The notes beneath the pieces were generated by a model. That model made no database searches. It was given only the letters and a program-made list of their open reading frames with translations, and was not told the DNA's origin. Below, one piece after another: positions 1-64,000 of a stretch of 64,000 nt of DNA. Both the position numbers and the translations under genes were made by a program. The stretch covers positions 4,960,001-5,024,000 of the forward strand of contig OZ253462.1 in assembly GCA_965261395.1 (NCBI GenBank), read 5' to 3'. This stretch comes from Candidatus Latescibacterota bacterium (lineage in GTDB: Bacteria > Latescibacterota > UBA2968 > UBA8231). Positions within the stretch are counted from its first letter, which is position 1, and each line of letters starts with the position of its first letter.

Positions 1-1269
1 AAGCTGGCCAATGGGGGCTTCGACAATATTCTCACTTTGTCGGGCGATTACCCCATCGCCGGATACCAAGGCCAAGCCGGCGGCGTGTTCGACATCGATT
101 CAGTCGGCCTATTGCAATTGCTCGCCGACATGAACGAGGGGCGCTTTGAGGATGCCTCGCCGGGCCACAAGCCGCGTCCCTTAAAACCCACCCGCTTTTT
201 TCTCGGTGCCGCAGTCAACAACCACAAGCGGCTCGAAGCCGAGGTCATGCCGCAGTATTTCAAGCTGGCCAAAAAGATCCGCACCGGCGCCCGCTTCATC
301 ATCAGCCAAATCGGCTACGACGCCCGCAAGCAGGACGAGCTGCTCAAGTACATGGCCCTGCACAACCTCCAAGTTCCGGTCATCGCCAATGTCTTCGTCT
401 TGTCCGAGGGCGTGGCCCGCTTTTTCCACTCCGGCCGCATCCCCGGCGTCGAGGTCACCGACGAATTGCTCGCCGTGGCGCAAAAGCAAGCCGCCTCCCC
501 CGATAAGGGCAGGGCCTTCTTCCTCGAATTCGCCGCTCAGCAGTGCGCCATTGCCCAGGGCCTAGGCTACCGCGGCGTGTACTTGGGAGGCCACATCGGG
601 GTCGAGGAATACGGCCGCATTTTGGAACTAGCCGCACAGTACGCCCCAGACGACTGGCGCGATTTTGCCCGCCAGATCCGCTACTCGCGCCCCGGCGAAT
701 TCTTCTACTTTGAAGAAGACCCCGACACCGGCTTGGCCTCCGCCCAAGTTAACCAAACCTATCTCGACTCAAAGACGCCCAACGGTCGGCAAAAAGCTCG
801 CCGCCAAGCCTCCCTAATGTACAGGATAAATCGCCAGATCCACGATCGAGTCTTTGAGCCGGGCAAGGCCCTGTTCCGCCTAGGGACCGCCCTGTCGCGC
901 AAAGCCGATGAGGGGAAACTGCAAAAGCCCCTGCACACCGTGGAGCACGCGCTCAAAATCGCGGCCTTTGACTGCCGCGACTGCGGCGATTGCTCGCTGC
1001 CGGACATCGCCTATTTGTGCCCGGAATCGCAGTGTGTCAAAAATCAGCGCAACGGCCCCTGCGGCGGCACGCGCCAAGGCAAGTGCGAAGTCGGCGACAA
1101 GGACTGCATCTGGGCGCGCGCGTACGATCGCCTCAAAGGCTATGGCGAAGAGGAACAAATGCTCGGCGACACAACCGTCATCAAGGACGCGGCCTTACAG
1201 GGCACCAGTGCCTGGGCCAACGCCTTTTTGCAAAGGGATCACCGTGGGAAGAAGAAAGATTCTCAGTAA
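1..1269 (+). CDS. metF: Methylenetetrahydrofolate reductase (MetF-like) with C-terminal Cys-rich MetV-like zinc-finger domain; 5' end lies outside the window
   Basis: Frame open from base 1 (KLANGGFDNILTLSGDYP). MTHFR motifs KKIRTGARFIISQIGYD and C-terminal CRDCGDC...CP...C...NGPCGG...C...CIW. Confidence 0.85.
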   Translation, partial: KLANGGFDNILTLSGDYPIAGYQGQAGGVFDIDSVGLLQLLADMNEGRFEDASPGHKPRPLKPTRFFLGAAVNNHKRLEAEVMPQYFKLAKKIRTGARFIISQIGYDARKQDELLKYMALHNLQVPVIANVFVLSEGVARFFHSGRIPGVEVTDELLAVAQKQAASPDKGRAFFLEFAAQQCAIAQGLGYRGVYLGGHIGVEEYGRILELAAQYAPDDWRDFARQIRYSRPGEFFYFEEDPDTGLASAQVNQTYLDSKTPNGRQKARRQASLMYRINRQIHDRVFEPGKALFRLGTALSRKADEGKLQKPLHTVEHALKIAAFDCRDCGDCSLPDIAYLCPESQCVKNQRNGPCGGTRQGKCEVGDKDCIWARAYDRLKGYGEEEQMLGDTTVIKDAALQGTSAWANAFLQRDHRGKKKDSQ

Positions 1270-1315
1270 AGCTGGATTATCGACTAGCCCGTTACATCCC
1301 GCGCAGGCCCATCCG

Positions 1316-2974
1316 ATGATGCTCTTCCAACAACTAGTGCGCTACCTGTGGGTCGCCTGCTTGGGCACCGCAAGTGGCTGCGACCTCTTGCCGAAACCGC
1401 CCGTAGCGGAAGTAGGGCCTTACCAGATCACCGCCTCTGCGCTGCGGACTTTCGTCGCCGAATGGGCGGGGAGCAGACCCAGCTCGCAGACCGCCGAGCA
1501 AGCCCGTCGGCATTATCTGCAGACCATGATCGACGCCCGTCTATTGCTGGTAGAAGCTCGTTCCCGCGGAATCGATACCACACAGGCCGTGCGCGCAACG
1601 GTTCAGGACGCAATCGACAACCAGGTCAGCGCCCTCTATCGGGCCCGCGAAATCACGGATGCAATCGCAATTCCCGAAGACGAGATTCGCGCCTATTTCG
1701 ACGATGAGGGGTATGGCCTAGAGCGCAAAGTCAGCGGCATACTGGTGGAGAGCCAGAGTGAGGCTGATTCGGTTTTGACCCTATTGCGCGCCGGACGGCC
1801 CTTTGCAGAAGTAGCTGCTGCCTACTCCATAGATGCGCGCTCGGCCCGCCAAGGCGGCGAGCTGGGGTTCATAGGGCGCGACATGGCACCGCGGATCCAC
1901 ATCCCACCGGAGGTTTTCCGCACCCTTCCCCTCGGCACAATCTCGGAACCCATGTACACGGGCAAGTACTGGAACATTGTGCGCTTCACCGAAGAGCGGC
2001 CCGCCTCCTACGACAAGTATCGGGACTCCATCAAAAGGCAGCTCTTTGCAGAGCGATCTGCCCAAGCCACAAGGGAACACCTCGAACTGCTCCAGAACGC
2101 CTCTGAGGTGCGGCTGCGCGAAGAGGCCCTGCAACAGCTAGTAACCGCCTACCGACTACAGGACCTTTCCCCACTGACCGCGGAATCGCTTCCCCTATAT
2201 ACTTTTGACGAAGGCGAGATCACCGTGGCAGCAGCGGTGAAGGTTTTGCAGGAACAAAACATCGGCTCCGGGTTCGCCGACAGCGTTCAGGCAGCCTCCA
2301 CGCTCAAGCGCATCGTACTGAATCCCTTCCTCATCAAAGAGGCCGCACGGCGGGCCGGCTACTACCAAAAACCCGCAATCCAGCGGCTAAAAAAGACCAA
2401 AGAAGAGGAAGCCTTGCTCAACGGTCTCAAAGAGACTATAACGCGGGGAATAGATATATCCGACGCCGACGTGCGCCGCTACTACGACAGCCACCCCGAA
2501 ATTTTTAGCCACGAACCTGCCCTATGGGTTGAGGAACTACTCCTGCCCAGTGCCGACGAGGCTCAAGAAAAGAGCGCGCTGCTAGAAGGTGGTACTCCTT
2601 TTGCCGACCTAGCGGGCAAAAGCTTGCGGTCAGACGCTATTGAGAAGGCCAATCGATTCCATTTCCACCCGCTGGAGAAGGCCGTCTATCCCAAGCTGAT
2701 GGCGGCGGTCGAGGATGCACCCGAGGGCGAACTCGTCGGACCAGTAGCCGTCGAAGGAGGCTTTTCCCTCTTTCGCGTACTCGACCATGAGGATGCCTCC
2801 ATCGAACCCTATGAACAGGTTCGGAGGCGGGCCGCCGCCCTGCTGCGCCTAGAGCGGGAGCACTGGCACCTGCAAGCTCTGTTGAAGAAATTGCGAGAAA
2901 AGTACGCCGCCCAGATCAAGATCGACGAAGCGCGCCTGCGCGAAGCCGTACCCGACAGTCTCCTGCGACGCTAA
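1316..2974 (+). CDS. Parvulin/PpiC-type peptidyl-prolyl isomerase (PrsA/SurA-like foldase), probable lipoprotein
   Basis: Start taken at ATG 1316 within ORF 908..2974. Lipobox-like TASGC; rotamase motif FAEVAAAYSID...SARQGGELGF; second degenerate parvulin domain. Confidence 0.8.
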   Translation: MMLFQQLVRYLWVACLGTASGCDLLPKPPVAEVGPYQITASALRTFVAEWAGSRPSSQTAEQARRHYLQTMIDARLLLVEARSRGIDTTQAVRATVQDAIDNQVSALYRAREITDAIAIPEDEIRAYFDDEGYGLERKVSGILVESQSEADSVLTLLRAGRPFAEVAAAYSIDARSARQGGELGFIGRDMAPRIHIPPEVFRTLPLGTISEPMYTGKYWNIVRFTEERPASYDKYRDSIKRQLFAERSAQATREHLELLQNASEVRLREEALQQLVTAYRLQDLSPLTAESLPLYTFDEGEITVAAAVKVLQEQNIGSGFADSVQAASTLKRIVLNPFLIKEAARRAGYYQKPAIQRLKKTKEEEALLNGLKETITRGIDISDADVRRYYDSHPEIFSHEPALWVEELLLPSADEAQEKSALLEGGTPFADLAGKSLRSDAIEKANRFHFHPLEKAVYPKLMAAVEDAPEGELVGPVAVEGGFSLFRVLDHEDASIEPYEQVRRRAAALLRLEREHWHLQALLKKLREKYAAQIKIDEARLREAVPDSLLRR

Positions 2975-3152
2975 CAAGCTGTCTGGCAATTCCTAGTGCA
3001 GCTCCAACTCAGCATCCACCGAGATTGTCAGACAGCTTCTAAATCCCTTTACTCAGCCCTGCCAAATTGGTATTCTACACACAAAGTTGATGGGCCAGGA
3101 CCACCTGACCCGTTGAGTAGAGACCCGCCGCCTGCCCAATCAGGAGGTAGCC

Positions 3153-6100
3153 ATGGGACATTCCAGCAAACGACTCGTCCAGTCGTCGCCTCTTTTCTGC
3201 GCCTTGATTTTTTGTCTGAGTTTTCTCGCTGACGGGCGGGAAGCACTCGCCCAGCGCAGCAAAGGATATCGGGTTACCAACAGCAGCATCGTCGTCGAGA
3301 CCGCCGGGCACTGGCGCAACTGGCAGCTACCCGTCCATGCCGTCGATGTACTACCTGAAGGAGGGGTTCGACCCCACCGCTCGCGCCAGCGCTACAATAT
3401 CCTCGACGACCAAGCTACCTTTACCCGCCCCCTGAACGATTTCAGGCGCAAGAAAAACCAGCACGCCATCCTCAATATCGACAGCACCTTCACGCTCGAC
3501 GTACAGGGCAACGTCATTACCGACAAAAAAGACAACCCTCTCTATACCTACTTCGCCCGGCCGGGTATCAGCCGGGTAGGCTCCAATCCGCAAGCAGCGA
3601 AAAACATCCTCGATGGTGATCCGAACACCTACTGGGAACCGGACCGCAACGATCCCCTCGACGACTGGTGGATCGAGGTGGACTTGGGCAGGGTCGTGGC
3701 CGTCGATGAGATTTTGTTGCACTTCGCAAGCGAAGAGCTCGGCGACCCATTCCTGGGCTTCAGGGTTCTAATAGCGACCGACCAAGAAGCCATCATAGAA
3801 GACGCCGCCGAAGTGGACCTAGACCGCATCGGCGGCACGCAGGCACCCAACCGAGACCAGCGCGACTTCAGCTTCGCGGCACCCAACCGAGACCAGCGGG
3901 ATCTCAACTTCCCACTGGAGCAGCCTGAGAGTTCTCCTAGCTGGCGCGGCAGGCTGGTGCAGACCATTCGCATCGTCGTCACCGATACCCGCGCCGGCCG
4001 CGGCACCGAAGTCGATGAAGAGCAGTGGCTAGCGCTCGACCCGTCAGACCGGGGCGACATCGTCTACTTTGTCAAGGACCAGCAGGGTTTTGAGGAACGC
4101 TTGGACCAGAGCCGCCTCGAAGAGCCAGTAGAGACTTTCTACGACAACTTGCCACCCGAAAGGCAGGGAGCTAAAAAATTCTTCATCCGCGAGCGGCCCC
4201 GCCTAGCCGATATCGAGGTTTGGGGCTTTGGCGACAACATCAGCCCGGGGATCGTCAAGGGCGGCGGCAGCCTCTTTCTCTCAGGAGAAAATTTCTCGCC
4301 CGGCCCGGGTTTCGACGGCGACTACAATACCAATTTTATACACCTAGTCTGGTCTCCACTCATTGAGCGCGGCGTGCTGACCGTCGATATGGGTGCTTCC
4401 TTCTTCCTCGACGCCATAGCGGTTTCGACTTCGGGGCGGCGGCGCTTTATCGACGGCTATATCATGCGCGGCTCGGATGGCTCGCGGGATTCCTCCGGCC
4501 GTTTGAAGTGGCACCGCATCAGCCCGCGAGAACGCGAGGACAACAGCGTTGACCGCTACGAGCACCTCCTCGACTCGTATGAAGGGATCGAACTCCGTTT
4601 CCTCGAAATGACCGTCGTCTCCGTGGATCCCCGCCGCCGCGGCGGCTACAATACGGGAGCCGATATCGGCGAATATCAGATCTTTTCCCAAGGCTACCCC
4701 GCCGAGGTAGTGTTGACCTCGGACCTGATCGAATTGCCAGCCATTCGCAACTTCGGTCGCATCACCTACGAAAGCGAGGTCCCACCCGGCACCAACCTCG
4801 AAATTCGCACCCGATCCGGCGATCTGCTGGGCAAAATCATTCGCTACTTCGACAAATCCGGTACCGAACTCACCTTTGATTCCTGGGACGGCTTGCTCGG
4901 TAGCTACAAGGGGCCGATCGATACCTCCTTTGTGCCCGCCAGTGGCTGGAGTCCTTGGAGCCGAACTTATCAGCAGTCGGGAGATCGCGTCACTTCGCCG
5001 GGGTTGCGCAAGTTCATGCAGATCCAAGTCAAAATGGAGACCACAGACCGCAATATTGCCGCGACGGTCAACTCCATAGACATCGAACTCGTCAATCCGG
5101 TAGCCTCCAACATAGTGGCCGAGCTATGGCCGTATGAGGTAAAGGTGCCAGGACGGACCGATACCTTCGAGGTCTTTGTCCAGTCCCAGTTTATAGAGTC
5201 GCCCGCCTCCTCGCGCAGCGTCGGCTTCGACGAAATCCTCCTCGCCATGCCTCCTTCCCAAGATCTGCAACTTCTCGAAGTAGGCATCCAAGACAGCGGG
5301 GTTGGATCGGAGCGGATCTTCTCGCCCTCGGGAGACCCCACCCTCTTTGCCGATGGGGACGGCAGCCAACTCAAACTGCTGAATCCTAACTCCGATTCGC
5401 TCTGGGTGCGCCTGCCCGAATCTCTCAACGCGCTGGTGGACGCTCCCCGCATTTACAACCGCCTCACCTCCGAGGGCGAGCAAGTGCCGGTGACCGCAGA
5501 CGGCCTGTCGCTAACGGACGCAGCCTATGGCCTGCTCGAGGTAGAGGAACAGGGCGATGTCCGCTATTTCCGCCGCACCGTAGACGCCCAAGACGGGATC
5601 ACTCTGTCCGAGGTTTCCCAAGACGCCTACCAAGGACTCGATGCCGACCAGCAGGGTCCGATTCGCTACTTCCGCATCCTGCTCGGCGGTGGTGCCCAAT
5701 TTCCCTTTGATGCAGCGGGAGACTCGCTCGATGTGACGGCCTACAACCGCCTATCCTCCACCTCCCGGGGCATCGTGGTCGCTGCGGGGGCTCTAACGCG
5801 ACTGCGCTTTGCCGCCCCCGTCTTTGTCAACGGCACTACCTTGGAAATGGCCGTGCGCAACACCGGCGGCGGTGCCAATATGGCCGCGCCTTGGCAAAGC
5901 GTCGAAGCCGGCGACGCCACAGCGCTGATAGGCAGCAATGCTCTTTCGATCAACCTGCCACTCGACGCCAAGGCGATTGACGAGTTCCGCATCACTCCCA
6001 ATCCGTTTACTCCCAACGGCGATGGCATAAACGACGAGACTGAAATCCGCTTCTCTGTCTTCAAGCTCACCGCCCCACGACAGGCCCAGGTGCGGGTTTA

Positions 6101-6293
6101 CACGCTGGCGGGTCGCCCGATTTGGGAGCATACCCAGATGCTGCAAAGCGGTCGCGTCAGCGTTTTCTGGGATGGAACAGACCTGAACGGCCGCAAGGTG
6201 CCGCCTGGGCTATACATTTGCCAAGTGAATCTCGACACAGATCGGGAAAGTCGCTCGGCGACGCGGACGCGCTTACTCTCCATCGCCTATTAG
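3153..6293 (+). CDS. Large secreted protein with N-terminal discoidin/F5-8-like domain and C-terminal CHU_C/FlgD Ig-like domain
   Basis: SD GGAGG; signal peptide ending ALA; ILDGDPNTYW...WWIEVDLG discoidin motif; C-terminus ITPNPFTPNGDGIND...WDG...VPPGLY...SIAY. Confidence 0.75.
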   Translation: MGHSSKRLVQSSPLFCALIFCLSFLADGREALAQRSKGYRVTNSSIVVETAGHWRNWQLPVHAVDVLPEGGVRPHRSRQRYNILDDQATFTRPLNDFRRKKNQHAILNIDSTFTLDVQGNVITDKKDNPLYTYFARPGISRVGSNPQAAKNILDGDPNTYWEPDRNDPLDDWWIEVDLGRVVAVDEILLHFASEELGDPFLGFRVLIATDQEAIIEDAAEVDLDRIGGTQAPNRDQRDFSFAAPNRDQRDLNFPLEQPESSPSWRGRLVQTIRIVVTDTRAGRGTEVDEEQWLALDPSDRGDIVYFVKDQQGFEERLDQSRLEEPVETFYDNLPPERQGAKKFFIRERPRLADIEVWGFGDNISPGIVKGGGSLFLSGENFSPGPGFDGDYNTNFIHLVWSPLIERGVLTVDMGASFFLDAIAVSTSGRRRFIDGYIMRGSDGSRDSSGRLKWHRISPREREDNSVDRYEHLLDSYEGIELRFLEMTVVSVDPRRRGGYNTGADIGEYQIFSQGYPAEVVLTSDLIELPAIRNFGRITYESEVPPGTNLEIRTRSGDLLGKIIRYFDKSGTELTFDSWDGLLGSYKGPIDTSFVPASGWSPWSRTYQQSGDRVTSPGLRKFMQIQVKMETTDRNIAATVNSIDIELVNPVASNIVAELWPYEVKVPGRTDTFEVFVQSQFIESPASSRSVGFDEILLAMPPSQDLQLLEVGIQDSGVGSERIFSPSGDPTLFADGDGSQLKLLNPNSDSLWVRLPESLNALVDAPRIYNRLTSEGEQVPVTADGLSLTDAAYGLLEVEEQGDVRYFRRTVDAQDGITLSEVSQDAYQGLDADQQGPIRYFRILLGGGAQFPFDAAGDSLDVTAYNRLSSTSRGIVVAAGALTRLRFAAPVFVNGTTLEMAVRNTGGGANMAAPWQSVEAGDATALIGSNALSINLPLDAKAIDEFRITPNPFTPNGDGINDETEIRFSVFKLTAPRQAQVRVYTLAGRPIWEHTQMLQSGRVSVFWDGTDLNGRKVPPGLYICQVNLDTDRESRSATRTRLLSIAY
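3842..3913 (+). repeat. In-frame 36-bp tandem duplication (APNRDQRDFSFA / APNRDQRDLNFP)
   Basis: ggcacccaaccgagaccagcg starts at both 3842 and 3878. Confidence 0.9.
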
Positions 6294-6381
6294 GATTGTT
6301 TGACAGACAAGCGGTTTTGCCATACTTAGTTTTGGTTGTGGGATATTGGTAGTTGTGATCTACTGTTCTGAGGAGGTCGTC

Positions 6382-9063
6382 GTGAAGCGAACGAAAAGCA
6401 CCCGCTCGTTTGTGCTAGCTGTTATGGTCCCATGTTGTCTCCTGTCGCTCCCCCAGCTTGGCACAGCCCAAGAATACGGTGCTCGTCTGGGAACCATCCA
6501 GCCAGACGGCGGAGTTTCCTTCGAGCCTCAAGGGCCTGGGGTCCTCTTCGGTGCCCTCGATCCGGCCAAGCGGAGGTGGTACGTGCCCCAGGAGCTCTAC
6601 AACGAGTACCGGTGGAGCCAATGGGAGTACTCCAACTATGCGCGCCGACACTATGAGCGCTACGTCAGAATCACCACCGAGGGCGATTCCTACTACGACC
6701 TCTACGGCAACTTCGTCACTCGTGGTTGGCTCATCTTTAACAACTCCCAATCTCAGCCCCAGCAGTTCGGCTCCTCGGTCCTCAAAGGCGACAGGTTCCA
6801 AGGCTGGTTCAGCGGCCTGTTGGTCTCGGCCGACGCCAAGGGCCAGCACCACTACTCGGTGACTATCGGCGACAATATCCGCACCACACTTACACCTATG
6901 ACCTTTTCCAAGCCCCGCTGGGACGGCGTCCAGTTCGACTACGCCGCTGACAAGTACCAAGGCACGCTCATTTACTCGCGCCTCAGCCAGCCCGGTGGCA
7001 GCACCACCCGTGACCAAGAAGTCCTCGCCACCAACGCCACCTCCATGATCGGCGGGCGCGGCACTGTGCAGGTGGGCGACTTCGCCACCCTAGGCTTGAC
7101 GGCCGTCAACTCCCACCAGTCCAACACCCTCATCAGCGGCTTCAGGGGCAACCCCGTCACCGGCAAACTCACTATCGACCAGAACCAGACGATTTCCTTC
7201 ATCGAAATCGTGCTACGCGACGACTCGCCCGAAGACCAAGTCGGCGGTGCTGCTTTCTTCCCCACTGGCTCCGATATCATCATTACCTACAACAACGGCA
7301 CGGTGGATCGGGGCAAGGATATCCGCTTCGAGCCGATCATCGAGGGCGGCTTTATCCGCCGAGGCTTCCTCTCGGCCGATGGCACCGAGGAAATCCGCCT
7401 GCGCTACGACTTCGACAGCCCAGCTTTTGTCAATCGTTCATCTGGGGCTAAGGAGGAAATCAAAAACGTCGAGTTCCGTCTAGTGCTGGGCAATGACTAC
7501 CAAGTCTGGGTCTCTTCGAACAACCAACTCAACGTCTCGGATGTCTCGGTGCTCTTACTAGTCGCCCAAGCCGAGGGCAATGTCCAAGACAACACCAACT
7601 TGCAGGTCGTCAGCTTCGAGTACGGTTTGCCCACGGCGACCCAAATCTGGGGTGCCACTCTCGAATTAGAAGAAGCTCTGGGCTTCAACTTCTACGGTGA
7701 ATACGACTTGAGTTACTCGTATGTCCAGTACCCCAACGTACTGCGCAAGAGCCACTTGGCCTCCTCGGGCCTTCGCGGCGACCGGGCGGCACCAGCTTGG
7801 ATGGTCAATCTCTCGCGCAACACGTATCCCTGGTTTGTCTTCGGCGAGGCCTACAGCATGGATCCGCGCTACAACACCAGGACCTTCACCACGCTGAGTT
7901 CCGGCTTTATTGACTACGAGGATGAGCGCGTCCACGTAGTCGAGCTCGTCGAGGACAACGATGACCAAGACCGCTATCCCGACACCGTGCGCAAGGACTG
8001 GCGTGCCGGCGACCAAGAAGTCTATCCCGGCTGGGACGAGAACAACGACTTCATCTCCGACTTCAACCAAAACGACAATCGCTTCCTCTCCAACTCCGTA
8101 CCCGACTACGAAGAGCCTTTCCTCCGCCACAACGTCGACCGTCCCGAGTTTCTCTTCGGCATCGATCTCAACAACAATGTCTGGATTGACCGCTTTGAAA
8201 ACGACGAGGCTCCCGACTACCCCTACAAGAAGGACCATCGGGGGTTCAACGTGTACGGCGGTATACACCTGACGCCAGAGGTCCGGCTGATGGCCGGGGT
8301 TCTGCGCGAAGATATCATCTCCTCGAATCAAAAAAACCGCGTTGACTACGTGCTTTTCACCCTCGACAAATCCACGCCTAACTGGGGCCGCTTTCGCTTC
8401 TTTGAGATGCTCAAGTCGGTCGAAGACGACATTCCCGACGACCTGCAGCAGTGGTTGCCCAACGCCAATATCCGCACCGGCGAGTCCACCAAAATCGAGG
8501 ACCCCCTCATCGCTCGCGACACCTATATCAACGCCCTGTGGTTGGGCCACGACTATCAGCACGGTGGCTTCATCGCCAAGAACTTCCTCAAATACGATAC
8601 GTATTACCAGCGCCTCGACGAAGACCAACGCGCCCCCTTAGGCTTGCGCCAGCGCGACTTTTTCTTTGGCTTCATCAACAAGGTGAGCTACCGCCTCGAC
8701 CTAGGCCGACTCTGGGTCGAGCCGCGCTGGAAGAGCGAGTACCGCAAACAGACCATCGACCTACTTTCGCAGGAAAGACGGACCGAACTTGCCGAGATCG
8801 GCGGTTTCCTACTGGGCTTTCCCATGCTCCAGCACACGACTCTGCAGCTCGGCTTGGAGTTCACCTTCGTCAACGATTTCGAGCGCGACCTCAACGACTT
8901 CAACAGCATCGTCGGGGCTGCCCAGTTCACTAATGTATCCGACTATCTGGGCTACAAGCTCACCACGCAGATGGGCATGCGGATAGACCGCCGCAACCCC
9001 AAGGACGGCGAATCGGAAACCATCACCGAAAGCTTCATCGCCGTTTACGCTGGCCTGCAATAA
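6382..9063 (+). CDS. Hypothetical secreted, probable outer-membrane beta-barrel protein with acidic Ca-binding-like motifs
   Basis: GTG start after GAGGAGG; signal peptide; many amphipathic beta-strand patterns; C-terminal strand FIAVYAGLQ; DNDDQDRYPD, DENNDFISD and DLNNNVWID motifs. Confidence 0.6.
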   Translation: MKRTKSTRSFVLAVMVPCCLLSLPQLGTAQEYGARLGTIQPDGGVSFEPQGPGVLFGALDPAKRRWYVPQELYNEYRWSQWEYSNYARRHYERYVRITTEGDSYYDLYGNFVTRGWLIFNNSQSQPQQFGSSVLKGDRFQGWFSGLLVSADAKGQHHYSVTIGDNIRTTLTPMTFSKPRWDGVQFDYAADKYQGTLIYSRLSQPGGSTTRDQEVLATNATSMIGGRGTVQVGDFATLGLTAVNSHQSNTLISGFRGNPVTGKLTIDQNQTISFIEIVLRDDSPEDQVGGAAFFPTGSDIIITYNNGTVDRGKDIRFEPIIEGGFIRRGFLSADGTEEIRLRYDFDSPAFVNRSSGAKEEIKNVEFRLVLGNDYQVWVSSNNQLNVSDVSVLLLVAQAEGNVQDNTNLQVVSFEYGLPTATQIWGATLELEEALGFNFYGEYDLSYSYVQYPNVLRKSHLASSGLRGDRAAPAWMVNLSRNTYPWFVFGEAYSMDPRYNTRTFTTLSSGFIDYEDERVHVVELVEDNDDQDRYPDTVRKDWRAGDQEVYPGWDENNDFISDFNQNDNRFLSNSVPDYEEPFLRHNVDRPEFLFGIDLNNNVWIDRFENDEAPDYPYKKDHRGFNVYGGIHLTPEVRLMAGVLREDIISSNQKNRVDYVLFTLDKSTPNWGRFRFFEMLKSVEDDIPDDLQQWLPNANIRTGESTKIEDPLIARDTYINALWLGHDYQHGGFIAKNFLKYDTYYQRLDEDQRAPLGLRQRDFFFGFINKVSYRLDLGRLWVEPRWKSEYRKQTIDLLSQERRTELAEIGGFLLGFPMLQHTTLQLGLEFTFVNDFERDLNDFNSIVGAAQFTNVSDYLGYKLTTQMGMRIDRRNPKDGESETITESFIAVYAGLQ

Positions 9064-9073
9064 CTTTGGCCTT

Positions 9074-11344
9074 ATGGCCCCGAGCTTGCAGATCGGTCGC
9101 CGCGAACTTTGGACCTGTGCCCTCATTGTCCTGTTGTCCTTGGGCCTGCGTCTCTGCTATCTAAACGAACTCTCCCCCAGCCTGCTTTTCGCCGTTCCGG
9201 TCGTCGATGCCCGGACCTATGTCGATGACGCCCGCTACCTCAGCGAGGTCTCTTGGGCTGGGCGACCGACGCCCTTTTGGCAACCGCCGCTCTATCCCTA
9301 TCTGCTCGGCCTCCTCTTCTCTATAAGCGGCGAAGACTACTACCTGCCCCGCCTACTCCAAGCCCTATTCGGTGCGCTCGTCTGTGGATGTACCTATCTG
9401 CTCGGTCTCCGTCTCTTTCCCCCAGCCGTGGCGCTCGGCGCGGGTTTGGCCGCCGCTTTCTATGGCCCGCTGATTTATTTTGGCGGCGAATTACTGCCCA
9501 CCATCCCGGCCATCCTCCTCGACTTGGCTCTGCTGCTCTTGCTGCTCACCGCTCCCCTAAAGCAGCGCTGGCCGTGGCTGATCGCCGGTCTGGCACTGGG
9601 TCTGGCCGCCTTAGCGGTGTCCAATATTCTCCTTTTCGCGCCGGTATTGCTTGCTTGGCTCTGGTTTTCTCAGGGGAACTTTGTCCAGCGAGGCGCCTTG
9701 TTGCTCCTCGGCATCGCGCTGGTCATTGCCCCGGTCGCGTTGCGCAATCACCTAATCGGCGACGACTGGGTACTCATCTCGCACAACGCCGGGATCAATT
9801 TCTATATTGGCAACAACCCCGACTACCAGCGCACAGTCGATACCCGTCCTGGCAGGGCTTGGCTCCAGCTAACGGAAATGCCCGAACGCGAAGCCGGCAT
9901 TGAACGCCCATCGGCTAAATCCCGTTTCTTCTCCGCCCGTTCTTGGGATTTCGCCGCAGCGAATCCGCTCGACTATGCGTGGCTACAGCTTTACAAGCTC
10001 TATCTGTTTTGGCACGGCGATGAAATAAAGCGCAACATAGATCCATATTTCGCCCGCCGCGACTCAGTGCTTTTAGCCGCCCTGTTGTGGAAAAAGGGCG
10101 TCGCCTTCCCCTTCGGATTAGTAGCCCCGTTCGCCCTCTTAGGTCTAGTGCTTTTTACGCGCACCTCGGCGGGCAAGACTGAGCAGGGGCATCTCTTCTT
10201 GCTATTCACTCTGACGTACATGGTCTCGGTGGTGCTCTTCTTCGTTACCGCGCGCTATCGGCTGCCCGTCGTGCCCTTGCTTTTACTCTACGCCGGTTTC
10301 GGGATGTATTCACTATGGAAAGAAACACAGTACCGCAGGAAGGCCTTGGTGGCTTTGCCCCTTCTGTTGCTGGTAGCCAATATCGGCGCCGGGGCTATGG
10401 ACGAGGAGGGCGAACCTCAGCAGCACTTCTGGCTGGGCTATGCCTACGAGCGCAAAGGTATGCCGGCCAATGCCATGCGCGAATACAGGTGGGTCCTCAA
10501 CCAGCTCCCCGACCACGACGACGCGCTCTTGCGCCTAGCGGCCCTCTACATTGACGAAAAGGAATACCACAAGGCCGTCGATCTCTACCGAAAATATCTG
10601 GAGTTCTACCCCGAGGCGGACCGAGTCCGCTACTTTCTCGGCAATGCCCTGTTGCACATGCGCTACTACGAGGACGCCATCGCCACCTACGAGCAGGTCG
10701 CCGAAAAGCGCCCCAACTGGGCGGCCATCTACGGCCGAATCGGCTATGCCCACGCCATGGCGGGCCAACTCGGCCAAGCAGCCGATGCCTATCGCCGCAC
10801 CCTGGCGCTGCACCCCGACTCTACCTTAGTGCGTTACCAGTTAGCCCGGCTCCATGAGACAGAAGGCCAATTGCAGGCCGCTGCCGCTGAGTACCGCACT
10901 CTGCTGGAGCAAGCCCCTACCGAACCCGAGTACCGCATCCGCCTAGCTGATCTGCTCGTCGAGGAGGCAACCACAGGACAAACGACCGCGCTTCTAGAGC
11001 AGACGCTCCAAGCCCAGAGGGCCGAGGCCCTTTTGCGCCAAGCTATCGACCTAGATCCAAACCGCGTCGAGGGCTACTGGAGCATGGGCCTACTCTTGGC
11101 TCGACAGAACCGCTATCCCGAGGCCCTAGTATTCTTTGAGAAAATTGCCGCACTCGCACCGCAGGATCCCCAAGTACACGCCTGTCTGGGCAATCTTTAC
11201 GAGCGCCTCGGCAGAGAGGCAAAAGCGCAGGAGCGCTTCGATAAATACGACCAGCTCAAGCGGAAACGGCGTCTGCAGGACAAGGCGAGGGCAGAAGTAG
11301 AAAAGAATTTAGAACTGGTGCAGAAGATACTCGGACAGCGATAG
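9074..11344 (+). CDS. GT-C fold (ArnT/PMT, GT39/GT83-like) membrane glycosyltransferase fused to TPR repeats
   Basis: Roughly 11-12 hydrophobic segments; first-loop DARTY and PPLYPY motifs; RYRLP; C-terminal ~300 aa of TPRs. Confidence 0.75.
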   Translation: MAPSLQIGRRELWTCALIVLLSLGLRLCYLNELSPSLLFAVPVVDARTYVDDARYLSEVSWAGRPTPFWQPPLYPYLLGLLFSISGEDYYLPRLLQALFGALVCGCTYLLGLRLFPPAVALGAGLAAAFYGPLIYFGGELLPTIPAILLDLALLLLLLTAPLKQRWPWLIAGLALGLAALAVSNILLFAPVLLAWLWFSQGNFVQRGALLLLGIALVIAPVALRNHLIGDDWVLISHNAGINFYIGNNPDYQRTVDTRPGRAWLQLTEMPEREAGIERPSAKSRFFSARSWDFAAANPLDYAWLQLYKLYLFWHGDEIKRNIDPYFARRDSVLLAALLWKKGVAFPFGLVAPFALLGLVLFTRTSAGKTEQGHLFLLFTLTYMVSVVLFFVTARYRLPVVPLLLLYAGFGMYSLWKETQYRRKALVALPLLLLVANIGAGAMDEEGEPQQHFWLGYAYERKGMPANAMREYRWVLNQLPDHDDALLRLAALYIDEKEYHKAVDLYRKYLEFYPEADRVRYFLGNALLHMRYYEDAIATYEQVAEKRPNWAAIYGRIGYAHAMAGQLGQAADAYRRTLALHPDSTLVRYQLARLHETEGQLQAAAAEYRTLLEQAPTEPEYRIRLADLLVEEATTGQTTALLEQTLQAQRAEALLRQAIDLDPNRVEGYWSMGLLLARQNRYPEALVFFEKIAALAPQDPQVHACLGNLYERLGREAKAQERFDKYDQLKRKRRLQDKARAEVEKNLELVQKILGQR

Positions 11345-11353
11345 AATCCGCGT

Positions 11354-13471
11354 TCAATACGCCACGCCCACTAGCCGGGACTGCCCATCTTGTTGTGCGT
11401 CCCCTTCTATCGCCAACCGCACAATATAGAGCCCCGGCGGAACTAGCTGCCCCTGAGCATCGAGTCCGTCCCACGTCTTGTCTTCGTAGCGGCCATTGCG
11501 TTCGGGGGCGTCGTGGATGAGGCGGATTAGCCGGCCGCTCAGATCGTAAACGGCGATCTCTACTGGGCGGGCAACATCCAAAGCGAGCAAGTTATAGTAC
11601 ACTCTGGCCACATCGTTGATCTGATCCCCGTTGGGGGTGAAGACCGCGGGCGCGATCGCCATCCTGTCTAACAAACGGCCTCTGCGCAGTATCGAGGGAC
11701 TCAATACCGTGGTGCCGGATAGATCGGCATCGTCGCCTGCGGCCAGTGGTGCCGCATCGCCCGAAACGACAGCTTGGGATATACTCCTCTCTTCATCGGA
11801 AAGCCGAACCGCCGCGATAAAGTTGGTGCTATAAGTCAGCACCTCGGTCTGAAAATAGATTTTTATTAGCGCGTTGCCTTCTTGCAGGAAGGGAATCCGC
11901 ACCGAGAATCTGTCGTCGTCTACCGCGAGAATTTGGAATCCGTCAACGCGGGTCGTGTCTTCAAGCCCAGCAAAGACGCGTTCGGCGACGAGTTGTCCGG
12001 TGTCATCCACCAACTCCAGGCGGTCTATGCTCTCTACTCGGGCAGGGGTGAATATCTCTATGGTGTCAAAACCGCGCAGGCCGGCCGTCTCCAAGACCGG
12101 GCGCACGGCGTACGTGAAGGTCGTGTTTTCGGCTATCCGAACCTCGCGCGGAAAAATCTCGCCGATGATTTCGTCGGCAAAAGGAGGGGTCAGGACCTCA
12201 AAACTCAGGGATTTCAGCCCCCGGGCCGCCTCTAGGTCATCGCTCTGAAAAAGAACTTGGAACTGGAAGTACCGGTTCGGGCTAGGAGAGGCGATTGGAA
12301 TCCCAGGGCCGTTGGCCGCACTCGCGGGATAGGGTGTGCTGAACGGACTCCAGTTGATTAGATCGTCCCTGATGAGGCCGGGGTTCCACTGGCGGCCAAG
12401 GGCGTCGGCCTTGGGCAGCGTCTCGTACTCAGCTAGTTCCATCTCCCGGGTCGGGTCCTCCAAAGAGAGCGGAATCTCCTCGGCGTCGCGCTGAGCCGCT
12501 AGCAGCCGCGTGAAGACAAAGGGCGTGGCGTCGTTAGCCGTGCGGGTGCGGATCTGCAGACGGGAAAACACCTCGGGGCCGACGACTTCTTCTACCCAAC
12601 GCATATCGCCCCAGAGCGCGGGCTGGCCGGCGTCGAATATATCCGAAATGTACTGAGCTTCGGAGAGAAAGCCCGTGCCGTAAACCTCGAATTCGTCAAT
12701 CTCGAAGTTGACCGTAGAGGTGGCTCGCAGGCGTACAAACTGGACGTAACTGGGCGGGTCTATGGGCACATCGACGACGGGATTTTCGTTGTCGACGTGC
12801 AACAGCAGTGGATCCCAGATCAAACTGCCGTCGTTGGTCAGGCTGATCCCGTCGTTGGTGAAAAGCTCGAAGGCCCGCAGGAAGTCGTTGTGAAAGGGCG
12901 TGGTTGGGGATTTGTGCACGGTATTGCGCGGATAGAAGCGAATGCGATTGACGCCAAAACGCCCCCCCAAGTTGAGGATTACCAGCGCGCCCAGCGCGTT
13001 GAAATTCTTGCGCTCAAACGCCTTCTTTTCACCGCCTTCCTCGCTAGTGAGCAACTCCTCCAAGGACAGTAGGAGGTCGTTGCGATCAAAGATACCACCA
13101 CTGGCGACGCCTGCCTCGCGCCCAAAGTCGAAGACGTTAGGCGCGTCTATGTCACCGCCCCGCGTCACCGTGTTGTTGGCGATGTTTTCGCCTTCTTCTA
13201 TGCGCAGGGGAAAGATACCACGAGGAAAATCGGGATGCGCGAATTCGACTAGATTCCCAGGCGCGTTGCCCACTAGCAGGCGGTTGGGGTTGAGGGGCGA
13301 GCGATGCTCTGCGTCGATGACCGCCACGGCGGAGCTTCCTTCGCCCCGCCAATCCAACTCGCCGCCCTCCCCCAAGGTAACGGTGTCGAGGGCGAAAACG
13401 GGGGCACAAACGATCGCTAATAACCCTGATGCTAGGGCGAAAATACGCGAAAAATAGCCCGATACACGCAT
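11354..13471 (-). CDS. Secreted protein with C-terminal CHU_C/FlgD Ig-like domain (paralog family)
   Basis: Signal peptide; NRIRFYPR, IRTRT and WSPFS motifs; C-terminus PAVFTPNGDQIND...WDG...VPPGLY...GVAY. Confidence 0.75.
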   Translation of the reverse strand: MRVSGYFSRIFALASGLLAIVCAPVFALDTVTLGEGGELDWRGEGSSAVAVIDAEHRSPLNPNRLLVGNAPGNLVEFAHPDFPRGIFPLRIEEGENIANNTVTRGGDIDAPNVFDFGREAGVASGGIFDRNDLLLSLEELLTSEEGGEKKAFERKNFNALGALVILNLGGRFGVNRIRFYPRNTVHKSPTTPFHNDFLRAFELFTNDGISLTNDGSLIWDPLLLHVDNENPVVDVPIDPPSYVQFVRLRATSTVNFEIDEFEVYGTGFLSEAQYISDIFDAGQPALWGDMRWVEEVVGPEVFSRLQIRTRTANDATPFVFTRLLAAQRDAEEIPLSLEDPTREMELAEYETLPKADALGRQWNPGLIRDDLINWSPFSTPYPASAANGPGIPIASPSPNRYFQFQVLFQSDDLEAARGLKSLSFEVLTPPFADEIIGEIFPREVRIAENTTFTYAVRPVLETAGLRGFDTIEIFTPARVESIDRLELVDDTGQLVAERVFAGLEDTTRVDGFQILAVDDDRFSVRIPFLQEGNALIKIYFQTEVLTYSTNFIAAVRLSDEERSISQAVVSGDAAPLAAGDDADLSGTTVLSPSILRRGRLLDRMAIAPAVFTPNGDQINDVARVYYNLLALDVARPVEIAVYDLSGRLIRLIHDAPERNGRYEDKTWDGLDAQGQLVPPGLYIVRLAIEGDAQQDGQSRLVGVAY

Positions 13472-13603
13472 GGCAGCACTCCAATGTAACCGAGACGGCG
13501 GCGGCTGTTGGCAGCCAGCGCTTGTAAAATGACTTTTGGAACCGAGTTGATATCGCTTTATTATATATAAAATCTCGTCCCCCAGTTCAAGGAAGGATGA
13601 GCC

Positions 13604-15727
13604 ATGCCTAGATTTTTGTCTTTCTGTGTCTGCACGGTCCTATTCGCCGCTGCTCAGGTAAACGCCCGCACCGAATACCATCTGGGCGGTGCGGACGGCC
13701 CGTCCTGGCAGGACGTTCGCAGCCAAGCCGAAGTGGGGGCGTATCTGGTCTATGACGCCAACGGCGAGTTGCTCAAGAGCATCGCTGTGGGCACGGCCCC
13801 GCAAGAGACGGGTGGGGATACCCTCGTCGATTTTTCCGACAGCTCCATCCGCCCCCGCTTCATCGATCCGCTCGAAAATTTGGCCCTGACCGATCTAAGC
13901 GCCGCGTCGAACGAAGTCCCCCTGAATTTCACTGGGGGGGAGGTCAGCGTATCCTACGGCAATGGGACTTCGGCTTACAATTGCCTCTTCGCCGGCAACA
14001 ACGCCCCCCTCAACAAGCTCATGCTCGACGCCAATCCCGTATCCGCCCAGTTCCGTCCCTTCTCGCAGGACCCTAACAAAGCACCGGGCATCGGCTTAGG
14101 GCGCCCTTTCTACGATGTCATCATATTCGATTTCGGTGCCAATGTGCCGATTAACCGCATTCGCTTCTATCCGCGCCTCAGCCAAGAGGAAGACCGCCTA
14201 CTGATCGAAAATTTTGCCGAGCCCAAACCTCCCCTTGAGTCTTTTGGCGAAGACAGCTTCGCTGATAATTTCGTGGGCTGGTTTGATATCCGCATGGGCG
14301 ACGCTTCGCTGCCCTTCCAAGACGGTGCGTGCGGGCGCACGCCCGGCAGGCGCTGGATTAAAAGGAACGACCCCTTGCTGACCGTGCTGCACTCCACCCG
14401 CGAAAACCTCGACGTGGTGACCGATCTGCGCTTCAAGAGGCAGTCCATCCGCTTTCTCACCTTCCAAGCCTTTCCCTTGGGCAACTGGGAACTCGCCGAG
14501 TTTGAAATCTACGGCGAGGGCTTTGTCGAAGAGATGACTTACATCACCCAGATCTTGGACTTCGGCCGCCCGATTAGCTGGGGCCAGATCCGCTGGAACG
14601 GCGAGTTGCCCGAGGGCGTACGGGCGGAGATCCGCACCCGCACTGGGCATACCCCCGACCCCAAACTCTACTTCGCCCCCAACAACAACGGCGATCTAGA
14701 CCAAATCACCCTGAAGGAGTACTTAAAGATCGACGCGCTGTCCCGCCTGCCCACCGAGTATGATACCGAAAATTGGAGTTTCTGGTCGCCGCCCTACGAT
14801 TTCGCGGCCGGCTTGCGCGACGAGACTTTGCCCGCCGAAGCCTGGCAAGACGGCACTCCCCTGCTCTCGCCAGGGCCTAGCCGCTATATTCAGATCGCCG
14901 TTAAATTTCTTTCTGCCCCCTTTGCCGCCCCCCGGCTGGATCAGCTCTCACTACAGTTGAGTGAGGCACCTTCGGCCCAAGAAGTCGTCGGCGAGATTTG
15001 GCCCATCGAAGTGGACTCCTTCGAACCTACCACCTTCACCTATGTGGTGCTGCCCTCCTTCGAGACGGACAATATCGGCTTCAACCACCTAGAAATTCTC
15101 ACTCACGCCCGGGTCGATACTATCGAAGCGGTCGTACTCGACGGGACCAGAGTGGATCCTAGCCTCTTCCCCTATGAGATCCTCGATGACCGGATCGTGA
15201 TCGAATTTCCAGAGATAAAGGGCGAAGAGGATAGCTTCAAGCAGTTGGAGGTGATCTTCAACGCGCCCGTGCTGAGCTTCGGCACCGAATTCAGTAGCTG
15301 GGTTTTCAACAGCGAGGACCCCGATCAGATCCGCCAGCAGGTCCGGCCTGGCAACGCCACCTTTCGTTTTTCCGGCGATGTTCTCGCCGTTAAAACTCCG
15401 GTGGGCGGCAATTTGCTGGTCAATGTGGAAGTCGGCCCCAACCCCTTTACGCCCAATGGCGACGGCCTCAACGAGACGCTAACTATCTCCTACAGTTTGC
15501 GCGAGGTGGCAACGGATCGCACGGTCTCTGTGCATATCTACAATCTAGCCGGGCAAGAGGTGGCCACATTGCCCCCAACGCGGTCTCGCAGCGGGCAGTT
15601 CCGCCAAGAGTGGGACGGCACCGACGCCAACGGCCAGCGCGTCCCTCCGGGGCTCTACCTATACGAACTATCTCTCGATGTCGAGCAAGGAGACAGAAAA
15701 ATGGGGTTCCTCGCGGTGGCGTATTAA
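13604..15727 (+). CDS. Secreted protein with C-terminal CHU_C/FlgD Ig-like domain (paralog family)
   Basis: Signal peptide ending VNA; NRIRFYPR, EIRTRTG and WSFWS motifs; C-terminus PNPFTPNGDGLNE...WDG...VPPGLY...AVAY. Confidence 0.75.
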   Translation: MPRFLSFCVCTVLFAAAQVNARTEYHLGGADGPSWQDVRSQAEVGAYLVYDANGELLKSIAVGTAPQETGGDTLVDFSDSSIRPRFIDPLENLALTDLSAASNEVPLNFTGGEVSVSYGNGTSAYNCLFAGNNAPLNKLMLDANPVSAQFRPFSQDPNKAPGIGLGRPFYDVIIFDFGANVPINRIRFYPRLSQEEDRLLIENFAEPKPPLESFGEDSFADNFVGWFDIRMGDASLPFQDGACGRTPGRRWIKRNDPLLTVLHSTRENLDVVTDLRFKRQSIRFLTFQAFPLGNWELAEFEIYGEGFVEEMTYITQILDFGRPISWGQIRWNGELPEGVRAEIRTRTGHTPDPKLYFAPNNNGDLDQITLKEYLKIDALSRLPTEYDTENWSFWSPPYDFAAGLRDETLPAEAWQDGTPLLSPGPSRYIQIAVKFLSAPFAAPRLDQLSLQLSEAPSAQEVVGEIWPIEVDSFEPTTFTYVVLPSFETDNIGFNHLEILTHARVDTIEAVVLDGTRVDPSLFPYEILDDRIVIEFPEIKGEEDSFKQLEVIFNAPVLSFGTEFSSWVFNSEDPDQIRQQVRPGNATFRFSGDVLAVKTPVGGNLLVNVEVGPNPFTPNGDGLNETLTISYSLREVATDRTVSVHIYNLAGQEVATLPPTRSRSGQFRQEWDGTDANGQRVPPGLYLYELSLDVEQGDRKMGFLAVAY

Positions 15728-15761
15728 TGAATTCTGTAGGCGTGCTATAGGCGAGACTTGT

Positions 15762-15790
15762 TTGACATTTTTTTGTGATTGTCTTAGGGT
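15762..15790 (+). promoter_or_regulatory. Putative sigma70 promoter for the gene at 15942
   Basis: TTGACA-17nt-TAGGGT in an AT-rich intergenic region. Confidence 0.4.
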
Positions 15791-15941
15791 ATAGCCAAAT
15801 TTTGTCAGTCACAGCCAAACTATCCACAAGCCGGTCGTTGAAAGGAGGTTTTCTCGACAGGCGATTTATTCGCAACGCATCCCTCTACTCAAATCTGGTC
15901 CCATGACCGATATCCCCATATTCTGAGGAGATTTTCTCAAC

Positions 15942-16829
15942 ATGCAAAAAATCGCAAAAGGACTGATGATCCTGCTAGTATCGGCTGGGCTCGCTAGCGC
16001 CCACAACCCTCCGGGTGAATTGTTCTTTCTCTTTCAGTTCCCCGATAGCGCTGTGCCGACCATAGACGGCGACCTTTCCGACTGGAATATCGTTCCAGAC
16101 AGACCCTATGTGATCCGCAGCGACAAGCTCTACGACCCAGCTCAGTTCAACGAAGCGGGTCGCGGCGAGCTCGATCTCAGCGACTTCAACCCGCTGCACA
16201 TCCTCGGTTGGAACGAAAGTTTCAACAAGCTCTACTTCGCCAACCAAGTATTTGACAACATCCACAATATCGACCGCGAAGATCCGGCCCGCCATTGGGA
16301 TGACGACAACTGGGAGGTCGAAGTCAACCCGACCCACCTAGCCGCCGACGAGCAGAATCTCACCGCCGAGCCGGTAAACCGGATTGCCTATAAATGGGTC
16401 GTGCCGCCGCTCGAAGGCGTCTATCAGTCGCTCGAGCCCATCGGCAACCTAGCTTGGCTTTCGGACGGGGGCGACTTTACTTCGTACGGCTGGTCTTTCG
16501 ATGGCGATCAGTTCGGCGAAAGCACCTATTACTATGAACTAGGTATTACGCCGATTGCCGAGATTCCCCGGGAGGGTGCCACGCCCGACAATATCGAGAT
16601 TTACGACCTCGAAGAGGACGATATCATCCACATCTCGATCAACAACGGCGATATTGACGCGCCCCAGTCCGACCACGCCTATAATGGTTTCTGGGGCACC
16701 ACCCCGGAGAGCAGCAATATCGCGCTCAACGACTTTGTCCTCGCTCCGATCGAAGAGGGCATTGACTTTTCGGAGACGAGTGTCGAAGCAACCAGTTGGG
16801 GCCAGCTCAAGAGTAGCTTGGGCCGATAA
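15942..16829 (+). CDS. Secreted acidic protein, CBM9/DOMON-like fold, with C-terminal SVEATSWGQLK tail
   Basis: SD GAGGAG; signal peptide ending ASA; PTIDGDLSDW motif typical of CBM9-like domains; C-terminal SWGxxK motif. Confidence 0.65.
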   Translation: MQKIAKGLMILLVSAGLASAHNPPGELFFLFQFPDSAVPTIDGDLSDWNIVPDRPYVIRSDKLYDPAQFNEAGRGELDLSDFNPLHILGWNESFNKLYFANQVFDNIHNIDREDPARHWDDDNWEVEVNPTHLAADEQNLTAEPVNRIAYKWVVPPLEGVYQSLEPIGNLAWLSDGGDFTSYGWSFDGDQFGESTYYYELGITPIAEIPREGATPDNIEIYDLEEDDIIHISINNGDIDAPQSDHAYNGFWGTTPESSNIALNDFVLAPIEEGIDFSETSVEATSWGQLKSSLGR

Positions 16830-16846
16830 ACCCACCTGTTAGCTCC

Positions 16847-19822
16847 TTACTCACCTCCAAGTCCCCGTTTCGCTTCTGTCTGCGAAACGGGGACTTTCTT
16901 TTTGACGAGCTTTTCGCGGGCTAAGCGCAACTGATCCGCCACTCGAGGATAGCGAGGATCCAACCGCAGTACGGCCTCCCACTCGCGAATGGCCGCTGCG
17001 TACTGCCCCTGTGCGGCATACACCTGTGCCAGAGCGTCGCGAGCCTCGACTAGAGTGGGATCGACATTCAGGACCATCTTGAAGGCCTCCACGGCCTGAT
17101 CCAAGTCGCCCCGTTGGGCATAGGCCATACCTAATTTAGTCCGCACTGCCTGCATACCTGACTGCAACACCAGAGCCCGATGATAGGCGGCGATAGCCCG
17201 TTCATAGTTGCGGAGCTGGTGATAGGCCTGGCCCAGATCGGCAAAGGCCCCCACCATATCCGGCTGTAGCTCGCAGGCTCGTTCATAGGCCTCAATCGCG
17301 GCTTGCAATTCGTTCTTGTAGTGCAGTGCGGCACCCAAGCCGTAATGAGCCGGCGCATAGCTAGAATCGATGGCGATGACCTGACGAAAAGTGGTAAGGG
17401 CCTCCTCAATGCGCCCCTGGGCCATGTAGGCTTCGCCCAACAGATGGCGAGATTCGATATCGCCTGGGAAGGCGACTAGGTTCTCCAGATGGCGCTGCAC
17501 TTTGTCTTGTACAGGCCGCAACTGCGCGAAAATTTGCCGCTGCCGCGCGGCCGCCTGCTCCCTCCCCTGGCGCTCATAGATACGGGCTAAATTCAGGTGT
17601 GGATGCGGCTGCCACGGTGCCTGGCGCACTGCGTGCTCAAAGGCCGAGATCGCCGCCGTCAGATTTTCACTGCGGAGCTGGGCCAGTCCCAGTCGGTTAT
17701 AGTTCTCCCACTCAGGGTCCAGTGCCACAGCGCGCTCAAGTAACTGAATGGCCCTGTCTTTGCGGTTGAGGTCCATATAGACCACTCCCAAAAGCGGATA
17801 GACCTGTGCCCACGACGAATCGCGGGCCACCACCTCTTCCAAAACCGCCGCTGCCTCCTCGGCTCGGCCCAACCCCGAATAGAGTGCAATACCCAAGGAG
17901 TAGTAGGTTTTGAGATCATCCGGCTCCATGCGGATAGACGTTTTTAAGGCGTCAATCGCCTCCTCGTAGCGCCCCTGTCTGTACCGTTCGATTCCCACTT
18001 TATAGTGGTCTGCGGCAGTCTGGTCGTCCCCTGCTGCGTAGTGGGGGACAGCCGGCTGGCTGGCTATTTGGACTGGCTGCTCACGTGCTATCAAGTCCTC
18101 TGTATCCGCCGGCCCGACATAACTAGAAACTATGCCCTCTTCCCCTTCCTGCACCACCAAGTAGCGCCGAGTCTCCGGTCGCTCCAATACCTGCACCCGG
18201 CCACTAGGCCAACGGATCTCTACGCTCTCCACTTCCTCGGCCGCTCCCAACCCGAAGAGCACCCGGCCGTCGCTTTGCGATAAGTACCCGACTCCGCGCT
18301 GTACTTCTCGCATCTGCTGTCCATTATCCGCAAAAAGTGCGACCCGTGCCCCCTGTGCATCGCGGTTGCTCTCCGTGCCCACCAGCTCTAGCCCCAGCCA
18401 ATTGCTACGGCTCCCGCCGCGATTGTGCAAAAGAGTCGGCGCGTCGTTCAGGTTCATTACCAGTAGGTCCAGATCGCCGTCATTATCGTAGTCGCCCAGT
18501 GCCCCGCCGCGACTGACCTTTTCTTCGGCAAAGCCCCGCCCAACCATAGCCCCTACTTCGACAAACGTCCCACCCGCATTCTGGTAGAGCAAGTTTCGCT
18601 GAGCGTAGCGCAGTCCCGAAGGATGCTGGGCGACTTGGGGGTAGATGTGCCCGTTGACCGCGAACAGGTCCAGCCAGCCATCGTTGTCGTAGTCGAAAAA
18701 GCCCGTGCTCCAGCCTAGGTAGGGCCGCACCTCACCTCCCAACCCTGTCGCCGCAGTGAAATCGACGAAGTTGCCGTCTCCCTGATTCTGATACAGCGTG
18801 TTGACGTCGTCCGAAAAGTGGGTCATGTACAGATCCAGATCGCCATCGTTGTCGTAGTCGCCGGCCGCCGCACCCATGCCGGCCTGCGCCCGTCCATCCT
18901 CGCTGTAAGCCGCCCCAGCAAAGGCCGCCACTTCCGCCAGTTGCCAATGTCCGTCGTTGCGATAGAGCAGGTTGGGGTAGCCGTCGTTGGCCACATAGAG
19001 GTCCTGGTCACCGTCGTTGTCGCTGTCGAAAAAAACCACCCCCAAGGATGCCTGCTTGTCTGAGTCAATCCCCGTCGTCTGGCTCATATCCGCAAAGCCG
19101 AACCCGCCCTCGTTGCGGTAGAGCACGTTGGCCTGGGGCACCATGCCGTGCGGACCGCAATAGACGTCCAGCCCCTTGAAGCCACTACAGAGCTGGCCGC
19201 CGCCGGGTGGGTTTTCCAAGTCGAAGACCAAATAGTTAGCCGCGTATAGATCCAAGAATCCGTCCGCATCCACGTCTCCAAACGCCGCGCTGGTCCCCCA
19301 GCCTCCGTCCTCCACCCCCAACTCGACCACGACAAACCTGCCCCCGTCGTTGCGATAGAGCACATTGGGGCCCCAATAGGTGATGTACAGGTCCACATCG
19401 CCATCGTTGTCGTAATCCCCCACTGCGCACCCCATTCCCCAACCCGTCCGCCGCAGATCAGCCTCGTCGGTTTTGTCTTGGAAGATGCGCCCATTGGCTC
19501 CTTCGGTGTTGCGGTAGAGCCGATTGGTGGGATTCAAAGAATCGGCCTCCACCTGCGTACTATTGACCAAGAATAGATCGAGATACCCATCGCCATCGTA
19601 GTCGAAAAAGGCGGCACCCGACGACATCGATTCGAGAATATAGTGCTGCTCTGCGCTACCGGAGACCTGGCGAAAATCGAGACCGACGGCCTCGGTCACA
19701 TCGACGAACTGCACTCCGGGAATCACCGTTTCGACTTCTGCTTCTGGCTCGCATCCTACTCCCAACATCAGGCTTACAAGCCCAATGCCGGCGATCCATC
19801 TACGTATCAGTTTCATTACCAT
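16847..19822 (-). CDS. CRTAC1-family protein (FG-GAP repeats + ASPIC/UnbV) fused to C-terminal TPR repeats; lipoprotein-like
   Basis: Repeated DYDNDGDxDL motifs; SNRDAQGARV...GYLSQSD...FGLG...IRWPSG ASPIC/UnbV motif; TPR array; LGVGC lipobox. Confidence 0.85.
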   Translation of the reverse strand: MVMKLIRRWIAGIGLVSLMLGVGCEPEAEVETVIPGVQFVDVTEAVGLDFRQVSGSAEQHYILESMSSGAAFFDYDGDGYLDLFLVNSTQVEADSLNPTNRLYRNTEGANGRIFQDKTDEADLRRTGWGMGCAVGDYDNDGDVDLYITYWGPNVLYRNDGGRFVVVELGVEDGGWGTSAAFGDVDADGFLDLYAANYLVFDLENPPGGGQLCSGFKGLDVYCGPHGMVPQANVLYRNEGGFGFADMSQTTGIDSDKQASLGVVFFDSDNDGDQDLYVANDGYPNLLYRNDGHWQLAEVAAFAGAAYSEDGRAQAGMGAAAGDYDNDGDLDLYMTHFSDDVNTLYQNQGDGNFVDFTAATGLGGEVRPYLGWSTGFFDYDNDGWLDLFAVNGHIYPQVAQHPSGLRYAQRNLLYQNAGGTFVEVGAMVGRGFAEEKVSRGGALGDYDNDGDLDLLVMNLNDAPTLLHNRGGSRSNWLGLELVGTESNRDAQGARVALFADNGQQMREVQRGVGYLSQSDGRVLFGLGAAEEVESVEIRWPSGRVQVLERPETRRYLVVQEGEEGIVSSYVGPADTEDLIAREQPVQIASQPAVPHYAAGDDQTAADHYKVGIERYRQGRYEEAIDALKTSIRMEPDDLKTYYSLGIALYSGLGRAEEAAAVLEEVVARDSSWAQVYPLLGVVYMDLNRKDRAIQLLERAVALDPEWENYNRLGLAQLRSENLTAAISAFEHAVRQAPWQPHPHLNLARIYERQGREQAAARQRQIFAQLRPVQDKVQRHLENLVAFPGDIESRHLLGEAYMAQGRIEEALTTFRQVIAIDSSYAPAHYGLGAALHYKNELQAAIEAYERACELQPDMVGAFADLGQAYHQLRNYERAIAAYHRALVLQSGMQAVRTKLGMAYAQRGDLDQAVEAFKMVLNVDPTLVEARDALAQVYAAQGQYAAAIREWEAVLRLDPRYPRVADQLRLAREKLVKKKVPVSQTEAKRGLGGE
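16859..16903 (+). terminator. Intrinsic terminator for 15942..16829, lying inside the 3' end of the convergent CDS
   Basis: aagtccccgtttcgc-loop-gcgaaacggggactt followed by tcttttt. Confidence 0.75.
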
Positions 19823-19982
19823 AGCGGCTTCTGCGGCTTCTATAGTCTGTAATTAGAGGAAGTGGCTCTGGTCACTGCCCAAAATACGCAATAACGTGCA
19901 AAAATAAACCCATCGTCTGTCATTGCGATTGACCGTATATTTTTTGTAGAAAACAGGCATCTACCCAAACACCGAATAACTC

Positions 19983-22196
19983 ATGCGAAATCCCCTAGGC
20001 TTCCTTGCCCTCAACCCCCTATATGCGATGGTCCTGGCCCTCGCATCAGCCCTCGCTCCGCCGACCTTCGCCGACGTACGATTGCCCAAGATATTTGGCG
20101 ATCACATGGTATTGCAGCGCGATAGCCCCCTGCCCGTCTGGGGTTGGGCTGAGCCTGGGGAACAGGTCAGCGTCGAATTTCTCGACCAAGTCACCAGTAC
20201 CAGCGCCAATGCTCAAGGCGAGTGGAAGGTAGAATTGCCACCAACCAAAGCCGGTGGCCCCCATGCGCTGACAGTAACAGGCACCAACAGCATTGAATTG
20301 CAGGACGTGCTCGTCGGCGAGGTGTGGCTCTGCTCGGGGCAATCGAATATGGAAATGGGCGTCGGGCTCTGCCTCAACCCAGAAGCGGAAATCGCCGCCG
20401 CCGACCATCCACAGCTCCGTCTCTTCCAGATTTCCAAGAAACTCAACGCTGAACCGCAAAAGGATGTCGAGGCCGACTGGACCCGCTGTACCCCGGAGAC
20501 CATTGCCAAGGGTGGCTGGGGCGGGTTTTCGGCTACTGCCTATTATTTTGGTCGCCACTTGCAGCACGAGCTCGACGTGCCCATCGGCCTAATTCAGGCA
20601 GCTTGGGGCGGCACCCGCATTGAACCCTGGATCCCGCCCGCCGGTTTTGCCGCAGTACCCGCGGTGAGCGATATCTACGAGCAGCTACAACTGCAAAATC
20701 CACGCAGCGACCAGTACAAAGAGCGCCTAGACACGGTATTGGACGAAGTCGAAGACTGGCTCCGCGCGGCCCGCACGGCGCGACAAAGCGAAGCACCAGT
20801 AGCGGAAATGCCGACCTATCCCCTCGAACTCCTGCCGCCAAACGGCCCGCAGCAACCCGCCGTGCTCTACAACGCCATGATCCACCCCCTCGTCCCATTT
20901 GCCTTGCGCGGTGCCATCTGGTACCAAGGCGAGTCCAACCACACCGAAGGCATGCTCTATACCGAGAAAATGAAGGCGCTCATTGAGGGCTGGCGCAGCC
21001 TTTGGCCGGGCGGGGCGTTCCCGTTCTACTATGTGCAGATCGCCCCCTTCGCCTATGGCGGCGAACCACCCAGCCTACTACCCAAATTCTGGGAAGCGCA
21101 AACGGCCGCGCTGGCAATTCCCCACACCGGCATGGCTGTCATCCACGATGTCGGCGATCTCGGCGATATTCACCCCAAAAACAAGCAGGAGGTCGGGCGG
21201 CGCTTGGCACTAATGGCATTGGCCAAGACCTATGGCCAAGAGCTGATCTACTCAGGTCCACTCTACCGCTCACTGCGGATCAAAGACGACAAAATCTATT
21301 TGCGCTTTTACCACAGCAGCGGCCTGAAGACGCGCGACGGTGCTCCGCCGGATCATTTTACAGTGATCGACCAAGAACGCGGCGGATTCGTCAACGCAAG
21401 GGCCGCAATAGTTGGAGATGAAATCGTCGTCTCGGCACCGGGAGTCGCAAACCCAATCGCGGTGCGCTTTGCTTGGCACAAGCTGGCCGAACCCAACCTG
21501 ATCAACGCCGCCGGCCTACCCGCCGCCCCATTCCGCGCTGGCACCGTGCCCCAACGCGATCTGCTCGAAATGGAAGTGCCCGAAGCGGGCGACTATAGCC
21601 TCGTTTACGACCTCGATCTGGCCAATCTCGGCGTGGATATCCACTACGACGTCGACAATAGTGCCGCGATCACCGCGCCTTTTGACCGCATCGCCTATTT
21701 TGTGGAATTGCAACCCAGCGATGGCGAAATGCGCTTTCTATACGTTTCGCTGGATGCCTTTACCGACGATCTCAAAATGATTGGCGTGCCGACCTTAGTC
21801 TCGGGTGCCCACTTCCAACAACCCGGCACCCGAATAAACGTCTGGTCCAACACGGGCGTGCAAAACGGCATCGGCCTGGAAGGAGGCCGCATCGAATTCT
21901 GGCCCAACAACTACACCCCAGCCAACGCTGCTGCCGTGCCCGGCGCCTCTCAGCAGAGCTACGACTTTGGCGACCAACCAATAGACCCCGCCGATGGCTA
22001 TGGCAGTATGCAGCTACACAACGCCACGGCTGAACAGACGCTCTTTGCCATCAACCACTGGCGCCGAGGCGAGCGCACTGATATCGGCATTGGCAATCGG
22101 GCTGAGAAAAACTCCGATTGGACTTTTGCCGGCAATGCCCAGAGCTACTCTGCCAAAAGACTGAGAGTACTGGTGCGGAATCTCGATAGACGATGA
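19983..22196 (+). CDS. Sialate O-acetylesterase (SASA, SGNH hydrolase) with extra C-terminal domain
   Basis: GEVWLCSGQSNM, IWYQGESN and DIHP motifs; signal peptide. Confidence 0.85.
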   Translation: MRNPLGFLALNPLYAMVLALASALAPPTFADVRLPKIFGDHMVLQRDSPLPVWGWAEPGEQVSVEFLDQVTSTSANAQGEWKVELPPTKAGGPHALTVTGTNSIELQDVLVGEVWLCSGQSNMEMGVGLCLNPEAEIAAADHPQLRLFQISKKLNAEPQKDVEADWTRCTPETIAKGGWGGFSATAYYFGRHLQHELDVPIGLIQAAWGGTRIEPWIPPAGFAAVPAVSDIYEQLQLQNPRSDQYKERLDTVLDEVEDWLRAARTARQSEAPVAEMPTYPLELLPPNGPQQPAVLYNAMIHPLVPFALRGAIWYQGESNHTEGMLYTEKMKALIEGWRSLWPGGAFPFYYVQIAPFAYGGEPPSLLPKFWEAQTAALAIPHTGMAVIHDVGDLGDIHPKNKQEVGRRLALMALAKTYGQELIYSGPLYRSLRIKDDKIYLRFYHSSGLKTRDGAPPDHFTVIDQERGGFVNARAAIVGDEIVVSAPGVANPIAVRFAWHKLAEPNLINAAGLPAAPFRAGTVPQRDLLEMEVPEAGDYSLVYDLDLANLGVDIHYDVDNSAAITAPFDRIAYFVELQPSDGEMRFLYVSLDAFTDDLKMIGVPTLVSGAHFQQPGTRINVWSNTGVQNGIGLEGGRIEFWPNNYTPANAAAVPGASQQSYDFGDQPIDPADGYGSMQLHNATAEQTLFAINHWRRGERTDIGIGNRAEKNSDWTFAGNAQSYSAKRLRVLVRNLDRR

Positions 22197-22392
22197 CTCC
22201 CAAGCGTGAGGACGACAGGAATTGACCAAGAACGAGGGAGGCGATACCTTAAAAAGCTTTAGCTTCTTGGACGAGATCACAGCGATTTTCTTACCGGTGA
22301 ATCGCTCCCCCATCCATTAAGAAGCCTATCTTCATTCAATTCATGCAACAACGCCCATCCCAATCACCAATTCACCCAAATACGGAATTCCA

Positions 22393-23421
22393 ATGAACAT
22401 CCCTGGTACGGACCGTCCCTTCGTCGTCATCGGCGAAAACATCCACACCACCCGCGTCATCTTGCGCAAGGGCAAGCTCATCGGCGCAGACCCCCAAGGC
22501 ATCGAATCGGTGCGCTTCCGCGACGCCAACAACAAGCGCCGTTTCCTCCAAATTCCCGCAGCAGTCAAAACGACCCAAGACTACGAGGAAGGCCGCGTCA
22601 AACACCTCAAGATCGCCGTGCAACAAGCCATGCTCGGCAACGTGGATGCCCTCGACTATATCCGCCGCCAAGTACAGCGCCAAGAAGCGGCCGGCACCGA
22701 TTTCCTCGACCTCAATGTCGATGAGATATCCCTCAAGCCCGCAGAGCGGCAAGAGGCCATGCGCTGGTTGGTGCAGGCGGTATCGGCCATGTCGCAGACG
22801 CCTCTGGCCATCGACTCCTCCCAGCTAGATACCCTCGCCGTCGGCCTCGAAGCTGGTGCCGACCTCCCCCAGCGCCTACTGCTCAACTCCGCGTCTTTAG
22901 AGCGGCCCGAAGCCCTAGAGCTGGCCAAACAATACAACGCCCAAGTCATCATCACCGCGGCGGGCGAGTCCGGCATGCCGCAAAGCGCCGAGGAACGAAT
23001 TGACCACGCTCGGCGCATGGTCGATAAGGCACAGGCACTGGATCTGCCGCTTGCTGACCTCTACATCGACCCCCTGATCTTTCCCATCTCGGTTGACGCT
23101 CAATTCGGCCACCACGCCTTTGACGCCATCCGCCAACTGCGCGGCGAGCTAGGTGCCGACATTCACATCACCGGTGGCTTCTCCAACGTCTCCTTCGGTC
23201 TGCCCTGCCGCCACCTGATCAACGATGCCTTCCTGCTGCTGGCCGTCGAGGCCGGTGCCGACAGCGCGATCATGGATCCGACCACCACCTTCCTAGCCGA
23301 CATCTTTGCCACCGATCGCCAAGCCCGCCCCTACCAACTAGCCGAGGATATGCTACTAGGCCGAGACGAGTACTGCGCCGCCTTCCTCCGCGCCTATCGC
23401 AAGGGCGAACTCGCCGCCTAG
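22393..23421 (+). CDS. Pterin-binding methyltetrahydrofolate:corrinoid methyltransferase (stand-alone MetH folate module / AcsE-like)
   Basis: VIGENIH, LDLNVD, PLAIDS, LLNS, YIDPL, GFSNVSFGLP and DSAIMDP motifs. Confidence 0.85.
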   Translation: MNIPGTDRPFVVIGENIHTTRVILRKGKLIGADPQGIESVRFRDANNKRRFLQIPAAVKTTQDYEEGRVKHLKIAVQQAMLGNVDALDYIRRQVQRQEAAGTDFLDLNVDEISLKPAERQEAMRWLVQAVSAMSQTPLAIDSSQLDTLAVGLEAGADLPQRLLLNSASLERPEALELAKQYNAQVIITAAGESGMPQSAEERIDHARRMVDKAQALDLPLADLYIDPLIFPISVDAQFGHHAFDAIRQLRGELGADIHITGGFSNVSFGLPCRHLINDAFLLLAVEAGADSAIMDPTTTFLADIFATDRQARPYQLAEDMLLGRDEYCAAFLRAYRKGELAA

Positions 23422-23523
23422 CGCGTTGGTCATTGTTGTCCTTATCCCGTAGATTAAAAATTGAGTTTAGGACGGGATTTGTTGCCGTCGGCCTGCAGAT
23501 CGCCAACGGAAAGGAGGGTCGAT

Positions 23524-24441
23524 ATGCGGAAAAACAAAATCTGTACCTTTGCTGCTCTGCTGTCTTTGACCCTCACCGCTTGCAGCAAAGAAATATCCCA
23601 TACCGAGTTGGTCGCCGATTTAAGCAAAGATCACATCGTCCACACGTTGGGCGGCCAACGCCCAGCCCTCTTGGTCCTCCCAGCCGATCACGACCCCGAA
23701 ACGCCTCTTCCGCTAGTACTCATCCTGCACGGCTTCACCAGCCATTCAGCCCAGCACGACCGCTATTTCGGCCTCTCGCAGCGGGTGAACGACGATCGCT
23801 TCGCCCTCATTATGGCCAATGGCACGCGCGATCCCGATGACAATCGCTTTTGGAACGCCACGGATTTCTGCTGCGACCTCCACAACACCCAAGTCGATGA
23901 CGTGACATACCTTTCCGGGCTACTCGAAGAGGCCGCCACGCATATCGCCGTAGAGCGCATCTTCGCCTTCGGGCACTCCAACGGCGGCTTCATGTCCTAC
24001 CGACTCGCCTGCGAAGGGATCCCAAAGCTAGCCGCCATTGCCAGCCTCGCCGGTACTTCCTTTAGCGACCCTTCCCGTTGTGCCTTCGCATCCCCGGTCT
24101 CGGTGCTACAAATCCACGGCACAGCCGACGAGACCGTGGCCTACGACGGAAGCGCGGGGGAGCAGGAGTACGCGGGCGCAGAAGAAGTCGCGCTGCGCTG
24201 GGCCGCACTCGCCCGCTGCGACCTCACCGATCCAGAAACCCTCCCACCGCTCGACCTCGACCAAGACCTCGACGGCCCCGAAACCGTCCGCACCCGCTAC
24301 CGCACGGGCTGCCGCAACGACGTCACCATCGAGTTGTGGACCATAGAGCAAGGCTCGCACGTACCGCGCTTTGTGCCGGACTTTGGCCAACGCTTGCTCG
24401 AATGGCTGTTCAGCGCCTCCCGTACCGACACCCTGTCCTAG
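23524..24441 (+). CDS. Alpha/beta-hydrolase esterase (PHB depolymerase/LpqP-like), lipoprotein
   Basis: SD AAGGAGG; lipobox LTAC; LHG oxyanion motif; GHSNGG nucleophile; HGTAD; GSH. Confidence 0.8.
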   Translation: MRKNKICTFAALLSLTLTACSKEISHTELVADLSKDHIVHTLGGQRPALLVLPADHDPETPLPLVLILHGFTSHSAQHDRYFGLSQRVNDDRFALIMANGTRDPDDNRFWNATDFCCDLHNTQVDDVTYLSGLLEEAATHIAVERIFAFGHSNGGFMSYRLACEGIPKLAAIASLAGTSFSDPSRCAFASPVSVLQIHGTADETVAYDGSAGEQEYAGAEEVALRWAALARCDLTDPETLPPLDLDQDLDGPETVRTRYRTGCRNDVTIELWTIEQGSHVPRFVPDFGQRLLEWLFSASRTDTLS

Positions 24442-24456
24442 ACGGAGACAAGCCCC

Positions 24457-25446
24457 GTGTCCCCTTTCCTCCAGCGTCTCGACGACCCGCGCCCCCTCTT
24501 GTACGACGGCGGCTTTGGTTCCCAGCTCTTCGCCCGCCAAATCGAGCTGACCAACTCCACCCTCGCCAACGAAAGCCATCCAGAAGCGGTCGTCGATATC
24601 CACGCCGACTACATCGCCGCGGGTGCCGACTGCATTGGCACCAACACCTTTGTTGCCTCCGAGCTGCATCTGGACATGGCCGGCAAAGACCCAGGTCAGG
24701 CCAGCGAACTGGCGCGGCGCGGGGCCGAGCTAGCACAGCGCGCCCGGGAACTCGGCGAGCGAAACGTCTTCATCGCTGGCTCCATCGGCCCCTCCCCCGG
24801 GGCCATCGAAGCCGACGCGGGCAGTACGGATTTCGGCATTGCCAACGACAAGGTCCGCGCCGCGCATCAGCGCATCAGCGACGCGCTCTACGAAGGTGGG
24901 GTCGATTTTTTCTCCGTTGAGACCCAGTTTTCAGCCGTCGAAGCGGCCATGATCTGCGACATTGCCCGCCAGAGTGGCCTGCCCATTGCCGTCAACCTCG
25001 CGCTTAAATACACTCGGGACCGCAAAACCAAGCAGATCGTCTATCGCACCGATTGGGGGCACTCGGCCGCCAACCTGTTGGACGTGCTCGCTTCGGGCCA
25101 ATACTCCGAAGGCGACAACCTCCTCGACCACGTCCACCTCGTCGGGGTCAACTGCGGCGCCGAAACCCGGCGCAGCGAGCACACCGGCATGCCATACGCC
25201 CTCCACGGCGTCGAGCAGTTTAAGGCCGCTATGCAGGAGCGCGGCCTCGCCAAGAAGCTGATGACCTATCCCAACGCCGGCATGCCTCGGCTCAACAGCG
25301 CCCTCCGCACCATCTACTCGCAAAGCCCCGAGGAAATGGCCGCGTATATCCCAGATTTAGCGACCGCTGGCGTCCAGATCATCGGCGGCTGCTGCGGCAC
25401 CACACCCGACCACATCCGCGCCTTTCGCCAAGCACTTGACTCATGA
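24457..25446 (+). CDS. Homocysteine S-methyltransferase family protein (stand-alone MetH homocysteine module)
   Basis: YDGGFGS, H..YIAAGAD..TNTF, AGSIGP, GVNC, YPNAG and IIGGCCGT (Zn ligands). Confidence 0.88.
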   Translation: MSPFLQRLDDPRPLLYDGGFGSQLFARQIELTNSTLANESHPEAVVDIHADYIAAGADCIGTNTFVASELHLDMAGKDPGQASELARRGAELAQRARELGERNVFIAGSIGPSPGAIEADAGSTDFGIANDKVRAAHQRISDALYEGGVDFFSVETQFSAVEAAMICDIARQSGLPIAVNLALKYTRDRKTKQIVYRTDWGHSAANLLDVLASGQYSEGDNLLDHVHLVGVNCGAETRRSEHTGMPYALHGVEQFKAAMQERGLAKKLMTYPNAGMPRLNSALRTIYSQSPEEMAAYIPDLATAGVQIIGGCCGTTPDHIRAFRQALDS

Positions 25447-25724
25447 TTCAATACCAAGTTCTCTACTGGCGCGACATTCCCGCGCAAATCAAGCTCTTTG
25501 TCGGCCGCCGGCCGCGCTCGCATACCTTGCCCGCCCGCTTCCAGCTCGCGATCGATCGCATCGCCATGCAGGAGGGCCTAGTGGGCACCGACGCCTATCT
25601 AGACCAGTGGCACTGGTCCGCAAAGCAAGAGCGCGCCGGCACACCCGAAGACGTGCTACAAACGATCTTGCGCGAAACCGAAGAGGAGGGCGACCGCATC
25701 CTCGCCGAGTATAAACGATCATGA
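25443..25724 (+). CDS. Small 'Virulence factor' family protein (Virulence_fact-like), usually found beside split methionine-synthase/MetF genes
   Basis: YWRDIPAQ...L..RF..AID..AM...TDAYL..W signature; ATGA overlaps with both neighbours. Confidence 0.75.
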
Positions 25725-27601
25725 TTTACGACAAAGCGTATCAAGTCATCGTCGTCGGCGGCGGCCACGCCGGTACCGAGGCCGCACTCGCCGCGGCGCG
25801 CATGGGAGCCGAGACCCTGCTCCTAACTATGAACTTGGACACCATTGGCCAGCTATCCTGCAACCCGGCTATCGGCGGGATCGGCAAGGGACACATCGTC
25901 AAGGAAATCGACGCGCTCGGCGGCCAGATGGCCGTCAACATCGACCGCACTGGCATCCAATTCCGCCGCCTCAACACTTCGCGCGGACCAGCCGTGCGCG
26001 CCTCGCGGGCGCAAGCCGACAAAAAGGACTACCAATTTGAATTGAAGTACACCTGCGAACAGCAGGAGCATCTCGACATCCGCCAAGGCATGATGGAGAG
26101 CTTGCTGATCGAGGACGGAGCCGTCCAAGGCGTCGGCGTCAAGGGCGGTATCGCCTACCGCGGGCGCACCGTCATCCTCACGACCGGCACCTTCCTCCGA
26201 GGCAAAATCCACGTCGGCGATTTCTCCTATAGCGCCGGGCGCGCCGGTGAGACCGCGGCCGAAAAGGCCGCCGAGGGCTTGGTCGCACTCGGTTTTGAGA
26301 CTGGCCGGCTCAAAACCGGCACCCCACCGCGCGTCAACGGCCGCACCCTCGACTTTGCTGCGTTCGACGAACAGCCCGGCGACGACCCACCGCGCCCCTT
26401 TTCCTATGCGGTGCAAAAAATCACCCAGCCGCAAATGCCCTGCTGGATCACCTACACCAACGCCCACACCCACCAGATCGTCCAAGACAACCTATCGCGC
26501 TCGGCCATGTACAGCGGGCGCATCGAGGGCATCGGCCCGCGCTACTGCCCCTCCATAGAGGACAAAATCGCGCGCTTTGCCGACAAGGAGCGGCACCAAG
26601 TTTTCGTCGAGCCAGAGGGGCGTCGCACTCTTGAGTTTTATCTCAACGGCCTATCGATGAGCCTGCCGGAAGCCCTGCAACACCAGATCGTGCGCTCCCT
26701 GCCCGGCCTCGAACGGGCCGAGATCATGCGCCCGGCGTACGCGGTCGAATACGATTACGCCCCGCCGACCCAGCTCTACCCGCACCTAGAGACCAAGCGC
26801 GTGGCCAATCTCTTCTTCGCCGGCCAGATCAACGGCACCACCGGCTATGAAGAAGCCGCGGCCCAGGGGATCATGGCCGGCATCAACGCCGTGCTCAAGG
26901 CTCGCGGCGAAGACCCGCTCGTGCTCACGCGCGCCGATGCCTACATCGGCGTCCTCATCGACGACCTCGTGACCAAAGGCACCCTCGAACCGTACCGCAT
27001 CTTCACCTCGCGCGCCGAGTACCGCCTGCTCTTGCGCGAAGACAACGCCGACGACCGACTGATGGCCAAGGGCCGAGCGCTGGGGTTGGTCGGCGACGAC
27101 CTGTGGCATCGGTTTCAAACCAAGCGGCAACAGGTCGCTGCCGAGCGCGAACGCCTACAGCACGAGCGCGTCAAACCGACCGAAAAGGTGCGGGAAGTCT
27201 TGGCGCGGCAGGGCACCGCTCCCATCACCGAATCGACCTCGCTCGCCGAGTTGCTGCGCCGCCCCCAACTCACCTACGACCACCTCTGCGAATTCGCCCC
27301 GCCGCCACAACCCCTTTCCCCAGACGCGGCCGAACACGTCGAGGCCGAGATCAAATACGCGGGGTACATCAAGCGCCAAGAGACCCAAGCGCAAAAGCTC
27401 AAGCGCCTCGAATCCATGCGCCTGCCGACCGATTTTGACTTTGCCGTTCCCGGACTGAACATTTCGACCGAGGCGCGCCAAAAGCTCGCGGCGATCCGCC
27501 CGCAGACCCTAGGACAGGCTTCGCGCATTTCCGGGGTTTCGCCCGCGGATCTCGCTTCGCTCATGGTCTTCTTGCACGCCCGCACCCAATCCGCCAGCTA
27601 G
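25721..27601 (+). CDS. mnmG: tRNA uridine-5-carboxymethylaminomethyl(34) synthesis enzyme MnmG (GidA)
   Basis: [50 protein letters not shown] and [11 protein letters not shown] motifs. Confidence 0.97.
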
Positions 27602-27605
27602 CGGA

Positions 27606-27648
27606 CAAAAAAACGCCCCTGCACGGCAACAGCAGTGCAAGAGCGTCC
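27606..27648 (-). terminator. Intrinsic terminator for the convergent radC/DUF151 transcript
   Basis: Minus strand ggacgctcttgcac-loop-gtgcaggggcgt followed by a T run. Confidence 0.65.
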
Positions 27649-27673
27649 AAGCGCGGCGCGGCGAGAGCGCCCC

Positions 27674-28375
27674 TTATCCTTCGGACTCTAGCTCGCTGAT
27701 GCGGTCGCGGACCTTGGCCGCCTGCTCGTAGGCCTCTTGGGCGATGAGGTAGTCCAAGTGCGCCTTGAGCTGCTCCAACTGGCTTATCGGCTCGCCCGTC
27801 TGCGGATCCACAAACGCCTCCGACTGCTTCGCGGCACTTTCGTGCTCAGTTGCTTCATCCTCTGCGGGCGCATCTGGATCCTCCTCGGGTACAGCCGCTT
27901 GTTCGCCCTCGGCCCCTTCGCGCTGGTCGGAGTGCTCCAGCGGCTGGCCAGCCGCCTCCATTACCTCTGGGGTCATGAAGAGCGGCACGCCCAAGAGCGT
28001 GGCCAAGATCATGCCGTCGCTGGGGCGGCAGTCGAGGTAGAAGGACTGGCCCTGGGCCTGGACCAGCAGGTAGGCGTGGAAAACGTCTTCTTTGAGTGTG
28101 TGGACCACCAGCTTGTGGACCACAGCGTTGATTCGCTTGAGCAGGTTGCACAACAGATCGTGCGGCAACGGCCGCGGCAAGGCAATTTTGCGGATGGCCA
28201 TGGCGAGGGCTTGACCCTCAAAATGGCCGATCGTGATGGGCACCACAGTGTTTTCCGTGCCCTTGATCAAGACCAAAAACTTCTGCGGGATGCCCAAGCC
28301 CTGCTCCGCGTCTGGATAGGGGTACATGTCGAAAATGTACACCGGAATTAGATGGCTTTCTTCGTCTTTCATCAC
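27674..28375 (-). CDS. Bifunctional nuclease (DUF151) family protein with C-terminal UVR domain
   Basis: PITIGHFEG, RPLPHDL and LDCRPSD motifs; EAYEQAAKVRDRI UVR motif. Confidence 0.85.
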   Translation of the reverse strand: MMKDEESHLIPVYIFDMYPYPDAEQGLGIPQKFLVLIKGTENTVVPITIGHFEGQALAMAIRKIALPRPLPHDLLCNLLKRINAVVHKLVVHTLKEDVFHAYLLVQAQGQSFYLDCRPSDGMILATLLGVPLFMTPEVMEAAGQPLEHSDQREGAEGEQAAVPEEDPDAPAEDEATEHESAAKQSEAFVDPQTGEPISQLEQLKAHLDYLIAQEAYEQAAKVRDRISELESEG

Positions 28376-28445
28376 TCCCGTACCCTCGTATAGATTGCTG
28401 TATTCGTCAGTAATATAGGCTTTTGCCGGGCAAATACAATTTTCT

Positions 28446-29165
28446 TTAGATCAAGCCGCGCTCCTTCAAGCTAAGGAAATCGTCGCTGCCGATGATGAGG
28501 TGGTCGAGCACGTCAATGCCCATGATTTCGCCGGCCTGCACCAAGCGCCGCGTCAGGTTGATGTCGTCCTGGCTGGGCGACACGTCGCCGGAGGGATGGT
28601 TGTGCGCCAAGATCAAGCTGGCCGCAGCCTGCGATACGGCCGTGCGAAAGACCTCGCGCGGATGCACGATAGCCGAAGATAGACTGCCGATGGACACGAC
28701 CTCCTTGTGGATCACCTGATTGCGGGCGTTGAGATACAGGCAGAGGAAGTGCTCGCGCTGCTGATCCTTGATATCGGACAGCATCGACAGTGCGTCGCCG
28801 GGCGCACTAATCACCGGCCGCACCCCTAAGCCCTTGTGCAACCCGCGACGTGCCAGTTCAAACGCCGCGACTAAGACCCCGGACTTGGCCTTGCCCAGCC
28901 CCTTAATCCGGCTCAATTCCCCTATATCCATATCCACCAGCGATTCCTTGGGGTAATCGGCGAGGATGCCCTCGGCTAAGTCCATCACGTGCCGACCGCG
29001 ATACCCCGTCCCCAAGGCCACGGCCAACAGCTCTTGATCCTTGAGCGCCTGCGGACCCAAGCGCGCGAGCCGCTCCCTTGGCAGTTCGTCGGGGCGGAAG
29101 AGTGGCCCCTCGCCCACGGTGCGGGCGGCAAAGTCGTAGTCAATGGGCTGAGTTTGCGTTGGCAC
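28446..29165 (-). CDS. radC: RadC/UPF0758 JAB-domain protein
   Basis: PRERL..LG...L.D.EL, VHPREVF, HNHPSG..PS..D and LDHLII motifs; GTG start after AAGGAGG. Confidence 0.93.
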   Translation of the reverse strand: MPTQTQPIDYDFAARTVGEGPLFRPDELPRERLARLGPQALKDQELLAVALGTGYRGRHVMDLAEGILADYPKESLVDMDIGELSRIKGLGKAKSGVLVAAFELARRGLHKGLGVRPVISAPGDALSMLSDIKDQQREHFLCLYLNARNQVIHKEVVSIGSLSSAIVHPREVFRTAVSQAAASLILAHNHPSGDVSPSQDDINLTRRLVQAGEIMGIDVLDHLIIGSDDFLSLKERGLI

Positions 29166-29338
29166 GGTGCGTTCCTCCTTGGGCAAAGCTGTAGCAAAAA
29201 AACCACGCGACTGTAGCGTCCAGCTCCCACGAGCCACCGGGCACTAGACGCAACCGACGTAATAAGCAGAATCTGTGCCAGCACCTTGCTTTGCCCCGAC
29301 CCCCCTCCTATATTTTTTCGCATTACCCCCCATTGCCG

Positions 29339-31777
29339 ATGTCTAACCCACGCTTGGTCCTAGCCCCAACCCCGCTTTACCGCCTGCTGCTCGCCGCACT
29401 GAGCGGGGCCTTACTCTCGTTGGCCTTTCCCAGTCACCCTGACCACCCTCTCGCCTTTCTCTATCATCCGGTCTGGGCCCATTTTGCGCTGGTGCCTTTG
29501 CTGCTCGCACTGCAAGGTCGCGGCTTCAAAGCCGGCTTTGCCTCGGGTTGGATCAGCGGCTTGGTCTGGAATCTGCTGTCCCTGTACTGGGTGGCCTATA
29601 CCCAAGGCGGGGGCCTCGCCGTGGTCGGGGGCACCGGGCTGATGGCCGCTTATTTGGGCCTTTTTACTGGTCTCTGCATCGGGCTGTTCAACGTGCTCGC
29701 CGCGCGGTGGGGCGCAAAGGCACTCGTGCTGCTGCCTTTGTTGTGGACCGGGCAGGAATATCTGCTCTCCCTCGGGGAGTTGGGGTTTCCCTGGCTCTTG
29801 CTGGGGCACAGCCAAGCAGCCCTGCCCCACTTCATCCAGTACGCCACCTGGACCGGCGTCTTTGGCGTCTCCTGTTGGGTCGTCGGCCTCAACGCGCTGT
29901 TTTACTTGGCGCTCGTCGAGCGGCGCGTCTTCCTCGGGGGCGTTGCCTTGGGCTATCTCTTGCCTTGGCTCCACGCTCAGAGCGCGCTGGCTGCGCCCGT
30001 TCCGGCCGAGGGCCTGCGCATCGGCCTGATCCAACCGAACACCACGTACGCCGACAAGTGGGGGCCCAACGGGCTGGAGCGCACTTTTTCAACCCTCGCC
30101 GCGCTCTCGCGCCAAGCGGCCAAGCGCGATCCCGAACTGCTGGTCTGGCCCGAAACCGCCTTGCCGTGCGATCCCGTGCGCCGGGCTGGTTGCCGAGGCC
30201 GCGTCCAAGCGCTCGTCGAGGAGCTGGACATTTCCCTGCTGACCGGCGCGCCGCACGCGAACTACAACGCGGCCTTCTTCGTACAACCTGGGGCCACAGC
30301 CCTGCCTTCGTACGCCAAGATGCACTTAGTGCCCTTTGGCGAGCGAACGCCCTACCGAGACGCCATCCCCTTGCTGCGCGACATCGACTGGTCCCGCCTG
30401 ACCGGCGACCTCGGCCCGGCGGAATTTTCGCGCGGCACGGAGCACGCGGTTTTTGCCCATCCCCGACACCCCTTTGCCGTACTCATCTGCTTTGAGTCTA
30501 TCTTTCCCGATCTGGTGCGCCAGCACGTAGCGGCTGGGGCTCGCGTGCTGGTCAACATTACCAATGACTCGTGGTTTGGCCGCAGCGCGGGACCCTACCA
30601 ACACGCCCTCATCAACGCCATGCGCGCCGTTGAAAACCGCACGGCCATCGCCCGCGCCGCCACCTCCGGCATCTCCCTGTTCATCGACCCGTTTGGCCGC
30701 ACCTACGAGGCGACCGACCTCTTCACACCCGCGATCGCGGTCGCCACCGTGCCGGTCGGCCAGCCTACGACTTTCTACACCCGGCACGGCGACTTCTTCG
30801 CCTGGGGCTGCCTACTGATCTCCCTAGGTGCCTTCGCCGCCCTTTTCCGCAAGCCGCGACCCACCCGCGAGGCAGCAGAAGCTGACCTCGACTCAGAAGT
30901 TCAACACGAACCAGAAGCTGACCTCGATCCAGAAGCTAACCATGACCCAGACCCGCCCCGGGAAAACAACATGCCCTTTCTCGACCACCTCGAAGAACTT
31001 CGCTGGCGCATTCTCAAGGCTCTAGGTGCGCTCGTCGTAGGCGCGGCGATTTGCTTCGCCCTCTCCGACTCAATCGTGCAGATCTTGACCCGGCCGTACG
31101 AAGAAGCCGTCTTCAGCTTGGAGAACCAGCAATCCTCGGGCGCGGTGCAGTTGGTGCGCCAGTGGTTGGGCCTGTCCGATGCTGCGCCGGAGCCGGACGC
31201 GCCAATCGCCGACCTGCCTCCGGCGCGTCGTCTGCAATCCCTCCGACCCATGACCTACTTCTTCATCAGTCTGCAAATCGCCTTTGTTGGCGGGCTGCTA
31301 TTGGCGCTGCCCGCCCTCTTCTACCAAGCCTGGCGCTTTGTCGCCCCAGGGCTTTTGCAGCGCGAGAAACGGCTCATGGTGCCCATTATCTCGCTGAGCG
31401 TCTTCTGCTTTTCGGTCGGCGCGATGATCGCCTATTACATCGTCCTCCCGCTCGGGCTGCGCTTTTTTCTCTCGCTAGAGCCGCCCGACATGACCTCGCA
31501 ATGGGCGGCCGACGAGTACATCGGCTTTGTGCTGCGGCTGATCGCCGGCTTTGGCATTGTCTTTGAGATGCCGGTGCTGTCGCTCTTTTTGGCCAAGGTC
31601 GGCGTGCTGACCGCCGCGCGGATGCGCCACATTCGCCGCTATGCCATCATCGGCATCTTCGTCCTCGGCGCGATCTTCACACCGCCCGACCCAGTCTCCC
31701 AGATCCTGATGGCCCTGCCCCTGCTCCTGCTCTACGAAATCAGCATCTGGGTCTGCAAAATCTCCGAGCGCAAATAA
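29339..31777 (+). CDS. lnt-tatC: Fusion protein: apolipoprotein N-acyltransferase (Lnt) + twin-arginine translocase subunit TatC
   Basis: Single uninterrupted ORF. Lnt triad WPE / YAKMHLVPFGE / ICFES plus TNDSWF and MRAVEN; then TatC motifs MPFLDHLEELR, WRFVAPGL...EK, FEMP, TPPD and LLYE. Confidence 0.9.
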   Translation: MSNPRLVLAPTPLYRLLLAALSGALLSLAFPSHPDHPLAFLYHPVWAHFALVPLLLALQGRGFKAGFASGWISGLVWNLLSLYWVAYTQGGGLAVVGGTGLMAAYLGLFTGLCIGLFNVLAARWGAKALVLLPLLWTGQEYLLSLGELGFPWLLLGHSQAALPHFIQYATWTGVFGVSCWVVGLNALFYLALVERRVFLGGVALGYLLPWLHAQSALAAPVPAEGLRIGLIQPNTTYADKWGPNGLERTFSTLAALSRQAAKRDPELLVWPETALPCDPVRRAGCRGRVQALVEELDISLLTGAPHANYNAAFFVQPGATALPSYAKMHLVPFGERTPYRDAIPLLRDIDWSRLTGDLGPAEFSRGTEHAVFAHPRHPFAVLICFESIFPDLVRQHVAAGARVLVNITNDSWFGRSAGPYQHALINAMRAVENRTAIARAATSGISLFIDPFGRTYEATDLFTPAIAVATVPVGQPTTFYTRHGDFFAWGCLLISLGAFAALFRKPRPTREAAEADLDSEVQHEPEADLDPEANHDPDPPRENNMPFLDHLEELRWRILKALGALVVGAAICFALSDSIVQILTRPYEEAVFSLENQQSSGAVQLVRQWLGLSDAAPEPDAPIADLPPARRLQSLRPMTYFFISLQIAFVGGLLLALPALFYQAWRFVAPGLLQREKRLMVPIISLSVFCFSVGAMIAYYIVLPLGLRFFLSLEPPDMTSQWAADEYIGFVLRLIAGFGIVFEMPVLSLFLAKVGVLTAARMRHIRRYAIIGIFVLGAIFTPPDPVSQILMALPLLLLYEISIWVCKISERK
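30876..30947 (+). repeat. Tandem repeat (2x36 bp, built from 18-bp subunits) encoding the acidic Lnt-TatC linker
   Basis: cagaagctgacctcgact-cagaagttcaacacgaac-cagaagctgacctcgatc-cagaagctaaccatgacc. Confidence 0.85.
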
Positions 31778-31916
31778 ATTCTCTTCATCCGCCTCGGCGG
31801 GCGGCTACAACCCCAAAACGCTATCCGCATTTGCAGAAGACCTGACCTATGGACGGGATTTCCAAGGTTGCCAGGTGGCAGCAGAGGTGCGTTGAGGGGT
31901 TAAAAGAAGACGAGAG

Positions 31917-32793
31917 ATGGGAGATGGAGATATGGACACAGCCGTTCGATTCATGCTCGCGTCGATTGCGCTCCTCGCAATAGTCAACCACGCGCACGCA
32001 AATACGGGCCGCGACGACGCCGAGGTCGTTTTGGAAGCCGGCGAGATCGACAGCAGCACGGTGGCAGTAGGTACCTTCGTCGTGGTCGTCTATGAACGGG
32101 AAGAACCACCGCAGTCGCTCTCGGGGGCTTGGGCTAAGCTGGATACGACGAGAGGCTACATTAAAGCCGTGGACCGGCAGGGATTGCTCCTGTCCCTAAA
32201 AGGCTGGCCGCAGAGGATCGCCTTGGATCGGATTCAAACGCTGACCCCAAAAATCAGCGAGTCGAGACACTACAAGGATTCAAGCGATACTGGACACCCT
32301 TTCGGCGAGAATGAGAAAAGGGAACTACACGGATACCAGTGAGCGGATTGGCCGAAAGTTGGGGTCCGGAATGCAATCGGGGCTTTTGTGTATCTTGCCA
32401 AGTGCTTTGTTGTTGGGCTCTATTCTGGCTAAAAAAGCCAACTGCCCCTTAGGGGAGATATTGTGTGGACTAGAATCTTCTATTCTCGGTGGATATATAG
32501 GCTACGTGGTTGGAGTACCCATCGGGGTAAGCGCATTGGATCGACACGATTATTTTCGATCGTTGGCCTTTTCGCTGAGTGGTAGCTTCTTAGGGGCTGG
32601 CATAGGCTTAGTGCTGATCCAAAGATATGAATTTTTGGGTCCCTTCCTTGTTATCGCCCCGCCTGCCATGGCTACGCTCGCGTCCGAATGGTTTCGCAAT
32701 CCACCGGAAGTCTCCCAAGCCCACCGATTCTCCGTCGGTCTGGTACCGAACCCCAAGGGACACCTGTCAGCCGTCGCCACGCTACGCTTCTGA
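31917..32793 (+). pseudogene. Probable frameshifted hypothetical secreted/membrane protein (ORFs 31917..32342 and 32311..32793)
   Basis: ORF1 carries the signal peptide. The ORF2 frame opens at 32245, at a CCCCAAAAA run, and ends in glycine-rich helices and a LRF tail. Confidence 0.45.
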
Positions 32794-32933
32794 ACGATGC
32801 GCTAAAAAATTGCCCACTCCAGTAGCGGAGCGGGTTTGTAGGTTTATCACTGGGCACATAACAGCAAACTCGACTATTTTATGCCCTCAAAATGGCCAGA
32901 GGCCAATCTGCAAAACACCCGAAAGGATTTCTC

Positions 32934-33950
32934 ATGGATGCCAAAGCGCTCATCTGCAACGAACAGCAAAATTTCGCGCTGACTGCGGTCGTGCTGAACG
33001 ATCCCGCCCCCGACCAAGTCGCGATCCGCACCCATTTCACCGGGGTCAGTATCGGCACCGAGTTCGGACTGATCAGCGGCAAGATCAGCAAGATGAACCG
33101 CAACCCCTTTCCGTTGTGCACCGGCTATCAGGGCACGGGCACCATAGAAGCCGTCGGAGCCGACATCGACAATTTTGCGGTCGGCGACGAAGTGTACTTT
33201 CGCGGCAATGACGCGATGAGGCTGGCCGACGGGACGCAGGTCGGGTGCGTTTCCGGCGGGCATTGCAGTCGCGTCGTGACCCGGCCCAATACCACGCATG
33301 GCGTGGCCAAGATGGTGCCCGGGGCGGGAATGGATGTGGCGAGTTTGTTTGTGATGCCGGCAGTGGGGCTCTATGGCGTCGATATGGCCAATCCGCGGAT
33401 GGGAGATACGGTGGTGGTACACGGGGTGGGGATGATTGGCTTAGGAGTGGTGGCGGCTTGCGCACAGCGAGGGTGCGTGGTGGTGGCAGTGGACATTGAT
33501 GAAAAACCGCTGGTGGTCGCCAAGGCGCTGGGAGCGGATCATGCAATCAATGGCAAAAAGCAGGACGTGGCCGCTGTAGTACGGGAGATCACACCCGAAG
33601 GCGCCGATGTGGTATTCGAGTGCACCGGGCATCCGCAGTGCATTGATCCGGCGATTGCCCTCTGTCGGCGGTTTGGGTCTTTCGTCTGGCAGGGCCACTA
33701 CGGGGACGATCCGGTCGCCCTGGACTTTCCTACGCCGCATGGCAAGCGGCTACAGATGTTTTTCCCCTGCGACGACGGCTGGCAGCCCTGCCGCCGCGCT
33801 GTGATCAAGAACATGGCCATGGGAGCGCTCAAGTGGGAACACTGCATTACTCATCGGATAGGGTGCGCCGAGATGCCGGCGATGTTCGAGCGCATTAAGC
33901 GGGAGCGGGATGGGGATATCGTCGGGGTGGTCGTCGATTGGCGGGATTGA
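32934..33950 (+). CDS. Zinc-binding (MDR family) dehydrogenase
   Basis: GVSIGTE, GYQGTG, HGVGMIG Rossmann motif, DVVFECTG and ITHR. Confidence 0.85.
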   Translation: MDAKALICNEQQNFALTAVVLNDPAPDQVAIRTHFTGVSIGTEFGLISGKISKMNRNPFPLCTGYQGTGTIEAVGADIDNFAVGDEVYFRGNDAMRLADGTQVGCVSGGHCSRVVTRPNTTHGVAKMVPGAGMDVASLFVMPAVGLYGVDMANPRMGDTVVVHGVGMIGLGVVAACAQRGCVVVAVDIDEKPLVVAKALGADHAINGKKQDVAAVVREITPEGADVVFECTGHPQCIDPAIALCRRFGSFVWQGHYGDDPVALDFPTPHGKRLQMFFPCDDGWQPCRRAVIKNMAMGALKWEHCITHRIGCAEMPAMFERIKRERDGDIVGVVVDWRD

Positions 33951-34103
33951 GGGGCCGCTTGTCAGCTATCTCCACGCTGCGCTTCTGAACGGTGCAGCGG
34001 TGAGACCCTATCACCAGCCAAAACGCGCCGTTTGTTCGCCATATCCCTAGCGAGTGCATATATTCGCTACTTCCGATTTTACCCCGTTTTGAGGAGCCAG
34101 ACC

Positions 34104-34901
34104 ATGCGCCAAACATCAACCCGCATCGGCCTGATCGGCTACGGCCAGATCGGCCAAGTCGTCCACCAGATGATAGAAGCTGACGCAGACAACGGCATGG
34201 AAGTCGTCTTCGTCCACGATCAAATGGCCGCGGCCGTCCAAGACCTCCCCGCCGACCTCTGTCTAGCGGATTTGGGCGACTTTGAGTCGCGGCAGCCCGA
34301 CCTCGTCGTCGAGATGGCCCACCCAGCCGTCACCCGCCAGTGGGGACAGACGATCCTCGAAAAAACCAACTACATGTTCATCTCGGTGACCGCCCTCGCC
34401 GACCCAGCCATCGAAGCCACCATTGAAGAGACGACCCGCCGCGCCGGCACCCGCGCCTTCGTCCCGCACGGAGGCGTGGTCGGCATGGACGCGCTGTTGG
34501 AAAACCGCGACGTGTGGGAGTCGGTCGATGTGGTGATGAAAAAGCCCCCGCACAACGTCGATTGCGCCGCCGCCGGCCTCGATCCCGACGACATCAAAGA
34601 AGAAACGGTCCTCTACGACGGCCCGACGCGCGGCATCTGCCCGCTCTTCCCGCGCAACGTCAACACCCACGCGGCCATCGCGTACGCCGGCATTGGCTTC
34701 GACCGCACGCACTCGCTGCTGCTGGTAAGCCCGGAGTGGAGCGAAGCCGTCGTCGAAATCCACGCCCAAGGCCCAGGCCTCGACCTCAAGGTCGCACGCA
34801 GCGAAGGCATCACCGGGGTCACCGGGGCCTCGACGCCGGTCTCCATCTACAACACCGTGCAGATGATTGGCGCGACCGGCCCGGGCATCCACATCCGATG
34901 A
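34104..34901 (+). CDS. Aspartate dehydrogenase-like protein (NadX/DUF108 family)
   Basis: IGLIGYGQIG, DLVVEMAHP, PHGGVVGMD and FPRNVNTHAA motifs. Confidence 0.75.
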   Translation: MRQTSTRIGLIGYGQIGQVVHQMIEADADNGMEVVFVHDQMAAAVQDLPADLCLADLGDFESRQPDLVVEMAHPAVTRQWGQTILEKTNYMFISVTALADPAIEATIEETTRRAGTRAFVPHGGVVGMDALLENRDVWESVDVVMKKPPHNVDCAAAGLDPDDIKEETVLYDGPTRGICPLFPRNVNTHAAIAYAGIGFDRTHSLLLVSPEWSEAVVEIHAQGPGLDLKVARSEGITGVTGASTPVSIYNTVQMIGATGPGIHIR

Positions 34902-36055
34902 AGCCTTTCGCCCGTATCCCCGCGTCCATTCCACGCTCGGGCATCCGCGAGATCATGGACTTGGCCTGGGACGTCGAGAAGACGGGCGAGGTCATCCACC
35001 TCGAAGTCGGGCAACCCGATTTTGCCACGCCAGCGTCCATTGTCGAAGCCACCTGCCGCTACGCGCGCGCCGGCCACACCAAGTACGTGCCCAACCCCGG
35101 AGTCGATGCTTTGCGCGCGGCCGCGGCACGCCACTTCGAGCGCCGCACCGGCGTGCCAACCACCAGCGAAAACATCCTCGTAACCCCCGGGGCGGTCATG
35201 AGCGTGGCGACCGCTTTCCTAGCCCTGCTCGAACCGGGCGACGAGGTCCTGTTACCCGACCCAGGCTGGCCCAACTACCAAATGGCCGTCTCCATCGTCC
35301 ACGGCCAACCCGTCTTTTATAATCTGCGGGCGGAAAACCACTTTCTGCCCGACCTCGACGAGATCGACCGCCTAGTCAGCCCCCGCACCAAACTCCTGCT
35401 CCTCTGCACGCCCTCCAACCCCACCGGCCAAGTGTACGACGAGGCCCTGATGCGCCAGCTCATGGACTTGGCCCAACGCCACAACTTGTGGGTGCTGTCC
35501 GACGAGATCTACGGTCAGATCGTCTTCGACCAACCGCATCAGAGCGCGCTGCCGCACGACGCCGACGGGCGTGCCATCGTCGTCTCCGGCATGTCCAAAA
35601 GCTACGCCATGACCGGCTACCGAGTGGGCTTTACCCGCGCCAATCCCGAATACATCGAACTGGCCGCCAAGCTGCAAGAGCCTTTCGTCTCGTGCGGCAC
35701 GGGCTTTTCGCAGTTGGCTTCCGCCGACGCGCTCGACGGCCCGCAAGACGAAGTAGAAGCCATGTGCCGCGCCTATGCGCGCCGCCGCGACATCGCCCTC
35801 GATGTCCTGCACCAGTACGGCCGCTACCGCTACACCCCGGGCGGCGCGATCTACCTGATGATCGACATCTCGGCAGCCGGCATGGACTCCGGCGAATTCG
35901 CCATCCGGCTGCTCAAAGAACAGCGCGTGGCCGTGGCCCCAGGCAGCACCTTCGGCCAGATGTGCCGCGACCACGTGCGCATCTCCATCGCCGCCTCCGA
36001 AGAACACATCCACCGCGGCGTGACCACCCTTTGCGAATTCGCGCAACAGGTGTAG
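34898..36055 (+). CDS. PLP-dependent aminotransferase class I/II
   Basis: GQPDF, PSNPTG, SDEIY and SKSYAMTGYRVG (PLP lysine); ATGA overlap with the previous gene. Confidence 0.92.
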   Translation: MKPFARIPASIPRSGIREIMDLAWDVEKTGEVIHLEVGQPDFATPASIVEATCRYARAGHTKYVPNPGVDALRAAAARHFERRTGVPTTSENILVTPGAVMSVATAFLALLEPGDEVLLPDPGWPNYQMAVSIVHGQPVFYNLRAENHFLPDLDEIDRLVSPRTKLLLLCTPSNPTGQVYDEALMRQLMDLAQRHNLWVLSDEIYGQIVFDQPHQSALPHDADGRAIVVSGMSKSYAMTGYRVGFTRANPEYIELAAKLQEPFVSCGTGFSQLASADALDGPQDEVEAMCRAYARRRDIALDVLHQYGRYRYTPGGAIYLMIDISAAGMDSGEFAIRLLKEQRVAVAPGSTFGQMCRDHVRISIAASEEHIHRGVTTLCEFAQQV

Positions 36056-36083
36056 GGGGCGGTTTACAAACCGCCCCCTACAC
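36050..36083. repeat. GTAG-type REP-like palindrome (16-bp perfect arms)
   Basis: gtgtagggggcggttt-ac-aaaccgccccctacac; supplies the TAG stop of the aminotransferase. Confidence 0.75.
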
Positions 36084-36109
36084 ATTAAAAAATCAGAGGA
36101 AAATCCGTT

Positions 36110-36868
36110 TTGGACAGCGAATTGTTACAACGGGGATTCGTCCCCCAGCCGCTGACGCCCGCGCAATACAACGAGTTGGACGCCAACGGTTTCATCATTT
36201 TGGAAGAGGTCATCGCGCCCGACCGGCTGGCCGAATTGCGCCATGCTTTTGACGCGATCTTTGTCAGAGAGGGCGACCAAGCTGGCGCTGAGGTGTCCCA
36301 AGTAGAGGGCGTGCGCCGCCTCGCCGATTTGGTCAACAAGGGGACGGTCTTCGACGCCGTGTACCTACAGCCGACGCTGCTGACCGCGGTCTTCCACGTC
36401 TTGCAGCGGCCATTTAAGCTGCACTCGCTCAATGGGCACGATCCACTGCCCGGCAGCGGATTACAGGCCCTGCACGCGGATTGGGGGCAGCCCACCGTGC
36501 CCGGCGGACCGTATCACGTGGTCAACTCCATGTGGATGCTCGACGATTTTACCCAGGGCAACGGCGCGACCCGCTGCGTCCCCGGCAGCCACCGCAAACC
36601 CGGCAGGGTCACCGACTACATGGACGACCGCTTGGCCGATCACCCCGAGCAAGTGCAGCTGACGGGCCGCGCCGGCTCGGTCGCCGTGTTCAACGGCAGC
36701 CTCTGGCACAGTTCGTATCGCAACCACAGCAGTGATCCCCGCCGCACCCTACACTGCGCCTTTATCGCCCGCGAACACCCGCAACAGACCAATCAGCGCG
36801 AGTACTTGCAGCCCGCAACCGCCCAGCGACTCTCCCCGCTAGCGCGCTACATCCTCGACGTAGAATGA
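36110..36868 (+). CDS. Phytanoyl-CoA dioxygenase (PhyH) family Fe(II)/2OG dioxygenase
   Basis: GFIILE, HAD (HxD), NGAT..VPGSH, AGS..VF...LWH....N and R motifs. Confidence 0.9.
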   Translation: MDSELLQRGFVPQPLTPAQYNELDANGFIILEEVIAPDRLAELRHAFDAIFVREGDQAGAEVSQVEGVRRLADLVNKGTVFDAVYLQPTLLTAVFHVLQRPFKLHSLNGHDPLPGSGLQALHADWGQPTVPGGPYHVVNSMWMLDDFTQGNGATRCVPGSHRKPGRVTDYMDDRLADHPEQVQLTGRAGSVAVFNGSLWHSSYRNHSSDPRRTLHCAFIAREHPQQTNQREYLQPATAQRLSPLARYILDVE

Positions 36869-36876
36869 ACCTAGAG
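36727..36876 (+). repeat. 150-bp direct repeat, left copy (3' end of the PhyH gene)
   Basis: Matches 42340..42489 with 2 mismatches by manual alignment. Confidence 0.95.
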
Positions 36877-36884
36877 GTAGCCTC

Positions 36885-38423
36885 ATGAACAGAACAACCC
36901 GTCGCAGATTCCTGCAGACCGGCGCCGCTGGCGCCGCCGCACTCGCCTTGCCCATCCGCTTCGCCCGCGCCGCCAAGAAAGGCGGTGTCATGCGCATGGG
37001 CAAGGGGCACGGCGGGACCCACGACAGCCTCAACCCGGCGACCCACGAGAACGGCTTCACTATCGCCATGACTCATGGGTACAACAACTATCTGACCGAA
37101 GTGGCTGGAGACGGCTCGCTGGTCGGCCAGCTCGCCGAGAACTGGGAAGCATCGGCGGACGCCGCGACCTGGACCTTCCAGTTGCGCAAGGGCGTTACTT
37201 ACCACAACGGCCGGGAGGTAACGGCCGAGGACGTCGTCGCGTCCATCAACCATCACCGCGGCGAGGATTCGAAGTCCGCCGCCAAGCCGATCGTCTCGCC
37301 GGTCACCGACATCAAGGCCGACGGCAAGCACACGGCGGTCTTCACCCTCAGTGCCGGAAACGCCGACTTCCCGTTCATCGTCAGCGACTACCACCTGCCG
37401 ATCATGCCGAGCGAAGGCGGCAAGGCCGACTGGCAGTCCGGCATCGGCGCCGGGGCGTACAAGATCAAGAGCTTCGAGCCGGGCGTGCGCATCGATCTGG
37501 AGAAGTACGCGGACTACTGGGACTCGGGTCGCGGGCACTTCGACGCGATCCAGATGATCACCATCACCGATCCGGCCGCCCGTACCAACGCCATCATCAC
37601 CGGCGGGGTCGACGCCATCGACCGGGCCGATCTGAAGACCGTGCACCTGCTCAAGCGCCGCAAGGGACTCACGGTGCATTCGATTGCCGGCACCCATCAC
37701 TACACCTTCCCGATGCGCACCAACGTTGCGCCGTTCAGCGACAACAACGTGCGCATGGCGCTCAAGCACGCTATCAACCGCGAGGAAATGGTGGAGAAGA
37801 TCCTGCAGGGCTTCGGCGTCGTCGGGAACGACCACCCCATCGGCCCGGGACAGCGCTTCTTCGCCAAGGACCTGGAGCAACGCACCTACGACCCCGACAA
37901 GGCAAAGTATTACCTGAAGCAGGCCGGCATGGACTCGCTCACGGTGGACTTGAGCGTCGCGGACGCGGCCTTCGCGGGCGCCGTCGACGCAGGCGCGCTG
38001 TTCGCGGAGACCGTCAAGGAGGCGGGCATCAACCTGAACCTCGTGCGCGAGCCGAACGACGGGTACTGGTCGAACGTCTGGAACAAGAAGCCGTTCTGTG
38101 CCTGCTACTGGGGCGGTCGGCCCACCGCCGACTGGATGTTCGCGACTGCCTACGAGGCCGGGGTGCCCTGGAACGACGCCGCGTGGGAACACGAGAAGTT
38201 CAACAAGATGCTCATCGAGGCCCGTGCGGAGCTCGACGAGGCCAAGCGGCGCATGATGTATGCGGAGATGCAGCAGATCGTGCGCGACGAGGGCGGCACT
38301 ATCATCCCCATGTTCGCCTCCTACGTCTTCGCCACCTCCGACAAGCTCGCCCTGCCGGAGCAGATGGCCTCGAACTGGGATCTGGACGGCGAACACTGGA
38401 TGGAACGCTGGTCGTTCGCCTGA
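36885..38423 (+). CDS. Opp/Dpp-family (SBP family 5) ABC substrate-binding protein with Tat signal
   Basis: TRRRFL Tat motif; LAENWE...WTFQLRKGVTYHNG...TAEDV SBP_bac_5 signature. Confidence 0.92.
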   Translation: MNRTTRRRFLQTGAAGAAALALPIRFARAAKKGGVMRMGKGHGGTHDSLNPATHENGFTIAMTHGYNNYLTEVAGDGSLVGQLAENWEASADAATWTFQLRKGVTYHNGREVTAEDVVASINHHRGEDSKSAAKPIVSPVTDIKADGKHTAVFTLSAGNADFPFIVSDYHLPIMPSEGGKADWQSGIGAGAYKIKSFEPGVRIDLEKYADYWDSGRGHFDAIQMITITDPAARTNAIITGGVDAIDRADLKTVHLLKRRKGLTVHSIAGTHHYTFPMRTNVAPFSDNNVRMALKHAINREEMVEKILQGFGVVGNDHPIGPGQRFFAKDLEQRTYDPDKAKYYLKQAGMDSLTVDLSVADAAFAGAVDAGALFAETVKEAGINLNLVREPNDGYWSNVWNKKPFCACYWGGRPTADWMFATAYEAGVPWNDAAWEHEKFNKMLIEARAELDEAKRRMMYAEMQQIVRDEGGTIIPMFASYVFATSDKLALPEQMASNWDLDGEHWMERWSFA

Positions 38424-38617
38424 TCCGCATCCGGCCGAGGACGCACCATAGAGCAAGAAGAAGGGGCCACGTGGCTGGAAGGACTGCGACAATGGAGGTC
38501 GCGCGCACTGGGCGCTTGCGGAGCACCATGAAATAAGCGATCCACGCGAGCGCGATGACAGCCGGGGGGTTCGGGTTTCGGGTTTGCACGCCCGGCCGCC
38601 TCGGAGGAGAAGAGCAT

Positions 38618-39571
38618 ATGGGCGTTCTGTCACTGGTGGCCAAGCGGCTTGGACTTGGCTTCGTCACGCTGCTCGTGGTCTCGATCATCATCTTCGGGGC
38701 GGTCGAGCTGCTGCCGGGCGACCTCGCCCAGCAGATCCTCGGCCAATCCGCGACCCCGGAGACGGTCAAAGCGATGCGAGAGGAGCTCGGGCTGGACCGA
38801 TCGGCTCCGACGCGTTACGTCGAGTGGCTGGGCGGCGCACTCCAGGGCGACTTCGGGGTCTCTCTCGCCAACAAGCGCTCGGTGGCCGATCAGCTCATCC
38901 CGCGTTTCGCGAACACTCTCTTCCTCGCCGCGGTGGCGGCAGCGTTCTCCATACCAATCTCGATCGTGCTGGGGGTGCTGGCGGCGCTCTACCGCGGATC
39001 GGTCTTCGATCGGATTGCGAATGTGAGCACGCTGACCTCGATCTCGTCGCCGGAGTTCTTCCTCGGCTACATCCTCATCCTGTTCTTCTCCGTCCAGAAT
39101 TCGTGGCTTCCCTCGATATCGAGCGTCACCGGCGACATGGCGTTCACCGATCGGGTCTTCGTCACCCTGCTGCCCGCCATCACCCTGACCCTGGTGGTGA
39201 TCGCGCACATGATGCGCATGACCCGGGCCGCAATCATCGCCCTGCTGGCCTCGCCCTACATCGAGATGGCCCGGCTCAAGGGCGAGCCGCGCTGGAAGGT
39301 CATCGCGGTGCACGCGCTGCCGAACGCGCTGGCCCCCATCATCAACGTGGTCGCGCTGAACCTCGCCTATCTCATCACCGGCGTGGTGCTGGTCGAAATC
39401 GTCTTCGTGTACCCAGGGGTCGGCCAGTTGCTGGTCGACAGCGTCACCAAGCGGGACTTCCCGGTGGTGCAGGCATGCTGTCTGGTCTTTGCCGCGACCT
39501 ACATCCTGCTGAACCTGATCGCCGACGTGGGGGTGATTCTCTCCAACCCGCGGCTGCGGCATCCCAAGTGA
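38618..39571 (+). CDS. Opp/Dpp ABC permease (DppB-like)
   Basis: LLPGD...LG, GDFGVS, ARLKG...HALPNA, RDFPVVQ and NPRLR motifs. Confidence 0.92.
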   Translation: MGVLSLVAKRLGLGFVTLLVVSIIIFGAVELLPGDLAQQILGQSATPETVKAMREELGLDRSAPTRYVEWLGGALQGDFGVSLANKRSVADQLIPRFANTLFLAAVAAAFSIPISIVLGVLAALYRGSVFDRIANVSTLTSISSPEFFLGYILILFFSVQNSWLPSISSVTGDMAFTDRVFVTLLPAITLTLVVIAHMMRMTRAAIIALLASPYIEMARLKGEPRWKVIAVHALPNALAPIINVVALNLAYLITGVVLVEIVFVYPGVGQLLVDSVTKRDFPVVQACCLVFAATYILLNLIADVGVILSNPRLRHPK

Positions 39572-39581
39572 GGGCCACGTC

Positions 39582-40643
39582 ATGAGCACTTTCGCCATCG
39601 TCTTCTTCACGCTCATGATCGCGGCCTCGTGTCTGGCCGCCTACTATCATCGGCGCGACGCCTTCATGGTGTTGTTCAGCCTCACCCTCGCATCGTTCCT
39701 GATGGGCCTGCTCGGGGGGGAGCAGTGGCTACGCGCCGTCGCGATCGGCATCGGGCTGTTCTTCGCCTCCGGGGGCCTCGCCTACAGCTTCCGCGAGTTT
39801 CTGGTGCAGACTCTCCCGCGCGATGTGGCCAAGACCATGCGCAACGCCCCGCTCACCGCATCCTTCGGTCTGTTCGTGATCCTCGTCTACGTCGTGGCGG
39901 CGGTGTTCGCCCCGGTGATCGCGCCGTACGGTGAATCGGAGGTGATCGGCAGCTCCTACGCACCCGCCGACGACATGATGCTGCTCGGCGGCGATCAGCT
40001 CGGACGCGACATGTTCAGCCGCATCATCTACGGCGCGCGGAACACGGTGGGCATTGCGCTGCTCACCACCGCCATCGCGTTCCTGGTGGGGTCGCTGACG
40101 GGCCTCATGGCGGCGACGCTCGGCGGCTGGGTCGACCAGACCTGCGGGCGCATCGGCGACACGCTGATGGCGATTCCGCAGCTCGTGTTCGCGCTGCTGC
40201 TGCTGACCATCGTCGGCACCAACGTGGTCAACCTCATCCTGGTCATCGCGCTGCTCTACTCGCCACTTGTATTCCGGCTCGCCCGGGCGGTGGCCGGCAA
40301 CATCGTTGTGATGGACTACATCGAGGCTGCGCGGCTGCGCGGCGAGAAGACCTGGTACCTGATCGTCAGCGAGATCCTGCCGAACGCGACGGCACCGCTG
40401 GTGGCGGAGTTCGGGCTGCGGTTCTGCTTCGTGTTCCTGGCCATCTCGGCGCTGTCCTTCCTCGGCCTCGGCATCCAGCCGCCGACCGCGGACTGGGGCT
40501 CCATGGTGCGTGAGAACGCGACTCTCATCTCGTTCGGCGAGGTGACCCCACTGATCCCGGCGGCGGCGATCGCGCTGCTGACGGTGTCCGTCAATCTCGT
40601 GGTGGACTGGATGCTCCACCTCTCCTCCGGTCTGAAGGAGTGA
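39582..40643 (+). CDS. Opp/Dpp ABC permease (DppC-like) with N-terminal membrane extension
   Basis: LLGGDQLGRDMFSR..YGAR, YIEAARLRG and LSFLGLGIQPPTADWG motifs. Confidence 0.92.
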   Translation: MSTFAIVFFTLMIAASCLAAYYHRRDAFMVLFSLTLASFLMGLLGGEQWLRAVAIGIGLFFASGGLAYSFREFLVQTLPRDVAKTMRNAPLTASFGLFVILVYVVAAVFAPVIAPYGESEVIGSSYAPADDMMLLGGDQLGRDMFSRIIYGARNTVGIALLTTAIAFLVGSLTGLMAATLGGWVDQTCGRIGDTLMAIPQLVFALLLLTIVGTNVVNLILVIALLYSPLVFRLARAVAGNIVVMDYIEAARLRGEKTWYLIVSEILPNATAPLVAEFGLRFCFVFLAISALSFLGLGIQPPTADWGSMVRENATLISFGEVTPLIPAAAIALLTVSVNLVVDWMLHLSSGLKE

Positions 40644-40649
40644 AAGCTC

Positions 40650-42302
40650 ATGGATGAAGAGAAGAGCTTGTTGCTGAAGATCCGGGGCCTGCGGATCGAG
40701 GGCCAGGCCGACGAGAAGTGGTTCGAGATTGTGCACGGCATCGACCTCGATCTGCACCGCGGCGAGGTGATGGGCCTCATCGGGGAATCCGGCGCCGGCA
40801 AATCGACGATCGGACTCGCCGCCATGGGCTTCACCCGCGACGGCTGCCGCATCTCCGCCGGCGCCATCGAGTTCGACGGCATGGAGCTGACCTCCTCCCC
40901 CGAAGAGGACCTGCGCATGCTGCGCGGCGCGCGCATCGCCTACGTAGCGCAGTCGGCGGCCGCGTCGTTCAACCCGGCGCACAAGCTGATCGACCAGCAC
41001 ACCGCGGCGCCGGTGCAGCACAAGATCAGGACCCGGCGCGAGAGCGAAGCGGACGCGATGGATCTCTACCGGCGCCTGCGCCTGCCCAACCCCGAGGAGA
41101 TCGGCTTCCGCTACCCGCACCAAGTCTCGGGGGGACAGCTCCAGCGTGCGATGACCGCGATGGCGATGAGCTGCCGGCCCGACCTGATCATCTTCGACGA
41201 GCCGACCACCGCGCTCGACGTCACCACCCAGATCGAGGTGCTCGCCGCGATCCGCGACATCGTCGACCAGTTCAACACCGCCGCGCTCTACATCACGCAC
41301 GACCTCGCGGTCGTTGCGCAGATGGCCGACCGCATCAAGGTGCTGCTCAAGGGCGACGAGATCGAAGAGGCCGACACCCGCTCCATGCTCTCGTTGCCGA
41401 GGGAGGATTACACCAAGTCGTTGTGGGCGGTGCGCAGCTTCCAGCGCAAGCAGAAGCCGCTGGCCGCTCCAGGCGAGACGCCGGTGATCTCGGTGAGCGG
41501 CGTCAGCGCCGCCTACGGCCCCGTCAAGGTCCTCGACGACATCTCCTTCGATATCCACCGCGGCCGCACGGTCGCGGTGGTCGGCGAGTCGGGCTCGGGC
41601 AAATCGACCGCGGCGCGGTGCATCACCGGCCTGCTGCCGCCGACCAAGGGCGAGATACGGCACAACGGCCAAGCCCTGCCGCCGAGCTTCAAGCAACGTT
41701 CGAAGGACCAGCTCCGCCAAGCGCAGATGATCTATCAGATGGCCGATACCGCGCTCAACCCAAAGAAGCGCATCGGCGAGATCATCGGGCGTCCGGTGGC
41801 CTTCTACCGGGGGCTGCACGGCGCGGACCTGAAGAAGCGGGTGGACGAGCTCCTCGACCAGATCGAGCTCGAGCCGTCGCAGTACTACCACCGCGTCCCG
41901 TCCGAGCTGTCCGGGGGTCAGAAACAGCGTGTCGGGATCGCCCGGGCGCTCGCGGCCGATCCCGAGTTCATCATCTGCGACGAGGTCACGAGTGCGCTCG
42001 ACCAGCTCGTCGCCGAAGGGATTCTGAAGCTTCTCGACCGCCTCCAGGAGGATCTGAACCTCGCGTACATGTTCATCACCCACGATCTCGCGACGGTGCG
42101 CTCGATCGCCGACGAGGTGGTGGTGATGAAGGAGGGCAAGGTCGTCGAAGCGGGTCCGAAGGACGAGATGTTCCGCCCCCCGCACCACGAGTACACCGAC
42201 CTCCTGCTCTCCTCGGTGCCGGAAATGGACCCGGACTGGCTCGACGGGCTGCTCGAGCGGCGCGGCGGCGACAACACCGGCGAGGCGGCGAGGAATGTAT
42301 AG
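40650..42302 (+). CDS. Opp/Dpp ABC ATP-binding protein (fused DppD/F)
   Basis: Two Walker A motifs ([16 protein letters not shown]) and two SGGQ signatures. Confidence 0.93.
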
Positions 42303-42339
42303 GAAAAATAAGGCACCGATAGCGGTACTATGCGGTCCG

Positions 42340-42489
42340 CAGCAGCGATCCCCGCCGCACCCTACACTGCGCCTTTATCGCCCGCGAACACCCGCAACAG
42401 ACCAACCAGCGCGAGTACTTGCAGCCCGCAACCGCCCAGCGACTCTCCCCGCTAGCGCGCTACATCCTCGACGTAGAATGAACCTAGAG
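42340..42489 (+). repeat. 150-bp direct repeat, right copy (orphan PhyH 3' end overlapping the manC stop codon)
   Basis: Matches 36727..36876. Confidence 0.95.
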
Positions 42490-43563
42490 ATATTTCTCGC
42501 ACCCCTGCTTTTCTTTTAGCAGGTCCACCGCGTCTTTCACCTGCTGAGCCGCCCCCTTCCCACACACCAATAGCGCGTCTTCAGTATCCACCACCACCAA
42601 GTCCTCCACCCCCAGTAGCAGCACGATCTTGTCGGCCTGCCCGTACACCGTCGAACGGGCCGCGTCCAACGCCACCACCTCGCCTGCCAGCAAATTGCCC
42701 GCTGCATCCGTCGGTAATACGTCTGTCAGCGCCGCCCAAGAGCCGATGTCTCCCCAGTCGATATCCGCCTCTAGCGTGGCCACCTTGGAGGCGCGCTCGA
42801 CCAAGGCGTGGTCGATGGAAATCGGCTTGAGTTTTGGATACTCGTGGGCGATGACCGCTTCCTCTTCCGGCGTGCCAACGGCTGCTTGGATGCGCTGCAA
42901 TCCGGCGTGCATTTCCGGCTCAAAGCGGGCGAAAAGCTCCAGCACGGTCGCCGCCTTCCAGACAAACATGTTGCTGTTCCACAAATAATGGCCGCTGGCC
43001 GCGTACTCAGCAGCCTGTTGTGCGGCGGGCTTCTCCGTGAACTCGGAGACTGCGTACACCGGTGTCCCGTGCACCTGTGCCAACATGGGGCCACGGCGGA
43101 TGTAGCCATAACCGGTCTCAGCGCGCGTCGGCTTGACCCCGAGCGTGAACAAGTAGTCGGGCCGGTCGGTTAGGGCTTGGTTGGCGACCTGCAACAAGCG
43201 GCAGAACTCCTCGGGCCGGCCTATGTAGTGATCCGATCCCAAGCTGGCGACCGTGCAGCCCGGATGGCGGGCCTCTAACAGCGCGCATTCCAAGCCGATG
43301 GCCGGCCCGGTATTGCGCAGCGCCGGCTCGACGATGAGCTGCTCGGGCGGTAGCGCCGGTATCTGCTCGCTCACCAGCGACCGCAACGGGCCTCCGGTCG
43401 ATACGTACACATCGGCCGGCGCGGCAATCGCGCCGATGCGGGCGACTGCGTCTTGCAGCATGGTCTGCTCGCCGGCCATGCAGTGGAACTGCTTGGGCTT
43501 GCGCACGCGGCTATAGGGCCACAGCCGCGTGCCGACCCCTCCGGCGCGAATGACGAATTTCAT
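42484..43563 (-). CDS. manC: Mannose-1-phosphate guanylyltransferase
   Basis: AGGVGTRLWP.SR...PKQF, EP..RNTGPA, TGYGYI, FTEKP, WNSNMF and WGDIGSW motifs. Confidence 0.92.
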   Translation of the reverse strand: MKFVIRAGGVGTRLWPYSRVRKPKQFHCMAGEQTMLQDAVARIGAIAAPADVYVSTGGPLRSLVSEQIPALPPEQLIVEPALRNTGPAIGLECALLEARHPGCTVASLGSDHYIGRPEEFCRLLQVANQALTDRPDYLFTLGVKPTRAETGYGYIRRGPMLAQVHGTPVYAVSEFTEKPAAQQAAEYAASGHYLWNSNMFVWKAATVLELFARFEPEMHAGLQRIQAAVGTPEEEAVIAHEYPKLKPISIDHALVERASKVATLEADIDWGDIGSWAALTDVLPTDAAGNLLAGEVVALDAARSTVYGQADKIVLLLGVEDLVVVDTEDALLVCGKGAAQQVKDAVDLLKEKQGCEKYL

Positions 43564-43639
43564 GGGTTGACACTCCCTTATAGGTAAATTCAGCGCCGGG
43601 CAATATAACCAATCGCTCGGCCCCGAGCAGGGTGCGCTA

Positions 43640-43667
43640 TTGACAGCTTAACCTGATGCTGTACTAT
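43640..43667 (+). promoter_or_regulatory. Putative sigma70 promoter of the ispH operon
   Basis: TTGACA-16nt-TACTAT upstream of SD GAGGAG. Confidence 0.55.
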
Positions 43668-43703
43668 GTACTTTTAGTATAGAAATTCCACGAGGAGCCT
43701 CGC

Positions 43704-44960
43704 ATGGCGTATCCGCAATTTGACCGGGTCCCCAATCACTACGCCGGTCCCATTATCCAGCGCGTCAAGGATTACCGCCTGAAAAATGGCAAGCGTTCGC
43801 TGTGCCCGACGCTCCTAGAAATCGGTCAGCTACAGGTCTTAATCCCCCGGCACTTTGGCTTTTGCTTCGGGGTCGAGCGGGCCATTCACATGGCCTTTTC
43901 AGCCCTAAAGGAAAACCCGGATCGCAACACGTACCTCGTCAGCGAGATCATCCACAACCCCTTGGTCAACAACGACCTCAGAAAGCAAGGCGTCCGCTTC
44001 ATCTACGACCCCGAGGGAGATCGCCAAGTCTCTGAGGAGGAGCTAAGCAGCGACGACATTGCGCTCATTCCGGCCTTTGGCACCACCATGCAGAACGAGG
44101 AATCGCTCCGCCAAAGCGGCATCGACATTGAATCCGAGGAATACCGGGAAAACTACGATACCACCTGCCCCTTTGTGTCCAAGGTGTGGAAGCGCGGCGA
44201 GGAGCTAGGCCGCCAAGGCTATACCATCATCATCCACGGCAAGTACAACCACGCCGAGACTCAAGCCACTCATTCCCACACTGAAGAACACACCAAAACC
44301 CTAGTGGTGTTCGACGCCGCCGAAGCCGAGAAAGTAGCCGCGTACATCACAGGCGCGATGCCACTCGCCGACTTCGAGCGCGCCTTTGCCGGCAAAAGCT
44401 CAGAGGGTTTCGACCCACAAAAGGACCTAGAGCGGGTGGCCGTGGTCAACCAGACGACCATGCTCGCCGAGGAAACGCAGGAAGTGGCCGCCATTTTGCG
44501 CCGCGCCATGCGCCAGCGCTATGGCGCGGAAAACCTCGACTACCACTGCGCTGACACCAACGACACTCTGTGCTACGCCACCCACCAAAACCAGAACGCC
44601 ACGCGCACGCTGCTAAGCTCTGGTGCGGATTTGGCTTTAGTCGTTGGCGGCTACAATAGCTCGAACACCTCGCATTTAGTCGAACTGTGCCTCCAATCCA
44701 TGCCGAGCTTCCTCATCGCCAACAGCGACGAGATCCTATCGGACCAGCGCATCCGCCATTTCGACGTCCACGCTAAAAAAACAACCGAGAGCGAAGGCTG
44801 GCTGCCGCGCCCCCTGCCTGTGCGGCTGATCATTACCTCGGGCGCGTCCTGCCCGGATGTCCTCATGAACCAAGTGTTGGAAAAGGTCGCTGGCCTGTAC
44901 GGGTACGGCGCACAAGAAATCGACGGTGCCCCTTTGCAGCTCTTTGAGGAAAGCCTGTGA
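43704..44960 (+). CDS. ispH: 4-hydroxy-3-methylbut-2-enyl diphosphate reductase (long form)
   Basis: FGFCFGVERA, EIIHNP, DTTCPFV, NQTT, DTLCYAT, GGYNSSNT and TSGASCP motifs. Confidence 0.95.
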   Translation: MAYPQFDRVPNHYAGPIIQRVKDYRLKNGKRSLCPTLLEIGQLQVLIPRHFGFCFGVERAIHMAFSALKENPDRNTYLVSEIIHNPLVNNDLRKQGVRFIYDPEGDRQVSEEELSSDDIALIPAFGTTMQNEESLRQSGIDIESEEYRENYDTTCPFVSKVWKRGEELGRQGYTIIIHGKYNHAETQATHSHTEEHTKTLVVFDAAEAEKVAAYITGAMPLADFERAFAGKSSEGFDPQKDLERVAVVNQTTMLAEETQEVAAILRRAMRQRYGAENLDYHCADTNDTLCYATHQNQNATRTLLSSGADLALVVGGYNSSNTSHLVELCLQSMPSFLIANSDEILSDQRIRHFDVHAKKTTESEGWLPRPLPVRLIITSGASCPDVLMNQVLEKVAGLYGYGAQEIDGAPLQLFEESL

Positions 44961-45259
44961 TACTCGGCCTCGTCAAAGGGCACGTGATCTCCAGCGCCAA
45001 GGTAGAGGCACTCTCGGGCGAAAAACTCTTGATCGTCGAGATCCTCGCCGCCACGCCCGAGGGCTTGCAGCACACCCAGAAACACCTCGTCTGCATCGAC
45101 GCCGTGCAAGCGGGTGAGGGCGAACTCGTCGTCGTCGTCCAGGGCAGCTCAGCGCGGCAGGCACCGGGCATGGATCAGATACCCGTAGATGCGTTGATCG
45201 TTGGCATCGTGGATTCGCTACAGGCGTTTGGACGCGCCCTAGAAAAGCAAGTCGCATGA
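44957..45259 (+). CDS. EutN/CcmL bacterial microcompartment vertex (BMC-P) protein 1
   Basis: M.LG.V.G.V.SS.K...L.G.KLL, D...AG.GE.V, GSSAR and P.DA.IVGIVD motifs. Confidence 0.9.
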   Translation: MILGLVKGHVISSAKVEALSGEKLLIVEILAATPEGLQHTQKHLVCIDAVQAGEGELVVVVQGSSARQAPGMDQIPVDALIVGIVDSLQAFGRALEKQVA

Positions 45260-45516
45260 GAGTCTGCCGCGTCATTGGCCACGTAGTCGCCAGCAGCAAA
45301 CATCCCTTGCTCGTCGGCCAGAAGATCATGGTGGTGCGCCCCGAAGGCGAGGAGGGCAGCGCTTTGCAAGTGGCGGTGGATGGGGTCCAAGCGGGGATCG
45401 GCAGCAAAGTACTGGTCGTGCAATCAGGGGCCGCCGGGGCCGAGGTGACCGGAGCCGAGCGGCCGCCGTGCAGGAGCGTGATCGTGGGAATTATCGACGA
45501 AGGGACCGCCGCGTGA
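45256..45516 (+). CDS. EutN/CcmL BMC-P protein 2
   Basis: VIGHVVASSKHP.L.G.K, VAVD...AG.G..V and IVGIID motifs. Confidence 0.88.
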   Translation: MRVCRVIGHVVASSKHPLLVGQKIMVVRPEGEEGSALQVAVDGVQAGIGSKVLVVQSGAAGAEVTGAERPPCRSVIVGIIDEGTAA

Positions 45517-45776
45517 AGCTAGCCAAGGTGGTGGGCACCGTAGTGCTCTCGCAGTGCATTGAACCATTTCGCGGCCAGATATTGCACTTGACCCAAGACA
45601 TCGACGAGCGCCTAGAGCCTGTGGGCGAGGCCGAGGTCTGCGCGACTTGGGCGGCCCTGCGCGAGGGCGACGCGGTGATCGTCGAAGTCGCGCGCGAAGC
45701 CTGCAATGCCTTCGCCCCTCCACTGCCTGTGGACGCGGCCATCGTCGGCAAGGTGGACGAGATACACCTCGGCTAA
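45513..45776 (+). CDS. EutN/CcmL BMC-P protein 3 (divergent)
   Basis: GTG start overlapping the previous stop; KLAKVVGTVV, EGD.V, REA..AF and PVDAAIVGKVD motifs. Confidence 0.85.
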   Translation: MKLAKVVGTVVLSQCIEPFRGQILHLTQDIDERLEPVGEAEVCATWAALREGDAVIVEVAREACNAFAPPLPVDAAIVGKVDEIHLG

Positions 45777-46069
45777 GCAGCACAGCGCTCGGCTCGAGCA
45801 CCGCGCACCCTTTCCAGCTCTAGCATCCAAGCATCTTCGTACTGACGCAGCACCCGATACCAAGCGCTCAGATCCGCTTCGCCGCGCAGGAGCTGACGGG
45901 CGGTTTGATCGACGACTTTCTCGGCCCGCTGAACCTGGGGACGGGTGGCCGAGCCGCGCATGGGAATGGGGCCGAAAGCGCTCCGCACCCGATTGATAAC
46001 CGCGCTGAGTTCGCCGCCCAGGCGGGATACAGATGGGAACGTGGGGGAGGATACGCGTTGCCTGTGCAT
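45773..46069 (-). CDS. Small hypothetical protein (98 aa)
   Basis: Strong SD AGGAGG before the ATG; own sigma70 promoter upstream. Confidence 0.65.
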   Translation of the reverse strand: MHRQRVSSPTFPSVSRLGGELSAVINRVRSAFGPIPMRGSATRPQVQRAEKVVDQTARQLLRGEADLSAWYRVLRQYEDAWMLELERVRGARAERCAA

Positions 46070-46132
46070 TGGAACCTCCTAAGGGAGTACTGGCGCTCGG
46101 GGATGCGCCAGAGAGGACGTGGGGAATCATTT

Positions 46133-46186
46133 TACTGCACTTGTGTTCAGTAATTAAAATATACTGAACACAAGTGCAGTTGTCAA
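46133..46186 (-). promoter_or_regulatory. Sigma70 promoter overlapped by a perfect 19-bp inverted repeat (two CTG-N10-CAG boxes)
   Basis: Minus strand TTGACA-17nt-TATATT; arms at 46134-46152 and 46162-46180 are exact reverse complements. Confidence 0.75.
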
Positions 46187-46221
46187 GCAAATTAACCCCT
46201 TGCAGCGCGTTTTTTTCGCCC

Positions 46222-46590
46222 TCAAATCCTCCATCTCCGCAGGCTAAACTCACCGTTGGCCAGCCACCTCCAGCCCACGTAGAGCATCGCCAGCATCAAA
46301 GCAACTTTCAGCAGCAAAAGCGCAGCCCCAAAGACGCCGGCCACCAAGCTCCACGCGGCCCAAAATGCCAGCCAGACTCCAGCGAGTAGGGCCAAGGCTC
46401 CGACGACCCGGCCCAAGATGCTCTCGCCGCGCAGCCAGCGCAGACCTATGTAGAGCGCCCCGGCAGCCAAGAGGCCGACCGCAACTGCGCCGAGCAAACC
46501 AAAGAGGCTGCCGAACACGGGCCAGATCAGCTTGACCCCCCAAGCAACGCCCCCGATTAGCAATATCACACCTAGTATTCTGGCCAACAT
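46222..46590 (-). CDS. Small integral membrane protein with internal two-fold repeat, downstream of pspA
   Basis: About 4 TM helices; halves end in LYIGLRWL and LYVGWRWL; SD GGAGG. Confidence 0.7.
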   Translation of the reverse strand: MLARILGVILLIGGVAWGVKLIWPVFGSLFGLLGAVAVGLLAAGALYIGLRWLRGESILGRVVGALALLAGVWLAFWAAWSLVAGVFGAALLLLKVALMLAMLYVGWRWLANGEFSLRRWRI

Positions 46591-46623
46591 GACTGGCCTC
46601 CTTTACGATGCTTTTGGTCTCGC

Positions 46624-47292
46624 CTAAAGGCGAGGTGAAGCCGCTTTCAGCGCGGCCATTTCCTCTGCGACTTTGCGGTCGCGCTCGGCTCGGCGCTCGG
46701 CAGCTAATTCGCGCAACACTTCGGCCTCAGCAACTGCCTGATCCACCTGTTCCTCAAAGCGCGTCAGTTCGTGCTCGCTTTGCTGCACTCGCTGCGCGAT
46801 CGCGGTAAAGCGGAGTGCGGGCGCGTCTTCGCCGAATGCTACACCGCGCTCGCGCTCGGCGCAACAGCGGGCGATCAGCTTGCCCCGCCGCGCGCGGATA
46901 TCGCGCAGCTTTTGGCGCAGGATCTCGACCTGCTCCTCTAACTGGACCACGGTATCGCAACTCTCTGCGAGGGCCGGTTCCAGCCGCACGTGCGCCTGGT
47001 CCAGCTCCGTCTTCTGTATCAAGGCAAGCCGCGCGCCCTCGTCGTTTCCGGCCTCCACCGCGGCTGTGGCCTTCGCTTGCCACATCTGCATCTGCTCGGC
47101 GTTGCGCTGGAAGTCGCGCTCCACGCGCCGCTTGGTGGCCCGCGCCTTGACCAGCGCGGCTACGGCTTGGTCAACGGCGCGCGCTACGTCGCGGACGATC
47201 TGATCCACCATCTTGGCTGGATCCTCAATCCGGTCCAGCGCCTCATTGAGGTTCGCCTTCCAGATGGCGGCGATCCGCTCTATTGCTCCCAT
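46624..47292 (-). CDS. pspA: PspA/IM30 family protein
   Basis: ANLN..LD..EDP.KM.DQ, W..KA..A...G....AR.AL and coiled-coil pattern. Confidence 0.85.
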   Translation of the reverse strand: MGAIERIAAIWKANLNEALDRIEDPAKMVDQIVRDVARAVDQAVAALVKARATKRRVERDFQRNAEQMQMWQAKATAAVEAGNDEGARLALIQKTELDQAHVRLEPALAESCDTVVQLEEQVEILRQKLRDIRARRGKLIARCCAERERGVAFGEDAPALRFTAIAQRVQQSEHELTRFEEQVDQAVAEAEVLRELAAERRAERDRKVAEEMAALKAASPRL

Positions 47293-47315
47293 TATATGGC
47301 TCCTATTGTTCACGC

Positions 47316-47525
47316 CTAAAGGCGCGGTGAAGCGGGGTTAGTGCTTTGGGCCACCCGACAGCGCTGCCGCTGCCGCCGCGCAAAAGGCGATTCAATGTCG
47401 TATTTGCGGCAGAGCCGGCTAAAGCTGCGTATCGTGATCCCCAGCGCCCGACTGGCGTCCTGATTGCATTTGTACATCCGCGCCACGCGCTCGATCTGCT
47501 CCCTGCTAAGTCCTTTGTTCACCAA
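47316..47525 (-). CDS. Small stand-alone Fis-type HTH protein
   Basis: NQDASRALGITIRSFSRLCRKYDI resembles the Fis/bEBP HTH; SD AAGGAGG. Confidence 0.65.
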   Translation of the reverse strand: MVNKGLSREQIERVARMYKCNQDASRALGITIRSFSRLCRKYDIESPFARRQRQRCRVAQSTNPASPRL

Positions 47526-47566
47526 GGTAGCCTCCTTGTTGGGGTAGGGGATTCACCCCGTTTATT

Positions 47567-47582
47567 AGCAAAGGGCGTACCG
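47567..47582 (-). promoter_or_regulatory. Sigma54 (-24/-12) promoter of the HTH-pspA operon
   Basis: Minus strand CGGTACG-CCCT-TTGCT versus consensus TGGCACG-N4-TTGCW. Confidence 0.7.
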
Positions 47583-47760
47583 CCGTTTTGCGAGACTCAT
47601 AACTCATTTGTAAACAATCGGATAGAATTTCAAGAGGAGCGTGGCACTACCCGTGTTTATGGCAGCATTCGCCACTTTTGGCGAGAGCCGCCAGCCGCAT
47701 GTATGCATGCACATCGCGGCGCGCGTTGACGGGCTACAAGTGTATGTTCATATTGTCTTC

Positions 47761-47786
47761 CATTTGTTTTATATATGAAACAAATG
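47761..47786. promoter_or_regulatory. Near-perfect 26-bp AT-rich palindrome (operator or enhancer candidate)
   Basis: catttgttttatatatgaaacaaatg in the divergent psp/desaturase intergenic region. Confidence 0.5.
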
Positions 47787-47959
47787 TTTTATAATACGGT
47801 CATAAATTAGGATCAAAAGGCTTACCGAGGAAAAACCGCTTGAATCGATAGCTCAACTTGTCCATTTTGTCTTATATTCAATATTTAATATTTATAAAAC
47901 CATGCTGCCGCGTACCCAGTTAGGGTATCTTTCAATCACTCAGTGATGGAGAAACTCAG

Positions 47960-48949
47960 TTGAATCCGCACAAGAGAGAAGTCATTGCGAGCATGGAGGA
48001 TTTCGTCAGGGACCAACTCCCGTTGCTCAAGTCCGTAGAAGACAGTTGGCAGCCCGACGATTTTCTTCCCAATATGGGCACGGAAAACTGGGAAGACTCC
48101 ATCCGCGAATTCCGCACCCGCGCCCAAGCGCTTCCCGACGATGTCCTCGTCGTCCTCGTCGGCGACATGATCACCGAGGAAGCCCTGCCCACCTATCAGA
48201 CCTTGCTCAACAGCTTTGAAGGCGTGTCGGACACCACCGGCACGGATCCTAGCCCGTGGGCCCAATGGTCGCGCGGTTGGACGGCCGAGGAAAATCGCCA
48301 CGGCGACCTGCTCAACAAATACCTCTTCCTCACGGGCCGCGTCGATATGCGCGCCATCGAGACGACGATCCAATACCTGCTGCGCACTGGCTTCAACCCG
48401 CAGGCCGCCCAAGATCCCTACAAGGGCTTCGTCTATACGTCTTTCCAAGAGCGAGCGACCCGCATTTCCCACAGCAACGTGGCCCGCTTGGCGCAAAGGG
48501 CCGGCGATTCGCACCTCAAGACCATCTGCGGCGTCGTGGCCGGCGACGAAGCCCGCCACGAAAGAGCGTACACGAACTTTATCAAGAAAATTTTCGAGCT
48601 GGACCCAAGCGGGGCAATATTGGCCTTCCGCGACCTAATGAAACGCCAAGTCGTCATGCCCGCTCACCTGATGACCGACGGGCAGGACCCCAACCTCTTT
48701 GAACACTTCTCGATCGTGGCTCAGCGGCTCGGGGTGTACACGGCCAAGCACTACGCCGAAATTACCGAGCACCTAGTCCGCCAGTGGGAGTTGGACTCGC
48801 TCTGCGGCCTCACCGGCGAAGCGGCCGCGGCCCAAGACTATTTGTGCAAGCTCGGGCCGCGCTACGCCAGGCTAGCTGAGCGCAACGAGCGACGGCAGAA
48901 TCACACCTCGCCGCTGCGGTTTAGCTGGATCCACAACCGCAGCGTCTAA
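47960..48949 (+). CDS. Soluble acyl-ACP desaturase (ferritin-like, DesA1/plant stearoyl-ACP desaturase family)
   Basis: WQP.DFLP, ITEEALPTY, WTAEENRHG, YTSFQERAT and DEARH di-iron motifs. Confidence 0.93.
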   Translation: MNPHKREVIASMEDFVRDQLPLLKSVEDSWQPDDFLPNMGTENWEDSIREFRTRAQALPDDVLVVLVGDMITEEALPTYQTLLNSFEGVSDTTGTDPSPWAQWSRGWTAEENRHGDLLNKYLFLTGRVDMRAIETTIQYLLRTGFNPQAAQDPYKGFVYTSFQERATRISHSNVARLAQRAGDSHLKTICGVVAGDEARHERAYTNFIKKIFELDPSGAILAFRDLMKRQVVMPAHLMTDGQDPNLFEHFSIVAQRLGVYTAKHYAEITEHLVRQWELDSLCGLTGEAAAAQDYLCKLGPRYARLAERNERRQNHTSPLRFSWIHNRSV

Positions 48950-48966
48950 CCGGGGCCGCAGTCAGC

Positions 48967-49809
48967 ATGCGTCCACGGCCTTCCGATCCCTTTTTCGCAC
49001 TCGTTCAAAAGGCGCGCGACCCCTCCGGCGAGATTGACCTCGCCCGCGGGGCCTTGCTCATCGCCCTACAAGCGTATCCCAACCTCGACCTCGAGCACTA
49101 CCTGCGGCAACTCGACGCGCTGAGCGAGGGCTTTCGCGCCCGCTATGCCACGACCGATTCCCTGCCAGCCTCGCTGGCCAATCTGAGTCAATACGTGTTC
49201 GGCGACCTCGGCTTCCGCGGCAACCGCGCTCACTACGACGACCCCCGCAACAGCTATCTCAACGAGGTTCTCGACCGCCGCCTCGGCATTCCCATCACCC
49301 TAGCGGTCGTCTATCTAGAGCTAGGGAAGCGGCTGTCCTTTCCCCTCGCAGGGGTCAATTTTCCGCAGCACTTCCTCGTGCGCAGCACCCAAGGCGACGA
49401 ACCGCTCTTCGTCGATCCCTTTGCCGGCGGCGCTTTTGTCGCTAGCCAGTCCCTGGGCGAGCGGCTGCCGGTCATCGAGGGACGCCGGCTAGAATTGGCC
49501 GCCGAGTTCATCGAGCCAGCCTCGTCGCTGCACATCTTAGCGCGCATGCTCCGCAACCTCAAACGCCTCCACTTCCAAGCCCGTGAGTTTGCCACGGCCA
49601 TCCGCTGGGCCGAGAAAATCGCGTACCTACAGCCAGCCGAGGCCGAAAACTACCGCGACCTCGGCTTCCTCTACCACCACACCCGCGATCATCTCAAGGC
49701 CATCGAGGCTTTTAGCGAGTATCTCCGCTGGGCCGGCGACGCCCCGGACACCTCCACCATCGAGCACAACATCCGCGTTCTTGCCAATCGCCTGATCTCG
49801 CTCAACTGA
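48967..49809 (+). CDS. SirB1/transglutaminase-like protein with C-terminal TPR
   Basis: GF.GN...Y.DPRNSYLN.VL.RR.GIPITL, FP.HFL, VDPF and RMLRNLK motifs. Confidence 0.85.
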   Translation: MRPRPSDPFFALVQKARDPSGEIDLARGALLIALQAYPNLDLEHYLRQLDALSEGFRARYATTDSLPASLANLSQYVFGDLGFRGNRAHYDDPRNSYLNEVLDRRLGIPITLAVVYLELGKRLSFPLAGVNFPQHFLVRSTQGDEPLFVDPFAGGAFVASQSLGERLPVIEGRRLELAAEFIEPASSLHILARMLRNLKRLHFQAREFATAIRWAEKIAYLQPAEAENYRDLGFLYHHTRDHLKAIEAFSEYLRWAGDAPDTSTIEHNIRVLANRLISLN

Positions 49810-49810
49810 T

Positions 49811-51334
49811 TCAGTCCGCTTCGCGCTCTGCTGGGCTGACGTCTTCCTTGGCCGTCAACCAGCGCATGACCTCTCCCAACCGCGGCGGCTTGCCCGTCAT
49901 CAAGATGCCGATGCGGAAGACCTTGCCCGCTCCATGCACCGCAAAGTAGATAGACAAGAGCAGCAGCACTGTGGTAGCCAAATACTCCCACAGGGGCGGT
50001 GAGCCAGCGGCCCGGTTCATCATGACAAAAGGGGTAAAGAGCGGTATGTAGGACATAACCCGCGCCAAGGTGCCGTTGGGGTCTTGGGTGATGGGTACCA
50101 TCATAAGCAACGGCACGATCAGCGGGAGCAGGAGCGGCAACATCAGGCTCTGCGCGTCTTTTAAGCTATTGCACAGCGAGCCAGCCCCCACCAACAAGCA
50201 GGCGTACAACAGGAAGCCAGCCAAGAAGTAAAAGACAAAGGACCACAAGTAAAGTGGAGTGCTGGCAATGCCGACGATGGAGGCCGCATCGTCCCCCAAC
50301 GCGGCCGGCGCGACCACCACCCCCACCACCACGCACACGACCCACGTAAAGACCAAGGTCAGTCCAACCGCGGCCGTGCCAGCGATCTTGCCAGCCATCA
50401 GTTCAAAGGGTGAGAGCGCGGACAGCAGCACTTCGATCAGGCGCGACGACTTCTCCTCCACGGTATTGGTCATCAGCGTCTGCGCGTTGATAAATATCGC
50501 CATCCACAATAGGTACACGAACGGTATGACGGCCCACTGCTGGACCTTGTCGCCGGTGGAAACCTCGGCTTCTCCGCCGCGCTTATCGACCTTGCGCTCC
50601 GCGAAATGCACTGGGGTCTGCAACCAGTGGCTCGTTTCCGCGTCGAGGCCCGCCTGCGCAATGCGCCGCGCCCGCACCACTTGGAACACCCGGTCTGCAA
50701 ACCAATGGCGCAAGTCCCGATCGGTCAGATTCAAAGAGATGTATTTGCACCCCTCGTCGTTGGCGACTGGATCTGGGGCGATGACGAAATAGGCAAAGAG
50801 CGCGCCGTCGTTTACCATGCGATTGAGCGCGGTTGGTGCATCGTCGCCGCTGGGTAAATCCACCCGGACGTAGCGGCTGCGCGAGAGTTCCAAGTCGAGG
50901 GCCTCCAACTCCTCGGCCGACACCTGCTGCCACCACTCGACAAGGCCGGCCGCACTCTCACCTTTGCCCGCAGCGAGGTCCTGTACCAGCCCCGGCCGCT
51001 CCCCTTCCGCCAAGCTCACATAGCCCTTCGCGGCTGCCCTGACCGCGGCCGGCAAGCGCTCCCAAGCCGAACCGCCGTCGCGATAACGCGCCGCCGCGTC
51101 CCGCAGCACTATGCCCAGATCCTCGGCCAAAATGCCCTTTTCCACCTCCTGTAGCACAAAACCCGAATGGTCGATCACAGCATAGGTGCGTGCCTGTTTG
51201 GTTCCGATCAATAGAATGGGCACCACAACGCTCAAGGCGAGGATGAGCGGGAAGGCCAAGACGCCGATCCAAAACCCCTTGGTGCGGACGTTCTCCATGT
51301 ATTCGCGCCGAGCAACCAAAGCAATTTTACGCAT
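49811..51334 (-). CDS. ABC-2 type exporter permease (NatB-like)
   Basis: ARREY...VRTK, VEEKSSR.IEVLLS, GKI and IPLFTP..M..R motifs. Confidence 0.88.
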   Translation of the reverse strand: MRKIALVARREYMENVRTKGFWIGVLAFPLILALSVVVPILLIGTKQARTYAVIDHSGFVLQEVEKGILAEDLGIVLRDAAARYRDGGSAWERLPAAVRAAAKGYVSLAEGERPGLVQDLAAGKGESAAGLVEWWQQVSAEELEALDLELSRSRYVRVDLPSGDDAPTALNRMVNDGALFAYFVIAPDPVANDEGCKYISLNLTDRDLRHWFADRVFQVVRARRIAQAGLDAETSHWLQTPVHFAERKVDKRGGEAEVSTGDKVQQWAVIPFVYLLWMAIFINAQTLMTNTVEEKSSRLIEVLLSALSPFELMAGKIAGTAAVGLTLVFTWVVCVVVGVVVAPAALGDDAASIVGIASTPLYLWSFVFYFLAGFLLYACLLVGAGSLCNSLKDAQSLMLPLLLPLIVPLLMMVPITQDPNGTLARVMSYIPLFTPFVMMNRAAGSPPLWEYLATTVLLLLSIYFAVHGAGKVFRIGILMTGKPPRLGEVMRWLTAKEDVSPAEREAD

Positions 51335-52238
51335 CGTCGGCCTCCCCTATAGAGCGGATGAAAATCTCGTGCAACGAGGCCGTGCGCAGAGCGAAGCCCC
51401 GGATATGCACCTTGTGGACGAGCGCGGCCAACACCGCTTGCGAGTCCGCGTCCTCAGCCAGAAAAAGCTCGGCCCGCTTGCCCGAGTCGTTGACCCGGAT
51501 AACGCCCGGCAGATCGCGTAGCAGACGCCCGTCGCCATCGTAGTCGAGCACCGCAGCGTGCCCTCCGCTGGCGAGCACTTGGCCCAACGGGCCATCGACG
51601 ACCTTCTGCCCCTTGTTGATCAGTGCGACAAAATCGCATAGCTGCTCGGCCTGCTCCATGAGGTGGGTCGAGAAGACCACCGTCTTGCCATCGCGGCGCA
51701 TCTGCAAAATGGCATCTCGCATCAGATCGCGATTGACCGGGTCCAGCCCGGAAAAAGGCTCGTCGAGAATGACCAACTCGGGCTCGTGGATCAGCGCCGA
51801 GAGCAATTGCACCTTTTGCTCCATGCCCTTGGAAAGCACCTCGCAGCGCCGATCCTGATAGTCACCAAGGCCATAGCGCTGCAACAACTCGGCGGCCCGC
51901 TGCTGCGCCACGTCGGCCGCAACCCCCTTGAGCCGCGCGAAATAGGTCATCTGCTCGGCGACCTTCATCTTCTTGTACAGGCCCTTTTCCTCGGGCAGAT
52001 AGCCAAGCTGGTCTTTGACCGCGAGGGCCTGTTGCCCATCCAGCAGGCCGATGCGCCCGGAGTCGGCGAAGAAGATGCTCATAATCATGCGGATCAGGGT
52101 CGTCTTACCCGCGCCGTTGGGCCCCAACATCCCATAGATACATCCGGCGGGTACGCGCAGCGACACCCCGCGCACGGCCTCGACCGCGCCGAAACGCTTC
52201 CACACGTCTTCGAGCTGCACTGCCGTTGAAAAAGCCAT
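51327..52238 (-). CDS. ABC exporter ATP-binding protein (NatA-like)
   Basis: GPNGAGKTT, GYLPEEKGLY, LSKG and LDEPFSGLDP motifs. Confidence 0.92.
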   Translation of the reverse strand: MAFSTAVQLEDVWKRFGAVEAVRGVSLRVPAGCIYGMLGPNGAGKTTLIRMIMSIFFADSGRIGLLDGQQALAVKDQLGYLPEEKGLYKKMKVAEQMTYFARLKGVAADVAQQRAAELLQRYGLGDYQDRRCEVLSKGMEQKVQLLSALIHEPELVILDEPFSGLDPVNRDLMRDAILQMRRDGKTVVFSTHLMEQAEQLCDFVALINKGQKVVDGPLGQVLASGGHAAVLDYDGDGRLLRDLPGVIRVNDSGKRAELFLAEDADSQAVLAALVHKVHIRGFALRTASLHEIFIRSIGEADDA

Positions 52239-52362
52239 GCCTGCTGCACTCCTCTCAATGGGTTCGGGTTGGCAAGAAAAACCTATATGTATTGTTTTAC
52301 CATGCAAAACCTAACCCTTTTTTCCTCAACCGCATCTCAGCATTTGATATAGGAGATTCCTC

Positions 52363-53451
52363 ATGCCCAAGCTCTTTGGTCGCAACTTCACCCGCCGCCA
52401 ACTGCTCAACCGCGTCGGCGACATCAGCCAACTCATGTACGCCCGCCGCGCCGAGCGCCGCGAAGGCTTCGAGCGCGGTGCCGACCTCATCGACGTGTTC
52501 AACGCTTCGGGCTTGGGGTTTTCCGTCTTGCCCGGTCGCGCCCTCGACATTGCCTCGGCCCACTACAAGGGCCAGTCGCTGTGTTTCCGCTCTGGCCCCG
52601 GAGACGTCGGGCCGGCCTTCTACGAGCCAGAGGGCTTCAAATGGGGGCGCGGCTGGTTCGGCGGGCTAGTAACCTCTTGCGGCCTCGACTTTGTCGGCCA
52701 CCCAGAAGTTGATCCCGAAGAAGAAAACGCCGAAATGCCCCTGCACGGCCGCCTCTCGTACATACCGGCCAAAAACGTCGGCATTGAGGCGGGCTGGGAG
52801 GGCGCGGATTACGTCGTGCGCATCCGCGGCCAAATGCGCCAAGCCGAGGTCTTTGCCGAAAACCTAGAGCTGTCGCGCGAGATTTCGACCGTGCTCGGCG
52901 AGCGCAGCATCCACATCCGCGACCGCATCGAAAACCTCGCGGCCGACCGCTCGCCGCTCATGTTCGTCTATCACTGCAACCCCGGCTTCCCCCTCCTCGA
53001 CGAAGGAACTCGCCTCGTCCTCCACAGCCGCCAGAGCACTGAGTGGACCGCGGACCAGCCCGTCAGCCCCGAGGACTACACCGTGGCCAAAGGGCCGCAA
53101 CCGCGTGCCCACGACGATGTGTACGTGCATCGGCCCCGCACCGACCGCCAAGGGCGCGTTCACATCGGCCTGCTCAACGAAAAGCTCGGCTTGGGATTGT
53201 ATTGGCAGTTCAAGCACAGCGAGATTCCCATCGTCAACCACTGGCAGCACTTCCACAAGGGCACCTACGTCACCGGCATTGAGCCGGGCAACTGCTCAGT
53301 GCTCGGCCGCGCTTGGAACCGCAAGCACGGCACCTTGCAGTACATCGAACCGGGCGAGGTGCGCGAATTCAACATGGAAATCGGCGTGTTAGACGGGGCG
53401 GATGAGATGCGCGACTTTGAGCGGAAGGTCAAGCGGGGATTGGCGAAGTAA
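52363..53451 (+). CDS. DUF4432 / aldose 1-epimerase family protein
   Basis: V.PGRALDI, GGL..SCG, LHGR, YHCN.GFP and GIEPG motifs. Confidence 0.85.
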   Translation: MPKLFGRNFTRRQLLNRVGDISQLMYARRAERREGFERGADLIDVFNASGLGFSVLPGRALDIASAHYKGQSLCFRSGPGDVGPAFYEPEGFKWGRGWFGGLVTSCGLDFVGHPEVDPEEENAEMPLHGRLSYIPAKNVGIEAGWEGADYVVRIRGQMRQAEVFAENLELSREISTVLGERSIHIRDRIENLAADRSPLMFVYHCNPGFPLLDEGTRLVLHSRQSTEWTADQPVSPEDYTVAKGPQPRAHDDVYVHRPRTDRQGRVHIGLLNEKLGLGLYWQFKHSEIPIVNHWQHFHKGTYVTGIEPGNCSVLGRAWNRKHGTLQYIEPGEVREFNMEIGVLDGADEMRDFERKVKRGLAK

Positions 53452-53525
53452 GGCGGTGCTGAAACGTTAGCGGGACGAAAAATGTATCAAGCCCTGCCAT
53501 CCCCTTCAAATGGCGAAAATAGATC

Positions 53526-53963
53526 ATGGACAAAAACCAATGGCTGGATCCACAACCCTGGGAGCGAGACGTTGATGCACCCTGTCTGTCCTTGGGCGCA
53601 GCCGGTCAATTTGACGACACCCACCTTTTTGCTCCCTGTGTCGCTTTGGAAAACGAGCGCTATTACATGTGGTACGGCAGCTATAGCAGCTATCCGCCCG
53701 AGGTCATGCAAACCTCCATCGGATTTGCCGTCAGCGAAGACGGCCTCAACTGGACTAAAAGCCCTCACAATCCGATCTTCGGCCCCGACCCTTCGCGGCC
53801 ATGGGAATCGCACTTTACCACTAGCCATTCGCTCTTGCGCCTGGCCGACGGCTCCCTGCGCCTGTGGTACGCTTCGCGCACCAAACCACCTTTCGTACAC
53901 AAGTATTACGCCATCGGCACCGCGCGATGGCCCGCTTATATGGACGGACGAAAAAATAGATAA
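53526..53963 (+). pseudogene. Short five-bladed beta-propeller glycosidase-like ORF (GH43/32/130 clan), probably internally deleted
   Basis: FDD....APCV, YYMWY, IGFA.SEDGLNWTK..NPIF motifs; at 145 aa it is too short for a full propeller. Confidence 0.55.
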
Positions 53964-53964
53964 C

Positions 53965-54795
53965 ATGGCCATGAGTCGCTTTGTTCTTCTCATCGCTTTT
54001 GTTGCGTGTGCCAATCGCGCGAACACCACGCAGGGCAATGCGGCCGACTGTACCACCGAGGGAATCGCCGCCTTGGCCGCCCGTGAAGCATCAAGCGCCT
54101 ATCAAAATCTCAAGGAAGCCGGAGTCGTTGCCGATACCCTTGCTGATTCCATTGCTGTGGCCGTCGTCGACTCGGTCGCCTATGCTGCCTATGACTCGCT
54201 CTTTGCCTCTTTGCGCACCATCTTCGGCCCCAAGGCGGCGGCGGCTTTCGATCAATATATGGATGCCAAACAGGCTTTCTACGAAGTAGGCACTCCCATT
54301 GACGAAACCGCGTTGAGCGGCGCTTTTGAAGTCGGTAAATACCTTTTTAACGCGGCCGGCGTTATGCACCGTCTAACCGCATCGGAAATAGCCATCTGGG
54401 GAAACGAGTATTACCCAGCTTGGGATCGATTTAACGCGGCGGGGAAAGAAATAACCAAGCAAGCCGCCGCTGCCGCGCATAAGGCTAACTGCGCTTTCTA
54501 CAACGACGCCATTTTGTCTTTGGATGCACCAGACGCTTCCGTTGGATACCGGGCCGCTATCTTGGCCTTCTCTGGTGCGTATCTCGAAATATGTACCCCA
54601 ATGCCGTCCTCGCAATTTTTCGGCTTCGCGTACGGGCTAGCTGGCCGCTTAGATCAGGCGGCTCGCTACAATGTGTTTCGGACCGCATTGAATACAAGCT
54701 ACTACACGAGCAGTCTTTATTCGGGCTTGGAGGCAGTCTCAGAAACAGCCGAACAGGCTGCCCTGATTGCCCTGACCTTGGATTGTAGTCAATAA
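53965..54795 (+). CDS. Hypothetical Ala-rich helical lipoprotein
   Basis: MAMSRFVLLIAFVAC lipobox; true start taken inside ORF 53482..54795. Confidence 0.6.
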   Translation: MAMSRFVLLIAFVACANRANTTQGNAADCTTEGIAALAAREASSAYQNLKEAGVVADTLADSIAVAVVDSVAYAAYDSLFASLRTIFGPKAAAAFDQYMDAKQAFYEVGTPIDETALSGAFEVGKYLFNAAGVMHRLTASEIAIWGNEYYPAWDRFNAAGKEITKQAAAAAHKANCAFYNDAILSLDAPDASVGYRAAILAFSGAYLEICTPMPSSQFFGFAYGLAGRLDQAARYNVFRTALNTSYYTSSLYSGLEAVSETAEQAALIALTLDCSQ

Positions 54796-54981
54796 GACGG
54801 CAGTGGCCCTGTTCGCCTGTGGTTCCTGCCTCGCTGGCGTCTGGCTCCTCGTCGATGAGTTCGCCGGGACGGTGGGCAACTGCCTGCCGGTGTATTAATT
54901 TCTGTTCTGCTGATTCGCGAGAGGGCGACATCAGAAAAAGTCTATTTGATGGGAACGTAGAGAAGAGAGGGGAATAGACCG

Positions 54982-55398
54982 ATGATTGATTATGGGAATT
55001 TTAGCAAGGCTCTGAAGAATCTTGAGTTGCAGTATGACAACTACAAAAACCTGGACGATGAATTGCCGGAACTTATGAAAGAGGCTGTGTCCGAGTCGGT
55101 GATTCAGCGATTTGAAATTTGCTACGATACGATGTGGAAGATACTAAAGCGTCATCTGCAAGAAGTATTAGGCCTTGCTGAAGTTCCCAACAGTCCTAGA
55201 CCGATCTTACGTCTGGCCGATTCTAACAACCTACTTTCGTCTTCCTTCTCCCAATGGGACCAATACATACAAGCTCGTATTGATACCACTCACGACTACA
55301 GTGGGGAGAAAGCAAAGAAGGCTCTTGGAATTGTGGGTAATTTTATTGACGACGCCATTGATCTTTACCAGACCTTGACGGAGGAGACTTGGGAATGA
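54982..55398 (+). CDS. HEPN-domain nucleotidyltransferase substrate-binding protein (HI0074 family), putative toxin
   Basis: IQRFEICY...WK.LK motif; R-X4-H in ARIDTTHDY; lower GC. Confidence 0.85.
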   Translation: MIDYGNFSKALKNLELQYDNYKNLDDELPELMKEAVSESVIQRFEICYDTMWKILKRHLQEVLGLAEVPNSPRPILRLADSNNLLSSSFSQWDQYIQARIDTTHDYSGEKAKKALGIVGNFIDDAIDLYQTLTEETWE

Positions 55399-55709
55399 CC
55401 GACGCCATCGACATCAGCGTTGGCGATCACAAGTTGGTTCTCGGCCTGCTGAAACAGCATCTGCCCAATGTCGCCGTGTGGGCTTATGGTTCCCGGGTCA
55501 AGTGGACTGCACGCCCGCAGTCTGACTTGGATTTGGTTGCTTTTGTTTCGTGTGAACAGAAAGCGGCCGTTTTCAATCTAAGGGAAGCCTTGGAAGAGAG
55601 CAGTCTGCCATTTCCGGTGGACCTGTTTATCTGGGATGAGTTGCCGGAGTCGTTTCAGAAGCGGATTGAAGCCGAACATGTGGTGTTGGTGGAGAAGGAA
55701 GATCGGTAG
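55395..55709 (+). CDS. Minimal nucleotidyltransferase (MNT, HI0073 family), putative antitoxin
   Basis: YGSR......SDLDL and LPF.VD motifs; ATGA overlap with the HEPN gene. Confidence 0.87.
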   Translation: MTDAIDISVGDHKLVLGLLKQHLPNVAVWAYGSRVKWTARPQSDLDLVAFVSCEQKAAVFNLREALEESSLPFPVDLFIWDELPESFQKRIEAEHVVLVEKEDR

Positions 55710-55726
55710 TGGGCTACTATGAAAAT

Positions 55727-55763
55727 AAAACCCCCGTACCAAGTACGCTGGCACGGGGTTTTT
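55727..55763. terminator. Bidirectional intrinsic terminator
   Basis: A run, then ccccgtacca-loop-tggcacgggg, then ttttt. Confidence 0.7.
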
Positions 55764-55778
55764 CGGTTCTCTCAGATT

Positions 55779-55838
55779 TCAAACTATCCCTCGACCGAAT
55801 AGCGACAGCAGCTTGAACAGCATCAGCATCAGCATCAT
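55779..55838 (-). CDS. Candidate 19-aa hydrophobic peptide MMLMLMLFKLLSLFGRGIV
   Basis: Purine-rich SD (AAGGGAAGGAA) before the ATG; terminator just after the stop; below the ORF-track size cut-off. Confidence 0.35.
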   Translation of the reverse strand: MMLMLMLFKLLSLFGRGIV

Positions 55839-55922
55839 TGGGTTCCTTCCCTTACTACTGACATATTGCTGACACGACTTTTTCGCCGCTATAGCGTGGT
55901 TGTCATAACTCCTTGTTTTTAT

Positions 55923-55998
<76 letters not shown>

Positions 55999-56031
55999 TC
56001 TCCCTCAAATTATACGCCATCGGATTATCCT

Positions 56032-57783
56032 TTACAAATGCTGAGCCATCCGGCGCGCCAAGTCCCCGCGCGTTATGGGGTCGCGGCCCGCGAGGTCCGG
56101 CGATAGTCCTGCGGCCCGCAGGCGCTCGGCGGGCGCGCTAGCCAAAGCATCTGGATCAAAACGCAAATGATCGGCACAGCCCGGCCATATTCCCTCCACG
56201 GCCAGCATCTGCACGGCCGCAAAGGCCGGGTGCCCCAGCGGCACGTCCTCGTACCAATACAGCGGCACGCCGGCCGCCAACAAGGTCTGCTGGTACTGGC
56301 GGAGCAGAACCGCGCTGCTACACACGCTCGATGGGGTCCGTTGCTGGCCCAAGCAAAAAGCAGCCAAGGCACCAGCGGCCTCGCCGATATTCCACTCTAC
56401 GGGATGCAGCCGGTAGCAGCCATTGGTAATGTGCGTGGTGCCGATGTTCTTGCAGGCCGCTAGCAAGTTGTCCAAGTGCCGCGACACGAGCGCGCCTAAC
56501 GGGATCTGGAAGGGCTTGGTCGGCGCGATATACACTATGTCGGTGGCTTGGCCGTGGATGTCGATGGCGTACCAGCCCACGCCGACGCTGTCGCTAAAAG
56601 GAGCAGCGCGCGCATTGGGCTGGTGCGGGGCAGCTACCTCTTGCTCGACAATGGTCTTGCGCGCTTCGATGCGTCGGGACTCGCGGATGTAGGGGTGCTG
56701 GGAGAAGCCGTCGGCAGTCCCCATGATGTCGGGGCGCAGCCGCAACTCGGGATAACCGCGACCGCCGCCGTCGCGCGGCACCTCAGTTTGTAGCCAGTAC
56801 AACAATCCCAAACTCAGTTCCTTGGCCGCCGCTAGCTGCTGCGCTCGCTCGGCGGGCGGCACGTCGATAAGGGTGCCGCCGGCGTAGTCGTTACCCGGCC
56901 AGTTGATCAACGCCACGTCCCTAGGCACTTGCCCCTCGGCAAATTGATCGGCACACAACAGGCGGCGGTAGGCCCAAAAGGAGCCGGGCAAGTCGCCAGC
57001 GGTCTCAAAGAACCGGTACGTGCGCAGACCGCGGGCGTACTGCAAGGTCAAGGTGTAGGGCTGCTGGTCGCGGTGGCGCTCGTAGTTGGGCGGGCGGGGA
57101 ATGGTGTGATCTTGACCAAGGCAGAAATCGACCGCAAACGGGCAGGTAAAAGACTGAGTCAAATGCGGGGCGGGGCCTTCAGCGCGGGCGTGCGGCTCGC
57201 CGGTCTGGTCGCAGCTTTCAGCACCGGAGACATAGGGGACCGGCAGCAGGGGCAGCAGGTCGCCCAGCTCGGTGGCGTCGAGCACATACGCGGGGGCAAA
57301 GCGCAAGATGTGCGTGCCGCCGTCTTGGACGACATCTACGGTGCGGATGGACTGGCCTTGGACTTGGACGGCAGACGCGCGGGCGTGGTAGAACAGCATC
57401 AGGCGACCGGTTTCAACCTGGGGTACAACTAAGGACAGCAGGGCCGTTAGGCCGGCTCGCGGCTCAAAGCACAGGGCAGAGACCCATCCGGCCCCGGGGT
57501 TGAAGTGCGGGTCGTCTGGGTTTTTCAGTTTGTATTTGCGGCGATAGTACGCGCGGATGCCAGCGCGGAATTCGCCGTACAGAGCCGTGCCGCCAAAGTG
57601 CTCTATGTGCGGATGCTCGTCTAAGGCGGCGACACCCTGGCTGGTGGCTTGGCCGCCGAGCCACGGGTTTTCTTCGGTCAGGCAGACTCGATAGCCCAAG
57701 CGGGCGGCGCGCACGGCCGCGGCCACGCCGCCCAAGCCGCCGCCTAGGACCAAGATGTCGCATTCAATCGTGCGGGTTTCCAT
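56032..57783 (-). CDS. FAD-dependent oxidoreductase (FAD_oxidored family)
   Basis: GGGLGG.AAA, WLGGQ, DATELGD, PYIRESRR and CYRLHPVEW..GEAAG motifs. Confidence 0.88.
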   Translation of the reverse strand: METRTIECDILVLGGGLGGVAAAVRAARLGYRVCLTEENPWLGGQATSQGVAALDEHPHIEHFGGTALYGEFRAGIRAYYRRKYKLKNPDDPHFNPGAGWVSALCFEPRAGLTALLSLVVPQVETGRLMLFYHARASAVQVQGQSIRTVDVVQDGGTHILRFAPAYVLDATELGDLLPLLPVPYVSGAESCDQTGEPHARAEGPAPHLTQSFTCPFAVDFCLGQDHTIPRPPNYERHRDQQPYTLTLQYARGLRTYRFFETAGDLPGSFWAYRRLLCADQFAEGQVPRDVALINWPGNDYAGGTLIDVPPAERAQQLAAAKELSLGLLYWLQTEVPRDGGGRGYPELRLRPDIMGTADGFSQHPYIRESRRIEARKTIVEQEVAAPHQPNARAAPFSDSVGVGWYAIDIHGQATDIVYIAPTKPFQIPLGALVSRHLDNLLAACKNIGTTHITNGCYRLHPVEWNIGEAAGALAAFCLGQQRTPSSVCSSAVLLRQYQQTLLAAGVPLYWYEDVPLGHPAFAAVQMLAVEGIWPGCADHLRFDPDALASAPAERLRAAGLSPDLAGRDPITRGDLARRMAQHL

Positions 57784-57792
57784 GTCACGTGA

Positions 57793-57820
57793 GTAGGGGC
57801 GACCGGCCGGTTGCCCCTAC
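57793..57820. repeat. GTAG-type REP-like palindrome
   Basis: gtaggggcgaccggccggttgcccctac; supplies the TAG stop of the upstream minus-strand gene. Confidence 0.75.
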
Positions 57821-58650
57821 GATATCCACACGCTACCCAACGCGGCGGCCGTAGCCGCCACGGCTTCTTCCCGCTCCATGGCGCGCAGCCGCTGGCTGAA
57901 CGGCTCGACCATGACCGGCCCGTCGTAGCCAATGTGCTGCAAGGCGCTGAGGAATGCCGCGATGTCGATTACGCCAGTCGTCCCGGGCAAGTCGCGCACA
58001 TTGTCGAGCTGGTCGTCAATTTCTACGCCAGCCGGTGCGTCGTTGACGTGTACATCCACCACTTGCTGGGGGCGCAAGCGGCGCAGATCCGCAGCGGTTT
58101 CGTGGGCGGTGTACCAATGCCAGCTATCGAGTAGAAAGCCCGCGTTCTCGCCTACGGCTTGGCACAGTTCCGCCATTTGCTCCATCGTGTGGACAAACTC
58201 GTACTGCTTGCTCGACCACAGCGTTTTCGGCGCGACGTATTCCAAGCCCAACCGCACGCCTTCGTCGGCGAGTACCGCGGCGGCCGGCCGCAACCGCTCG
58301 ACGTGAAAGGCGAAGTTCTCTTGGTAGGTCAACTCGTCCGAGGTCGGCATAATCCAAGTCGCCGTCCGCCGCACCCCCAACGCCGCCGCCACCTTGGCCA
58401 ACGCCGGCAACTGCGCCAAGCTCGCTTGGTATGCGGCCTCCTCCCCGCGAAAATCAACGGGAAATCCCCACGCCGACAGGCGCACGCCCTTGCGCTCGGC
58501 CAATGCGAGGGCCTCTTCCGCGCCCATGGCCGCGACTTCGCCAATGCTAAAGTGATACCCGGCAAACCCGTGCCGCGCGGCCAAATCAAGTCCATCTGCG
58601 AGGTTTTCTACGCTTGCGCCGATAGCCCCCGGTGATAGCGAGCGGAACAT
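57817..58650 (-). CDS. Sugar phosphate isomerase/epimerase (xylose isomerase-like TIM barrel)
   Basis: GLE, LLDSWHW, HVND, R.LPG and GYDGP..VEPF metal ligands; SD AAGGAG. Confidence 0.87.
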   Translation of the reverse strand: MFRSLSPGAIGASVENLADGLDLAARHGFAGYHFSIGEVAAMGAEEALALAERKGVRLSAWGFPVDFRGEEAAYQASLAQLPALAKVAAALGVRRTATWIMPTSDELTYQENFAFHVERLRPAAAVLADEGVRLGLEYVAPKTLWSSKQYEFVHTMEQMAELCQAVGENAGFLLDSWHWYTAHETAADLRRLRPQQVVDVHVNDAPAGVEIDDQLDNVRDLPGTTGVIDIAAFLSALQHIGYDGPVMVEPFSQRLRAMEREEAVAATAAALGSVWIS

Positions 58651-58718
58651 AGCTTCTCCTTTTTGATTGATTGTTGGCGAGCCTAAGCGATGGTGTTGGC
58701 CGCTTAAAGCATCTCCGA

Positions 58719-60749
58719 TCATTTCGATGATTCTCTCAAGCTCTTCAATGATTCTCTCAAGCGCGTATAGTAGTCGAATAGCTCCCCGATACTTTCAGAA
58801 TGATTCATGTCCTTCGGAGTATTGCCATCTTTGTCTCTGGCGTTCATATCTGCTTCCGCATAGAGCAACACATCCACCATTTTAGGATGAGTGCGCCGCA
58901 CCGCATGGTGCAGCGGCGTCCAATCATCCTTGTCTGTGACGTTGACCTCTACTCCCGGTGCCTCGAGCAACAGACCCGCCACCGCAGAATGACCTTGCCA
59001 CGCGGCAAGGTGTAGCGGCGTCCGACCATCCTTGTCTGTGACGTTGACATACGCTTTCTCAGCGAGCAACACCTTCGCCGTCTCCACTGCATTTATCGCC
59101 GCGGCATAGTGCAGCGGCATCCAACCATCATCTTTGTCTGTGGCGTTGACCTCTACTCCCGGTGCCTCGAGCAACAGACCTGCCACCGCAGAATGACCTT
59201 GCCGCGCGGCATGGTGCAGCGGCGTCCGACCATCCTTGTCTGTGGCGTCGACCTCTACTCCCGGTGCCTCGAGCAACAGACCTGCCACCGCAGAATGACC
59301 TTGCCGCGCGGCATGGTGCAGCGGCGTCCGACCATCCTCGTCTGTGGCGTTGACATACGCTTTCCGAGCAAGAAACTCCTTCGCCATCTCCACCGCATTT
59401 ACCTCCGCTGCAAAGTGCAGTACCGTCCAACCAGACATCCAACCACCTTCGACTTTGGCGTGGATGTCCGCTCCCTTATTTAGCAAGTCTTTAGTTAGCC
59501 TAGGCAGGTTCAGTCTCACCGCAATATGCAGGTCTGGCTCACCCTCGTGCCCTTTATCCGGCTTTGGTCCGCGCCTTTCCCCCGTCTCTACGTAAAATCT
59601 GTCCAACTCCGCTTTCAACTCCGCTTCCTCCGCTTCTTCTCGACTCCTGTCCAACTCCGCTTTCTCCTGCCGCTTCTCCCACTCCTTTCGATAATTATCT
59701 ATATATTTATCGACTTCGACTAGGAGGAGAACTTGTAGGAGAACTTGTAGGAGAAAAGCAACTATTGAGGCTCTGGAAAACCACTTGAATCGGGGCTTAC
59801 GTGAAATTGGTCCCTGCTTAGTTGGAGGCACCTCATCGGCTGGCGGTTCCGGCTGCTGCATCATTTCCTTCCACTGCTCCACAGTCTGCGGACGCTTACG
59901 CGGATCTATCTCCAACGCCTTGTCAATCGCCTCACAAAACTCTGTTCTCTCTCCATCTACATTATAACACGGAGAGAACGTGTCATGATCCCCTTCCCTA
60001 TCATCCCCCTTTGGGGGGGGCATACTTGTCAACGCCTCATAGCACACCGCACCCAACGCATAAATATCCGTCCAAGGCCCTTGTTTCCTCCCCCGCCCAT
60101 ATTGCTCTGGCGGCGAATAGTGATCCGTCACCATCACCTTTTGATTCGGCCCCATCGGATGCGCTGCACCAAAGTCCAGCAACACCGGCGAAACTGACGA
60201 ATCAGACTTGCGCAAGATAATATTGCTCGGCTTGATATCCCGATGCAAAAAGTTCTTTTGATGTACCGCTTCTAAGGCATCCAGCAACGGAAATAGAATA
60301 TCTTTAAGTTCGTCTTCTCGCGGCGTTCCCCCCTTTTCCCTCAGATACTCCGACAAGTCTTGCCCTTCCACTAACTCCATTACGATGTAGGCTGTTTTAT
60401 ACGCCTCAAAGATGTCATAGAAGGGGACGATGTTAGGATGCTTAAACTTATTCAAAATTATAGCTTCATCGCGGAAGCTCTTCAAGCCTTCATCAAAATC
60501 ACCCTTTTTCTCTGGCACGGCCACGACGTCTGTCCCTTCACGACGGATAGCACACTCCTTGGGTAGATACTCCTTGATCGCCACGATTTTTTCCGGTTTA
60601 TGGTCATCTTTATAGGATCCCTTATAGATAATGCTAAACCCACCTCTTTTGAGTTCCTGGTTGAACGTAAGTCTCTTTTGGCCCGCCCCAATGTTCGTCA
60701 AAGGAGGCAACGCCAAGTGATGCAGTTCCCCATTCATACGTTTGTCCAT
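58719..60749 (-). CDS. Hanks-type Ser/Thr protein kinase - TM segment - ankyrin repeats
   Basis: VAIKE, HRDIKPSN, DFG, PEQ and DIYALG motifs; hydrophobic stretch; about 7 G.TPLH.AA ankyrin repeats. Confidence 0.92.
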   Translation of the reverse strand: MDKRMNGELHHLALPPLTNIGAGQKRLTFNQELKRGGFSIIYKGSYKDDHKPEKIVAIKEYLPKECAIRREGTDVVAVPEKKGDFDEGLKSFRDEAIILNKFKHPNIVPFYDIFEAYKTAYIVMELVEGQDLSEYLREKGGTPREDELKDILFPLLDALEAVHQKNFLHRDIKPSNIILRKSDSSVSPVLLDFGAAHPMGPNQKVMVTDHYSPPEQYGRGRKQGPWTDIYALGAVCYEALTSMPPPKGDDREGDHDTFSPCYNVDGERTEFCEAIDKALEIDPRKRPQTVEQWKEMMQQPEPPADEVPPTKQGPISRKPRFKWFSRASIVAFLLQVLLQVLLLVEVDKYIDNYRKEWEKRQEKAELDRSREEAEEAELKAELDRFYVETGERRGPKPDKGHEGEPDLHIAVRLNLPRLTKDLLNKGADIHAKVEGGWMSGWTVLHFAAEVNAVEMAKEFLARKAYVNATDEDGRTPLHHAARQGHSAVAGLLLEAPGVEVDATDKDGRTPLHHAARQGHSAVAGLLLEAPGVEVNATDKDDGWMPLHYAAAINAVETAKVLLAEKAYVNVTDKDGRTPLHLAAWQGHSAVAGLLLEAPGVEVNVTDKDDWTPLHHAVRRTHPKMVDVLLYAEADMNARDKDGNTPKDMNHSESIGELFDYYTRLRESLKSLRESSK
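58930..59354 (-). repeat. Near-identical 102-bp ankyrin-coding repeats
   Basis: Units start at 58930, 59134 and 59236 (ttgtctgtg.cgt.gacctctactcccggtgcctcgagcaacagacc...). Confidence 0.9.
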
Positions 60750-60989
60750 TCTTTCTTTTTTTACAGCCGTTCAATTCGGTTTCTCTACCCCCGCACGAGT
60801 GTTGTCCCCTGTCTTCCTCTCCTGATTCGGCGTCGGATGCCATTGGCACTTGAACATCAGAGCCTTTAGTGGGTTCAACATCCGTTGCCGTTGGCGTCTC
60901 AACCGCCGCATCTTCACCCCACCCAAGCCAACAAACTATCCCTAATAACACGACAAGGCATAGCAATATCCCCCGTCCGTCCCAGCGTT

Positions 60990-62516
60990 TTAATTGCGGC
61001 TTCCCCGAGCAGCTTCCCCCTCGTCCATAGCGACAAGTTCGAGTGTGGTCGTCTGATAATGACCGAGTAAAATCACGTCTGTCGGGCTTATAAATTCCTG
61101 TCGGATGGGTCTCTTCTCACTATTCCGCACAACATAACTACCATTTTTGCTGGAACAATCGGTGAGATAGTACGAGCCGCTTGGCGTCATAATCAGTTCG
61201 GCGTGGAGACGAGAGATCGAACGATCATTAATCTGAATGTCTACGCTCGGGCCATACCCGATTCGGTACACGGAAAAATTCGCTTGGCCTATAGCATCAA
61301 CCCGGCTTGGTTCGGACGCGGACGCCACGAATACCAAATTGCCCAGCGCAACTTTGGCACCATAGGCCAACCGCGTCGGCTTAAAGGGCTTCTTCAGACG
61401 CTTCCCGTTGAGAAACGTCCCATTGAGGGAGTTCAAATCTTCAACGTAAAACTTATCGCCCTTGGCGACAATTCGCAGATGCCGTCGGGATACCGTTTCA
61501 TCCGCGACGATTTCATCCACCAAATTGTGATGCCGACCCAGGGAAAGCCCCAAGCGTTGAGCGGCAAATCGGGCGAACGGCAACTCAATGCGGACATGGT
61601 TGCCGCGACCGTCAGAACCGTCCAGCACGAGGCCATATTCCGGTGCTTTTGCAACAGGCCTTATCCCTATGCGCCGACTCACCTGCTGGACGAACTGGAG
61701 CGGCTTCTCTAAGCCAACTACAACTACCAAAGCGACCAATACCACACCACCCAACAATAGCAGCCAGACGAGAGCCGCTCCCCAATTGCCGCCCTCTGAC
61801 TGAAAATCAATGTCATGGTCGTCCAACAGGTTTACCAATTCCCCTATATGAGAAGACAGGTATATGCCCACTGCTTTGGGCACCCGCTTCTTCTTGCCGG
61901 CTGGAGTGGTAATGTAGACGAGAGACGCCTGCGTATTGACGCCGATTACCCGGCCATAATCATCTAGTAAGGGGCCACCGCTGTTACCCGGATTGACCGC
62001 CGCATCGTGCTGAATAATCGTAAATTTTTTCGTGTACCCCCGTTCGTTCCACGAGCCATTATAAATTTCCCCAACGACGCCCTTATGCACGCTCGGATCG
62101 CGAGCCGGTCTGTTGCGGTCAGCCTCACTTGGATAGCCTATGGACCATACCTCTTGGCCTATTATGGGGAGTGCGAGCGAAAGCGTAATCGGCGGTAGGG
62201 TTATATCTGGACTATAGGCAATTGCGAGGTCCAGTTCGCGGGATATGGCAACTACTTCCACATCGTATCGCTTGCTAGAGTTTGCTGGGATGGCTTTGAT
62301 CGAATTGGCGTCGGCTATGACGTGGTAATTGGTCGCAATATAGCCTTGGTCGTTGATGGCGAATCCAGTACCAGCACGGGACTTTTGGCTGGTCTGGGTT
62401 ACGATGCGTACCACGCTCTTCTTAAGCGCGGTAAAGTCTGGCTGGGCAACGGCGCGGCACGGCAGCAGGAGAGCAAAAAGAAAAAAGACGAGACACCTGC
62501 GTCTGAAACTGTGCAA
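60990..62516 (-). CDS. Trypsin-like serine protease - TM - two FHA domains
   Basis: Signal peptide; TNYHV, DLA and GNSGGP triad; TM helix; GR...VSRRH...DLNSLNGT and ISRLH...SSKNGS FHA motifs. Confidence 0.88.
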   Translation of the reverse strand: MHSFRRRCLVFFLFALLLPCRAVAQPDFTALKKSVVRIVTQTSQKSRAGTGFAINDQGYIATNYHVIADANSIKAIPANSSKRYDVEVVAISRELDLAIAYSPDITLPPITLSLALPIIGQEVWSIGYPSEADRNRPARDPSVHKGVVGEIYNGSWNERGYTKKFTIIQHDAAVNPGNSGGPLLDDYGRVIGVNTQASLVYITTPAGKKKRVPKAVGIYLSSHIGELVNLLDDHDIDFQSEGGNWGAALVWLLLLGGVVLVALVVVVGLEKPLQFVQQVSRRIGIRPVAKAPEYGLVLDGSDGRGNHVRIELPFARFAAQRLGLSLGRHHNLVDEIVADETVSRRHLRIVAKGDKFYVEDLNSLNGTFLNGKRLKKPFKPTRLAYGAKVALGNLVFVASASEPSRVDAIGQANFSVYRIGYGPSVDIQINDRSISRLHAELIMTPSGSYYLTDCSSKNGSYVVRNSEKRPIRQEFISPTDVILLGHYQTTTLELVAMDEGEAARGSRN

Positions 62517-62519
62517 TGT

Positions 62520-62685
62520 TCACTCCTGAATTAAACTTACGGTAAAAACGACTGACCCAATCTCAAGCCGATCATTGTTTTGCAACAGCCCTGCTCACGG
62601 GGGTTGAGCAAGCGGCCATTCACCTTTGCACCATTCAGGGCATTCAAATCCTCTGCGTAGCCTGTGTGTTGCCCCTAACACTCAT
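62520..62685 (-). pseudogene. Deleted and frameshifted FHA-domain gene remnant
   Basis: Minus strand reads MSVRGNTQ.. / YAEDLNALNGAKVNGRLLNPREQ / LLQNNDRLEIGSVVFTVSLIQE* across frameshifts. Confidence 0.7.
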
Positions 62686-62687
62686 CC

Positions 62688-63485
62688 CTAATCTGAGTCC
62701 CCATCAGCTTGTGGCGCATACAGCAACACGGTCACATTGTCCTGATAGGGATGTCCAGCCGCTTCCACGGCTTGGATAAGGGCTTTGACGCTATCTTCCA
62801 ATGGCGCGTCCTGCTTTTCCTGCAAGATACGTGCGATCTTTGGCTTGTCTAAGGTCAGCAAACCATCGCTCGCCAATACCACTAGGTCGCCTTTTTCCAC
62901 CGCTACCGGCTGCCCCGACTCGTTGATCATCTCTATGCGGTCGCCCATGACCGCCGAGTTGAGCATATTCCGCCTTGGATCCTGCTCGGCCTCTTCCGCA
63001 GTCATGCGCCCCTCCGCCACGAGCTCGTCCAACTCCGACGCCATAGAATGATCGGCATTCAACCGCTTCAATTGCCCCTCATGGAACAACCACAACGGCG
63101 AATCGCCCACGCTAATCCAGTTCAGCCCTTCACTCGAAACAACAGCCGCGACCAAGGTCGAACCCATGCTAGCGAGTGCGGGGTTTTTAGCCACTTCCGC
63201 GGCAATAGCTGCGTTGGCCTTGCGGAGGCAGTGGTGGAGCCGATCGACGATAGAGCCAGAAGCCCGCGGATACTCCTTATATTCCTTGACAAAGGTCTTG
63301 CACAAAAGATCACTAGCCTCCGCACCGCCCACGTGGCCACCCATGCCATCGGCGACCAACAACAGGGCATGTTCTCCGTCGTCTAGGCCGAGATCGCGCT
63401 CATCCTTCGGGTAGTAGTTATCCTCTTGACGCTTCCGTTGGCCGAGAAGTTGATCTTTGGCAAAGCGCCCATCTAATACGTTCAT
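62688..63485 (-). CDS. PP2C-family Ser/Thr protein phosphatase
   Basis: R..QED, VADGMGGH, MGSTL, VGDS, DHS, LASDGL and DNVT motifs. Confidence 0.93.
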   Translation of the reverse strand: MNVLDGRFAKDQLLGQRKRQEDNYYPKDERDLGLDDGEHALLLVADGMGGHVGGAEASDLLCKTFVKEYKEYPRASGSIVDRLHHCLRKANAAIAAEVAKNPALASMGSTLVAAVVSSEGLNWISVGDSPLWLFHEGQLKRLNADHSMASELDELVAEGRMTAEEAEQDPRRNMLNSAVMGDRIEMINESGQPVAVEKGDLVVLASDGLLTLDKPKIARILQEKQDAPLEDSVKALIQAVEAAGHPYQDNVTVLLYAPQADGDSD

Positions 63486-63498
63486 TCTCCGCCCCACG

Positions 63499-64000
63499 TC
63501 ACACCGCCACATTATTCCGCGGCCGCCCCTCCAAAAACGCAATCACATTATCCACCGCGCCCTCGTTCAGCAAATCCACCCCCTCGGGCGTCTGATCCGC
63601 TGCATGAGGCGTCAGCGCCACCTGATCGCAATCGAGGATGGGATCGTCGCTTGGCAGTGGCTCCTGTGAAAACACGTCCAGTCCGGCCCCGCCCAAATGC
63701 CCGGACAACAGGGCATCGCGCAAGGCGTTGATGTCCAGCACATCGCCGCGCGCGCCGTTCAACACCAACGCCCCCTCCTTCATCAGGCCAAACTCACGCG
63801 CCCCGAGCAAATGCCGAGTATCCTCGGTCAACTGCACGTGCAGGCTGACCACATCCGCCGCCTGCAACAGCTCGTCGAGTTCGACGAAGCGCACCCCGTA
63901 TTCGGCTGCGCGCTGCGGTGACGGATTGAAGGTCCACGCGATGACCTCCATGCCAATGGCCCGCCCCAACCGCGCCATCTCCGCGCCAATCGGCCCCGTG
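63499..64000 (-). CDS. D-isomer-specific 2-hydroxyacid dehydrogenase; 5' part outside the window
   Basis: TGPIG (end of GxGxxG), DVVSLH, NGARG, GLDVF..EP and TPH motifs. Confidence 0.88.
   Translation of the reverse strand, partial: TGPIGAEMARLGRAIGMEVIAWTFNPSPQRAAEYGVRFVELDELLQAADVVSLHVQLTEDTRHLLGAREFGLMKEGALVLNGARGDVLDINALRDALLSGHLGGAGLDVFSQEPLPSDDPILDCDQVALTPHAADQTPEGVDLLNEGAVDNVIAFLEGRPRNNVAV

Follow-up and report, generated by a model that had tools for sequence, protein, structure and literature searches.

On the forward strand of the window, that is, the whole 64 kb stretch of DNA analysed, a single open reading frame at 29339-31777 (812 codons and a TAA stop) carries apolipoprotein N-acyltransferase (Lnt) and, in the same frame, the Tat receptor TatC. 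This lnt-tatC fusion ORF is a real gene and not an assembly artefact. The reading of its product that we favour, with a probability of roughly 0.6, is that of a genuine single-chain, two-enzyme inner-membrane protein, whose halves would be joined by a disordered acidic cytoplasmic tether, each of them doing its ordinary job, and which would have arisen by the loss of a gene boundary in a packed operon. The predicted Lnt-TatC chain of ~90 kDa is presumably what the cell makes.

The longest reading of the frame is 29291-31777 (+), which gives 828 amino acids from an alternative upstream TTG at 29291. The ATG at 29339 is residue 17 of this longer reading, and the homologues begin at the same MSNPR motif; the start at ATG 29339 is preferred because their N-termini match there. 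All residue numbers below are counted from this ATG, and all domains, sites and repeats placed below lie on the + strand, like the ORF itself.

Architecture of the predicted fused protein

The Lnt half consists of an LNT_N membrane domain (29402-29899, residues 22-187; Pfam LNT_N, 97 bits), followed by a CN_hydrolase domain of the periplasmic nitrilase type (30020-30757, residues 228-473; Pfam, 99.9 bits). Its score with the NCBIfam lnt equivalog TIGR00546 is 315.5 bits, for a cut-off of 132.9, which places it within this family, and query residues 14-510 align to residues 12-511 of the E. coli Lnt chain (E 4e-34). The catalytic residues of the CN_hydrolase domain, E272 (30152-30154), K327 (30317-30319) and C384 (30488-30490), together with a second glutamate, E335 (30341-30343), are found in motifs aligned with those of E. 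coli Lnt, for which the catalytic numbering is Glu267/Lys335/Cys387/Glu343 (PMC5500888). All four are invariant in 17/17 fused sequences. From its family and motifs, the Lnt half is predicted to be a complete apolipoprotein N-acyltransferase, acting on the diacylglyceryl-cysteine of apolipoproteins.

The topology of this half can be proposed by analogy. In E. coli Lnt, the helix H8 comes after the periplasmic domain, and the N- and C-termini are both cytoplasmic (PMC5500888). Two features are compatible with the same arrangement here, namely the end-to-end alignment to the E. coli protein and the presence of a final transmembrane helix past the periplasmic domain (30794-30844, residues 486-502, with a hydropathy peak at 485-503 and an AF2 helix at 486-502). 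The Lnt half would comprise an eight-helix membrane domain and a periplasmic nitrilase-type domain, with both termini in the cytoplasm, and its last helix would return the chain to that side.

The segment that follows the linker (30971-31774, residues 545-812) is a complete TatC with six hydrophobic helices, which opens at the conserved Met545 with the TatC-type block MPFLDHLEELR, read from ATG 30971. The Pfam TatC profile (PF00902) matches residues 549-794 with 233.4 bits and is covered from end to end (positions 1-208 of 208); the score with the NCBIfam tatC equivalog TIGR00945 is 213.5 bits, for a cut-off of 132.7, so that this half also belongs to its family. Six hydropathy peaks (558-576, 642-660, 679-697, 734-752, 769-787 and 788-806) are matched by AF2 helices. 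The earlier note, made from the letters alone, had described one ORF with an intact Lnt triad followed by a complete TatC, and the Pfam and NCBIfam matches to both, with no stop in between, bear this out.

The TatC half was also aligned to the Aquifex TatC structure 4b4a (E 9e-45), residues 1-43 of this half corresponding to 1-43 of the Aquifex chain and residues 78-268 to 42-233. Two residues of the twin-arginine-motif binding site, F667 and E676 (31337-31366), fall opposite Aquifex positions 87 and 96, as placed by position arithmetic on an ungapped stretch of this alignment, and both are invariant in 17/17 fused sequences. Phe87 and Glu96 of Aquifex TatC are described as signal-binding or critical residues (PMC6525301), and F94 and E103 of E. 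coli TatC as key RR-binding residues (PMC13673990); the Aquifex pair 87/96 is probably equivalent to the E. coli pair 94/103. Family and motifs together predict a complete six-helix receptor for the export of folded twin-arginine substrates; its orientation in the membrane would follow that of the TatC family, with a cytoplasmic N-terminus.

The same alignment reveals about 35 more residues than in Aquifex TatC within the first periplasmic loop (31100-31201, residues 588-621), in agreement with the enlarged loop mentioned earlier. This extension is present too in the four unfused relatives checked (loci L004, L008, L009 and L016). No large gaps appear in the aligned TatC sequences of L004 and L009, that of L016 is only slightly longer, and that of the unfused L008 extends over 251 residues for the 208-position profile. 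One fused protein cluster, P0121, is without the extra loop residues.

The two halves are connected by a linker at 30845-30970 (residues 503-544), which starts with a basic RKPRPTR stretch and continues with acidic hexapeptide repeats. Within it, at 30876-30951, an 18-nt unit is repeated in tandem, in 4.2 copies, and the composition of residues 501-544 is 13 D+E, 5 K+R and 7 P, so that the acidic repeat linker of the earlier description is well founded. This 18-nt repeat explains the 6-residue steps by which linkers differ in length among relatives. The last Lnt motif and the TatC methionine are separated by 38-77 residues in the 47 close-group clusters matched by script, and by 57-118 in the 9 matched distant-group clusters. 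In the AF2 model, the linker has no secondary structure and pLDDT values fall below 50 at 521-524, 526-530, 532-536 and 538-545. The tether is hypervariable in length, and looks disordered in the model and free to vary. The full-length model has an overall pLDDT of 88.4 and a pTM of 0.71, a value at which the relative placement of the Lnt and TatC domains is not fixed and their packing is ambiguous.

Recurrence of the join in independent assemblies

A search for proteins combining CN_hydrolase/LNT_N with TatC, as the earlier note had advised, was productive: among the 120 best protein clusters, LNT_N, CN_hydrolase and TatC occur together in 61, and CN_hydrolase and TatC in 3 more, which are truncated proteins. 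At the level of the genomes, the fusion is a single uninterrupted ORF in 6 of the 16 closest species-representative loci. Large fused contigs and chromosomes are those of records OZ220690.1, OZ244897.1, OZ220478.1, OZ241362.1 and CBDETK010000013.1, while OZ242318.1 and OZ244235.1 belong to unfused relatives. The source annotations label the fused proteins only as 'apolipoprotein N-acyltransferase', and automated surveys may consequently overlook the TatC of these genomes. No second tatC was found on the fused chromosomes among the best 120 of 3104 TatC matches, a set that would miss a divergent paralogue.

Two separate genes could in principle have been merged in this window by a frameshift introduced in sequencing or assembly, or by the loss of a stop. 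Some observations go in this direction, since broken forms do occur among close relatives: P0052 and P0053 end within the linker, and P0054 and P0055 slightly earlier, within the last transmembrane helix. These breaks, and a frameshift inside the TatC of P0048, also count against the favoured single-chain reading. Moreover, some MAG assemblies are error-prone and several GTDB representatives have separate genes. Against this, 49 of the 55 clusters P0001-P0055 (the 47 matched by script, plus P0002 and P0048) read the linker into TatC in a single frame, a further 11 distant clusters contain all three domains, and five of the six uninterrupted ORFs are on large contigs or chromosomes of 4.5-6.6 Mb, from different species. 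The GC3 value is 0.78 and uniform along the ORF. Purifying selection acts on both halves: against five fused relatives, dN/dS ranges from 0.10-0.13 in the Lnt half and 0.11-0.16 in the TatC half to 0.36-0.51 in TM8 and the linker (residues 485-544). The maintenance of the frame over the length variants is weaker evidence for selection than it appears, because slippage within an 18-nt repeat is always in-frame. As independent assemblies, standing in for reads, carry the same join, the artefact reading was rejected, and we give it almost no credence.

The lnt-tatC gene pair and the origin of the fusion

Flanks of up to 10 kb on either side of lnt were examined. Among the 16 closest loci (L001-L016), 14 have a tatC gene there, as compared to 1 of the 64 loci L017-L080, which carry the Lnt of other phyla; in this sole case, tatC lies ~5 kb from lnt and on the opposite strand. 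The 16 closest loci include seven with adjacent separate genes, the six fused ones, and one with an IS110 element between lnt and tatC. Upstream, and on the opposite strand, 15 of these 16 loci have a BFN-type nuclease gene and radC. With separate, co-oriented and adjacent lnt and tatC genes in related genomes, the fusion corresponds to the Rosetta-stone type.

The seven unfused operons (L004, L006, L009, L010, L013, L014 and L016) have the same synteny as the fusion and the same block opening the TatC core, and an acidic segment of 14-37 residues ahead of the TatC methionine, this segment being the counterpart of the linker in the fused form. They differ from it by a stop codon or a change of frame, their start and stop codons overlapping or abutting. 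The lnt stop and the tatC start overlap as ATGA in L010 and L013, by 8 nt in L009 and by 20 nt in L014; in L004, L006 and L016, the tatC start is a few codons past an in-frame lnt stop. The lnt-tatC operon is probably translationally coupled. L004, with separate genes, shares 71% identity with the fusion in Lnt and 81% in TatC, and such unfused close relatives indicate that the joining is not needed for either function. The earlier note had considered that all close relatives might have separate genes; this is true for some, such as L004, but others are fused.

Among these related uncultured bacteria, fused forms occur at three places at least on the Lnt tree, the starred branches forcing at least three changes of state. 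A tree in which the 11 fused rows are all constrained to group is worse by 327 lnL units (p-AU 2.9e-7), and a single origin is rejected. The lnt-tatC genes form a lineage-specific abutting pair, the fused state of which arose several times. Each fusion could have resulted from a small change at the lnt/tatC boundary, either the loss of an in-frame stop or a frame change of 1-2 nt at an ATGA-type overlap. The join may have been tolerated because the C-terminus of Lnt and the N-terminus of TatC would both be cytoplasmic; the compatibility in topology put forward earlier agrees with the cytoplasmic location described for both Lnt termini (PMC5500888). One effect of the fusion would be to hard-wire the equimolar (1:1) co-synthesis of Lnt and the Tat receptor, and their co-localisation. 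No rigid joint active site would be formed, Lnt and TatC each keeping its own task.

Possible roles of the join

The single ORF might give two products, with an internal start at Met545 yielding all or part of the TatC, and the long chain being minor or additional. This seems unlikely to us, although several features can be quoted in its favour. Met545 is present in 17/17 aligned fused proteins, in all 47 close-group and 9 distant-group clusters matched by script, and also in three clusters that the script left unmatched, a conservation that a retained internal start would account for. It aligns with residue 1 of the Aquifex TatC chain, and its equivalent in L006 is the sole ATG past the lnt stop. 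In the close group, the least variable codons of the linker are those right before it. However, the same methionine is equally conserved in unfused relatives, in which translation of tatC probably begins at the lnt stop, 14-37 codons earlier, and its conservation need not therefore mean initiation. Moreover, the codon at the TatC 'start' is ATA in the fused locus L012, which could be a sequencing error, since this is a single MAG and the near-identical P0062 has a methionine. No promoter-like site stands ahead of TatC within the ORF, the one such site in a scan of 29100-32000 lying inside its 5' end (29439-29467); terminator-like matches in this interval number 3, for 2.8 expected from shuffles. 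The earlier remark that there is no obvious SD before TatC holds only in a loose sense: a weak GGGA, which can be added to the features in favour of an internal start, is found 8-11 nt ahead of ATG 30971. Little can be concluded from the lack of a strong SD, since an SD-like 4-mer precedes only 17 of the 38 genes of the window.

A more ambitious proposal, which goes back to the earlier note, is that the tether keeps Lnt at the Tat translocon, where it would N-acylate Tat-exported lipoproteins on emergence; in a bolder form, the lysophospholipid produced by Lnt would locally reduce the strength of the bilayer and thereby aid Tat transport. The conserved lineage-specific pairing, together with repeated fusion, is a classic signature of a functional link, and the Lnt triad and the TatC binding-site residues are both retained. 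Membrane weakening is discussed as an element of Tat transport (PMC13673990), and Tat-routed lipobox proteins have been studied in other organisms (PMC2945643). Such a hand-off fits poorly, however, with the order of the pathway: Lnt takes the final step, on a precursor already modified and cleaved by Lgt and LspA (PMC3850990), and is thus not expected as the first partner of the translocon. What TatC delivers would have to await two enzymes absent from both the fusion and the window. In addition, a disordered tether with up to threefold variation in length argues against a fixed geometry, and sister lineages manage with separate genes. The proposal that Lnt is kept at the translocon in this way looks improbable.

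Searches of the neighbourhood gave no tatA, tatB, lgt or lspA within the 64 kb window; nor did a crude regex, of very low power, find among its ORFs any precursor combining a twin-arginine motif with a lipobox. Of the 16 loci scanned, 13, all six fused ones among them, showed no gene of the TatA/TatB family; the other three, the unfused L009, L010 and L011, have TatA_B_E genes at 6-9.5 kb upstream of lnt. The lineage-wide pairing of lnt and tatC hints at some functional or regulatory link, to which it adds weight. That the Tat receptor and the last enzyme of lipoprotein maturation form one unit, with N-acylation at the translocon and/or a bilayer conditioned by the phospholipid use of Lnt, is a view that we hold to be doubtful.

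Known systems offer points of comparison for the fused chain in which, as we prefer to read it, each half keeps its ordinary job. In mycobacterial Ppm1 (Rv2051c / BCG_2070c), Lnt is also N-terminal and carries the product of its downstream neighbour on its cytoplasmic C-terminus. Lnt and Ppm are fused in M. tuberculosis and BCG, and encoded by separate adjacent genes in M. smegmatis (MSMEG_3860/3859) and C. glutamicum; the fusion keeps both activities (PMC3850990). The partner is different, being in Ppm1 a polyprenol-monophosphomannose synthase domain, which Pfam TatC does not match, and here a six-helix export receptor. The pathway linked to Lnt, which is lipoprotein glycosylation in the case of Ppm1, would be export for Lnt-TatC. 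On the TatC side, the haloarchaeal proteins TatCt (14 TM), TatCx (10 TM) and TatCn (with an N-terminal extension) are, like the fusion, TatC with additions (PMC13673990, PMC6525301), from which it appears that TatC can accommodate added transmembrane or N-terminal segments. In TatCt, one TatC is joined to another, with loss of the RR-binding F94/E103 (PMC13673990), whereas TatC is joined here to an unrelated enzyme and F667/E676 are invariant. Compared to the stand-alone E. coli Lnt (PDB 5n6h / 6nwr) and Aquifex aeolicus TatC (PDB 4b4a / 4hts), to which its halves align over their full length with the same motifs, the fusion differs in being one chain and in the longer first periplasmic loop of its TatC.

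The earlier note knew of no characterised example of such a protein, and a literature search likewise yielded no paper describing an Lnt-TatC fusion; in a word search, PMC3827258 and PMC13673990 gave neither 'Lnt' nor an acyltransferase fusion. The searchable literature makes no link between Lnt and TatC, and the lineage carrying the fusion allows a coordination between Tat export and N-acylation to be tested. It also provides a natural TatC that presumably works with a 500-residue membrane enzyme at its N-terminus, which constrains the models of TatC-TatA/B assembly. If functionally neutral, the fusion would be a clear case of a stop/start overlap easing the fusion of membrane proteins when their termini share a side. 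If the coupling is true, the lnt-tatC operon and its repeated fusion would record an undescribed link between export and lipoprotein maturation.

Complete Lnt and TatC in one reading frame

A single open reading frame covers window positions 29291..31777 on the forward strand. Read from the ATG at 29339, in agreement with the N-termini of its homologues, it encodes 812 residues, in which Pfam places LNT_N (residues 22-187), CN_hydrolase (228-473) and a full-length TatC match (549-794, profile positions 1-208 of 208). Both NCBIfam equivalog cut-offs are passed, with 315.5 bits against 132.9 for lnt and 213.5 bits against 132.7 for tatC. The Lnt half (query 14-510) aligns end to end with the solved E. 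coli Lnt chain (12-511), and for the TatC half the match to Aquifex TatC has an E-value of 9e-45. In the former alignment, E272, K327 and C384, together with E335, are the counterparts of the E. coli Glu267/Lys335/Cys387 triad and of Glu343, the roles of which are described in excerpts of PMC5500888. In the latter, F667 and E676 pair with Aquifex positions 87 and 96, signal-binding or critical residues according to excerpts of PMC6525301; these would be equivalent to E. coli F94 and E103, presented as key twin-arginine binding residues in the excerpted text of PMC13673990. The in-frame fusion of an Lnt with an intact triad to a complete TatC, which the earlier note had read from the sequence, is thus confirmed, and both conserved proteins are complete in the one frame.

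Past the last Lnt helix (residues 486-502), a basic stretch is followed by an acidic segment, which is underlain by 4.2 copies of an 18-nt tandem repeat (30876-30951, forward strand). The TatC start codon is the ATG at 30971 on the same strand. The composition of residues 501-544 (13 D+E, 5 K+R, 7 P) bears out the acidic repeat linker initially described. An AF2 model of the fusion, computed from a 140-row alignment, reaches a mean pLDDT of 88.4; residues 503-545 are devoid of secondary structure, with pLDDT below 50 over most of 521-545, and the tether between the halves is flexible. Since both termini of Lnt are cytoplasmic (excerpts of PMC5500888) and the TatC half has, in sequence and model, the usual N-terminal amphipathic helix and then six hydrophobic ones, the join needs no change of topology, as had been proposed. 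The enlarged first periplasmic loop of TatC was also found again, with about 35 more residues than in Aquifex. This enlargement is independent of the fusion, since the unfused TatC of L008 (L001-L016 are the closest of the Lnt loci L001-L080 from species-representative genomes) equals that of the window in length, those of L004 and L009 show no large gaps and that of L016 is slightly longer, whereas the extra residues are absent from the fused protein P0121 (P numbers denote clustered homologous proteins).

Distribution and recurrence of the fusion

When 5.8 billion clustered proteins were searched, LNT_N, CN_hydrolase and TatC stood together in 61 of the best 120 matches listed, namely P0001-P0050 (84-96% identity) and P0056-P0066 (50-54%), and CN_hydrolase with TatC in three more, truncated proteins. 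Among the best 150 matches at the 50%-identity level (1.84 billion representatives), two are fused, P0022 and P0121 (785 aa, 45% identity). A genome scan, with one genome per species, gave 592 Lnt-encoding stretches, of which 80 were kept. The 16 closest include one uninterrupted ORF in six cases (L001, L002, L003, L005, L007 and the distant L012) and separate adjacent lnt and tatC genes in seven (L004, L006, L009, L010, L013, L014 and L016). In L008, on a related 4.8 Mb chromosome, an otherwise abutting pair is split by an IS110-family transposase gene (Transposase_20 and DEDD_Tnp_IS110; 11992-13200, reverse strand) lying exactly between lnt (9644-11536) and tatC (13377-14276). In L011 the 10 kb downstream of lnt contain no tatC, and the sequence of L015 ends inside lnt. 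The fusion is not an artefact. These genomes were submitted as Latescibacterota or Gemmatimonadota, in one case as Planctomycetota, and the source annotation of the fused proteins reads 'apolipoprotein N-acyltransferase' only.

The pairing of lnt with tatC is lineage-specific: 14 of the 16 closest loci have tatC in their flanks, against one of the 64 from other phyla (L017-L080), where it lies about 5 kb upstream of lnt on the other strand (L047). A BFN-type nuclease gene and radC stand upstream in 15 of the 16 closest loci, on the opposite strand; in the window they occupy 27674-29237 on the reverse strand, divergent from the fusion, the bifunctional nuclease combining BFN with a UVR motif. 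The region 3' of tatC is variable among close relatives. Of two small ORFs just downstream of the fusion (31917-32793, forward strand; 141 and 160 aa, no Pfam match), L001 has weak homologues of both and L005 of the first alone; L002, L003 and L007 have none.

Unfused loci show the closest possible packing of the two genes. In L010 and L013 the tatC start and the lnt stop share an ATGA, the overlap is 8 nt in L009 and 20 nt in L014, and L004, L006 and L016 have an in-frame stop with a start within a few codons after it. From the gene boundary to the conserved block opening the TatC core (M-P-F-L-D-H-L-E-E-L-R-W, slightly varied in L008 and L016), these loci encode an acidic stretch of 14-37 residues, the counterpart of the linker in fused proteins. 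The fusion originates from such an abutting pair. Given this packing and the linker-like stretch, a single base change at the lnt stop, or an indel of 1-2 nt at the overlap, would be sufficient to yield it.

On a FastTree phylogeny of 69 Lnt halves, the fused state changes four times, and at least three changes are forced by well-supported branches. The window's own group (support 100) is nested among unfused relatives such as L004; a second group comprises P0056-P0066 and L012, with the unfused L013 also inside; the third is P0121, beside the unfused Gemmatimonas locus L014. IQ-TREE, run on 33 author-selected rows of the 69, gave the same picture. Forcing one clade on all 11 fused rows, a group set by the trait but after the first tree had been seen, cost 327 log-likelihood units (p-AU 2.9e-7). 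Recurrence is established; P0121 and L014 sit on long branches, and at this sampling gains are indistinguishable from losses.

Neither half is decaying: in comparisons with five close fused relatives, Lnt (484 codons) has a dN/dS of 0.10-0.13, TatC (268 codons) one of 0.11-0.16, and the last helix plus linker one of 0.36-0.51. The distance between the last Lnt motif and the TatC Met varies from 38 to 77 aa, often in six-residue steps, in the 47 script-matched clusters of the close group (P0001-P0055), and from 57 to 118 aa in the nine matched clusters of the distant group (P0056-P0066). Such frame-keeping is weak evidence of selection, since slippage by 18 nt is always in frame. A few proteins are broken: P0052 and P0053 terminate in the linker, the former reading as a frameshifted repeat, P0054 and P0055 terminate within the last TM helix, and P0048 has a frameshift inside TatC. 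Stand-alone TatC calls (268-272 aa, 90-97% identity) come from contigs of 902 to 6249 nt, one of which equals that of P0054 in size. These look like errors or rare breaks, though some may be real unfused variants.

One product or two, and the proposed hand-off

Internal initiation could release a separate TatC, a possibility compatible with the long chain also being made. The Met at the TatC start is indeed present in all 17 aligned fused proteins, in every matched cluster of the close (47/47) and distant (9/9) groups and in three unmatched ones that were inspected. It is the counterpart of the first residue of the Aquifex TatC chain and the sole ATG past the lnt stop in L006, and a weak GGGA stands 8-11 nt 5' of its codon. 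However, this Met is equally conserved in unfused genes with a likely start well upstream, L012 has ATA at this codon where its near-identical relative P0062 has Met, and no promoter-like site was found upstream of it. A separate product looks possible but rather unlikely.

In the single long chain, each half would most likely keep its ordinary job, and the fusion would fix 1:1 synthesis and put Lnt beside the Tat receptor. The earlier note went further, with Tat-exported lipoproteins handed directly to N-acylation. This interpretation is supported in part, by a fusion that is real, recurrent and selected and by the lineage-wide pairing. The hypothetical hand-off itself is attractive, because a functional link is what conserved pairing and repeated fusion usually mark. 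However, the step catalysed by Lnt comes after those of Lgt and LspA (abstract of PMC3850990), both of which are absent from the fusion and from the 64-kb window, and the tether imposes no geometry.

Three unfused relatives have small TatA_B_E-family ORFs 6-9.5 kb upstream of lnt (L009:~4044-4320, L010:~453-729, L011:~3220-3496); the window and the flanks of fused loci yielded none. A 2013 survey, in one of its tables, counted one TatA, no TatB and one TatC, unlinked, in the sole Gemmatimonadetes genome then available (PMC3827258). Together these would fit a minimal TatAC system, and the lnt-linked tatC may be the sole copy.

Two large forward-strand proteins of the window (3153-6290 and 13604-15724) end in CHU_C type IX sorting domains, one also having an F5/8 type C domain and the other FlgD_ig; a type IX secretion system is probably present in the organism. 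A signalling cluster (58719-63542, reverse strand) encodes a Ser/Thr kinase joined to ankyrin repeats, a trypsin-like protease bearing two FHA domains, and a PP2C phosphatase. At 54982-55709 (forward strand), genes for a nucleotidyltransferase substrate-binding protein and for a Pol-beta-type nucleotidyltransferase share a few codons; the pair falls within the lowest GC of the window (0.518 at 54001-56000) and could represent an insert of toxin-antitoxin-like or mobile kind. A 334-codon forward ORF (38584-39585; GC3 0.42 against about 0.75 in neighbouring genes, no Pfam match), overlapping the end of the opposite-strand ORF 36762-38633, is probably not a real gene.

Relation to known fusions

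The nearest Lnt precedent is mycobacterial Ppm1, where Lnt is fused to Ppm synthase, the product of the adjacent gene in M. smegmatis and C. glutamicum (excerpts of PMC3850990). Among the best 150 matches at the 50% level, the Lnt C-terminus is also joined to CbiQ (P0249) or LEA_2 (P0210), and P0160 and P0179 have about 300 further residues without Pfam match; this cytoplasmic end seems to be a frequent fusion point. TatC precedents are the haloarchaeal TatCt, TatCx and TatCn (excerpts of PMC13673990 and PMC6525301). TatCt has lost the F94/E103 binding-site residues (PMC13673990, same excerpts), whereas the matching residues are kept in Lnt-TatC. Full-text searches, with about 1.7 million PMC articles and the subscription journals beyond their scope, returned no mention of an Lnt-TatC fusion, nor did word searches within PMC3827258 and PMC13673990. 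The protein unites two known families in a new domain architecture, which is real, has recurred and is under selection. The result of wider scope is that lnt and tatC form an operon throughout this lineage and have fused repeatedly.
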